DNA of 55,792 bases from Nemertoderma westbladi. Lineage: Eukaryota; Animalia; Xenacoelomorpha. The stretch covers positions 1 through 55,792 of the forward strand of contig JAUCBJ010004827.1 of assembly GCA_032718475.1 (NCBI GenBank). Direction: 5' to 3'. This document shows, piece by piece, positions 1 through 55,792 of the stretch (its first letter is position 1; each line of letters begins with the position of its first letter). Made by a program: the position numbers and the translations under genes. The notes under the pieces are model-generated. The model did no database searches, had not been told where the DNA came from, and saw only the letters and a program-made list of their open reading frames with translations.

Positions 1-2
1 GG

Positions 3-128
3 TCGGGGGCCTTGTCGCAACTGCGCTCCGCTAGAGAGATGGAAACCCACGCGGAACAGACAGAGAATATTGAGAAACAAGATGATGAGAGCGTTAAGGA
101 ACCTGCTACTGATCCGAAAAACGAATAA
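3..128 (+). CDS. possible 3' end of an upstream gene (partial, unidentified)
   Basis: Open frame SGALSQLRSAREMETHAEQTENIEKQDDESVKEPATDPKNE* ends at TAA 126-128 and is followed by AT-rich UTR-like sequence. No family recognised. Confidence 0.35.
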   Translation, partial: SGALSQLRSAREMETHAEQTENIEKQDDESVKEPATDPKNE

Positions 129-903
129 ATATTTACGACATTGTTTGTAAGGTATCGCTTTCTATATTTGTACACGTGGGTTTACTAGCAGAATGAGGCG
201 AGGCAGTAAAGGAGACGAGTTCTGTAAATATTTCTACACATTATTCCTTACATCAATGGATTGTATGCACCAAATGGCTATAATTATTACGATCGAATTA
301 AATTATTGTGCCAATTTTGGAATGTGTGTGTATTGTAAACGAAACAGAATGTGATAAATCGCTGAAAGTAGAGTACAATAATATTAATTTTCATAATTTT
401 ATTAATATGTTAGATTAAATCTGAATTTTAGAAAATGTTATTAAATAAATAAATCTAATATTTAACATTATAGTAATTATTTAAGTAAGTAATAATTACA
501 GTTTTAAAGAAATCTAGGAACAGTAAGATTAAACGAATATCCGACACAGATAGACATGGGGTAAATGATAATCCGAAGTTCGAGAAAATGGGAATAAACG
601 TTTAACTTTTTTCACTATTCTCGAGGCTTTTTATTAAATTATGTATTAAATATTAAATATGTTAAAGGATCTAGGGAATATTGAAAATAAATGTTCTACA
701 TTTTTTTCTCATCCAAAGTTGTAATAATATGAAACCGGTACCGATACCGGTCGCATTTCTCTATGGGTGTAACTGTCCTACCTAAATTAGTAGCTAGAGT
801 GTATAATTAATCATTGTGGCCGTGATGGTTCATGGTTAATATTCACTACCCTTTCATTGTAGCGAGTGGTTAAAGACGGCCAAGTACGATAGGGTTGAGC
901 ACT

Positions 904-1710
904 GTACCGTCTGTATCTGTCAACAATCTCACGTGTAGGTTTGGTACCGTCTGTATCCGTCAACAATCTCACGTGTTGGTTTGGTACCGTCTGTATCCGT
1001 CAACAATCTCACGTGTTGGTTTGGTACCGTCTGTATCCGTCAACAATCTCACGTGTTGGTTTGGTACCGTCTGTATCCGTCAACAATCTCACGTGTTGGT
1101 TGGGTACCGTCTGTATCCGTCAACAATCTCACGTGTTGGTTGGGTACCGTCTGTATCCGTCAACAATCTCACGTGTTGGTTTGGTACCGTCTGCATCCGT
1201 CAACAATCTCACGTGTTGGTTTGGTGGTACCGTCTGTATCCGTCAACAATCTCACGTGTTGGTTTGGTACCGTCTGTATCTGTCAACAATCTCACGTGTT
1301 GGTTTGGTGGTACCGTCTGTATCTGTCAACAATCTCACGTGTTCGTTTGGTACCGTCTGTATCCGTCAACAATCTCACGTGTTCGTTTGGTATACCGTCT
1401 ATATCCGTCAACAATCTCACGTGTTGGTTTGGTACCGTCTGTATCCGTCAACAATCTCACGTGTTGGTTTGGTACCGTCTGTATCTGTCAACAATCTCAC
1501 GTGTTGGTTTGGTACCGTCTGTATCCGTCAACAATCTCACGTGTTGGTTTGGTACCGTCTGTATCTGTCAACAATCTCACGTGTTGGTTTGGTACCGTCT
1601 GTATCCGTCAACAATCTCACGTGTTGGTTTGGTACCGTCTGTATCTGTCAACAATCTCACGTGTTGGTTTGGTACCGTCTGTATCCGTCAACAATCTCGC
1701 GTGTTGGTTG
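904..1710. repeat. 40-bp minisatellite, ~20 copies
   Basis: Unit GGTACCGTCTGTATCCGTCAACAATCTCACGTGTTGGTTT, with palindromes GGTACC and CACGTG in each unit. It accounts for the three overlapping ORFs at 895-1780. Confidence 0.97.
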
Positions 1711-2886
1711 TTGGTTGAGTTGGCTAACCGTTTGGGTTAGGGTGCTGATTGAAAGGTTGATTTTTTGCTTGATTGGATAAATACGAAATAAATTTTTATT
1801 TCGTATTTATTTATTTAATTTATGATGGACAGCAACATGTCGCTTTGTTTCAAGATTTGATTGATTGGTGGTTTTGTTCAATTTTTAAATACAGTTTTAG
1901 TTGCAGAATCTCTCAATTTTAATTTGTCTCAAAACTGAACCTCGTGCTCCGCGAAAGCTTGTACTAAAATCAAGGATGCAGTTGGTTTGAGAAATATTAA
2001 TAACAGGTTAGAGCAATCAAATAAGTAATAAGAACATGTGTTTGAGGGATAGTTTACATTACAGGCAGACTAGTCAGCCACAGTAACACTACTATGATCA
2101 CTGCATAGACAATAGTCGCTTGACAACGGGTTTATACTGTAGTTGCCAATTCAACGAAGGGCGAGGGGTTGGGTTAAACTAAGCCTACTCCACTACTGTC
2201 ACTCCAGTAGAAATAGAGACCTACTGTAGATAGATCTGTAGGTAGATAGTCAAAGTCAATTATGGAAAAAAGCTGAGCCCCGGAGCTCAGTGCAGCAGTG
2301 AGGGCAGAGGGTGGCCTGGCCTATAAAATAAACGATACCAGTACTTTATAAGAATAAGAACACAGGTTTAATTAAAACAGGGGTAAACTTACTTATACGG
2401 TTACGGATACGGTAATCAGGTAATGCTATAATGCTGTACTGTTAGTTGTTACGTGACATTGGCAAGCGTGATTGTGCATTTTCTTGTATCTTTTACTGTT
2501 TTATACAGTAGGTAGACAGACAGATTACCGGCCCGGCATTGACATTGTTGATTGTAAAGGATTTACCGGTACGTAGGCGGTAGGCCTAGAATATAGAAGG
2601 CCTATCTGCCTATGTTAATAAACTTCCGGTACGCTAGACGGCTAGACTGTAGACAGCCAGTGGAACCAGCAACCAGGTGGCAGCTAGCTTGTTAGACCTA
2701 ATAGAAGCGTGGCGTGATGCAGTGATGGATATTTTCTAGCATTTTATTTATACAGTTATAATTATAACATGATACAGTAGGTCTGGAACCGGTACGTTAT
2801 ACTGCAGTACTACTTGTAGCTTGTAGGCCTATCGCAGTATTATGGTATAGCCTACCTCAGTTCCTGGGGCTGACCTGTACTTCTGC

Positions 2887-3069
2887 ATGATGATTGGGTC
2901 TACGAATTCCTCCACTACGGACTACCGCTTTGTCAACCGAGGAATTAACCACGAGTTTGGAATAGGCTCACAGTTTCGAGCATCCACTTCGGTGACCTCC
3001 GCTCATCATCAACTTTCTAGCGACGATATCAGGAGGCTTGCCGATGCCAAAGGCCGTCAAATTAAATTG
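2887..3069 (+). CDS. STARD3: STARD3/MLN64-like, probable coding exon 1
   Basis: ATG at 2887, 61 codons, then donor GTGAGT at 3070. Phase 0 fits exon 2. The peptide itself is not recognisably conserved. Confidence 0.6.
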
Positions 3070-3220
3070 GTGAGTTTTTGTACGACGACTTACTGACTGA
3101 CTTCACTTGTAACGATTTACTGATTTAACGTGGCGGAAGAGCGGTTTCTGGTCGGGACTACCGTGACCGTGCCAAATGCCACCGCCGCGCCGCTAACCGG
3201 AACCTGATCCTGTTATTACT

Positions 3221-3824
3221 GGATACATGACCGAACGTAATCAGGATCGAATGTAACATAGTTATTTCGTATCGAACGTAACTGCAATTATGTTACATTG
3301 GATCCTATAACTATGTTACATTCGATCTACAAATTACTAAGCTCGAATGTAACATTGCCATTTATAGATTTAAAGGAGCAGGTTGCAGACTCTGCAACTG
3401 CAAATGCAGAGGCGTGTTGGGGGAACCAAAACAATAAACGAAAGTTAACAGATGTTACAAGATTATGCAGCAGGTTACTTTTATTTAAATGCTGAAAGGA
3501 GCAGGTTACAGAGGCGTGTTGGGGGAACCAAAACAATAAACGAAAGTTAACACATGTTACAAGATTAGGGAGGTTACTTAATTGGGTCTTGGGTCTTTGT
3601 TTTATACTCACCAAACTGTTTCTTCCTGTAAATAAACGAAGCATTTCATCGGTTAACTCCTGAAATCAAAACACAACTGAAATAAATGTATGTTACATTC
3701 GAGCTTAGTAATTTGTAGATCGAATGTAACATAGTTATAGGATCCAATGTAACATAATTGAGGTTACGTTCGATTCGTAAAAACTATGTTACATTCGATC
3801 CTGATTACGTTCGGTCTGTCACCC
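3221..3824. mobile_element. non-autonomous Mutator (MULE)-like element / MITE
   Basis: Terminal inverted repeats of ~130 bp (3229-3356 vs 3690-3816), GG..CC termini, and an exact 9-bp target duplication GTTATTACT at 3212-3220 and 3825-3833. Confidence 0.85.
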
Positions 3825-3928
3825 GTTATTACTTATCAGTAGCGGACCGTTATTTGTGGTGTCGTGTGGTGAGGGTGACTGAGACTGGGTGAGCAAGGGA
3901 TATCGCTGTCGCATTTACCATTCACCAG

Positions 3929-5077
3929 GGGCCGTATGCAGGTATGCTTAGTTCGTACTAAGGCATAAGGGGTAGTTACTATGCTGCTATGGTAGTTAAT
4001 TCTTCATACTATGGTAGTTTGAACTAATTCTTCGTATGCTCAGTCACTGACAGTATAGTTTGAACTATATTTTGAACTATAGTTGGTGCTTATTTTGCTT
4101 TTCTGGAAATAAATAAGACAAATAACAATCTACAAACCTAATGATACTCTAATGTTGTTGAGCACCCCTATGAAATATTTCCTTGTGATAGATTGGACAG
4201 CAAACTAAAGGAGCTATTCTAGTGAATTCGTCACAGACTTAATTCGATACAACATCACCATTACCACGGACAGCTGAACAGGACTTCCGATTGCTCCTGA
4301 ATTGCTATACAATCATTGTCAGTCACTTAAATTATAGGTAGGCCTGAATCGGTATATGCCAGTGATGACTGCAATTGTGAGAAAGTGAAAGTAAACAGGG
4401 TGTAACCTATCTGACAGTGTCTGTAAGTTTCCAAGTATGTACCAAAATACCATCCGTATAAATGCGCCCATTCCTTCTGACCGAGCCTATTTATTTACAA
4501 ACATTTTAGAATACTGTAAATATAAATATGTTCTAGAATGTTTGATAATTTAAATCGATGCAAAATATCTTGTGCACATCCATGCCAAACAGGCAACATT
4601 CGAACGCCGTTATTTCGACGATTTTTCTACCAAATTCATATTTATTTAGGCATTTGGAATCCTTATTGTTAGTTCACCTTTCCATCAGAAACAACAATAT
4701 GGACGAGGAATAACTGCGGTGTGACTGGTATAATAATAATATCAACGGACTGACCGGCACTTTCTCTATCAAACACCTTTTAGCAGCATGGAAGGGGAAG
4801 CGGAAATCAAGATTCAATGACCCATTAGCTAGCTGGTCGGGGAGTCTTTCTTTCAAATTTTGTGCGATCCCATTATGTTTTGTAGGCAACTTAATGGGAA
4901 GGCGTGGGGGTGGAGATACCTCAACTATTCCACAAAAGTTCATTTTACCGGGGTAGTTCGTACTTAGATAGTACTATGTTGTAATTGACTGAGCATATCA
5001 TTAATTCTTACTAGCGAAGTTAGTACTATGTCTAGATAGAACTACCCTAGTACATACTACATCTAAGCATACGGCCC
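3929..5077. mobile_element. non-autonomous PIF/Harbinger-like element
   Basis: Termini GGGCCGTATGC...GCATACGGCCC with further degenerate inverted similarity inside. 3-bp duplication CAG at 3926-3928 and 5078-5080. Confidence 0.7.
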
Positions 5078-5744
5078 CAGAGACCAGACAGCCAGAGACG
5101 CGTAGACGTCCAGTATCCTCTATCATGTGATCTGATGGATTCTGCGCCTGTAGGTCTGGGGTTACTCGTGCAGTCGAGGGCCTTGCAAGTTACATTGGTT
5201 GCTACAATGGTGTTACTGAGTTAAGGTTAAATCAATTATTTAACATTAGTCATGAGGTTCTAATCTACTAATATGTTTTGTGGAATTTCGGACTTATTAG
5301 TTATTACCAATGGGCGGCAATCAATGGGAAGGGTTAGATTATGCAGTTATGGTTGTTTTATTGACTTCGTTTAGACTTCGTTAAGGTAGGGTTCAATAAC
5401 TGCTTTACCTACCGCCTGCCTTTGAAAGGAAAAACAAACCATTATTCAATCAAGGGGCGCAGGGAGTACGTCTACAGAACACCCCAGTAATATATCGCTG
5501 CAGAAAACCCTTTGCTGTGAAACGGTGACGTATCCTACATTTTTTAAATTTAACATCACACGTATTGAATAAGTAAATACCAGCACCGCTACTACTTATA
5601 ATTACTTATCATTTTAACATATACTGTGATTTAAGGGTTTTATCTATGAGAGTGGTGGATTTTTCTGCTCTGATTTGTTTAACTTCTGTACAACATGCAT
5701 TAGTTGTGGTATAATGTTATCGCTTTTGTTTTTAGCGTCAAAAA

Positions 5745-6365
5745 TTTGAAACGGAGATAGTTTCACTTCCCGTCCACTTGCTGGGTGAGCCAGAATGTTT
5801 ATTTTCGCTTTCAATCTTTAGCTACACGTGTTTAAAAAAGGTGTCTGCCCCGATATCGCTCCAGTCACATCGTGGTTATTCTTCAACCTTATTTGTTGTT
5901 ACAGATGGAAAGCTGGCTATCTAAGGATTCCAAATATGTAACATAATCTGAATTTCTCGTAAAATAACTGAGATCTGAGCGTCAAAAGTTGCATAGTTTT
6001 GCACCTATGCGAGGCTATTTCTTCTATTTTACAAATAAACTATATTCTGGAACATATTTTACGTAAGAATATCTACTTGATAGTATAAAGGATATTGCAT
6101 TGTTGCCCAGCGACGTATTGGACGTACAAGATGTTCCAGAATATATTGTATTATTAAATAGCCTCGCGCAAATGCAAAACCTTGCAAATGCAAATGCAAA
6201 TTTCTTCTGGAACAGTACAGACCAACCACTATAAGGTTGAAGAATAACTGCAGTGTAACTGGTGCACTATCGTCGGAGACACTTTTTTCCAAACGCTTGT
6301 AGCTAAAGATGGAAAGCGAAAATAAAAATTCTGACTCACCCAGTAAGGAGGAGGAGGGAGGTGCG
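5745..6365. mobile_element. truncated palindromic MITE, same family as 32544..33452
   Basis: Arms at ~5765-5890 and ~6230-6365 are inverted copies (ctgggtgagccagaat / attctgactcacccag; ttattcttcaacctta / taaggttgaagaataa). They align by eye with the copy at 32.5 kb. Confidence 0.75.
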
Positions 6366-6566
6366 ATAAGAGCCTTCAGATATCAACTATTCCTATTTAC
6401 TGTATTTTTGTATTTAAACTAGGTTATCTATTAGTCGTTGTGGGTTGCAGGAATGGCGTTCCATGTAACCAAACTTTAATAAACATAACTTTCCTATAAT
6501 ATAAGCCCAATTGGTGCTCTGCTCGTGTAATTAGTAACTTAATTATTATTCCTGGGTTTATTTCAG

Positions 6567-6770
6567 CCCTGTTGCGAACTAAATTGGTGGAGATCTCGGG
6601 AAGTCTCTCCAGTAAGACGGACCTTCTGTCTGCTAACTTCCTTCGATTTGCTGATTATTTCTCTCATGTGGTTCATTTACCTCAACCTGATTCCCCACGA
6701 TTCTTTTCTCGATGAGTTTTATTCGCAGGTCGTTAATTACTCCATCAATACCTCGATGTTCGATATCGTG
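6567..6770 (+). CDS. STARD3: STARD3/MLN64-like exon 2 (start of MENTAL domain)
   Basis: tttcag| PCCELNWWRSREVSPVRRTFCLLTSFDLLIISLMWFIYLN...NYSINTSMFDIV |gtaagt. Matches the VRRTFCLFVTFDLLFISLLW...TSFFDI signature of STARD3/STARD3NL. Phase 0/0. Confidence 0.93.
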
Positions 6771-7199
6771 GTAAGTTATTAACATGTTTTAATTACACCA
6801 TCTCCCTTAATACAATAGCCATTTTTAAGGGGACAACAAAGCCGTTAAAAAAACTCGTTTTTTGCATTATTTAGCCACATCAGTCGGCTTTATTTTTCGT
6901 CTTTGGAATGTAATCTAGATATCATTAGAACCGCTTTCATCTGCAGATTCCGAATCTAAAAACCATTTTACATTTCATCAAAAAATGCCAAATTATCAAA
7001 ATACTAGGGTGTAAATTTTGAGTCGTAAATCGCTATAAATCTAATATTATTTTTACTAAATTCTATAATACCGGTAATAATTTCGTGTAATGAAGAAACA
7101 AGATGGAGAGTTTTAAAAAAATACTTTTTTTACCAAAAAATATAGACAGACACTATATGTAACTATTATAATAAGCGCGAAATCGTTCAAATATCCGCG

Positions 7200-7320
7200 T
7201 CTACTAACGAATGAATTGTCTCCTTGAATGTCTTACTAACAAACAATTCACCGGAAAGTGGGATTGAACTCGGTACCTGAGATTCCAGGTCCAACGCTCT
7301 ACCGACTTCGCCACTGCGCC
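7200..7320 (-). mobile_element. tRNA-derived SINE head (degenerate)
   Basis: Minus strand reads GGCGCAGTGGCGAAGTCGGTAGAGCGTTGGACCTGGAATCTCAGGTACCGAGTTCAATCCC, with Pol III A-box-like and B-box-like motifs but no intact cloverleaf. Confidence 0.6.
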
Positions 7321-7632
7321 TTAATGAAGCCTTATAAACCTAAAAGCTAAGTGGATATTAACAACAACAACAACGAAGTGAATACTAGAAGTGTCGCTAA
7401 GCGGATCTAAAAACTATCTTTTAGAATGTTTGGCAATTAAACATCCCAGCTCAATGATATTTTGTTAATATTAAGTTAAGAGCCCGGCGCCAATAGACTA
7501 ATTTATATTGTACTGGAGTCTCCGTCAGTAATTTTAATCGGGATTATTGGCCCTCGACACGTCAATAATAATTAATGGACATAACAAAACAATTGATTGA
7601 AACGATTGAAAAAAACAATTTTATTTTTTTAG

Positions 7633-7764
7633 GTTCTTTCCTTTGTTAGAATGTGTATGCTATTGGTCGCCTATTTATTACTCCACAGCAACCATTGGTG
7701 GATGGTTGCCATAACAACTACTCTTAGTGGATCTTTCCTTATTTGTAAAGTATTTTTAGTTCAG
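7633..7764 (+). CDS. STARD3: STARD3/MLN64-like exon 3 (MENTAL transmembrane helices)
   Basis: ttttag| VLSFVRMCMLLVAYLLLHSNHWWMVAITTTLSGSFLICKVFLVQ |gtgagt. Matches the HWWVIAVTTLVSSAFLIVKV motif. Phase 0/0. Confidence 0.93.
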
Positions 7765-7970
7765 GTGAGTCTAAGAGAATGTTCGGGGGTGAATCAATCA
7801 ACAATGTTAATATTTAAAAAAAATGTAAAAATGTTAAAATTCTAAAATTCATATTAATTAACGACTAATACCATTGGATGTTTTTTGTTCTAGAACATAT
7901 ATTTGACTTTCTATGAGGCGTTTAATGATACAAAAAACATTATGCGTACAGATAAATTATGTATATCATC

Positions 7971-8011
7971 CAAGGCCATCGTAATACAATCATTTTATTA
8001 TGATGGCCTTG
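7971..8011. mobile_element. 41-bp hairpin, possible DNA-transposon excision footprint
   Basis: CAAGGCCATCGTAATA-9nt-TATTATGATGGCCTTG, with GTATATC on both sides (7961-7967 and 8012-8018). Confidence 0.4.
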
Positions 8012-8444
8012 GTATATCCACAATTTTCATTGTATTATTTTATTTTTGTACGACACACTAGCTACCATTTCCAAAAGACGATCTACCACATAAACAAGGG
8101 TCATACTACCATACTCAATCAAAATGATACATAGAACGTTACATAAATTGCCTTGAAAAATCATACAAACAATGGTGACGCAAGGCCTAGTGGAACAATA
8201 TTTTATGTTCTGGAACATTTTAGAAAAAGTCTGGATTTTATTTAAACGCCACAAATCTCCTAGAGTGTTAAAAAACAAACACAAAAAATTTGAGTAACAC
8301 TTAAGTCAAAACATCAAATTGTTATCATTATCGAAATAAAATAAGAAGATTCTAAAACAAAACCAATAAAAAAATAAAAAAAAGTGAGAGAAAACTCCCC
8401 AAAAAAATCCGTCAAATCGACCAATTGTACGTTTTTTGTTACAG

Positions 8445-8622
8445 AAGTTTGTTAACGCCTTGGCGTACGTGATCCTGCTTGCGTCATTCACAATGAGTTG
8501 GATCGAAGTTTGGATTCTAGACTTTCGAGTTCTTCCTCGGGAACGGAAGGACTTTATCCAATCGCTACATACGTGGCCAGGAGCGGCAGAAAATCAGCCA
8601 TTACTGTCCAATCAGTACGGAG
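8445..8622 (+). CDS. STARD3: STARD3/MLN64-like exon 4 (end of MENTAL domain)
   Basis: ttacag| KFVNALAYVILLASFTMSWIEVWILDFRVLPRE...QPLLSNQYG g|gtgagt. Matches SFVLAWLETWFLDFKVLPQE. Phase 0/1. Confidence 0.93.
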
Positions 8623-11600
8623 GTGAGTTGTTCTGTCCAATTAGTGCGGAGGTGAGTTGTTCTGTCCAATCAGCACGGAGGTGAGTTGTTCTGTCCAATC
8701 AGTACGGAGGTGAGTTGTTCTGTCCAATTAGTGCGGAGGTGAGTTGTTCTGTCCAATCAGCACGGAGGTGAGTTGTTCTGTCCAATCAGTACGGAGGTGA
8801 GTTGTTCTGTCCAATCAGTACGGAGGTGAGTTGTTCTGTCCAATCAGTACGGAGGTGAGTTGTTCTGTTCAATTAGTGCGGAGGTGAGTTGTTCTGTCCA
8901 ATTAGTGCGGAGGTGAGTTGTTCTGTCCAATTACTGCGGAGGTGAGTTGTTCTGTTCAATTACTGCGGAGGTGAGTTGTTCTGTCCAATTACTGCGGAGG
9001 TGAGTTGTTCTGTTCAATCAGTACGGAGGTGAGTTGTTCTGTTCAATCAGTACGGAGGTGAGTTGTTCTGTCCAATCAGTACGGAGGTGAGTTGTTCTGT
9101 CCAATCAGTACGGAGGTGAGTTGTTCTGTTCAATTAGTGCGGAGGTGAGTTGTTCTGTTCAATTAGTGCGGAGGTGAGTTGTTCTGTTCAATTAGTGCGG
9201 AGTTGAGTTGTTCTGTTCAATCAGTACGGAGGTGAGTTGTTCTGTTCAATTAGTGCGGAGGTGAGTTGTTCTGTCCAATTACTGCGGAGGTGAGTTGTTC
9301 TGTTCAATTAGTACGGAGGTGAGTTGTTCTGTCCAATCAGTACGGAGGTGAGTTGTTCTGTTCAATCAGTACGGAGGTGAGTTGTTCTGTCCAATCAGTA
9401 CGGAGGTGAGTTGTTCTGTTCAATTAGTGCGGAGGTGAGTTGTTCTGTTCAATTAGTGCGGAGGTGAGTTGTTCTGTCCAATTAGTGCGGAGGTGAGATG
9501 TTCTGTCCAATTACTGCGGAGGTGAGTTGTTCTGTCCAATCAGTACGGAGGTGAGTTGTTCTGTCCTCAATCAGTACGGAGGTGAGTTGTTCTGTCCAAT
9601 CAGTACGGAGGTGAGTTGTTCTGTCCTCAATCAGTACGGAGGTGAGTTGTTCTGTCCAATCAGTACGGAGGTGAGTTGTTCTGTCCTCAATCAGTACGGA
9701 GGTGAGTTGTTCTGTCCAATTACTGCGGAGGTGAGTTGTTCTGTTCAATTAGTGCGGAGGTGAGTTGTTCTGTTCAATCAGTACGGAGGTGAGTTGTTCT
9801 GTTCAATCAGTACGGATGTGAGTTGTTCTGTCCAATCAGTACGGAGGTGAGTTGTTCTGTCCAATCAGTACGGAGGTGAGTTGTTCTGTCCAATCAGTAC
9901 GGAGGTGAGTTGTTCTGTTCAATTAGTGCGGAGGTGAGTTGTTATGTCCAATCAGTACGGAGGTGAGTTGTTCTGTTCAATCAGTACGGAGGTGAGTTGT
10001 TCTGTTCAATTAGTGCGGAGGTGAGTTGTTATGTCCAATCAGTACGGAGGTGAGTTGTTCTGTCCAATCAGTACGGAGGTGAGTTGTTCTGTTCAATTAG
10101 TGCGGAGGTGAGTTGTTCTATCCAATCAGTACGGAGGTGAGTTGTTCTGTCCAATCAGTACGGAGGTGAGTTGTTCTGTCCTCAATCAGTACGGAGGTGA
10201 GTTGTTCTGTCCAATCAGTACGGAGGTGAGTTGTTATGTCCAATCAGTACGGAGGTGAGTTGTTCTGTCCAATCAGTACGGAGGTGAGTTGTTCTGTTCA
10301 ATTAGTGCGGAGGTGAGTTGTTATGTCCAATCAGTACGGAGGTGAGTTGTTCTGTTCAATTAGTGCGGAGGTGAGTTGTTCTATCCAATCAGTACGGAGG
10401 TGAGTTGTTCTGTCCAATCAGTACGGAGGTGAGTTGTTCTGTCCTCAATCAGTACGGAGGTGAGTTGTTCTGTCCAATCAGTACGGAGGTGAGTTGTTCT
10501 GTTCAATTAGTGCGGAGGTGAGTTGTTCTGTCCAATCAGTACGGATGTGAGTTGTTCTGTCCAATCAGTACGGAGGTGAGTTGTTCTGTCCAATCAGTAC
10601 GGAGGTGAGTTGTTCTGTCCAATCAGTACGGAGGTGAGTTGTTCTGTTCAATCAGTACGGAGGTGAGTTGTTCTGTTCAATCAGTACGGATGTGAGTTGT
10701 TCTGTCCAATCAGTACGGAGGTGAGTTGTTCTGTCCAATCAGTACGGAGGTGAGTTGTTCTGTTCAATTAGTGCGGAGGTGAGTTGTTCTGTCCAATCAG
10801 TACGGAGGTGAGTTGTTCTGTTCAATTAGTGCGGAGGTGAGTTGTTCTGTCCAATCAGTACGGAGGTGAGTTGTTCTGTCCAATCAGTACGGAGGTGAGT
10901 TGTTCTGTCCTCAATCAGTACGGAGGTGAGTTGTTCTGTCCAATCAGTACGGAGGTGAGTTGTTCTGTTCAATTAGTGCGGAGGTGAGTTGTTCTGTCCA
11001 ATCAGTACGGATGTGAGTTGTTCTGTCCAATCAGTACGGAGGTGAGTTGTTCTGTCCAATCAGTACGGAGGTGAGTTGTTCTGTCCAATCAGTACGGAGG
11101 TGAGTTGTTCTGTCCAATCAGTACGGAGGTGAGTTGTTCTGTTCAATCAGTACGGAGGTGAGTTGTTCTGTTCAATCAGTACGGAGGTGAGTTGTTCTGT
11201 CCAATCAGTACGGAGGTGAGTTGTTCTGTCCAATCAGTACGGAGGTGAGTTGTTCTGTTCAATTAGTGCGGAGGTGAGTTGTTCTGTCCAATCAGTACGG
11301 AGGTGAGTTGTTCTGTTCAATTAGTGCGGAGGTGAGTTGTTCTGTCCAATCAGTACGGAGGTGAGTTGTTCTGTCCAATCAGTACGGAGGTGAGTTGTTC
11401 TGTTCAATCAGTACGGAGGTGAGTTGTTCTGTCCAATCAGTACGGAGGTGAGTTGTTCTGTTCAATCAGTACGGAGGTGAGTTGTTCTGTTCAATCAGTA
11501 CGGAGGTGAGTTGTTCTGTCCAATCAGTACGGAGGTGAGTTGTTCTGTCCAATCAGTACGGAGGTGAGTTGTTCTGTTCAATTAGTGCGGAGGTGAGTTG

Positions 11601-14600
11601 TTCTGTCCAATCAGTACGGAGGTGAGTTGTTCTGTTCAATTAGTGCGGAGGTGAGTTGTTCTGTCCAATTAGTGCGGAGGTGAGTTGTTCTGTTCAATCA
11701 GTACGGAGGTGAGTTGTTCTGTCCAATTAGTGCGGAGGTGAGTGGTTCTGTCCAATCAGTACGGAGGTGAGTTGTTCTGTCCAATCAGTACGGAGGTGAG
11801 TTGTTCTGTCCAATCAGTACGGAGGTGAGTTGTTCGGTTCAATTAGTGCGGAGGTGAGTTGTTCTGTCCAATCAGTACGGAGGTGAGTTGTTCTGTTCAA
11901 TTAGTGCGGAGGTGAGTTGTTCTGTCCAATCAGTACGGAGGTGAGTTGTTCTGTCCAATCAGTACGGAGGTGAGTTGTTCTGTCCAATCAGTACGGAGGT
12001 GAGTTGTTCTGTTCAATTAGTGCGGAGGTGAGTTGTTCTGTCCAATCAGTACGGAGGTGAGTTGTTCTGTCCAATCAGTACGGAGGTGAGTTGTTCTGTC
12101 CAATCAGTACGGAGGTGAGTTGTTCTGTTCAATTAGTGCCCAGGTGAGTTGTTCTGTCCAATCAGTACGGAGGTGAGTTGTTCTGTCCAATCAGTACGGA
12201 GGTGAGTTGTTCTGTTCAATCAGTACGGAGGTGAGTTGTTCTGTCCAATCAGTACGGAGGTGAGTTGTTCTGTTCAATTAGTGCGGAGGTGAGTTGTTCT
12301 GTCCAATTAGTGCGGAGGTGAGTTGTTCTGTTCAATTAGTGCGGAGGTGAGTTGTTCTGTCCAATCAGTACGGAGGTGAGTTGTTCTGTTCAATCAGTAC
12401 GGAGGTGAGTTGTTCTGTTCAATCAGTACGGAGGTGAGTTGTTCTGTCCAATCAGTACGGAGGTGAGTTGTTCTGTTCAATTAGTGCGGAGGTGAGTTGT
12501 TCTGTCCAATCAGTACGGAGGTGAGTTGTTCTGTTCAATCAGTACGGAGGTGAGTTGTTCTGTTCAATCAGTACGGAGGTGAGTTGTTCTGTCCAATCAG
12601 TACGGAGGTGAGTTGTTCTGTCCAATCAGTACGGAGGTGAGTTGTTCTGTTCAATTAGTGCGGAGGTGAGTTGTTCTGTCCAATCAGTACGGAGGTGAGT
12701 TGTTCTGTTCAATTAGTGCGGAGGTGAGTTGTTCTGTCCAATCAGTACGGAGGTGAGTTGTTCTGTCCAATCAGTACGGAGGTGAGTTGTTCTGTCCAAT
12801 CAGTACGGAGGTGAGTTGTTCTGTTCAATTAGTGCGGAGGTGAGTTGTTCTGTCCAATTACTGCGGAGGTGAGTTGTTCTGTTCAATTAGTGCGGAGGTG
12901 AGTTGTTCTGTCCAATTAGTGCGGAGGTGAGTTGTTCTGTCCAATTACTGCGGAGGTGAGTTGTTCTGTCCAATTACTGCGGAGGTGAGTTGTTCTGTTC
13001 AATTAGTGCGGAGGTGAGTTGTTCTGTTCAATCAGTACGGAGGTGAGTTGTTCTGTTCAATCAGTACGGAGGTGAGTTGTTCTGTCCAATCAGTACGGAG
13101 GTGAGTTGTTCTGTTCAATTAGTGCGGAGGTGAGTTGTTCTGTCCAATTACTGCGGAGGTGAGTTGTTCTGTTCAATTAGTGCGGAGGTGAGTTGTTCTG
13201 TCCAATTAGTGCGGAGGTGAGTTGTTCTGTCCAATTACTGCGGAGGTGAGTTGTTCTGTCCAATTACTGCGGAGGTGAGTTGTTCTGTTCAATTAGTGCG
13301 GAGGTGAGTTGTTCTGTTCAATTAGTGCGGAGGTGAGTTGTTCTGTCCAATTACTGCGGAGGTGAGTTGTTCTGTCCAATTACTGCGGAGGTGAGTTGTT
13401 CTGTCCAATCAGTACGGAGGTGAGTTGTTCTGTTCAATCAGTACGGAGGTGAGTTGTTCTGTTCAATTAGTGCGGAGGTGAGTTGTTCTGTCCAATTACT
13501 GCGGAGGTGAGTTGTTCTGTTCAATTAGTGCGGAGGTGAGTTGTTCTGTCCAATTAGTGCGGAGGTGAGTTGTTCTGTCCAATTACTGCGGAGGTGAGTT
13601 GTTCTGTCCAATTACTGCGGAGGTGAGTTGTTCTGTTCAATTAGTGCGGAGGTGAGTTGTTCTGTTCAATTAGTGCGGAGGTGAGTTGTTCTGTCCAATT
13701 AGTGCGGAGGTGAGTTGTTCTGTTCAATTAGTGCGGAGGTGAGTTGTTCTGTCCAATCAGTACGGAGGTGAGTTGTTCTGTTCAATCAGTACGGAGGTGA
13801 GTTGTTCTGTTCAATTAGTGCGGAGGTGAGTTGTTCTGTCCAATTACTGCGGAGGTGAGTTGTTCTGTCCAATTACTGCGGAGGTGAGTTGTTCTGTCCA
13901 ATCAGTACGGAGGTGAGTTGTTCTGTTCAATCAGTACGGAGGTGAGTTGTTCTGTCCAATTACTGCGGAGGTGAGTTGTTCTGTCCAATTACTGCGGAGG
14001 TGAGTTGTTCTGTCCAATTAGTGCGGAGGTGAGTTGTTCTGTCCAATCAGTACGGAGGTGAGTTGTTCTGTTCAATCAGTACGGAGGTGAGTTGTTCTGT
14101 TCAATTAGTGCGGAGGTGAGTTGTTCTGTCCAATTACTGCGGAGGTGAGTTGTTCTGTTCAATTAGTGCGGAGGTGAGTTGTTCTGTCCAATTAGTGCGG
14201 AGGTGAGTTGTTCTGTCCAATTACTGCGGAGGTGAGTTGTTCTGTCCAATTACTGCGGAGGTGAGTTGTTCTGTCCAATTACTGCGGAGGTGAGTTGTTC
14301 TGTTCAATTAGTGCGGAGGTGAGTTGTTCTGTTCAATTAGTGCGGAGGTGAGTTGTTCTGTCCAATTAGTGCGGAGGTGAGTTGTTCTGTCCAATTACTG
14401 CGGAGGTGAGTTGTTCTGTCCAATTACTGCGGAGGTGAGTTGTTCTGTCCAATCAGTACGGAGGTGAGTTGTTCTGTTCAATCAGTACGGAGGTGAGTTG
14501 TTCTGTTCAATCAGTACGGAGGTGAGTTGTTCTGTTCAATCAGTACGGAGGTGAGTTGTTCTGTCCAATCAGTACGGAGGTGAGTTGTTCTGTCCAATCA

Positions 14601-17600
14601 GTACGGAGGTGAGTTGTTCTGTTCAATTAGTGCGGAGGTGAGTTGTTCTGTCCAATCAGTACGGAGGTGAGTTGTTCTGTTCAATCAGTACGGAGGTGAG
14701 TTGTTCTGTTCAATCAGTACGGAGGTGAGTTGTTCTGTTCAATCAGTACGGAGGTGAGTTGTTCTGTTCAATCAGTACGGAGGTGAGTTGTTCTGTTCAA
14801 TTAGTGCGGAGGTGAGTTGTTCTGTCCAATCAGTACGGAGGTGAGTTGTTCTGTCCAATTACTGCGGAGGTGAGTTGTTCTGTCCAATCAGTACGGAGGT
14901 GAGTTGTTCTGTTCAATCAGTACGGAGGTGAGTTGTTCTGTTCAATCAGTACGGAGGTGAGTTGTTCTGTTCAATCAGTACGGAGGTGAGTTGTTCTGTC
15001 CAATCAGTACGGAGGTGAGTTGTTCTGTCCAATCAGTACGGAGGTGAGTTGTTCTGTTCAATTAGTGCGGAGGTGAGTTGTTCTGTCCAATCAGTACGGA
15101 GGTGAGTTGTTCTGTTCAATTAGTGCGGAGGTGAGTTGTTCTGTCCAATCAGTACGGAGGTGAGTTGTTCTGTCCAATCAGTATGGAGGTGAGTTGTTCT
15201 GTTCAATCAGTACGGAGGTGAGTTGTTCTGTTCAATTAGTGCGGAGGTGAGTTGTTCTGTCCAATCAGTACGGAGGTGAGTTGTTCTGTCCAATCAGTAC
15301 GGAGGTGAGTTGTTCTGTTCAATCAGTACGGAGGTGAGTTGTTCTGTTCAATTAGTGCGGAGGTGAGTTGTTCTGTCCAATCAGTACGGAGGTGAGTTGT
15401 TCTGTTCAATTAGTGCGGAGGTGAGTTGTTCTGTCCAATCAGTACGGAGGTGAGTTGTTCTGTCCAATCAGTATGGAGGTGAGTTGTTCTGTTCAATCAG
15501 TACGGAGGTGAGTTGTTCTGTTCAATTAGTGCGGAGGTGAGTTGTTCTGTCCAATCAGTACGGAGGTGAGTTGTTCTGTCCAATCAGTACGGAGGTGAGT
15601 TGTTCTGTTCAATCAGTACGGAGGTGAGTTGTTCTGTTCAATTAGTGCGGAGGTGAGTTGTTCTGTCCAATCAGTACGGAGGTGAGTTGTTCTGTTCAAT
15701 TAGTGCGGAGGTGAGTTGTTCTGTCCAATTAGTGCGGAGGTGAGTTGTTCTGTCCAATTACTGCGGAGGTGAGTTGTTCTGTCCAATCAGTACGGAGGTG
15801 AGTTGTTCTGTTCAATTAGTGCGGAGGTGAGTTGTTCTGTCCAATCAGTACGGAGGTGAGTTGTTCTGTTCAATTAGTGCGGAGGTGAGTTGTTCTGTCC
15901 AATCAGTACGGAGGTGAGTTGTTCTGTTCAATTAGTGCGGAGGTGAGTTGTTCTGTCCAATCAGTACGGAGGTGAGTTGTTCTGTCCAATCAGTATGGAG
16001 GTGAGTTGTTCTGTTCAATCAGTACGGAGGTGAGTTGTTCTGTTCAATTAGTGCGGAGGTGAGTTGTTCTGTCCAATCAGTACGGAGGTGAGTTGTTCTG
16101 TCCAATCAGTACGGATGTGAGTTGTTCTGTTCAATCAGTACGGAGGTGAGTTGTTCTGTTCAATTAGTGCGGAGGTGAGTTGTTCTGTCCAATCAGTACG
16201 GAGGTGAGTTGTTCTGTTCAATTAGTGCGGAGGTGAGTTGTTCTGTCCAATCAGTACGGAGGTGAGTTGTTCTGTCCAATCAGTACGGAGGTGAGTTGTT
16301 CTGTTCAATCAGTACGGAGGTGAGTTGTTCTGTTCAATTAGTGCGGAGGTGAGTTGTTCTGTCCAATCAGTACGGAGGTGAGTTGTTCTGTTCAATCAGT
16401 ACGGAGGTGAGTTGTTCTGTTCAATTAGTGCGGAGGTGAGTTGTTCTGTCCAATCAGTACGGAGGTGAGTTGTTCTGTCCAATCAGTACGGAGGTGAGTT
16501 GTTCTGTCCAATCAGTACGGAGGTGAGTTGTTCTGTTCAATTAGTGCGGAGGTGAGTTGTTCTGTCCAATTAGTGCGGAGGTGAGTTGTTCTGTCCAATT
16601 ACTGCGGAGGTGAGTTGTTCTGTCCAATCAGTACGGAGGTGAGTTGTTCTGTTCAATTAGTGCGGAGGTGAGTTGTTCTGTCCAATCAGTACGGAGGTGA
16701 GTTGTTCTGTTCAATCAGTACGGAGGTGAGTTGTTCTGTTCAATTAGTGCGGAGGTGAGTTGTTCTGTCCAATCAGTGCGGAGGTGAGTTGTTCTGTTCA
16801 ATCAGTACGGAGGTGAGTTGTTCTGTTCAATTAGTGCGGAGGTGAGTTGTTCTGTCCAATTACTGCGGAGGTGAGTTGTTCTGTCCAATCAGTACGGAGG
16901 TGAGTTGTTCTGTTCAATTAGTGCGGAGGTGAGTTGTTCTGTCCAATCAGTACGGAGGTGAGTTGTTCTGTTCAATTAGTGCGGAGGTGAGTTGTTCTGT
17001 CCAATCAGTACGGAGGTGAGTTGTTCTGTTCAATCAGTACGGAGGTGAGTTGTTCTGTTCAATTAGTGCGGAGGTGAGTTGTTCTGTCCAATCAGTACGG
17101 AGGTGAGTTGTTCTGTTCAATTAGTGCGGAGGTGAGTTGTTCTGTCCAATCAGTACGGAGGTGAGTTGTTCTGTTCAATCAGTACGGAGGTGAGTTGTTC
17201 TGTTCAATTAGTGCGGAGGTGAGTTGTTCTGTCCAATCAGTACGGAGGTGAGTTGTTCTGTCCAATCAGTACGGAGGTGAGTTGTTCTGTTCAATCAGTA
17301 CGGAGGTGAGTTGTTCTGTTCAATTAGTGCGGAGGTGAGTTGTTCTGTCCAATCAGTACGGAGGTGAGTTGTTCTGTCCAATCAGTACGGAGGTGAGTTG
17401 TTCTGTTCAATTAGTGCGGAGGTGAGTTGTTCTGTCCAATTAGTGCGGAGGTGAGTTGTTCTGTCCAATTACTGCGGAGGTGAGTTGTTCTGTCCAATCA
17501 GTACGGAGGTGAGTTGTTCTGTTCAATTAGTGCGGAGGTGAGTTGTTCTGTCCAATCAGTACGGAGGTGAGTTGTTCTGTTCAATCAGTACGGAGGTGAG

Positions 17601-18935
17601 TTGTTCTGTTCAATTAGTGCGGAGGTGAGTTGTTCTGTCCAATCAGTGCGGAGGTGAGTTGTTCTGTTCAATCAGTACGGAGGTGAGTTGTTCTGTTCAA
17701 TTAGTGCGGAGGTGAGTTGTTCTGTCCAATTACTGCGGAGGTGAGTTGTTCTGTCCAATCAGTACGGAGGTGAGTTGTTCTGTTCAATTAGTGCGGAGGT
17801 GAGTTGTTCTGTCCAATCAGTACGGAGGTGAGTTGTTCTGTTCAATTAGTGCGGAGGTGAGTTGTTCTGTCCAATCAGTACGGAGGTGAGTTGTTCTGTT
17901 CAATCAGTACGGAGGTGAGTTGTTCTGTTCAATTAGTGCGGAGGTGAGTTGTTCTGTCCAATCAGTACGGAGGTGAGTTGTTCTGTTCAATTAGTGCGGA
18001 GGTGAGTTGTTCTGTCCAATCAGTACGGAGGTGAGTTGTTCTGTTCAATCAGTACGGAGGTGAGTTGTTCTGTTCAATTAGTGCGGAGGTGAGTTGTTCT
18101 GTCCAATCAGTACGGAGGTGAGTTGTTCTGTTCAATCAGTACGGAGGTGAGTTGTTCTGTTCAATTAGTGCGGAGGTGAGTTGTTCTGTCCAATCAGTAC
18201 GGAGGTGAGTTGTTCTGTTCAATTAGTGCGGAGGTGAGTTGTTCTGTCCAATCAGTACGGAGGTGAGTTGTTCTGTTCAATCAGTACGGAGGTGAGTTGT
18301 TCTGTTCAATTAGTGCGGAGGTGAGTTGTTCTGTTCAATCAGTACGGAGGTGAGTTGTTCTGTTCAATTAGTGCGGAGGTGAGTTGTTCTGTCCAATCAG
18401 TACGGAGGTGAGTTGTTCTGTCCAATTAGTACGGAGGTGAGTTGTTCTGTCCAATCAGTACGGAGGTGAGTTGTTCTGTTCAATCAGTACGGAGGTGAGT
18501 TGTTCTGTTCAATTAGTGCGGAGGTGAGTTGTTCTGTCCAATCAGTACGGAGGTGAGTTGTTCTGTCCAATCAGTACGGATGTGAGTTGTTCTGTTCAAT
18601 CAGTACGGAGGTGAGTTGTTCTGTCCAATCAGTACGGAGGTGAGTTGTTCTGTCCAATCAGTACGGAGGTGAGTTGTTCTGTCCAATCAGTACGGAGGTG
18701 AGTTGTTCTGTTCAATTAGTGCGGAGGTGAGTTGTTCTGTCCAATCAGTACGGAGGTGAGTTGTTCTGTCCAATCAGTACGGAGGTGAGTTGTTCTGTTC
18801 AATTAGTGCGGAGGTGAGTTGTTCTGTCCAATTAGTGCGGAGGTGAGTTGTTCTGTCCAATTACTGCGGAGGTGAGTTGTTCTGTCCAATCAGTACGGAG
18901 GTGAGTTGTTCGGTCTAATCAGTGCGGTGGTGAAT
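8604..18935 (+). repeat. 29-bp minisatellite, ~355 copies, derived from the exon 4 / intron 4 junction
   Basis: Unit CTGTCCAATCAGTACGGAG|GTGAGTTGTT is the last 19 nt of exon 4 plus the first 10 nt of the intron. The first copy is the real junction. Confidence 0.98.
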
Positions 18936-18984
18936 TGTTTGAAAATTCAACAGTCCTACTGACACTTATAGAGACCCACTGAAA

Positions 18985-19200
18985 GTCAGACAGACCTACA
19001 AACAGACAGACAGACCTACAAACAGATAGACCTACTGACTTTCAGGCAGACATACTGACTTTCAGGAAGACGAACTGAACTGGCTTTCAGGCAGGCCTAC
19101 TGACAATCAGACGGACGTACTGACAAACAGATAGACATACTGTTAGTCACAAAGACATACTGACAGACAGGCAGACCTTCTGACTGACAAACAGACTTAT
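18985..19200. repeat. degenerate (CAGA)n-rich low-complexity tract
   Basis: Repeated cagacagac, cctactgact and aaacaga motifs. Confidence 0.6.
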
Positions 19201-19973
19201 TGACTACGACTACACTATATAATATTAAAGTGTCCGTTGCTAAGGCCTCGCTCGACAAGGGGTGGTGCGCTGTAAAACCGTTCACTGCTTAATTGAATTA
19301 AACTAATAAATGAGATTGTTTCATTGAATTTGGATGGGTATGGGTATGGGTGTGTTGTGTGGGCGATAAGAGTGGGCGTTTGTGTTATTTGATATTAGGT
19401 GTAGATTGGAGCGCGGTGAGTGAAGGAAGGCTACGTAAATCCCCCTAGCCAATTAAACGTGGTTTAGTTAGTTTTAGTGGGAATGGAAACTCATCTTGAA
19501 ACAAAATAGATTACTCCGATGTGAAACACCACAGCTGTTGGATTATAACTTGGGATTATTATCCGAGTAGCATCCAAGTTGTTTGTGTGTATGTGTGTTT
19601 GTGTGTATGGATTTATTCAATTATTATTATAAGTACATTTGTTACTACATGACTAGGTACAATTAATTAATAAGGTGTTGTTTACTTAAGTGTTGTTTAC
19701 ATAAGAGTTATTGTTTTTCATTCAACGTTTCATTTATTGTCGTCATGTTTCATTCACTCTGTCAAGGGTTTGGTTTCATGAGTGCTGCTAGTGAAAACGA
19801 TGAGTGTTAGTATAATAATTGTTGTAAATTAAAAATATATGAACCATTACACTAAAAAAGTACAGCCTTTATTTATTTTTTAATTTAACATAGTTATTGT
19901 TTAATATTGAAAATATTGAAAATATCGAAATGTTGTGATTTTTCATCAATCAATATAAGTTTTGAAATTTTCG

Positions 19974-22900
19974 GTCGATGTATCCTAATGGTGTGGACGA
20001 TGTATCCTAGTTGAGTGGTGTGGGTGGACGATGTAGTGGTGTGGACTATGTATCCTAGTTGTGTGGACGATGTATCCTAGTGGTGTGGGTGGACTATGTA
20101 TCCTAGTGATGTGGGTGGACGATGTATCCTAGTGGTGTGTGTGGACGATGTATCCTAGTGGTGTGGGCGGACGATGTATCCTAGTTGTGTGGGTGGACGA
20201 TGTATCCTAGTGGTGTGGGTGGACGATGTATCCTAGTTGTGTGGACGATGTATCCTAGTGGTGTGGACGATGTATCCTAGTGGTGTGGACGATGTATCCT
20301 AGTGGTGTGGGTGGACGATGTATCCTAGTGGTGTGGACGATGTATCCTAGTTGTGTGGATGATGTATCCTAGTTGTGTGGACGATGTATCCTAGTGGTGT
20401 GGACGATGTATCCTAGTTGTGTGGATGATGTATCCTAGTTGTGTGGACGATGTATCCTAGTGGTGTGGGTGGACGATGTATCCTAGTGGTGTGGGTGGAC
20501 GATGTATCCTAGTGGTGTGGGTGGATGATGTATCCTAGTGGTGTGGGTGGACGATGTATCCTAGTTGTGTGGGCGGACGATGTATCCTAGTGGTGTGGAC
20601 GATGTATCCTAGTTGTGTGGACGATGTATCCTAGTGGTGTGGGTGGACGATGTTTCCTAGTGGTGTGGGTGGACGATGTATCCTAGTGGTGTGGGTGGAT
20701 GATGTATCCTAGTGGTGTGGGTGGACGATGTATCCTAGTTGTGTGGGCGGACGATGTATCCTAGTGGTGTGGACGATGTATCCTAGTTGTGTGGACGATG
20801 TATCCTAGTGGTGTGGGTGGACGATGTATCCTAGTGGTGTGGGTGGACGATGTATCCTAGTGGTGTGGGTGGATGATGTATCCTAGTGATGTGGGTGGAC
20901 GATGTATCCTAGTGGTGTGGACGATGTATCCTAGTTGTGTGGATGATGTATCCTAGTTGTGTGGACGATGTATCCTAGTGGTGTGGACGATGTATCCTAG
21001 TGGTGTGGGTGGACGATGTATCCTAGTGGTGTGGGTGGATGATGTATCCTAGTGGTGTGGGTGGACGATATATCGTAGTGGTGTGGACGATGTATCGTAG
21101 TGGTGTGGACGATATATCCTAGTGGTGTGGGTGGACGATGTATCCTAGTGGTGTGGACGATGTATCCTAGTGGTGTGGGTGGACGATGTATCCTAGTGGT
21201 GTGGGTGGATGATGTATCCTAGTGGTGTGGGTGGACGATATATCGTAGTGGTGTGGGTGGACGATGTATCCTAGTGGTGTGGACGATGTATCCTAGTGGT
21301 GTGGGTGGACGATGTATCCTAGTGGTGTGGGTGGATGATGTATCCTAGTGGTGTGGGTGGACGATGTATCGTAGTGGTGTGGACGATGTATCCTAGTGGT
21401 GTGGGTGGACGATGTATGCTAGTGGGTGGCAATGTGTCATAGTAGTGTGGCTGGACGATGTATCCTAGTTGTGTGGACGATGTAACCTAGTGGTGTGGGT
21501 GGACGATGTATCCTAGTTGTGTGGGTGGACGATGTATTCTAATGGTGTGGACGATGTATCCTAGAAGTGTGGGTGGACGATGTATCCTAGTTGTGTGGAC
21601 GATTTATCCTAGTTGTGTGGGTGGACGATATATCCTAGTTGTGTGGACGATGTATCCTAGTGGTGTGGGTGGACGATATATCCTAGTTGTGTGGACAATA
21701 TATCCTAGTGGTGTGGACGATTTATCCTAGTGGTGTGGGTGGGCGATATATCCTAGTTGTGTGGACGATGTATCCTAGTGGTGTGGACGATGTATCCTAG
21801 TGGTGTGGGTGGACGATATATCCTAGTGGTGCGGGTGGATGATGTATCCTAGTTGTGTGGACGATGTATCCTAGTGGTGTGGGTGGACGATATATCCTAG
21901 TTGTGTGGACAATATATCCTAGTGGTGTGGACGATTTATCCTAGTGGTGTGGGTGGACGATGTATCCTAGTTGTGTGGACGATGTATCCTAGTGGTGTGG
22001 ACGATGTATCCTAGTGGTGTAGGTGGACGATGTATCGTAGTGGTGTGGACGATGTATCCTAGTGGTGTGGGTGGACGATGTATCGTAGTGGTGTGGGTGG
22101 ACGATGTATCCTAGTGGTGTGGACGATGTATCCTAGTGGTGTGGGTGGACGATGTATCGTAGTGGTGTGGGTGGACGATGTATCGTAGTGGTGTGGGTGG
22201 ACGATGTATCCTAGTGGTGTAGGTGGACGATGTATCCTAGTGGTGTGGGTGGACGATGTATCCTAGTGGTGTGGGTGGACGATTTATCCTAGTTGTGTGG
22301 GTGGACGATGTATCCTAGTTGTGTGGATGATGTATCCTAGTGGTGTGGGTGGACGATGTATCCTAGTGGTGTGGGTGGACGATGTATCCTAGTGGTGTGG
22401 ACGATGTATTCTAATGGTGTGGACGATGTATCCTAGTGGTGCGGACGATGTATCATAGTGGTGTGGACGTTGTATCCTAGTGGTGTGGGTGGACGATTTA
22501 TCCTAGTTGTGTGGGTGGACGATGTATCCTAGTTGTGTGGGTGGACGATATATCGTAGTGGTGTGGGTGGACGATGTATCCTAGTGGTGTGGACGATGTA
22601 TCCTAGTGGTGTGGGTGGACGATTTATCCTAGTTGTGTGGGTGGACGATGTATCCTAGTTGTGTGGATGATGTATCCTAGTGGTGTGGGTGGACGATGTA
22701 TCCTAGTGGTGTGGGTGGACGATGTATCCTAGTGGTGTGGACGATGTATTCTAATGGTGTGGACGATGTATCCTAGTGGTGCGGACGATGTATCATAGTG
22801 GTGTGGACGTTGTATCCTAGTGGTGTGGGTGGACGATTTATCCTAGTTGTGTGGGTGGACGATGTATCCTAGTGGTGTGGGTGGACGAGTTATCCTAGTG

Positions 22901-23525
22901 GTGTGGGTGGACGATATATCCTAGTTGTGTGGGTGGACGATGTATCCTAGTGGTGTGGGTGGACGATGTATCCTAGTGGTGTGGACGATATATCCTAGTG
23001 GTGTGGACGATGTATCTTAGTGGTGTGGACGATTTATCCTAGTTGTGTGGGTGGACGATGTATCCTAGTGGTGTGGGTGGACGATGTATCCTAGTGGTGT
23101 GGGTGGACGATGTATCCTAGTGGTGTGAGTGGACGATGTATCCTAGTGGTGTGGGTGGACGATGTATCCTAGTGGTGTGGACGATATATCCTAGTGGTGT
23201 GGACGATGTATCTTAGTGGTGTGGACGATTTATCCTAGTTGTGTGGGTGGACGATGTATCCTAGTGGTGTGGGTGGACGATGTATCCTAGTGGTGTGTGT
23301 GGACGATGTATCCTAGTGGTGTGGGCGGACGATGTATCCTAGTGGTGTGGGTGGACGATGTATCCTAGTGATGTGGGTGGACGATGTATCCTAGTGGTGT
23401 GGGTGGACGATGTATCCTAGTGGTGTGGGTGGACGATGTATCCTAGTGGTGTGGGTGGACGATGTATCGTAGTGGTGTGGACGATGTATCCTAGCGGTGT
23501 GCACGATGTATCCTAGTGGACGATA
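19974..23525. repeat. 23/27-bp GT-rich minisatellite, ~140 copies
   Basis: Unit GACGATGTATCCTAGTGGTGTGG with an optional extra GTGG. Ends ~100 bp upstream of exon 5. Confidence 0.97.
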
Positions 23526-23623
23526 TATGTATGTACTAGTATGTAGTAGGAAATTCTAATGTCTATTTTTTATAATAACTATTTGTTATATATGTATTTT
23601 ATTTTATGTATTTTCATTTTTAG

Positions 23624-23692
23624 CTTTGGGGAGTAAAGCTTACAGCGGCATTTCTGGTGGAAGTTTTTACTCACCTATACATTCACCCGCCG
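23624..23692 (+). CDS. STARD3: STARD3/MLN64-like exon 5 (FYSP, FFAT-like linker)
   Basis: tttttag| (A)LGSKAYSGISGGSFYSPIHSPA g|gtaagt. Corresponds to the GQFYSPPES motif of STARD3. Phase 1/1. Confidence 0.9.
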
Positions 23693-24086
23693 GTAAGTCT
23701 TGTTAGTTATGTTATCTTTATGCTAAAATACATTGCTCTTGTCAATTCAAAGAATCAGAGGGTGAGATTAATTTATTTATAAAATATAACCTGTTTAGAT
23801 TCCCATGTATTACACGTTCGTGGGGCCTTCGCGCAGCACGAGGCCCAGTTATGAGATACAAATTAAAATTGTGCGACTGTATCACAAAATCAGGTTATGA
23901 GAGATTAACCAACACCACCAATTAATCAAAGAAAGGGGGACAGTACGTGTTCACCCCTTTTAATCTGCACCCCCCCCCCCCCCCTCCCTTCCCACCCACC
24001 AATACATAACCGCGACATCTACCACCCACGGAAGGGTAGCACGAACTTATTTCCAAACGCACGTTCAATATGCAAAGCCAGGTGGT

Positions 24087-24545
24087 TTATAGGAATATAA
24101 TCAATGCAGTACTCGTCTTCATTATAAGCCTCTTTGCGTTCGACCTGTTTTGTATTAAAATATATTTATTAAACGCAGGCTGACGCTCTTTATAATAATA
24201 ATACCTAGGGATGCCAGCTTCCAGACTTTCAATCTTTACTGCCGCGCAAACCCCGCAGAGGAAGTTTTGGTTTGAGAGATCAAGCCCATCGGCAATTGGT
24301 GTTTCAATTTCGGTCCAGGAACTCTGACAATGGGAGCATTCAATCTTAGCTGTGGTCCATTCCCGTGGTTTCGGCTTCCTTTTCTTCGTCCCAATGACAG
24401 ATTCTTCTGAAGACGTTCGATTCGCTTTCAGTTTATTGTTGGCGTTTGTGTTTTGAAGTTGTATTCGAGTGGACAGTCGCGCCGGTTTCGAGGTAACCAT
24501 ACCGACCTGTGATAAGCGTTGGTTTTGTTGAGTGTCGGTATTCAT
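24087..24545 (-). mobile_element. probable retroelement ORF1-like fragment with CxxC..CxxC motif
   Basis: 152-aa ORF with CSHC-x25-CGVC followed by a short helical stretch. Intronic, opposite strand. Family not recognised. Confidence 0.3.
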
Positions 24546-24994
24546 CTTCTCTCACCTCTTCAATGTCAGATGTTGCAAATACTGATAACACGAATAACGG
24601 TATATATTTCAATACTTGTCAATAGTAATATATATAATTTAGATAACTATTTTATATCTGTACTGTTGAGCAAACTCTACATAAATTTCAACCTGTGTAT
24701 CGCCGGTAGGGCTGTTGCTGTGCAAGTGCTAGTTGCCACCGGTCAGCCGGTACCGGTAGTAGGGTGGTACCATGGCCTACTACACACAGGCCATGACAAG
24801 GACTTTGCTGTGAAATTAGCGTAGGCTGACTGGTGACTGATGAATTATCAAATATTATATTTTCCATGAATGCAGGGTCCATATTTAAAAGAAGATGACT
24901 AGATTTTCGTAAAGAATTTAATTGAAACAGTATTTAATAATAAATAAATTAATTATCGCTCTCGAGTTCCTGCAGCTTTTATTCGTGGCAGGAA

Positions 24995-25270
24995 TGTTTG
25001 AACGCTAATAAGTCGGTCAATCATGGATGAAATGGAACCAAACTTGGTACACTTGTAGTCTTAAAAAAATTTAGAAATTCTACACACAGACAGACTTCTA
25101 CAGTTCCCCGGTCTGCCGCTAGGGGGCGAATTAACAGAAACGTAAAAATAGCTGTAATTATAGAACCAACGATCAGATTCATCTGAAATTTAGTAGTAGT
25201 TACCTAAGAGCATTGCTTAATTAGAAATTCTACAGAGACTTTTACAGTTCCTGTCTGCCGCTAGTGGGGA
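24995..25270. mobile_element. dispersed repeat fragment with an inverted related copy at ~27265-27470
   Basis: 24997-25056 (aataagtcggtcaatcatggatgaaatggaaccaaacttggtacac) matches the reverse complement of 27301-27360. An internal block ending ctgccgctag(t)gggg is duplicated. The second copy carries a (CGACAGAA)n microsatellite, as Helentron-associated non-autonomous elements often do. Confidence 0.5.
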
Positions 25271-25909
25271 ATTGTTAGAGCTCCAGTTCAACGTGATTAG
25301 CACGGTTTAATAAACAATCAATTAATTATTTTATTCAATACTGTAATTATAACAGTAAAATGGAATGTATTCTATTTTTTAGTGAAATCAAGAGATAGGA
25401 GGGGGGGGGGGACTGGACGCAAATCCCAACTTGGCGAATTAATATCCCGCCTCAATATTAATTTCTAAATTTTGGGAAAGGAGCAGGTTACAGTGGCACG
25501 TTATTTTAACCAAAACAATAAAGTTAACACAATAGAACAGGTTACAGTTTTATTTTTGAGAGTAATCAGCTGTTGTTATTTGCGTCCAATTTCCCCTGGA
25601 GAGGGATAAATTTTTATTACGTCCAGCCCCCTATCTTGAAATCAAATACCAAAAATATATTTATTATATGAACAATCTATTTGGAAATTGTAAGTTCGGC
25701 CTATCTCTTTACCATAAGCTCAGTATCTTTATCTGGTGTGTTTTTATTATTTTACCAATTATTTAATATGTTTGATAGAATTGAACAACACCGCCCAACA
25801 CAACCAACTCTCTATCCGCCTCGAGCATCGAGAATACGAGAAACTCGATCGAAATACCTGCTTATCCCAGTAGTATCCGTCCGTAGTCAAGTCACCGGAC
25901 CGCTGCGGT

Positions 25910-26400
25910 TTACTCCCGTAGAACAGTATAATTCCCGCAGCTTCCGACCCAATTCGACAACGAATTCGCTTCACACTTTCGCGTCACAGAGAACGTAATC
26001 CAGTGCGATAACGTCTGCCCAACGTTCAACCATTTCCCCCAGGCGATCCCAGGATCCGGGCCGCCGCTAAACCCAGATCGCAATCCTCGTCGATTCGTCC
26101 AGTCGTCGACGTAAGTCAGTAAGTGGGACTCTTCCCACCGCACTCCAAGGTGGGTGACCGGAGTGAGGCATGATGAACTTGGCAGTGGCCCGCATTACGA
26201 TCTGACCGACCGCCGTATTCCCAGTGTCTGAGTGTAGTAAATACCCAAATAGAATCGTACTGACAAACAAGCAATTCCGTAACCGTAGTATTCCCCCGTT
26301 AATCACCTCTTGAAGCAACTCGGCTGCTCGGGTCCAGATACATCGGACTGTTGGGAGCGTTTCAGACATCAGACAGTAATGGAGCGGCATTTGCGAATAT
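25910..26400 (-). mobile_element. possible decayed L1/Tx1-like ORF2 C-terminal fragment
   Basis: GC-richer island translating HYCLMSETLPTVRCIW...ILFG...AKFI, reminiscent of the CCHC finger tail of L1/Tx1 ORF2. Frameshifted. Confidence 0.35.
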
Positions 26401-27611
26401 TTCCAATGGTTTTATAATAAATAAGGAGATTCAACAGTTCAATGCTAAAACAAATGGATTATTCCTAACCTCACCCCAATACAGCAATATACCTAACAGT
26501 ATATAGCTTAGGTACCACAGTCTGACTAGCTTTAAATATTAGAGTATGAAAATTATTATAGGACCCTCATGGAAACGAGGTATATACCTCATGAGGCTAT
26601 CCTTACACCAGAACCTTTTATTTAAGTAAATAAACATTTTATAAGTTGACTATCTACATAAATCAGTATTGGTGCTCCTAAATATCTAGTGTTATTAGGC
26701 CTACTTGTACTGCTGTACTGTAGGCCTAATATCGTAACGTAATCTTTATAAATGTATTATTGTGAATTTTAAAAGGTTTAATTATGTGTAAAAAACAATC
26801 AATCAATCAAACCATAATCAGCACAGTAAGCCTACGCATGGGTGGTACCTACGGTGCGCACTACAACGGCTGAACGGCAGTACAGCAATACGGTGTACCG
26901 TGCCAATGACTGAATGATTAGCGGTAACTACTGAACTATCTAAACTATTATATTATTATTACCGGTACTAGGCTAATTAGGCCTAAACTATAATCACCGC
27001 AAGGGTTTCCGGGGCCATGTTTAGATTACATGATATGGCATGTCTGCAGTGTAAGGTACCGGCTGACCTGTATTACAGCCTGACAGTACCGGTACAAATG
27101 GTACATGCAGATTGGCAGACAGCCCCTATGTTTTGCAAAATTTGTCAGAAAACCAGCTGATTTATCCTACAGTAATAATAATTTAACGCATGTTAATTTT
27201 GGATAAATAAATATATTATAACTACAATAACAGTTACACTGATGCCGCACGAAGGCCCCACGCAAATTCTACTTGGAAAATTTTCAAACTTTTGCCAAAC
27301 AACATGTGTACCAAGTTTGGATAGATTTCATCAAGGATTGGCCGAGTTATTAACGTTTAAAATAAAATACTGAAAAAAAACGCGACAGAACGACAGAACG
27401 ACAGAACGACAGGTTGATTAATGGTACCACTACGCTAAGGCTCTCTCACTTCGTGGCTCGCCCCACATGTTGAGGTTCCTATATTACCTGTAAGGTAAGT
27501 TATAATTAACTATAAAGGTGGTATTGGAAGTGTACCAAAACATATACCCATAATAATGAAACTACCCCTGCATGATTCCGTAATTACACATGATTGGCGT
27601 TTTTGTGTTAG

Positions 27612-27714
27612 GTTCTGATATTGAAGATCTTGAGGATGTTACCACTCAGTATGACGATGCCAAGAGCTTCGGTAAAGGCGAGTTCTGTTCTTTAGCTGGT
27701 AGTCTGCGGGGCAG
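27612..27714 (+). CDS. STARD3: STARD3/MLN64-like exon 6 (acidic linker)
   Basis: gtgttag| (G)SDIEDLEDVTTQYDDAKSFGKGEFCSLAGSLRG ag|gttagt. Continues the A-G-S-D acidic stretch seen after FYSP in STARD3. Phase 1/2 bridges exons 5 and 7. Confidence 0.8.
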
Positions 27715-27727
27715 GTTAGTTAGATTA

Positions 27728-28600
27728 ATTTGTAATTTTTTTAAATTATCACTACAGCTCAGTAGCATGGCGATACTTCCCGTCATATTGTGCACATTTA
27801 GGTGACATTTACAGACCACGTTACCATAGCAACAGACCAAATAAGAAAATTTAATAAGAATTTAATTTACAGTATAACTATAATGTAGTTTTCCCTAGGC
27901 CTACCTTACCAGAGTTTTGAGAGATTAAATGTAACACACGTCGCATAGCTATAACCTTCGACTGTTAGTCAACATCCTATCGTGACTTGGGGGAATATTG
28001 TTTAATATAAATATGAATTTTAAAGTATCTCATGCGTTCATTGAGGAGACCTACAGTTAATAGTTAACTCACTCTAAATTCTGCTAAGATATTAGTTTTG
28101 CAACAGGCAGGTACATCACACTATGCACCGTCGAGACAGGGGTTGAGCGGGGGAGGGGGCACAAATCCCATTTCGGTTTTTATTTTGTTTTTATTTCAAT
28201 TATTTTTCCTCAATGTTAAATTATCAATTTAGGGAAAGGACCAGTTTACAATGGCACGTTATTCTAACCAAAACAATAAACGAATCTCAATAGAACAGAT
28301 TGAAGTTTAATTTTTGAGAGAAATCGGGTGTTATTTGCATCGATTTTCCCCTGGAGAGGGATCCATTTTGATTGCGTTGAAAGACCCCCCCCCCCCCCCC
28401 TCTCTGGCACCATAAATATCGACCCACCTAACAGTAATGTTTCTTTCACTTTGAGATTGATTTTCACTATCACTTGCATCTGCCTATTATTATTATGACT
28501 TGATGGAAATGGATGGTGACGAACATATTCCTACTATTAAAAGGAAAACTTGCCCGAATGTGGTTTGTGAAGAGACATGCATAGTATATGGAGCAAAGAA
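27728..28600 (+). repeat. left arm of a ~0.8 kb inverted duplication
   Basis: Reverse complement of 31117..31882 along its length, e.g. gtaacacacgtcgcatagctataaccttcgactgttagtcaacatc. Confidence 0.9.
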
Positions 28601-28656
28601 AGATGAGCCATTAAGAATTGCTTCAGTTGACGGCAAGTTAAAATTAAATGTGTCAG

Positions 28657-31115
28657 CACTACTACTACTACTATTGGCATGCTACATTGCAGCTGCATTA
28701 TATATATTACATATATATTTAGAATGCTGTGCAGGCTTGTCGACAAAATTGCGTTGCCACAACTCTCTGGCACCCATGACAATTGCTATAGCATCCGCAT
28801 CTTCAAGGCCAGTGTCCTTTAAGATGCGTCTCAAGAAAGTCATGGGTTGTCCATCATGCTTATTCACTTCATGAGGTAGCCAAAGTACAAGATAATGCAC
28901 TGGCTGTTCCTCACAGTGAAAACAATGTCCTGCAAGGCTGAGGCGGTTCCGTTCAAGTGGCAAGCTAGAGGAGACTGATGAAACAGCTCCAATGTTGTAT
29001 AGAGTCTGGTTGGAGATGTGTTCGTTGTACATAACACAATGAACCCGGCGCAGCATTCTTGAGAAGGTGCCATCCAGAGATTTGGTATCCTCTGCAGTTA
29101 GAGCCCAGCGTGGACTCCCATGGAACTACTGCTGCCAGAAATAATCGAACCTTGAGGTACCGTTTTATTATGTGGGACTTACAAATCCTGGATAGTCTAT
29201 TCAATGCAGCCCATGCCTCCCCCTTGCGTATCTGAAGGTCCTCACCTGAGTTTCTGATCCATGATCCCAAGTAGCAGAAGTCATCCACGTGCTCAAGCAA
29301 GCCATTCCTGGAGCTTATTCCCTTACGATCAGACATTTCTTGAGGGCTGTCAAGTTTCGCTGTCATAATTTTTGTCTTCTTGGAATTTACAAAAAGACAA
29401 ACAATAGAAGCAACCTGCTCCAATGAGCAGAGAAGCCTTTGGGCTACCTCTAGTGATTCTGACAGTATCCCTATATCATCAGTAAAGTCTATATCAGTTA
29501 GGTACTTTGCTGGATTTCCTCCACTTATTGTGCCAGTAGGGGGTACCATCATCCCATTTTAATAATTTTAATTTTTATGGTCTAAGGACATGCGTAGAAC
29601 ACAATCAACCACAATTAAGAATTAGAATGGTGCAAGTGTGTAACCCTGAAGGATTCCGCATAAGAGTTCGAATGGATCTGTGTCACCATCAGCAGTAGAC
29701 GCAAATGTGGTGGAACCATCAAACAGTGATCGGAAAGCTGCAATAATTTCCTCAGGAAACCAATGTGCTACAAGTATGCTAAACATCCGTGGTCGGGAGA
29801 CTGAGTCGGAGGCCTTAAAGAAGTCAACAGAGATAATAGCCAGATGTATGTCTTTCTTTGTTGATAACTCTTTGATTATCCTTCTAAGTGCCAGAATAGA
29901 CTTCATGTCCGACGACCTTTATGGAATCCATTTTGGTTCTCACAGGATTCCTGATGCGATTTAATAGAATTCTGTTGTATTGCTTTGCAGCAATCGAGAT
30001 TAACGAGTTTCCACGAAAAGCTTTATAGGTTGTTAGGTTGCCCTTTTTTGGTGCATGGACCAACTTATATATTTTCATTTCTTGAGGGACTATCTTTGTC
30101 CTATACATACTCAGAATAATGGGGTGAATGAGCTCTAAGCACTCAGCAATTTTAAAGACCTCAGGGACACGCCATCTACTCCAATGGCACGATTGGTCTT
30201 CAAGCCCCTTACTGCAGTCTTAATTTCAGCAAATGAGATGTGGATATCTGTGAGCACAGAATCAGATACACGATGTACCTCAAAGTTATCAGGCAATACC
30301 CTGTTATGTTTGGAAGCTCTTCTCAAAGTAGGCCTTCCAACATCCAACCATTATTGAGGAGTTCAGGAGATTCAGCATTAACCTTGGTGGTTGGTTGGCT
30401 TTTCCTCCCAGTGAGCAGGTTTACTGATTGCTATGCCTGAGCTGATTGCCTGCTATCATCAGCGTTAATGGCATCAACCTCGGCCCTACTTATTGATAAG
30501 CTCCTTTAGCATTGTCTGTCTTCGTGTGCCCTAGTCGGCGGGACTCATTCTGCGCCATTTGAGGTCATTTCGGCACTTCCGAATTCTGTGATCAGTGCGG
30601 GTGGGGGGGGGGGGGGGGGGGCTATTTCCTGTTTCGAGGATATACAGGATCTGTTTCAGCAGCTGCTAAATTAACTGCTTCTGTGAAGGCAGTATAGCCC
30701 ACGCAGTGATTTGCCGCCTCAGAGGCGAGAACCTCATACCTGTTGTTCAACTGTAGTGTGAAGCTGGATCTCACAACTGGGCTGTTGCAACAAAGAGGAC
30801 CAGTCATTCCTTGGCAATTCTGCTAGCGTGGAGACTAAGTCTTACCTTGGCCACAATAATAGGTAATAGCTGGATAAGGGTCGAAGTGCAAATATACTTC
30901 AGTCTTGTACAGAATAGAGCTCCTGTATTTCCCACGAAACAGAATATGGTATATCTGGGACGTGTGACCACTTGGTCCAGTATGAGATGTAGATGAGTGA
31001 TGTAGACTTGCATTAAAGTCACCCAGGCAAATTAAGAATGCATGCTGATCCACTCCATCAGTAGATGCATGTAGATTGTGGTAGAAATTTTCCACTTCAT
31101 CTTTCTGCACACTTC
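28657..31115 (-). mobile_element. decayed, 5'-truncated RTE/RTE-X-type LINE
   Basis: Frameshifted pieces in the expected order: APE (FYHNL...LICLGDFNA), GVDG, PKKGNL..FRGNSLISIAAKQYNRILLNRI, VDFFKASDSV, GILQGYTLAPF, DIDFTDDI, VDDFCYLGSWI, LAGHCF. Short (TAG)n tail at ~28657-28673. Confidence 0.9.
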
Positions 31116-31116
31116 T

Positions 31117-31882
31117 TCTTGTTCCACATACTATGCAAGTCTCTTCACAAATCACATTCGGGAAGTTTACCTTTAAGAGTGGGAATATGTTCGTCACCAT
31201 CCATTTCCATCAAGTCATAATAATAATAGGCAAATGAAAGTGATAGTTTCGACGCAATCAAAATTGATCCCTCTCCAGGGTGAAAATCGACGCAAATAAC
31301 ACCTGATTACTCTCAAAAATTAAACTTCTATCTGTTCTGTTGATATTCGTTTATTGTTTTGTGCCGAATAACGTGCCACTGTAAACTGCTCCTTTCCTTA
31401 AATTGATAATTTAACATTGATACAAAATATTAATTCGCCGAAATGGGATTGCCCCCCCCCCCCCCCCCCTCCCCTGTCTCGACGGTGCATAGTGTGATGC
31501 ACCTGACTGTTCCAAAACTAATATCTTAGCAGAATTTAGAGTGAGTTAACTATTAACTTTAGGTCTCGATAAACGCCTGAGATACTTTAAAATTCATATT
31601 TGTATTAAACAATATCCCCCCAAGTCACGATATGATGTTGACTAACAGTCGAAGGTTATAGCTATGCGACGTGTGTTACATTTAATCTCTCAAAACTCTG
31701 GTAAGGTAGGCCTAGGGAATACTGCATTATAGTTATACTGTAAATTAAATTCTTGTTAAATTGTCTTATTTGGTCTGTTGCTATGGTAACGTGGACTGTA
31801 AATGTCACCCGAATGTGTACAATATGACGGGAAGTATCACCATGCTTCTTAGCTGTAGTGATATTTTCAAATAATTACAAAT
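31117..31882 (-). repeat. right arm of a ~0.8 kb inverted duplication
   Basis: Inverted copy of 27728..28600 with scattered substitutions and indels. Abuts the 5' truncation point of the LINE. Confidence 0.9.
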
Positions 31883-32543
31883 ATGGAAGCAAATAGTTGA
31901 GTCTATGTACACGAATTCTCCACTTAAACTCAATATTTTGATACTTGTGTAAATTACTCTGGTCCAAATAATGGGCCTGTGTCTGCGACATTGGACGCTA
32001 TTTGATTTTATATTGCCCTTGATGTGTTCCCAAGATGTCATATAAGTTGTGTGATGGGTTTTTTGATTTTTAAAACTGTTTGTAGATTTTCTCAGGAAAA
32101 GGAAAGGTGAGACAAAGAAATTGATAATTTAAATTTCATAAATCTGTTGCTAAGGCGGTTACTAGGGCCGGGTTGGCGGACTGCAAGGGAATTTCGGAAA
32201 TTTTCTTCTTTACCAAAGTGTTTATAACAGTTTCAGGACAACATTGATGCATTTTTATTAACTTTAGATTTATACACTGGTAATGAGACGAGATTCACTA
32301 GCATTCACCATGAACTTGTATCCTAAAATTGAAAAAAAACATTTTTGAGCAAAAAACTTTGAAGCCCAAAAAAAGGCATTAAATTAAAAATGCAGAGGTG
32401 GCATCCGGCCTAGCCGGATTCGCCATGTCTTGAAGTACAAAAATCAGGTGGATGCCAACCATTAACAAAAAATGCCATCTAAACTTAATTTTCGGGAGTT
32501 GGCAGGTAGACTATAATATCAAAAGATTGAAAGTGAGAATATA

Positions 32544-33452
32544 CACCATGTCCTGGAATATAGTGTCGTTATTCAGGTACCTGCCCCCCCCCCCCCCCCC
32601 CCCCATTTTTCTACAAATCGTAATGAGATTGCATGAAATTTGAAACAGAGATAGTTTCACCTCCCGATCACTGACTGGGTGAGCCAGAATTTTTATTTTT
32701 GCTTTCATTCTATACAACGTTTGAAAAATGTGTCTCCGGCGATATTTCACAGGTCACAGTGCAATCATTCTTCAACCTTATAGTGATTTGGTGGTACCAA
32801 TATAAAGCTGCCCATGCAAGGATTCCAAATATGTAAAAATATTTACATTATATACATTTACATATATTTGGTTGGGAAATACCTGAGATATTGGCGTTCG
32901 AAATTTGCATGTATTATTTTGCTTCCCCTGCAGGCCATTTATTCTATTTAATTAATGTACCATATTCTAGAACATTTTGTTTATTCCATACGTAGCTGGG
33001 CAACAAAGCAATACCTCTTTAATTATACTATTACGTAGCTATTCATAAATAAACAAAATGTTCTAGAATATGGTATTTTTCTATAATAGAATAAAATAGC
33101 CTCATGCAGATGCAAAACCATGCAACCTTTGAACGCTCATATCTCATCTATTTCCCAACCAAATTCAGATTATGTTACATATTTGGAATCCTTACATGGC
33201 CAGCTTTCCATCAGTACCAACAACTCACTATAAGGTTGAAGAATAACTGGAGTGTAACTGGTGAAATATCACCGGAGACACCTTATTCAAACGCTTGTAG
33301 CTAAATATTGAAAGCAAAAGTAAAAATTCTGGCTCACCCAGTAAGGAGGAGGGAGGTGAAACTATCTCTGTTTCAAATTTCATGAAATCTCATTAAGATT
33401 TGTAGAAAAATTTGGGTACCTGAATGACGACACTATATTCCAGGTCATGGTG
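32544..33452. mobile_element. palindromic MITE with TA flanks (Tc1/mariner-like)
   Basis: TA|CACCATGTCCTGGAATATAGTGTCGT...ACGACACTATATTCCAGGTCATGGTG|TA. Inverted similarity extends through nearly the whole element. Confidence 0.85.
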
Positions 33453-33465
33453 TAAATTGTGTCTC

Positions 33466-34431
33466 CATGGGCTACTATATTTATACGGCCTAACAGGTCA
33501 CTTGAACTGGCCTCTTAAAAAGAGGTCAGATTTTTTTACAATATTAAGATATTTTGATATGGGGAGTTGTAATGCATTTCTCGTGCCTCTTGGCACGATA
33601 AGTTCCTAAAACGGCTTTGAATCTCTAAACGTTCCAAGGGGTGCTATATTTTCCCTTATTTTTGGTTCCCGACTGATATAAAATATCTCTCACCAAACTA
33701 AACAATACCACAGAATCTACTCGGTACTTTGGGAGGGCCGCCGCTATAGCAGAGCTAGTGTTGCCTTGGCCCACTCAAGGCAAAAAGTTATAAGTGCGGG
33801 AATATTTTAAAAACTTAAATCGGTTGGGTGAACTGTGGCAATACTGGAGTGGCTGGCATCAGAGTGGTGTTGTGGCAATGTAAGGTAGATCATACAGTTA
33901 ATAGATAGATAGGCAATGGGTGTTGAATTAATTTCTAGTAATGCTAGTAATTTCAACACTGGTTCCGACATCATACTTCCTTCTATAAATATTTAGTAGT
34001 AGCTAGTTTTTTTTACTATTTGTATAGAAAATGTTCCAGAACATGTTAGCTATTAATTTAAAAAAAAATATGTTCTAGAACAAATATTTTTTGTTCTAGA
34101 ACATTTTTTTGAAAAAATCTGGATTCTATTTAAAACGCACGGAATCGTTCTAAAACGTGTTTAACGAATAATTTATAGATAATAATTAATATAATATATA
34201 TATATATAATATAAATAATATAATATATATAATATAATATAAATAATAATTTATAATTTATAGAAGGACGTAGGATGAAGGAGACTTCAATTACGTCCGT
34301 TGACCAAATTGCAGCAAATGAAAATTTATAGAACTCTCCCAATATCTAAATATCTAAATATTATAAAAAAAAACTGGCCTCTTTTTAGTTCAAGTCACCT
34401 ATGTTAGACCGTATAAATATAGTAGGCCATG
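33466..34431. mobile_element. non-autonomous P-superfamily-like element
   Basis: TIRs CATGGGCTACTATATTTATACGG... / ...CCGTATAAATATAGTAGGCCATG, CA..TG termini, and a 7-bp duplication GTGTCTC at 33459-33465 and 34432-34438. Confidence 0.75.
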
Positions 34432-35817
34432 GTGTCTCATTCAGTAAAATATCGGGAGGCCAAGCTGTAGTAAACATTTGGGAGGGATCGTACTGATTCT
34501 AGACATTATGTTTCCAGGGATGGATTATAAGTTTGTGTTGGAGTTGGATATCTGATTTTATTTTATTTATTCATCCGGACTTTACGCCACCGGCGGCTAT
34601 ATTAATTAAAAGGTCAATTGACAATATAATAGTAAAACATGTAAAATACATAAAGTCATCTATAAAATCAGCACCTCAATCTGAGCAATATAATTATTTG
34701 TGACCGATACTATCACTATATTGGAATAAAAGGCCGGATCGTTTGAAAGTATATTAAGGTAATGTCAGTACACCAGGTAAAACAGCAGCAGTATAGGTGA
34801 GCAATACAGTATAAAAAACGTAAGTAAATCTATAAAGTCGGCCGGCACCTTTAACTAAGCAATATAATTATTTATGACTAATACTCTCACGTTGGAAAAT
34901 ATTAAGGTCTAGCAAATATCACATTCATTGAGATATCCATTGCGGATGGCTCTACTCTCACGCACCCAGGATGGGTGTCGCAATAGGGTTACTTACAATG
35001 GGCCCATCTCACAAAGCTCCCCTGGTATACATGGCCTGTCATTATTGGCTCATCATTAAGTAGCTCATATGCCAGGCCATATACCAAACCACCTGCTGCA
35101 GGTGCAGCTTGCAGAACAACGCCAGTCGCCCAAAGTGGGAGTTCAGCTAGGCAGAGGCATGATCAGACCCGATTAGAGTAGACCCGGCCTGATTGAGTTG
35201 TATATCCTTGCGGTCAGCTGGATATCCGATCCAGTTGCTATCCCCCCATCCTTACCAGATTTGCGATATATTATCTCCCTATTGAATTTACTTTTTCCCT
35301 TTTTACATTTTATATGCGTAGTATTTCCAGTGTTTTGGCAGCTGCATCTACTATCTTATCTAATGAACAACATAACACAATATTCTATTTAAATCAATTA
35401 ACGCATCTTTCATGAACTGCGTAATATGTGGCCTTATCCCCACACACAGTCGGGCCTTTATATACAGAGAGAACTGCGTTTAATATTATTATCGATTGGG
35501 GTCTTATGCATACGGTTACTTGGCGCTGCGAGCATCATCTGCTTGGATGTATTATTCCTATAGATGGGCTGATATATAGCGTCACGCTGCTATTGGTCAA
35601 TATTATTCCGTTTTTCAATACTATAATATTATCATAGAACGCTGTTTTATAGTCGTTCTTTTAATTTTTGATTTGTTTTTTTAAGCTTTATTTAGCTTCG
35701 TTGTTTTACTTAATAGTTTTTAATATTCAATGTGTTAATTTGTTCTATTTATTTCCTATAAAACGTAAATGTTGAGTAGTAATTTATTTTTTGTTGAAGA
35801 AGTTTATTGTTATCATA

Positions 35818-35930
35818 ATGAAACAGTTCGCCTTATTGGGTTGTGTTGGTGCACTATCATTGGAGGCGGTGGACCCTAAATCTAAACGGTGGGTATTATT
35901 GCGTCCCTTTAAACCTCCAACCGTACCTAC
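35818..35930 (+). CDS. candidate alternative first coding exon of the STARD3-like gene (START-only isoform)
   Basis: ATG 35818, MKQFALLGCVGALSLEAVDPKSKRWVLLRPFKPPTVP ac|gtaagt. Phase 2 joins exon 7 in frame across a 95-nt intron. Confidence 0.45.
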
Positions 35931-35988
35931 GTAAGTTTCCCTTATTATTGCGTCCCTTTAAACCTCCAACCGTACCTACTTAAGTTTC
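35894..35988 (+). repeat. 49-bp direct duplication spanning a donor-like site
   Basis: TATTATTGCGTCCCTTTAAACCTCCAACCGTACCTAC|GTAAGTTTC is repeated at 35943. The second copy has TTAAGT in place of GTAAGT. Confidence 0.95.
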
Positions 35989-36025
35989 GCGAGCGTACAA
36001 CCTTGGAACTGTTTTATATTTACAG

Positions 36026-36178
36026 TATTACTAATTTGGAACTTCCCGCCGACCAAATTGAAATGGTTCAGAAATCGTACGTCGCTTTCGATGAAGTTAT
36101 CAAAGTAGCGAACGACGATGTTGTTAATTGGAAACAAGAGAAACAAATCGGTGATGGGGATGCCAATATATACAGTTG
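36026..36178 (+). CDS. STARD3: STARD3/MLN64-like exon 7 (start of START domain)
   Basis: tttacag| ITNLELPADQIEMVQKSYVAFDEVIKVANDDVVNWKQEKQIGDGDANIYS tg|gtaagt. Matches the NWKFEK..GDTVYT region. Phase 2/2. Confidence 0.88.
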
Positions 36179-39100
36179 GTAAGTCGGGGAGAACAATATA
36201 TACAGTTGGTAAGTCAGGGAGGCCAATATCTACAGTTGGTAAGTCGGGGAGGCCAATATCTACAGCTGGTAAGTCGGGGGGCCAATGTCTACAGTTGGTA
36301 AGTCAGGGAGGCCAATATCTACAGTTTGTAAGTCGGGGAGGCCAATATCTACAGTTGGTTAGTCGGGGAGGCCAATATCTACAGTTGGTAATGGTAAGTC
36401 AGGGAGGCCAATATCTACAGTTGGTTAGTCGGGGAGGCCAATATCTACAGTTGGTAATGGTAAGCCAGGGAGGCCAATATATACAGTTGGTAAGTCGGGA
36501 GGACAATATCTACAGTTGGTAAGTCAGGGAGGCCAATATATACAGTTGGTAAGTCGGGGAGAACAATATATACAGTTGGTAAGTCAGGGAGGCCAATATC
36601 TACAGTTAGTAAGTCGGGGAGGACAATATATACAGTTGGTAAGTCAGGGAGGCCAATATCTACAGTTGGTAAGTCGGGGAGGCCAATATCTACAGCTGGT
36701 AAGTCGGGGGGCCAATGTCTACAGTTGGTAAGTCAGGGAGGCCAATATCTACAGTTTGTAAGTCGGGGAGGCCAATATCTACAGTTGGTTAGTCGGGGAG
36801 GCCAATATCTACAGTTGGTAATGGTAAGTCAGGGAGGCCAATATCTACAGTTGGTTAGTCGGGGAGGCCAATATCTACAGTTGGTAATGGTAAGCCAGGG
36901 AGGCCAATATATACAGTTGGTAAGTCGGGAGGACAATATCTACAGTTGGTAAGTCAGGGAGGCCAATATCTACAGTTGGTAAGTCGGGGAGGCCAATATA
37001 TACAGTTGGTAAGTCGGGAGGACAATATATACAGTTGGTAAGTCGTGGAGGACAATATCTACAGTTGGTTAGTCGGGGAGGCCAATATCTACAGCTTGTA
37101 AGTCGGGGAGGCCAATATCTACAGTTGGTAAGTCAGTGAGGCCAATATATACAGTTGGTAAGACGGGGAGGATAATATATACAGTTGGTAAGTCGGGGAG
37201 GACAATATATACATTTGGTAAGTCGGGAGGCCAATATCTACAGTTGGTAAGTCGGGAGGACAATATATACAGTTGGTAAGTCGGGAGGCCAATATCTACA
37301 GTTGGTAAGTCGGGGAGGCCAATATCTACAGCTGGTAAGTCGGGGGGCCAATATCTACAGCTGGTAAGTCGGGGAGGCCAATATCTACAGTTGGTAAGTC
37401 GGGAGGACAATATATACAGTTGGTAAGTCGGGAGGACAATATATACAGTTGGTAAGTCGGGAGGACAATATCTACAGTTGGTAAGTCCGGGAGATAAATA
37501 TCTACAGCTTGTAAGTCGGGGAGGCCAATATCTACAGTTGGTAAGTCAGTGAGGCCAATATATACAGTTGGTAAGACGGGGAGGATAATATATACAGTTG
37601 GTAAGTCGGGGGGCCAATATCTACAGCTGGTAAGTCGGGGAGGCCAATATCTACAGTTGGTAAGTCGGGAGGACAATATCTACAGTTGGTAAGTCCGGGA
37701 GATAAATATCTACAGCTTGTAAGTCGGGGAGGCCAATATCTACAGTTGGTAAGTCAGTGAGGCCAATATATACAGTTGGTAAGACGGGGAGGATAATATA
37801 TACAGTTGGTAAGTCGGGAGGCCAATATCTACAGTTGGTAAGTCGGGAGGACAATATATACAGCTTGTAAGTCGGGGAGGCCAATATCTACAGTTGGTAA
37901 GTCCGGGAGATAAATATCTACAGCTTGTAAGTCGGGGAGGCCAATATCTACAGTTGGTAAGTCAGTGAGGCCAATATATACAGTTGGTAAGACGGGGAGG
38001 ATAATATATACAGTTGGTAAGTCGGTAGGCCAATATCTACAGTTGGTAAGTCGGGAGGACAATATATACAGTTGGTAAGTCGGGAGGACAATATCTACAG
38101 TTGGTAAGTCGGGGAGGCCAATATCTACAGCTGGTAAGTCGGGGGGGGGGCAATATCTACAGCTGGTTAGTCGGGGAGGCCAATATCTACAGTTGGTAAG
38201 TCGGGAGGCCAATATCTACAGTTGGTAAGTCGGGGAGGCCAATATCTACAGTTGGTAAGTCGGGAGGCCAATATCTACAGTTGGTAAGTCGGGGAGGCCA
38301 ATGTCTACAGTTGGTAAGTCGGGAGGACAATATATACAGTTGGTAAGTCGGGGAGGACAATATATACAGTTGGTAAGTCAGGGAGGCCAATATCTACAGT
38401 TGGTAAGTCGGAGAGGCCAATATCTACAGCTGGTAAGTCGGGGGGCCAATGTCTACAGTTGGTAAGTCGGGAGGACAATATATACAGTTGGTAAGTCGGG
38501 AGGACAATATCTACAGTTGGTAAGTCCGGGAGATAAATATCTACAGCTTGTAAGTCGGGGAGGCCAATATCTACAGTTTGTAAGTCAGGGAGGCCAATAT
38601 CTACAGTTGGTAAGTCGGAGAGGCCAATATCTACAGCTGGTAAGTCGGGGGGCCAATGTCTACAGTTGGTAAGTCGGGAGGACAATATCTACAGTTTGTA
38701 AGTCCGGGAGATAAATATCTACAGCTTGTAAGTCGGGGAGGCCAATATCTACAGTTGGTAAGTCAGTGAGGCCAATATATACAGTTGGTAAGTCGGGAGG
38801 ACAATATCTACAGTTGGTAAGTCCGGGAGATAAATATCTACAGCTTGTAAGTCGGGGAGGCCAATATCTACAGTTGGTAAGTCAGTGAGGCCAATATATA
38901 CAATTGGTAAGACGGGGAGGATAATATATACAGTTGGTAAGTCGGGAGGCCAATATCTACAGTTGGTAAGTCGGGAGGACAATATATACAGTTGGTAAGT
39001 CGGGAGGACAATATCTACAGTTGGTAAGTCGGGGAGGCCAATATCTACAGTTGGTAAGTCAGTGAGGCCAATATATACAATTGGTAAGACGGGGAGGATA

Positions 39101-41780
39101 ATATATACAGTTGGTAAGTCGGGAGGCCAATATCTACAGTTGGTTAGTCGGGAGGACAATATCTACAGCTGGTAAGCCGGGAGGACAATATATACAGTTG
39201 GTAAGTCAGTGAGGCCAATATATACAATTGGTAAGACGGGGAGGATAATATATACAGTTGGTAAGTCGGGAGGCCAATATCTACAGTTGGTAAGTCGGGA
39301 GGACAATATATACAGTTGGTAAGCCGGGAGGCCAATATATACAATTGGTAAGACGGGGAGGATAATATATACAGTTGGTAAGTCGGGAGGCCAATATCTA
39401 CAGTTGGTTAGTCGGGAGGACAATATCTACAGCTGGTAAGCCGGGAGGACAATATATACAGTTGGTAAGTCAGTGAGGCCAATATATACAATTGGTAAGA
39501 CGGGGAGGATAATATATACAGTTGGTAAGTCGGGAGGCCAATATCTACAGTTGGTAAGTCGGGAGGACAATATATACAGTTGGTAAGCCGGGAGGACAAT
39601 ATATACAATTGGTAAGACGGGGAGGATAATATATACAGTTGGTAAGTCGGGAGGCCAATATCTACAGTTGGTAAGTCGGGAGGACAATATATACAGTTGG
39701 TAAGCCGGGAGGACAATATATACAGTTGGTAAGTCAGTGAGGCCAATATATACAGTTGGTAAGACGGGGAGGATAATATATACAGTTGGTAAGTCGGGAG
39801 GCCAATATCTACAGTTGGTAAGTCGGGAGGACAATATATACAGTTGGTAAGCCGGGAGGACAATATATACAGTTGGTAAGTCAGTGAGGCCAATATATAC
39901 AGTTGGTAAGTCGGGGAGGATAATATATACAGTTGGTAAGTCGGGAGGCCAATATCTACAGTTGGTAAGTCGGGAGGACAATATATACAGTTGGTAAGCC
40001 GGGAGGACAATATATACAGTTGGTAAGTCGGGAGGACAATATATACAGTTGGTAAGTCAGTGAGGTCAATATATACAATTGGTAAGACGGGGAGGATAAT
40101 ATATACAGTTGGTAAGTCGGGAGGCCAATATCTACAGTTGGTAAGTCGGGAGGACAATATATACAGTTGGTAAGCCGGGAGGACAATATATACAGTTGGT
40201 AAGTCAGTGAGGCCAATATATACAGTTGGTAAGACGGGGAGGATAATATATACAGTTGGTAAGTCGGAAGGCCAATATCTACAGTTGGTAAGTCGGGAGG
40301 ACAATATATACAGTTGGTAAGCCGGGAGGACAATATATACAGTTGGTAAGTCGGGAGGCCAATATCTACAGTTGGTAAGACGGGGAGGATAATATATACA
40401 GTTGGTAAGTCGGGAGGCCAATATCTACAGTTGGTAAGACGGGGAGGATAATATATACAGTTGGTAAGTCGGGAGGCCAATATCTACAGTTGGTAAGTCG
40501 GGAGGACAATATATACAGTTGGTAAGTCGGGAGGACAATATATACAGTTGGTAAGTCGGGGAGGCCAATATCTACAGTTGGTAAGACGGGGAGGATAATA
40601 TATACAGTTGGTAAGTCGGGAGGCCAATATCTACAATTGGTAAGTCGGGAGGACAATATATACAGTTGGTAAGACGGGGAGGATAATATATACAGTTGGT
40701 AAGTCGGGAGGCCAATATCTACAGTTGGTAAGTCGGGAGGACAATATATACAGTTGGTAAGTCGGGAGGACAATATATACAGTTGGTAAGTCAGGGAGGC
40801 CAATATATACAGTTGGTAAGTCAGTGAGGCCAATATATACAATTGGTAAGACGGGGAGGATAATATATACAGTTGGTAAGTCGGGAGGCCAATATCTACA
40901 GTTGGTAAGTCGGGAGGACAATATATACAGTTGGTAAGCCGGGAGGACAATATCTACAGTTGGTAAGTCAGTGAGGCCAATATATACAATTGGTAAGACG
41001 GGGAGGATAATATATACAGTTGGTAAGTCGGGAGGCCAATATCTACAGTTGGTAAGTCGGGAGGACAATATATACAGTTGGTAAGCCGGGAGGACAATAT
41101 ATACAGTTGGTAAGTCAGTGAGGCCAATATATACAGTTGGTAAGACGGGGAGGATAATATATACAGTTGGTAAGTCGGGAGGCCAATATCTACAGTTGGT
41201 AAGTCGGGAGGACAATATATACAGTTGGTAAGTCGGGAGGACAATATATACAGTTGGTAAGTCAGGGAGGCCAATATATACAGTTGGTAAGTCGGGGAGG
41301 CCAATATCTACAGTTGGTAAGTCGGGGGGCCAATGTCTACAGTTGGTAAGTCAGGGAGGCCAATATCTACAGTTGGTAAGTCGGGGAGGCCAATATCTAC
41401 AGCTTGTAAGTCGGGGAGGCCAATATCTACAGTTGGTAAGTCAGTGAGGCCAATATATACAGTTGGTAAGACGGGGAGGATAATATATACAGTTGGTAAG
41501 TCGGGGAGGACAATATATACAGTTGGTAAGTCGGGAGGACAATATCTACAGTTGGTAAGTCGGGGAGGCCAATATCTACAGCTTGTAAGTCGGGGAGGCC
41601 AATATCTACAGTTGGTAAGTCAGTGAGGCCAATATATACAGTTGGTAAGACGGGGAGGATAATATATACAGTTGGTAAGTCGGGGAGGACAATATATACA
41701 GTTGGTAAGTCAGGGAGGCCAATATCTACAGTTGGTAAGTCGGGGAGGCCAATATCTACAGTTGGTAAGTCGGGGAGGGC
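36156..41780 (+). repeat. 29-30-bp minisatellite block A, ~190 copies, derived from the exon 7 / intron 7 junction
   Basis: Unit GGGGAGGCCAATATMTACAGTTG|GTAAGTC corresponds to the last 23 nt of exon 7 (one mismatch) plus 7 nt of intron. Confidence 0.98.
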
Positions 41781-42461
41781 AATTTGTTTCCGAAAGTCAA
41801 CTTCAGCTTGCTGTTGATGTTGACAAGGTTTTAACAGAGAATGACGGGCATATGCCGATTTTAATTTTGATTATATATTTATTTTGACAAAACCACAAAC
41901 TAAATCTACCATAAAAATGTAGCAGTGGTGGGAACTTTAATATATTTATGTTCTGAAAGGGAGATATATTATAATTGACCCAAAACCCGCCTTGAATGAA
42001 TCAACATTGTTGAATTTGAATTTAGGTTTGCAGCGGCAGTCTATTCTAACCAAAACAATAAAGGAAAGTCTATTACACGGTTACAGTTTCATTTTTGCTC
42101 AGTAATCAGCTGTTATTTGCATCCGTTTTCCCCTGGATATGGTTGAATTTTGATTGTGTCTTAAAGCATTTTTGTTATTTATATAAATGTAGCCACGACC
42201 GGAAATCCGTAACTAACTATTTACAACCGTTTGATAAACCCCTATCAATGACCATCAATCGGCCGAGCCAACCATCTCTGATAACGAGGCAAAAAAGGTG
42301 AAAATTTCGTAATTTGTTTTTAAACTGTTCTTATTTCATTGATATTTTAATTTATAATAATTATATTGCCATTGTCGTTGTTCTTTCTAAGTTTTTCCCT
42401 TTTTTCGAACCGTATCATATCCTTTTTTTCCTTTTTTTTTTTTAAAATCGAAATTTCTAGT

Positions 42462-44003
42462 AGGCCAATATATACAGTTGGTAAGTCGGGGAGGCCAATA
42501 TCCACAGTTGGTAAGTCGGGGAGGACAATATATACAGTTGGTAAGTCGTGGAGGCAAATATCTACAGTTGGTAAGTCGGGGAGGCCAGCATCTACAGTTG
42601 GTAAGTCCGGGAGATAAATATCTACAGTTGGTAAGTCGGGGAGGCAAATATCTACAGTTGGTAAGTCCGGGAGATAAATATCTACAGTTGGTAAGTCCGG
42701 GAGATAAATATCTACAGTTGGTAAGTCGGGGAGACAATATCTACAGTTGGTAAGTCCGGGAGATAAATATCTACAGTTGGTAAGTCGGGGAGATAAATAT
42801 CTACAGTTGGTAAGTCCGGGAGATAAATATCTACAGTTGGTAAGTCGGGGAGATAATATCTACAGTTGGTAAGTCCGGGAGATAAATATCTACAGTTGGT
42901 AAGTCGGGGAGATAATATCTACAGTTGGTAAGACGGGGAGGACAATATCTACAGTTGGTAAGTCGGGGAGGCAAATATCTACAGTTGGTAAGTCGGGGAG
43001 ATAAATATCTACAGTTGGTAAGTCGGGGAGATAATATCTACAGTTGGTAAGTCCGGGAGATAAATATCTACAGTTGGTAAGTCGGGGAGATAATATCTAC
43101 AGTTGGTAAGACGGGGAGGACAATATCTACAGTTGGTAAGTCCGGGAGATAAATATCTACAGTTGGTAAGTCCGGGAGATAAATATCTACAGTTGGTAAG
43201 TCCGGGAGATAAATATCTACAGTTGGTAAGTCCGGGAGATAAATATCTACAGTTGGTAAGTCGGGGAGATAATATCTACAGTTGGTAAGACGGGGAGGAC
43301 AATATCTACAGTTGGTAAGTCGGGGAGATAAATATCTACAGTTGGTAAGTCGGGGAGATAAATATCTACAGTTGGTAAGACGGGGAGGACAATATCTACA
43401 GTTGGTAAGTCGGGGAGGCAAATATCTACAGTTGGTAAGTCCGGGAGATAAATATCTACAGTTGGTAAGTCGGGGAGATAATATCTACAGTTGGTAAGTC
43501 CGGGAGATAAATATCTACAGTTGGTAAGTCGGGGAGATAATATCTACAGTTGGTAAGACGGGGAGGACAATATCTACAATTGGTAAGTCGGGGAGGACAA
43601 TATCTACCTACAGTTGGTAAGCCGGGGAGGACAATATCTACAGTTGGTAAGTCGGGGAGGCCAATATCTACAGTTGGTAAGTCGGGGAGGACAATATATA
43701 CAGTTGGTAAGTCGGGGAGGACAATATATACAGTTGGTAAGTCGGGAGGCCAGCATCTACAGTTGGTAAGTCCGGGAGATAAATATCTACAGTTGGTAAG
43801 TCGGGGAGGCAAATATCTACAGTTGGTAAGTCCGGGAGGCAAATATCTACAGTTGGTAAGTCCGGGAGATAAATATCTACAGTTGGTAAGTCCGGGAGAT
43901 AAATATCTACAGTTGGTAAGTCGGGGAGATAATATCTACAGTTGGTAAGTCCGGGAGATAAATATCTACAGTTGGTAAGACGGGGAGGACATTATCTACA
44001 GTT
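42462..44003 (+). repeat. 29-30-bp minisatellite block B, ~52 copies, same family as block A
   Basis: Same ATATCTACAGTTGGTAAG core, dominated by the GGGAGATAAAT variant. Ends ~75 nt before exon 8. Confidence 0.97.
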
Positions 44004-44077
44004 AATGAATCATTGAATGAGAATGATTGAATTAGTTCAGCGAATGCAGTTTTAATATATTTATTTATATATTTCAG

Positions 44078-44210
44078 TGAATGGTGCGATTATGGGAAAA
44101 TATTTCGTCTAGATGGCCGGTTATATAGTTCAGCGCTGACGTTTTTCACGCATATAACGCAAGATGTTTCTAAACAACCCCTATGGAATCCTAATGTAAA
44201 GTCTGCCCGG
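44078..44210 (+). CDS. STARD3: STARD3/MLN64-like exon 8 (START domain; gene incomplete in window)
   Basis: tttcag| (C)EWCDYGKIFRLDGRLYSSALTFFTHITQDVSKQPLWNPNVKSAR |gtaagt. Matches HGKTF...LWNKTV. Phase 2/0. Confidence 0.88.
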
Positions 44211-44274
44211 GTAAGTTAAGTAACTTAATATGGTTTAGTATTAAGGTAAAAGATACTAAAACCCCACCGAATTG

Positions 44275-46564
44275 CTGACCGTGAGATCTGTGGGCGCTAT
44301 GTTGCTTGGTCAGCCGCACTGTGTGTGGCTGACCGTGAGATCTGTGGGCGCTATGTTGCTGGGTCCGCCGACACTGTGTGTGGCTGACCGTGAGATCTGT
44401 GGGCGCTATGTTGCTGGGTCCGCCGGCACTGTGTGTGGCTGACGTGAGATCTGTGGGCGCTATGTTGCTTGGTCAGCCGCACTGTGTGTGGCTGACCGTG
44501 AGATCTGTGGGCGCTATGTTGCTGGGTCCGCCGACACTGTGTGTGGCTGACCGTGAGATCTGTGGGCGCTATGTTGCTGGGTCCGCCGGCACTGTGTGTG
44601 GCTGACGTGAGATCTGTGGGCGCTATGTTGCTTGGTCAGCCGCACTGTGTGTGGCTGACCGTGAGATCTGTGGGCGCTATGTTGCTGGGTCCGCCGACAC
44701 TGTGTGTGGCTGACCGTGAGATCTGTGGGCGCTATGTTGCTGGGAACGCCGACACTGTGTGTGGCTGACGTGAGATCTGGGGTCGCTATGTTACTGGGTC
44801 CGCCGGCACTTTGTGTGGCTGAACGTGAGATCTGTGGGCGCTATGTTGCTTGGTCAGCCGCACTGTGTGTGGCTGACCGTGAGATCTGGGGTCGCTATGT
44901 TGCAGGGTCTGCCGGCACTGTGTGAAGCTGACGTGAGATCTGTGGGCGCTATGTTGCAGGGTGCGCCGGCACTGTGTGTGGCTGACCGTGAGATCTGTGG
45001 GCGCTATGTTGCTGGGTCTGCCGCACTGTGTGTGGCTGACCGTGAGATCTGTGGGCGCTATGTTGCAGGGTCTGCCGGCACTGTGTGAGGCTGACGTGAG
45101 ATCTGTGGGCGCTATGTTGCAGGGTGCGCCGGCACTGTGTGTGGCTGACCGTGAGATCTGTGGGCGCTATGTTGCTGGGTCCGCCGGCACTGTGTGTGGC
45201 TGACCGTGAGATCTGTGGGCGCTATGTTGCTGGGTCCGCCGGCACTGTGTGTGGCTGACCGTCAGATTTGTGGGCGCTATGTTGCTGGGTCTGCCGGCAC
45301 TGTGTGTGGCTGACGTGAGATCTGTGGGCGCTATGTTGCTGGGTGCGCAGGCACTGTGTGTGGCTGACAGTCAGATCTGGGGGCGCTATGTTGCTGGGTC
45401 TGCCGGCACTGTGTGTGGCTGACCGTGAGATCTGTGGGCGCTATGTTGCTGGGTCTGCCGGCACTGTGTGTGGCTGACGTGAGATCTGTGGGCGCTATGT
45501 TGCTGGGTGCGCAGGCACTGTGTGTGGCTGACAGTCAGATCTGGGGGCGCTATGTTGCTGGGTCTGCCGGCACTGTGTGTGGCTGACCGTGAGATCTGGG
45601 GTCGCTATGTTGCTGGGTGCGCCGCACTGTGTGTGGCTGACGTGAGATCTGTGGGCGCTATGTTACTAGGTGCGCAGGCACTGGGTGTGGCTGACGTGAG
45701 ATCTGGGGTCGCTATGTTGCTGGTTCCGCCGGCATTGTGTATGGCTGACCGTGAGATCTGGGGTCGCTATGTTGCTGGGTCCGCCGGCACTTTGTGTGGC
45801 TGTCCGTGAGATCTGGGGTCGCTAATGTTGCTGGGTCCGCCGGCATTGTGTATGGCTGACCGTGAGATCTGGGGTCGCTATGTTGCTGGGTCCGCCGGCA
45901 TTGTGTATGGCTGACCGTGAGATCTAGGGTCGCTATGTTGCTGGGTCCGCCGGCACTGTGTGTGGCTGACCGTGAGATCTGGGGTCGCTATGTTGCTGGG
46001 TCCGCCGGCACTGTGTATGGCTGACCGTGAGATCTGGGGTCGCTATGTTGCTGGGTCCGCCGGCACTGTGTGTGGCTGACGTGAGATCTGGGGTCGCTAT
46101 GTTGCTGGGTCCGCCGGCACTGTGTGTGGCTGACCGTGAGATCTGGGGTCGCTTTGTTGCTGGGTCCGCCGGCACTGTGTGTGGCTGACCGTGAGATCTG
46201 GGGTCGCTATGTTGCTGGGTCCGCCGGCACTGTGTGTGGCTGACCGTGAGATCTGGGGTCGCTATGTTGCTGGGTCCGCCGGCATTGTGTATGGCTGACC
46301 GTGAGATCTGGGGTCGCTATGTTGCTGGGTCCGCCGGCACTGTGTGTGGCTGACCGTGAGATCTGGGGTCGCTATGTTGCTGGGTCCGCCGGCACTGTGT
46401 GTGGCTGACCGTGAGATCTGGGGTCGCTATGTTGCTGGGTCCGCCGGCACTTTGTGTGGCTGACCGTGAGATCTGGGGTCGCTATGTTGCTGGGTCCGCC
46501 GGCACTGTGTGTGGCTGACCGTGAGATCCGGGGGCGCTATGTTGCTGGGTCCGCCGTCACTGTG
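44275..46564. repeat. 54-55-bp GC-rich minisatellite, ~42 copies
   Basis: Unit GCTGACCGTGAGATCTGTGGGCGCTATGTTGCTGGGTCCGCCGGCACTGTGTGTG. Confidence 0.97.
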
Positions 46565-47205
46565 TCTAAGTCCTTCACGTGTAACGCCATCACTAACTTA
46601 ATATCTAAGTCCTTCACGTGTAACTAAGTCCTTCACATGTAACGCCATCACTAACTTAATATCTAAGTCCTTCACGTGTAACGACATCACTAACTTAATC
46701 TTTTAAGTCCTTCACGTGTAACGCCATCACTAACTTAATATCTAAGTCCTTCACGTGTAACGACATCACTAACTTAATCTTTTAAGTCCTTCACGTGTAA
46801 CGCCATCACTAACTTAATATCTAAGTCCTTCACGTGTAACGACATCACTAACTTAATCTTTTAAGTCCTTCACGTGTAACGCCATCACTAACTTAATATC
46901 TAAGTCCTTCACGTGTAACGCCATCACTAACTTAATATCTAAGTCCTTCACGTGTAATAAGTCCTTCACATGTAACGCCATCACTAACTTAATCTCTAAG
47001 TCCTTCACGTGTAACGCCATCACTAACTTAATATCTAAGTCCTTCACGTGTAACGCCATCACTAACTTAATCTTTAAGTCCTTCACGTGTAACTAAGTCC
47101 TTCACATGTAACGCCATCACTAACTTAATATCTAAGTCCTTCACGTGTAACGCCATCACTAACTTAATCTCTAAGTCCTTCACGTGTAACGCCATCACTA
47201 ACTTC
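46565..47205. repeat. 39-bp minisatellite, ~17 copies
   Basis: Unit TCTAAGTCCTTCACGTGTAACGCCATCACTAACTTAATA with a few short internal units. Directly abuts the 55-bp array. Confidence 0.96.
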
Positions 47206-47497
47206 AATCGAGAAGTTCTTACCAGACACAACACGCTTAATTCCGTTTGACAATTGTAATTGCATGACGATTAAGAAGTACTGTTTTAGAATAGCAAATA
47301 AAGAAAGGTAAACTCATGAGCTTTTCATAAACCCTTTAGGTAGTACTAGGTAATACAGACTACAGATACAATATTACTACAGTAGTTTATACTAAATACT
47401 GTAATACAGAAACCATCGACTATTGTTAATTTGACCCTGACTGCCTGATTTGTAAAAAGAAACTCCACTCTTATTGCTAGGTATTTTCAGGCCCAAC

Positions 47498-47930
47498 TGC
47501 GTTACATGGTGGACATGTCTCAAGTGTAACGCTATTGATTGTGACAACGTTACATGATGGACATTGAAGACATTTTTCATTAGCATGGCGCTGGCTATAG
47601 TCTGTTTTGCAACTATATTAAAATCTAATATGTGATTCGATAGATCTGCGATTGGTCTTTCATATGAGCCCTCAATTGTGTCGATATGATTACTAAGGCA
47701 AACGTTATCGCTATTCAAAGTAGCGTTACATTGAGGACATTCCTAATGGCGGTATTTTTTGTAGATTTACGTTTTCGCACAATGCTCGAGTTCTAATTAT
47801 CGAATTCGTACAATTTTTCTACCTGCTGATAGCTAAATAAATCGCCGTTTAGAAATATCTCACTTGGAGATGTTGTGAATAAATAAAAAAAACCATGTCA
47901 TGAAAACGAGCGTTACATGGTGGACAAAAT
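47498..47930. repeat. dispersed GCGTTACATGGTGGACA-like motifs, possibly subterminal repeats of a decayed DNA transposon
   Basis: Motif variants at ~47499, 47549, 47723 and 47910, plus an inverted partial copy at ~47521. Confidence 0.45.
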
Positions 47931-48885
47931 CGTAATGACGGCGTAACTAATTGTTAGTAAATAGTAAATATATAAAATGTGAGTATAGCTTCGGTTGAAA
48001 ACCACCAATACCATATGAAAGAGCATTAAATTTGTTTTATTTTGTTGTATGGTATGTGGAACCTTTGCTCTCATTACTTTAGCTCAGAAGCCAAATATTT
48101 AAAAATAATTCAATGTGACATTTTAAAAAACATGCATTTTCGATATTTGAAATGGTGTCATTCTCTAGGTTGAAAATTTTCTGAAATATGATCAGATTTC
48201 CGCTCTTCCGATTGGTATATAGGTTCATGGGGTTAAAGCTGTGTCGTTTGGAAATATAACCGTGCGAATGCATGGCCATTTTAACATTTTGTTTAATAAT
48301 AAGAGTTGCCTTTTTTTCATAATTAAATACATATTTTACAGTTTTTAACATTATTGTGCTATTGTATATTTTACTATCGGTTGATATATGCCCTAATGAT
48401 AAATAAAATTATTTTTGTATCTCATGCCTTACATACTGGCGTATTATAGTCCATATAGTGTTTTAATGTTAATTAATCAACTCACTTTTAAAGTGAACAC
48501 TAAAAAAATAAATGTAAGTGTTACCTGTTAGTTTAGACCGAAAATTATCGGTGAAATTGAAAATTAATTTTATATTCGGAATCTTAAGAATAAAATAAGT
48601 TCTCCAATTGAAATGTAATTTACATCTTTAAACAATGTCAGTAAATACAGTAATTAACCAAGAACTAGTATGTATGTAATGTAACATTTATAATTATAAT
48701 GTTCCAATTATATAATATTTAGGCCTACCTTCAATAGAAATGTCAATTTTACATTTCAAGTAGAACACATTATTTAAGTGTAATAGCGCCATTAAAGATA
48801 ACAGAATTACTACACATAAACAGGACGGCTATAAAGTAAAGTAAAACGTCCAGCTTTATATTTAACTAAATTCTAACATTAACTA

Positions 48886-51800
48886 TTATATGTAAATGCG
48901 ATGGAAATCGTTACTGCCGAATGCGTGATTACATTTGGGGCACTTCCGTTGGCGCGTTTGGTATCGGGTGGTGATACACTTAAAACAAAACACGTGGAAA
49001 CACTTGGTAAGAACGCAATCCTTGTCTCTGGAGTTACAACACGGGCATCTGAGCTGCGACTTATACATACTGATCTCCTCAAGAAGTACCTCGTCTGCGC
49101 TGTTCGCCGATTCTAATCTCTTCAACCTCTCCAGCTTCCTCTTGTAGACGTCAACTTGCTCCTGGTACCGTTTTATTTTTGACTGTTCCGTCTCTACCAA
49201 TGACGTGCGCTCCCGTAACTGCCGCTCCAGCTCTGAAGCTTGCCCCTTCGCTTTATCCAGATAGAGATTGAGTTCAGCAGCGGTTTGCGCGCATTCCATC
49301 GCCTTCCGTTTATGAACCTCGGCCGCTTGGTTACGGAAGTTAACCTCTTTTTCCAGCGTCGCTAATGTCGTTGTTAGAACTCTCTCCTTGTCCTCCAACT
49401 TCCTCACCACCTGGTTCTGCGCCTCCACTTGTGTCTGCAACGTGTGAACCTGTTCGTATAGGACGTCTTTCTCCTCCTGTAACAGTTTGTGGATCTGGTT
49501 ACTTTTTATTCGTTCCGACATCAACTTAAAGTTTGCGTCGTCTTTCTCCTTGAGCTGGTCTAGTAATCGTTTGTTCTGATCCGTCATATCTTCGTAGGCT
49601 TGACCTGTAACTTCAACCTCTGACTGCAGCGCATCCTGCTCCTGTTTGTGATTGGCAACAGACTTCTGTAGATGGGCCACCATGGTGTCTGCGTTCTTTA
49701 GCTTCTGAATCGTTTCGCTCTCATCCAACTTCCTAACCTGTTTCTGCACCAACTCAGTTAACTCTTTATTCTTTCGCTTAACTTCGTTAAACTCGTCGAC
49801 GTTTTTACGCCTAAGATGTTCCACCTCATCCAATAATTTACTCTCACTTAGTATAATGTGCGCCCTCTCCCGCAAGTCCTTCCCAGCTACTTTGTACGAA
49901 TCGATAAGCAACTTCATTTCTTTAACATCGTCGAAAGCTCGGCGAAGTTCCACCTTCAGTTTCTTAACTTCGTCTGTGTCACTATGATCGTGCTTTACGA
50001 GACTCAGGTTCTGTTTTATGCTCTCTAGTGCTTTATCTATATCGATTTTAGCTCTGGGACGGACATCTTCTGTAGGTTTTTTCAGCTCTGGTTGATCCGG
50101 CTTTGACTTTGGATCCCTTTTCTCGTGTTGACGAACCGGGGTGGCTCTTCCGTCTTTAGAACGAACTATAGGAACTGGGATATCTTTCTTATCACCACCA
50201 TCATCCTTATTCTCATCTCCCTTTACTGTTTCATTAGCCACTTCGGTTGATTCTTCTTGTTTCTCTGGGCCTACTGACTCCTCGACTGGTTCCTTATCTT
50301 CCTCTTTCACTGTTACATCATCAGCAGATGATTCTACTTTAACAACGGGTTTAATATCTTTGGATCCTTCTGGTTTTTGTTCATCATTCTTCGGTTTTTC
50401 GCCACCTTTGTGCGACTGGACTTGTCTCGCCTTAGATCTCAACCTCGTTATATCATTATGCGCCTCCTTTAACTTTCTCTTATACCGCGCTGTCTCAGCC
50501 TTTAGCATCTGGTTATGGTCCCTCAGCGACTGTATCATGTGCCTCAGTTCCTTGTTAATTGGACCAGCCTGTTCATTGGAGGCGAGATTCTGCTCGAACT
50601 CTATTCGTAACATCTCGTACTCCTTCCGAACTTGCGCTAATGTATCCTCCAGATTGACTACCTCAGTTCTCAATTTCCTCTGACACGACAACTCGTCACT
50701 TTCCATCTGTTCAATCTGCCTTAGATGATTGTTTTTTGTTTGTTGTAGAAGAACTTTGGCTTCCTCCAGTTGCCCTTTTAGTTGTATGCTGTCGTTATAG
50801 AGTACAGAGAACTGGCTCTGTAGACATTTGTACTCTGTACTCTCCTTTATCACATCCTCTGGAACGATTTCTCTCTCTCTTTTGAGTTTATCAACTTGCA
50901 ATTGTTGCGCTATCACCTGCTCTTGGTACTTCTCCAACTCTACCAATCGATTGCTCGATATTTGATGAAGTTCCTCAGCCTCGAATTTTAAATCATCTAA
51001 ATTTTTCTGGGATAGAGAAACTTTATTTCCATTTGAAGCCAAATTTAAACCGAGGTCAATATTCCGACCCAGAATCTTTCCCTCACCGAGTCCTGCTTTA
51101 AGTTTCTCATTCGCGGTGACCAGATGTTGCTCCAGTTTGGTTATCCGTTCCGAATCCTTTTTACTATCGAAGGTCATATCATCGAGGTTGGCCTGCACCT
51201 CCGTGATTTTCTCTTGCGTTAATGCAACCTTATCCTCGTATTCCAACAACTTTCCGTTTATGAAGTGGATTTTTTCATGATTTTTAGTCATGAGATTTTG
51301 AAGTCTCGTGTTCTCATTATCCAATGTTCTTAATCTTTCCTTGAGAACTCTATCAACAGAATCTGCAAAGACATCCTGTAGTGCTTCTTCCAACTTTAAA
51401 TTAAGTTCTTGCGTTGATTGATTGCATTTACTAATGGCATCTAGTAGTTTTGTTAACATATTCTTTGTAAAATTAACTCTTATCGAGAGCGATTCATCCT
51501 GCTGGTCCGAACTCGACAACATTGCGATAAATGATTCTACGGCTTCGCATCTCGGTTTCCTCCTAGCTGGCTCCTCCACGAATTGTTCAGCGTCTTCTTC
51601 TGCCGCTATAGTTTTTAACTCCTCAGAAACGTCTGCGTCATCAGCACTTTCTGCGTCTAATCGATGTAGTAGGAACATGATGTCCGCGTCTAACATGTTC
51701 CAGTAACGATTGACGAGGCAAAGTGCCTCTTCGTCTGCCTGATGTCTTTGTTCTTGGCGCTGAATTCGAGCCCTCAAATCATCTTCTAAGGTTTTATGTT

Positions 51801-51975
51801 GTTCTAAATGTTGCCACAACTTCTTGTTTTGGAATTTTAGTAATTTCGAATCCATTTCCTCCGTAGATGACACAGGACCAATGGATGAGGGTTCAAAGAC
51901 TGGGCGTTTCGGTGGTGGGCCTACTTCTAAGTCATTGTCATTGCTGTTACTGCTACCAGCTCGTTTCGTCGCCAT
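48886..51975 (-). CDS. BRE1: E3 ubiquitin-protein ligase BRE1 (RNF20/RNF40 homologue, histone H2B monoubiquitination), single coding exon
   Basis: Uninterrupted 1029-aa ORF with long coiled coils and the motifs LKFQNKKL, VNRYW, YKCLQSQFSVLYN, VRKEYEMLRIEFEQNLASNEQAGPINKE and QLKEKDDANFKLMSERIK. C-terminal C3HC4 RING CPCC...LTKCFHVFCFKCITTRYQTRQRKCPKC. Confidence 0.97.
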   Translation of the reverse strand: MATKRAGSSNSNDNDLEVGPPPKRPVFEPSSIGPVSSTEEMDSKLLKFQNKKLWQHLEQHKTLEDDLRARIQRQEQRHQADEEALCLVNRYWNMLDADIMFLLHRLDAESADDADVSEELKTIAAEEDAEQFVEEPARRKPRCEAVESFIAMLSSSDQQDESLSIRVNFTKNMLTKLLDAISKCNQSTQELNLKLEEALQDVFADSVDRVLKERLRTLDNENTRLQNLMTKNHEKIHFINGKLLEYEDKVALTQEKITEVQANLDDMTFDSKKDSERITKLEQHLVTANEKLKAGLGEGKILGRNIDLGLNLASNGNKVSLSQKNLDDLKFEAEELHQISSNRLVELEKYQEQVIAQQLQVDKLKREREIVPEDVIKESTEYKCLQSQFSVLYNDSIQLKGQLEEAKVLLQQTKNNHLRQIEQMESDELSCQRKLRTEVVNLEDTLAQVRKEYEMLRIEFEQNLASNEQAGPINKELRHMIQSLRDHNQMLKAETARYKRKLKEAHNDITRLRSKARQVQSHKGGEKPKNDEQKPEGSKDIKPVVKVESSADDVTVKEEDKEPVEESVGPEKQEESTEVANETVKGDENKDDGGDKKDIPVPIVRSKDGRATPVRQHEKRDPKSKPDQPELKKPTEDVRPRAKIDIDKALESIKQNLSLVKHDHSDTDEVKKLKVELRRAFDDVKEMKLLIDSYKVAGKDLRERAHIILSESKLLDEVEHLRRKNVDEFNEVKRKNKELTELVQKQVRKLDESETIQKLKNADTMVAHLQKSVANHKQEQDALQSEVEVTGQAYEDMTDQNKRLLDQLKEKDDANFKLMSERIKSNQIHKLLQEEKDVLYEQVHTLQTQVEAQNQVVRKLEDKERVLTTTLATLEKEVNFRNQAAEVHKRKAMECAQTAAELNLYLDKAKGQASELERQLRERTSLVETEQSKIKRYQEQVDVYKRKLERLKRLESANSADEVLLEEISMYKSQLRCPCCNSRDKDCVLTKCFHVFCFKCITTRYQTRQRKCPKCNHAFGSNDFHRIYI

Positions 51976-52029
51976 AATAAATTATAATATATTTGTATTT
52001 TTTCAGGTTTAGTGTTTGTATTTAATCAG

Positions 52030-52430
52030 TGTACTGGCTGACCGGTACAGCCATCAGCCTACAGGCCTACCACGTTTAACTGTCCACTGTCGTGAATGTA
52101 TTCTCACATGCAGGCTGACAGGTACACTACCGGGCCGGGCTGCCGGCCCGGTCAGTCGGTATGTACCGGTATAATGTCAGTATGGTATGTATGTTGTGTA
52201 GGGTAGGCCTGTAGGCAGGCTGACTGGCTGGGGCTGGAAGGTAGGGTACCGCTAATCGGCAACGGTAGCGCGGTAGGTACGCGGTCAGGAGGTAGCGGTA
52301 GCGCGGTAGGTACGCGGCAGCGCGGGACGGACTGACGGACGGATACAACACGACTCGGTGTACGTACAGCTGTACAGGTGTACGTGTACGTCTGTACGGT
52401 AGGCCTACTGAAGTAGCTGTACGGGGACGT
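52030..52430 (-). promoter_or_regulatory. GC/CpG-rich island upstream of BRE1, candidate promoter / 5' UTR
   Basis: CpG-dense tract just 5' of the ATG, with hairpin ACCGGGCCGG-GCTG-CCGGCCCGGT (~52129-52152) and a duplicated CGGTAGCGCGGTAGGTACGCGG. Confidence 0.45.
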
Positions 52431-52439
52431 CTATTTACA

Positions 52440-52550
52440 CCAAAAACACACAAAAACACACAAAAACACACAAAAACACACAAAACACACAAAAACTCAC
52501 AAAAACACACAAAAACGCACAAAAACACACAAAAACACACAAAAACATAC
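52440..52550. repeat. (CAAAAACACA)n simple repeat
   Basis: About 11 copies of a 10-bp unit. Confidence 0.95.
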
Positions 52551-53574
52551 GGCACATAAATGAAATGCCTGCAAACCTGAATCTGAACGATAATTAATTA
52601 CAGAATTATCATTGTGGTTTGGGTTGTTGTCTGTTTGTATGCCTGTTTGTATGCATGTTTGTCTGTATGGTGTGGATGTACTTAATTGTAATCCAAAACG
52701 CAAATAATTATTGCTGAAATAGGCATAGTCCAGTAGTCTACGCTCGCTACAGGTACCTTCAGTATAAATTAGATCATTGATGCCCTCGATCCTCTGTGGA
52801 ATTCCCATAGAACATCACATTGTCTAGGCGGATGCATTGCGCTTATTCCATCTAAACATTACTAATGATTGTGATCAGGTTATGGTTGATATAAGTTGAT
52901 GATGCCTTTGATAAATTGCGCAAACTGCGATTATTACAGTGGACAGTGGTTGCGTTTCCCCAACATCTCTTTCCAAGCTTGGTGAGAATAACTCTTCCGG
53001 GAAGAAAAATATACTCGATTTATGACTACCATCATCCTGTCATCTGATACATCATATGTTGACGTCACAGTGAATTCTCCCTGAATCTGAAACTACAGTA
53101 CTAGCTCGATTCATTCATACTTTATCATTATACACACTGTGTCTGTATTTCATATTCCCTATCCTATGCGTAATATTATTATGGTGTCCGGATATTGCAA
53201 ATAATAATAATTGTGTAAAGAAATATTATACTGCATTTTTTTGTAAGAGTTGGGTCCAAAGGTGCCAAATTATGGTTGAATTGAATGGCCGTTGTAAAAC
53301 TAATTATTTGTTACATGCAGACATGGGAAAGCAAGACCAGTTATAAACCTCACTGCTTATATGTTCTAAGTTTTTTTTCCATATGTAATAGGTCTACGTA
53401 ATTTTATTCTTAAATTGGTACTTCATTGTTGCTTAATTCTTTAATAAAAGATAGAGCGATTGCGATATTGTGTTACAAAATAAATTGAACTGTTTTTCAC
53501 ATAAATATACTGTACAAGAGTAATAAACACTAATAGTGCTACTTTTCATACAATAATGTAAATAGTTATTATAA

Positions 53575-54730
53575 TTTGTGTGTTTTATATGTTTTTGTTT
53601 GTTTTTGTGTGTTTTTGTTTGTTTTTGTGTGTTTTGTTTCTTTCTACATGTTTTGTTTGTTTTTGTTTGTTTTGTTTGTTTTTATTTGTTTTTGTGTGTT
53701 TTTGTTTGTTTTTGTGTGTCTTTGTTTGTTTTTGTGTGTTTTTGTTTGTTTTTGTGTGTCTTTGTTTGTTTTTGTGTGTCTTTGTTTGTTTTTGTGTGTT
53801 TTTGTTTGTTTTGTGTGTTTTTGTGTGAATTGTATGTTTTTGTGTGTTTTTGTGTGAATTGTATGTTTTTGTGTGTTTTTGTTTGTTTTTGTGTGTTTTG
53901 TTTCTTTCTACATGTTTTGTTTGTTTTTGTTTGTTTTGTTTGTTTTTATTTGTTTTTGTGTGTTTTTGTTTGTTTTTGTGTGTCTTTGTTTGTTTTTGTG
54001 TGTTTTTGTTTGTTTTGTGTGTTTTTGTGTGAATTGTATGTTTTTGTGTGTTTTTGTGTGAATTGTTTGTTTTTGTGTGTTTTTGTTTGTTTTTGTGTGT
54101 TTTGTTTCTTTCTACATGTTTTGTTTGTTTTTGTTTGTTTTGTTTGTTTTTATTTGTTTTTGTGTGTTTTTGTTTGTTTTTGTGTGTCTTTGTTTGTTTT
54201 TGTGTGTTTTTGTTTGTTTTTGTGTGTCTTTGTTTGTTTTTGTGTGTCTTTGTTTGTTTTTGTGTGTTTTTGTGTGTTTTTGTTTGTTTTGTGTGTTTTT
54301 GTGTGAATTGTATGTTTTTGTGTGTTTTTGTGTGAATTGTATGTTTTTGTGTGTTTCTGTTTGTTTTTGTGTGTTTTTGTTTGTTTTAGTGTGTTTTGTT
54401 TCTTTATGTGTCTTTTGTTTGTTTTTGTGTGTTTTGTTTGCTTTTGTTTGTTTGTGTGTGTTTTTGTTTGTTTTTGTTTATTTGTGTTTGTTTTTGTGTT
54501 TTTGTTTGCTTTTGTTTGTTTGTGTGTGTTTTTGTTTATTTGTTTTTGTGTGTTTTTGTGTTGTTTTTGTGTGTTTTCGTTTCTTTTTGTGTGTTTTGTA
54601 TGTTTTTATTTGTTTTTGTGTGTTTTATTTGTTTTTGTGTGTTTTTGTTTGTTTTTGTGTGTTTTATTTGTTTTTGTTTGTTTTTGTGTGTTCTTGTGTG
54701 TTTTGTTTGTTTTTCTGTGTTTTGTATTGA
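53575..54730. repeat. (TGTTTTTGTG/TT)n low-complexity array with higher-order duplications
   Basis: 10-bp TG-rich units. The marker tttctacatg recurs at ~53641, 53904 and 54109. Source of the F/V/C-rich spurious ORFs. Confidence 0.95.
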
Positions 54731-54789
54731 CCCACTTCCCATTGATTTATCGACCTACTTTATCGGCCAATTTTACGAATATAATACTT

Positions 54790-54962
54790 ATATTATTTAT
54801 ATTATATTTATATTATATTTATATTATATTTATATTATATTTATATTATATTTATATTATATTTATATTATATTTATATTATATTTATATTATATTTATA
54901 TTATATTTATATTATATTTATATTATATTTATATTATATTATATTTATATTATATTATTATA
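54790..54962. repeat. (TATATTATATT)n 11-bp AT repeat
   Basis: Pure A/T tandem unit. Confidence 0.95.
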
Positions 54963-55160
54963 CTATATAGAACTATCGCCTACCATGACCTATTATAAAT
55001 ACAACAGTAAGCTGCAGCAGCCCACTAAATTAGTGGGACGTTTGTACTTATAAACCGGTGGTCATTAGACCTACTCTTGGCCGCTGGCACTAAATTTGCT
55101 TAGTATTCTATAGAGATTCCAATAGAGATATTCTACGTATATTCTACTGTATAGAGATCT

Positions 55161-55580
55161 AGGACCATCAGGACTCTGCCGCAACGACGGGGAGCGTGTA
55201 GACGGAGAGACACTTACTTGTGCCTTGGTCCCAGGGTTGACAGTGGTGTTTTACCCCCTTGCCCCTAGTCACTGCCAACAGACCCTAATTGCAGGGGGTC
55301 GTGCTGCAGGAGGAGCCGAGTAGGGGAAGAACATGACGTATGTAGAGGTGGTGGATCAGGGGCATATATTCCACCCTTTTGCGTTCAAGACGCAAGACCC
55401 TCGGCCGCCCCGGTCCGGAGACATCCTCCAGGAGATCGGGTCCCATCTCCATACCGTGACGCATGAGCCACGCTCCCACAGGTCCCTACTTCAGCGCATC
55501 GTCGTGGCCATTCTGGTGGGCAATGCGGCGTCTGTCCTGGCGACTGCTTGCCCATCCCCGGGTTGACTCTTTGGGGATTA
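55161..55580 (+). mobile_element. 3' fragment of a CRE-clade non-LTR retrotransposon (restriction-like endonuclease domain), decayed
   Basis: Frameshifted translation PSGLCRNDGERVDG.TL.VPWSQG...LAPSH...AGGRAAGGAE*GK..Y...YIF-like HIFHPFAFKT...LQEIG..L..VTHEPRS...LLQRIVVAILVGNAASVLAT resembles the conserved CRE C-terminus (DGKRPDG...QRISVAIQRGNAASVLG). AT-rich tail follows. Confidence 0.75.
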
Positions 55581-55792
55581 GTCTCTTGTATTTATATCTT
55601 CTATGTTGACAAAGTTTGTGACAAATGTATGTTTTATAAACTCATGTATAAATTTATGACAATATTGTATTTTTTAATATACAGTATGAAAATATTAATA
55701 TGTAAATATAAATACGATAATTACTCTTATCCATTGTTTGCCTCGTTGCGTTCGTCCTGTTTAGTCTTAAAGTATTATATTTGTAATATGTT

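What the first reader, a model, noticed from the sequence alone, without database searches (positions are those of the whole stretch)
8604..18935. A 10-kb array of ~355 copies of the gene's own 5' splice site
Seen: the 29-bp unit is exactly the last 19 nt of STARD3 exon 4 plus the donor (GGAG|GTGAGTTGTT), and copy 1 is the true junction. Recurrent variation (TCC/TTC; CAGTAC/TAGTGC/TACTGC) lies in the exon-derived part, while GTGAGT is almost invariant. Donors 2-3 shift the frame, and any later donor includes the in-frame TGA at 8682-8684. Known: AG|GTGAGT is a near-consensus U1 snRNP site. Inference: the spliceosome must pick the first of hundreds of equivalent donors. The array could be a neutral by-product, a U1 sink or telescripting platform, or a copy-number-tuned dial for unproductive splicing.
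Basis: partly seen in the sequence, partly recalled or inferred. Interest (0 to 1): 0.9.

Follow-up and report, generated by a model that had tools for sequence, protein, structure and literature searches.

The report
Giant splice-donor minisatellites in STARD3 introns
A 29-base piece covering the end of one exon of an invertebrate cholesterol-transport gene and its predicted splice signal is repeated 356 times into the next intron, a second exon of the same gene carries a similar array, and the cell likely uses mainly the first signal, as in repeats of this kind already known from human and lancelet genes.

Summary
The array is real: 356 units of 29 bp (8604-18939), 353 with GTGAGT, starting 19 nt inside a STARD3-like exon. 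Homology, not RNA, supports copy 1 as the true donor; every later donor tested gives a frameshift or stop. The U1-pairing bases are not significantly more conserved than the rest of the unit, and in the second array they vary. Best reading: a neutral minisatellite born across a donor, tolerated because the most upstream donor likely wins. The class is known: human F7, CBS, 6-16 and ABCA7 (alleles up to about 427 units, 10.7 kb), and amphioxus 'mirages'. This scan has reported it on other DNA (18 earlier notes, unchecked). Donor use and copy-number effects are untested, as no RNA run was listed. One open lead: arrays here sit unusually close to splice sites (4 of the other 7 within 120 nt; post hoc P about 0.002-0.02). 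New, very large member of a known kind; low interest.

The parts
8604..18939 (+). Donor array 1: 29-bp minisatellite, 356 units; unit = last 19 nt of the exon + 10 intron nt; last unit degenerate
8445..8622 (+). Fourth coding exon of the STARD3-like gene (end of MENTAL domain); predicted donor GT at 8623, phase 1
   Evidence: Pfam PF10457 E 3.6e-11; open frame; collinear join to the next exon
8682..8684 (+). In-frame TGA included if donor 4 or any later donor is used
2887..3069 (+). Predicted first coding exon (ATG at 2887 or 2890)
   Evidence: open frame into the next exon; no Pfam hit; inferred
6567..6770 (+). Coding exon 2, MENTAL domain
   Evidence: (E 5.7e-16)
7633..7764 (+). Coding exon 3, MENTAL domain
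   Evidence: (E 1.5e-12)
20036..23519 (+). Unrelated 26-bp minisatellite (143 copies) in the same intron, ending 104 nt before the acceptor
23624..23692 (+). Coding exon 5, carrying the conserved FYSP motif (the label FFAT-like is recalled)
   Evidence: aligns to homolog profile positions 226-241
27612..27648 (+). Coding exon 6; start supported, 3' end unresolved (27648 is one candidate, with a weak donor)
36026..36178 (+). START-domain exon; predicted donor GT at 36179, phase 2
   Evidence: joined to 44078-44210 it matches the homolog profile, E 3.2e-13
36157..44003 (+). Donor array 2: 29/30-bp minisatellite, 240 donor-anchored units; unit = last ~22 nt of the exon + GTAAGT + 1-2 nt; each of the later donors tested (2-8) adds an in-frame TAA
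41780..42470 (.). About 690-nt insertion inside array 2; a 130-nt part matches three dispersed copies in the window (74-77% identity)
44078..44210 (+). Next START-domain exon, last one found in the window
   Evidence: profile hit iE 1.4e-05
44274..47209 (+). 55-bp (42 copies) and 39-bp arrays starting 63 nt after the donor at 44211

Best explanation
It is an intronic minisatellite whose founding 29-bp duplication straddled the end of a STARD3-like exon and its predicted splice donor, and which likely grew by ordinary repeat turnover, without selection for the extra donors, while splicing likely keeps using the first donor. Shown: the unit anatomy, the mosaic of variant units, a second unrelated donor array in the same gene, the repeat-rich surroundings, and that only donor 1 keeps the conserved protein. 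Inferred: a duplication spanning a donor is tolerated because all added copies fall in the intron. Slippage or unequal exchange then amplifies it in blocks. The most upstream donor wins because it is made first and closes an exon of normal size (first-come or exon-definition choice, shown for human F7). Any leak to donors 2-3, or to 7+29n-nt pseudo-exons, yields a premature stop and would be removed by nonsense-mediated decay. Selection therefore needs to act only on copy 1.
For: (1) Turnover signature: rare variants cluster locally, one 27-unit block recurs 30 units later (shuffles: mean 7, maximum 13 of 200), and the last unit is degenerate. (2) Eight arrays cover 26,738 of 55,792 bases; six of them do not span a donor. 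(3) No significant extra conservation of GTGAGT or -3..+6 in array 1; in array 2 only 165 of 240 units keep copy 1's 9-mer. (4) Array 2 tolerates a ~690-nt insertion. (5) The donor-1 join scores 238.6 bits against a profile of 42 homologs and runs collinear through FYSP, against 210-211 bits for donors 2-4. (6) Copy 1 is no more accessible than later copies (mean unpaired 0.42 against 0.42-0.52), so the choice is likely positional. (7) Precedent: in F7 only the most upstream of 5-9 identical donors is used (PMC1557585); amphioxus mirages do not disturb splicing (PMC3087553).
Against: No RNA evidence from this organism. No variant present in two or more copies falls in the 10 intron-derived bases of array 1 (hypergeometric P 0.005, 1 of 29 circular placements, threshold chosen after the fact). 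Two donor arrays in one gene, and arrays close to splice sites, are more than uniform seeding predicts (P 0.068 for the second donor array; 0.002-0.02 for proximity), so array birth may not be random with respect to exons. In human 6-16 and CBS two further donors are used. In ABCA7 single-unit retention occurs, and expression and exon skipping change with length. 'Neutral' may therefore be too strong at 10 kb.
Confidence: 0.72

Rival explanations
1. Unselected but consequential load: the array is an accident, yet at 10 kb it measurably lowers STARD3 output (slower splicing, some use of donor 2, skipping of the 69-nt exon 5), as long ABCA7 alleles do.
For: ABCA7: 33% lower expression and 3.2-fold more exon-19 skipping between the largest and smallest allele pairs, and one-unit retention is seen (PMC5954066 passages). 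Here 346 of 356 units keep the donor 9-mer, an 8 of 9 consensus match; exon 5 is short and in frame; 322 of 356 units also hold a YAG 7 nt before the donor.
Against: In ABCA7, retention of one unit did not change with length. F7 pseudo-donors stay silent. The array's internal acceptors are less T-rich (7 T in 17 nt) than seven real acceptors of this gene (9-12). Nothing was measured here.
Confidence: 0.17
2. Selected regulatory element: the repeated donors are kept as a U1-loading platform or a copy-number dial for unproductive splicing.
For: The intron-derived 10 nt are the least variable stretch of the unit at low thresholds (P 0.005-0.03). Two arrays arose independently in the same gene (their units share only a 7-nt match). 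Every alternative use tested makes a stop.
Against: The U1-pairing 9-mer itself is not significantly conserved (P 0.09-0.77), and invariance extends to +7..+10 and to several exon-derived positions that do not pair with U1. Array 2 has common variants at -3, -1, +3 and +6. Array 1 has no poly(A) hexamer to protect. That one gene's nascent RNA cannot titrate the U1 pool rests on my recalled knowledge of U1 abundance. Stops follow from unit length and phase without any selection.
Confidence: 0.06
3. The array's length is largely an assembly artefact (a short repeat inflated by the assembler).
For: No reads could be laid on it; long repeats are error-prone in assemblies (general knowledge).
Against: 22 unit types in a non-periodic mosaic, locally clustered rare variants and a longest exact repeat of only 27 of 356 units. 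Unique flanks join correctly to a coherent gene. Array 2 contains a dispersed-repeat insertion.
Confidence: 0.03
4. The locus is a decaying or truncated STARD3 copy, so splicing fidelity is no longer under selection.
For: No exon for the C-terminal ~130 profile positions of the START domain was found in the 11.5 kb after 44210, and the end of exon 27612 has no strong in-frame donor.
Against: The first five exons join without a stop, and 33 open models through 44210 exist. Seven mapped donors match the consensus at 7-9 of 9 positions. Introns are 0.7-15 kb, so further exons can lie beyond the window.
Confidence: 0.03

Closest known systems
Human ABCA7 intron 18 25-bp VNTR (De Roeck et al. 2018, PMC5954066; passages read)
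   Same: Every unit repeats the exon's donor; alleles run from 12 to about 427 units (10,678 bp), the same size as here; use of the second donor gives a frameshift.
   Different: The ABCA7 unit starts at the GT, while this one carries 19 exon bases. Length polymorphism and its effects on skipping and expression are measured for ABCA7 and untested here. One array is described there, two here.
Human F7 intron 7 37-bp VNTR, with CBS intron 13, 6-16 intron 2, lamin B2 and PDGF intron 4 as listed in its introduction (Borensztajn et al. 2006, PMC1557585; abstract, introduction and discussion read)
   Same: The first unit spans the exon-intron boundary, so identical donors follow the real one. Only the first is used in F7, lamin B2 and PDGF; the first three in 6-16 and CBS.
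   Different: Those arrays have 5 to about 26 copies against 356 and 240 here; donor use here is inferred from homology only.
Amphioxus 'mirages' in Adh3, BflGb6 and BflGb9 (Ebner et al. 2010, PMC3087553; passages read; the original Adh3 paper PMC117041 was not held)
   Same: Invertebrate minisatellites spanning exon-intron boundaries, units of 10-160 bp, reported not to disturb normal splicing, suggested to be general in that lineage.
   Different: The BflGb6 array has 3-6 units and BflGb9 a single duplicate; mirages include acceptor-side duplications. The host here is not amphioxus (its BRE1 is at most 66% identical to Branchiostoma over the C-terminal 269 aa).

Membership tests
Donor-spanning minisatellite (F7/CBS/ABCA7 type; amphioxus mirage) | Head-to-tail units of minisatellite size | tested here: met
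   29 bp x 356; 29/30 bp x 240
Donor-spanning minisatellite (F7/CBS/ABCA7 type; amphioxus mirage) | First unit includes the authentic exon-intron boundary, so the donor is reiterated in the intron | tested here: met
   Boundary placed by open frame and homology, not by RNA; 353 GTGAGT
Donor-spanning minisatellite (F7/CBS/ABCA7 type; amphioxus mirage) | Interspersed variant units, block turnover, divergent edge unit | tested here: met
Donor-spanning minisatellite (F7/CBS/ABCA7 type; amphioxus mirage) | Splicing uses the first, or the first few, donors | not testable with these tools
   No sequencing run was available to lay on the locus
Donor-spanning minisatellite (F7/CBS/ABCA7 type; amphioxus mirage) | Length varies between alleles (VNTR) | not testable with these tools
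   One haplotype only; no genome held
STARD3 (MENTAL + START) | MENTAL domain | tested here: met
   PF10457 on three exons
STARD3 (MENTAL + START) | START domain following MENTAL | tested here: inconclusive
   The N-terminal part matches a profile of MENTAL+START homologs (E 3.2e-13; 5 of 6 homologs checked carry START); the C-terminal part was not found in the window
Selected U1-binding platform | U1-pairing bases more conserved than the rest of the unit | tested here: not met
   -3..+6 P 0.09-0.77 and GTGAGT P 0.06-0.41 in array 1; common variants at -3, -1, +3, +6 in array 2. The wider 10-nt intron block is nominally low in array 1 only.
Recursive-splicing ratchet points (definition recalled) | Pyrimidine tract + YAG directly followed by GT (zero-length exon) | tested here: not met
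   The AG before GT is GAG; the YAG lies 7 nt upstream in 322 of 356 units

The most novel reading that the evidence does not exclude
In this lineage minisatellites are born preferentially at exon edges and inflate short introns up to about 100-fold, and the hundreds of intact donors in the STARD3 arrays are kept by selection as an allele-length dial on productive splicing.
Probability: 0.07. Interest if true: 0.75.

Novelty: new member of a known kind. Interest (0 to 1): 0.24.

Why it matters
As it stands it extends a known oddity: two of the largest donor arrays among those I found described (comparable to the longest ABCA7 alleles) lie in one invertebrate gene. It would be a demanding natural test of first-donor selection outside mammals, with 346 identical donors at 29-nt spacing. 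The more general lead is the exon-edge bias of minisatellite birth: an intron whose non-repeat 3' remainder is 74 nt is now 7.9 kb. A genome-wide count could test this, and it would bear on how introns grow. A selected splicing dial would be new, but nothing here supports it beyond one threshold-dependent statistic.

Tried and rejected
RNA evidence: the look-up of sequencing runs on the neighbouring BRE1 gene (48880-51990, kind rna) listed no run; this means 'none was listed', not evidence either way. No whole genome is held, so no genome-wide count of donor arrays was possible. Word-indexed homolog searches with exon 4 and exon 2 found nothing at E 0.001 or better; the profile search did. PDB sequence search gave only weak START-family matches for exon 44079-44210 (E 0.47-1.3) and unrelated ones for 36027-36176. 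The protein atlas did not answer. The 'open' models through exons 27612 and 32087 came from two compensating off-by-one coordinates and are rejected; with correct coordinates the candidate exon 32086-32106 does not close the frame. The simulation still used those two shifted boundaries and counted that unverified exon as one of 9 donors. RNA structure masking the later donors: rejected, accessibility is the same. Recursive splicing: rejected on unit anatomy. Common origin of the two donor arrays: rejected, only a 7-nt match. Literature searches for genome-wide exon-edge bias or invertebrate intron growth by minisatellites returned 0 papers and 3 papers (passages of PMC2812944 read: it reports repeats at exon-intron boundaries of duplicated human genes, and those passages gave no enrichment test). 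The search on closely spaced donors gave nothing used. Passages of PMC10078293 added only the ABCA7 reference. These searches cover open-access papers only. No supplements were read.
Full report
OBSERVATION. Tandem Repeats Finder gives an array at 8604-18939 with period 29, 356.0 copies and 93% matches. It holds 353 GTGAGT words, 344 of the 352 spacings being exactly 29. Splitting gives 356 units of 22 types; five types make up 322 units, and copy 1 is the commonest type, 129 of 356. 346 of 356 units carry copy 1's donor 9-mer, which matches the MAG/GURAGU consensus quoted in PMC1557585 at 8 of 9 positions.

GENE. Exons 2887-3069, 6567-6770, 7633-7764, 8445-8622 and 23624-23692 join into one open frame. 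Three of them hit Pfam MENTAL; of the seven pieces scanned, three had no family and one was BRE1. A search with exon 2 returned 118 homologs. I built a profile from the 42 of 400-520 aa; of 6 checked, 6 carry MENTAL and 5 START. The donor-1 product aligns to this profile through the FYSP motif of exon 5 with a single one-residue insertion after the junction (238.6 bits); donors 2, 3 and 4 score 210-211 because the match ends at the junction. Donor 2 shifts the frame and stops downstream of exon 5 (codon 297-305, depending on the model), donor 3 stops 11 nt into exon 5, and donor 4 and later include TGA 8682-8684. So copy 1 is the junction that keeps the protein; that it is the one used is inferred. 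The end of exon 27612 is unresolved, and no exon for the last ~130 profile positions lies in the window. Its BRE1 is 55-66% identical to named animals over the last 269 aa. In a quick tree with 30 of the 120 listed hits it is a long branch outside the protostome clade, placement unsure.

A SECOND DONOR ARRAY. The array at 36157-44003 begins about 22 nt inside exon 36026-36178 and repeats its end plus GTAAGT. That exon joined to 44078-44210 matches the N-terminal START region (E 3.2e-13 in a single-sequence search); reading through donor 2 needs a stop and an insertion of about 10 residues. It has 240 donor-anchored units (TRF's 264 includes an insertion), and each later donor tested (2-8) adds an in-frame TAA. 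Only 74 nt of that 7,899-nt intron lie beyond the array. A ~690-nt insertion, part of which matches three dispersed copies in the window, interrupts it. The two units are unrelated.

CONTEXT. Eight arrays cover 26,738 of 55,792 bases (48%, counting the insertion); the intron after exon 4 is 15,001 nt, of which 13,801 are two arrays. After collapsing each array to one unit, the chance that at least one of the other seven spans a donor is 0.068. Four of those seven lie within 120 nt of a splice site (P 0.002; 0.021 for three, since two are adjacent). The 120-nt limit was chosen after seeing the distances, and the model used two boundaries shifted by one base and one unverified exon. This is a lead, not a result. 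The four largest arrays are G-skewed on the sense strand (+0.28 to +0.53 against +0.01 for other non-coding DNA); two smaller ones are not (-0.04, -0.46). By eye, unit positions 16-24 match 8 of the first 9 letters of the human minisatellite core listed in PMC9069542, whose table also lists GTAAGT as an indel hotspot (passages). G-rich donors may thus be good seeds, which is speculation.

IS THE DONOR CONSERVED? Over thresholds of 1, 2, 3, 5 and 10 variant copies, P is 0.06-0.41 for GTGAGT and 0.09-0.77 for -3..+6. For the whole 10-nt intron block it is 0.005-0.16, lowest at 2 copies, where it is the only one of 29 placements free of variants. It is not repeated in array 2, where +6 differs in 44, -3 in 21, -1 in 15 and +3 in 8 of 240 units (+1, +2 and +4 were fixed by the search pattern, though the spacings show no missed unit). 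I read this as no evidence of selection on U1 pairing.

REAL OR ARTEFACT. Variant units form a non-periodic mosaic with local clusters and one 27-unit block repeated 30 units later (200 shuffles: mean 7, maximum 13); the last unit is degenerate. This is what minisatellite turnover looks like, and amphioxus mirages also have divergent edge units. The length is not confirmed by reads.

MECHANISM. Shown: anatomy, turnover pattern, unproductive outcome of every alternative tested (donors 2-5 of array 1; pseudo-exons of 7, 36, 65 and 94 nt from the YAG present in 322 of 356 units), equal predicted accessibility of the first and later donors, and no poly(A) hexamer in array 1. Inferred: chance birth across the donor, tolerance because the added copies are intronic, positional choice of the first donor, and decay of any leak. 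[quoted passage not shown]

KNOWN SYSTEMS. It is built like, and on the tested features belongs with, the donor-spanning minisatellites of F7, CBS, 6-16, lamin B2 and PDGF, ABCA7 and the amphioxus mirages. ABCA7 removes the claim to unique size: 25-bp units each with the donor, up to 10,678 bp or about 427 units, with one-unit retention seen and exon skipping rising with length. The scan's own notes list 18 similar findings in at least 11 genomes and more. These are unchecked AI notes, used as leads only; one pointed me to the lancelet literature, and one title suggests a gene with more than one such array. Nothing was noted on this genome or sequence.

VERDICT. Observation confirmed; interpretation partly supported; a new and very large member of a known kind. 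Interest 0.24, for the size, the second array and the exon-edge lead. Donor use, allele variation and any effect on expression are untested.

Noticed in passing
window 48886-51975 (-): Intronless BRE1/RNF20-40 E3 ligase ORF (about 1,028 aa, RING and BRE1 Pfam hits), antisense and likely nested in a STARD3 intron; possibly a retroposed copy; long branch in the tree.
   Followed up: partly
window 36157-44003: Second, independent donor array in the same gene (240 units), filling almost the whole intron.
   Followed up: yes
window 41780-42470: About 690-nt insertion in array 2, sharing ~130 nt with dispersed copies at 25488-25618, 28244-28377 and 31251-31386; likely a small transposon.
   Followed up: partly
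window 904-1709, 20036-23519, 44274-46565, 46566-47209, 53575-54723: Five further minisatellites. The 55-bp unit carries GTGAG on + (40 copies) and the 40-bp unit on - (19 copies) with no exon found at them, so donor-like words also occur in arrays not born at a mapped donor.
   Followed up: partly
window 28400-31250: By eye, a decayed LINE-like reverse-transcriptase region on the - strand (197-aa frame at 28965-29558), flanked by an inverted pair of dispersed repeats; not scanned against families.
   Followed up: no
window 27612-36025: The end of exon 27612 has no strong donor in the phase needed; an unrecognised small exon or a weak donor at 27649 is required.
   Followed up: partly
window 40-130: Short ATG-to-TAA frame followed by a donor-like GT at about 152; may belong to a 5' UTR exon or a neighbouring gene (seen).
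   Followed up: no
window 3240-3360 and 3690-3815: By eye, inverted arms around a short element inside the first intron (MITE-like), with an internal direct repeat at about 3380-3560.
   Followed up: no
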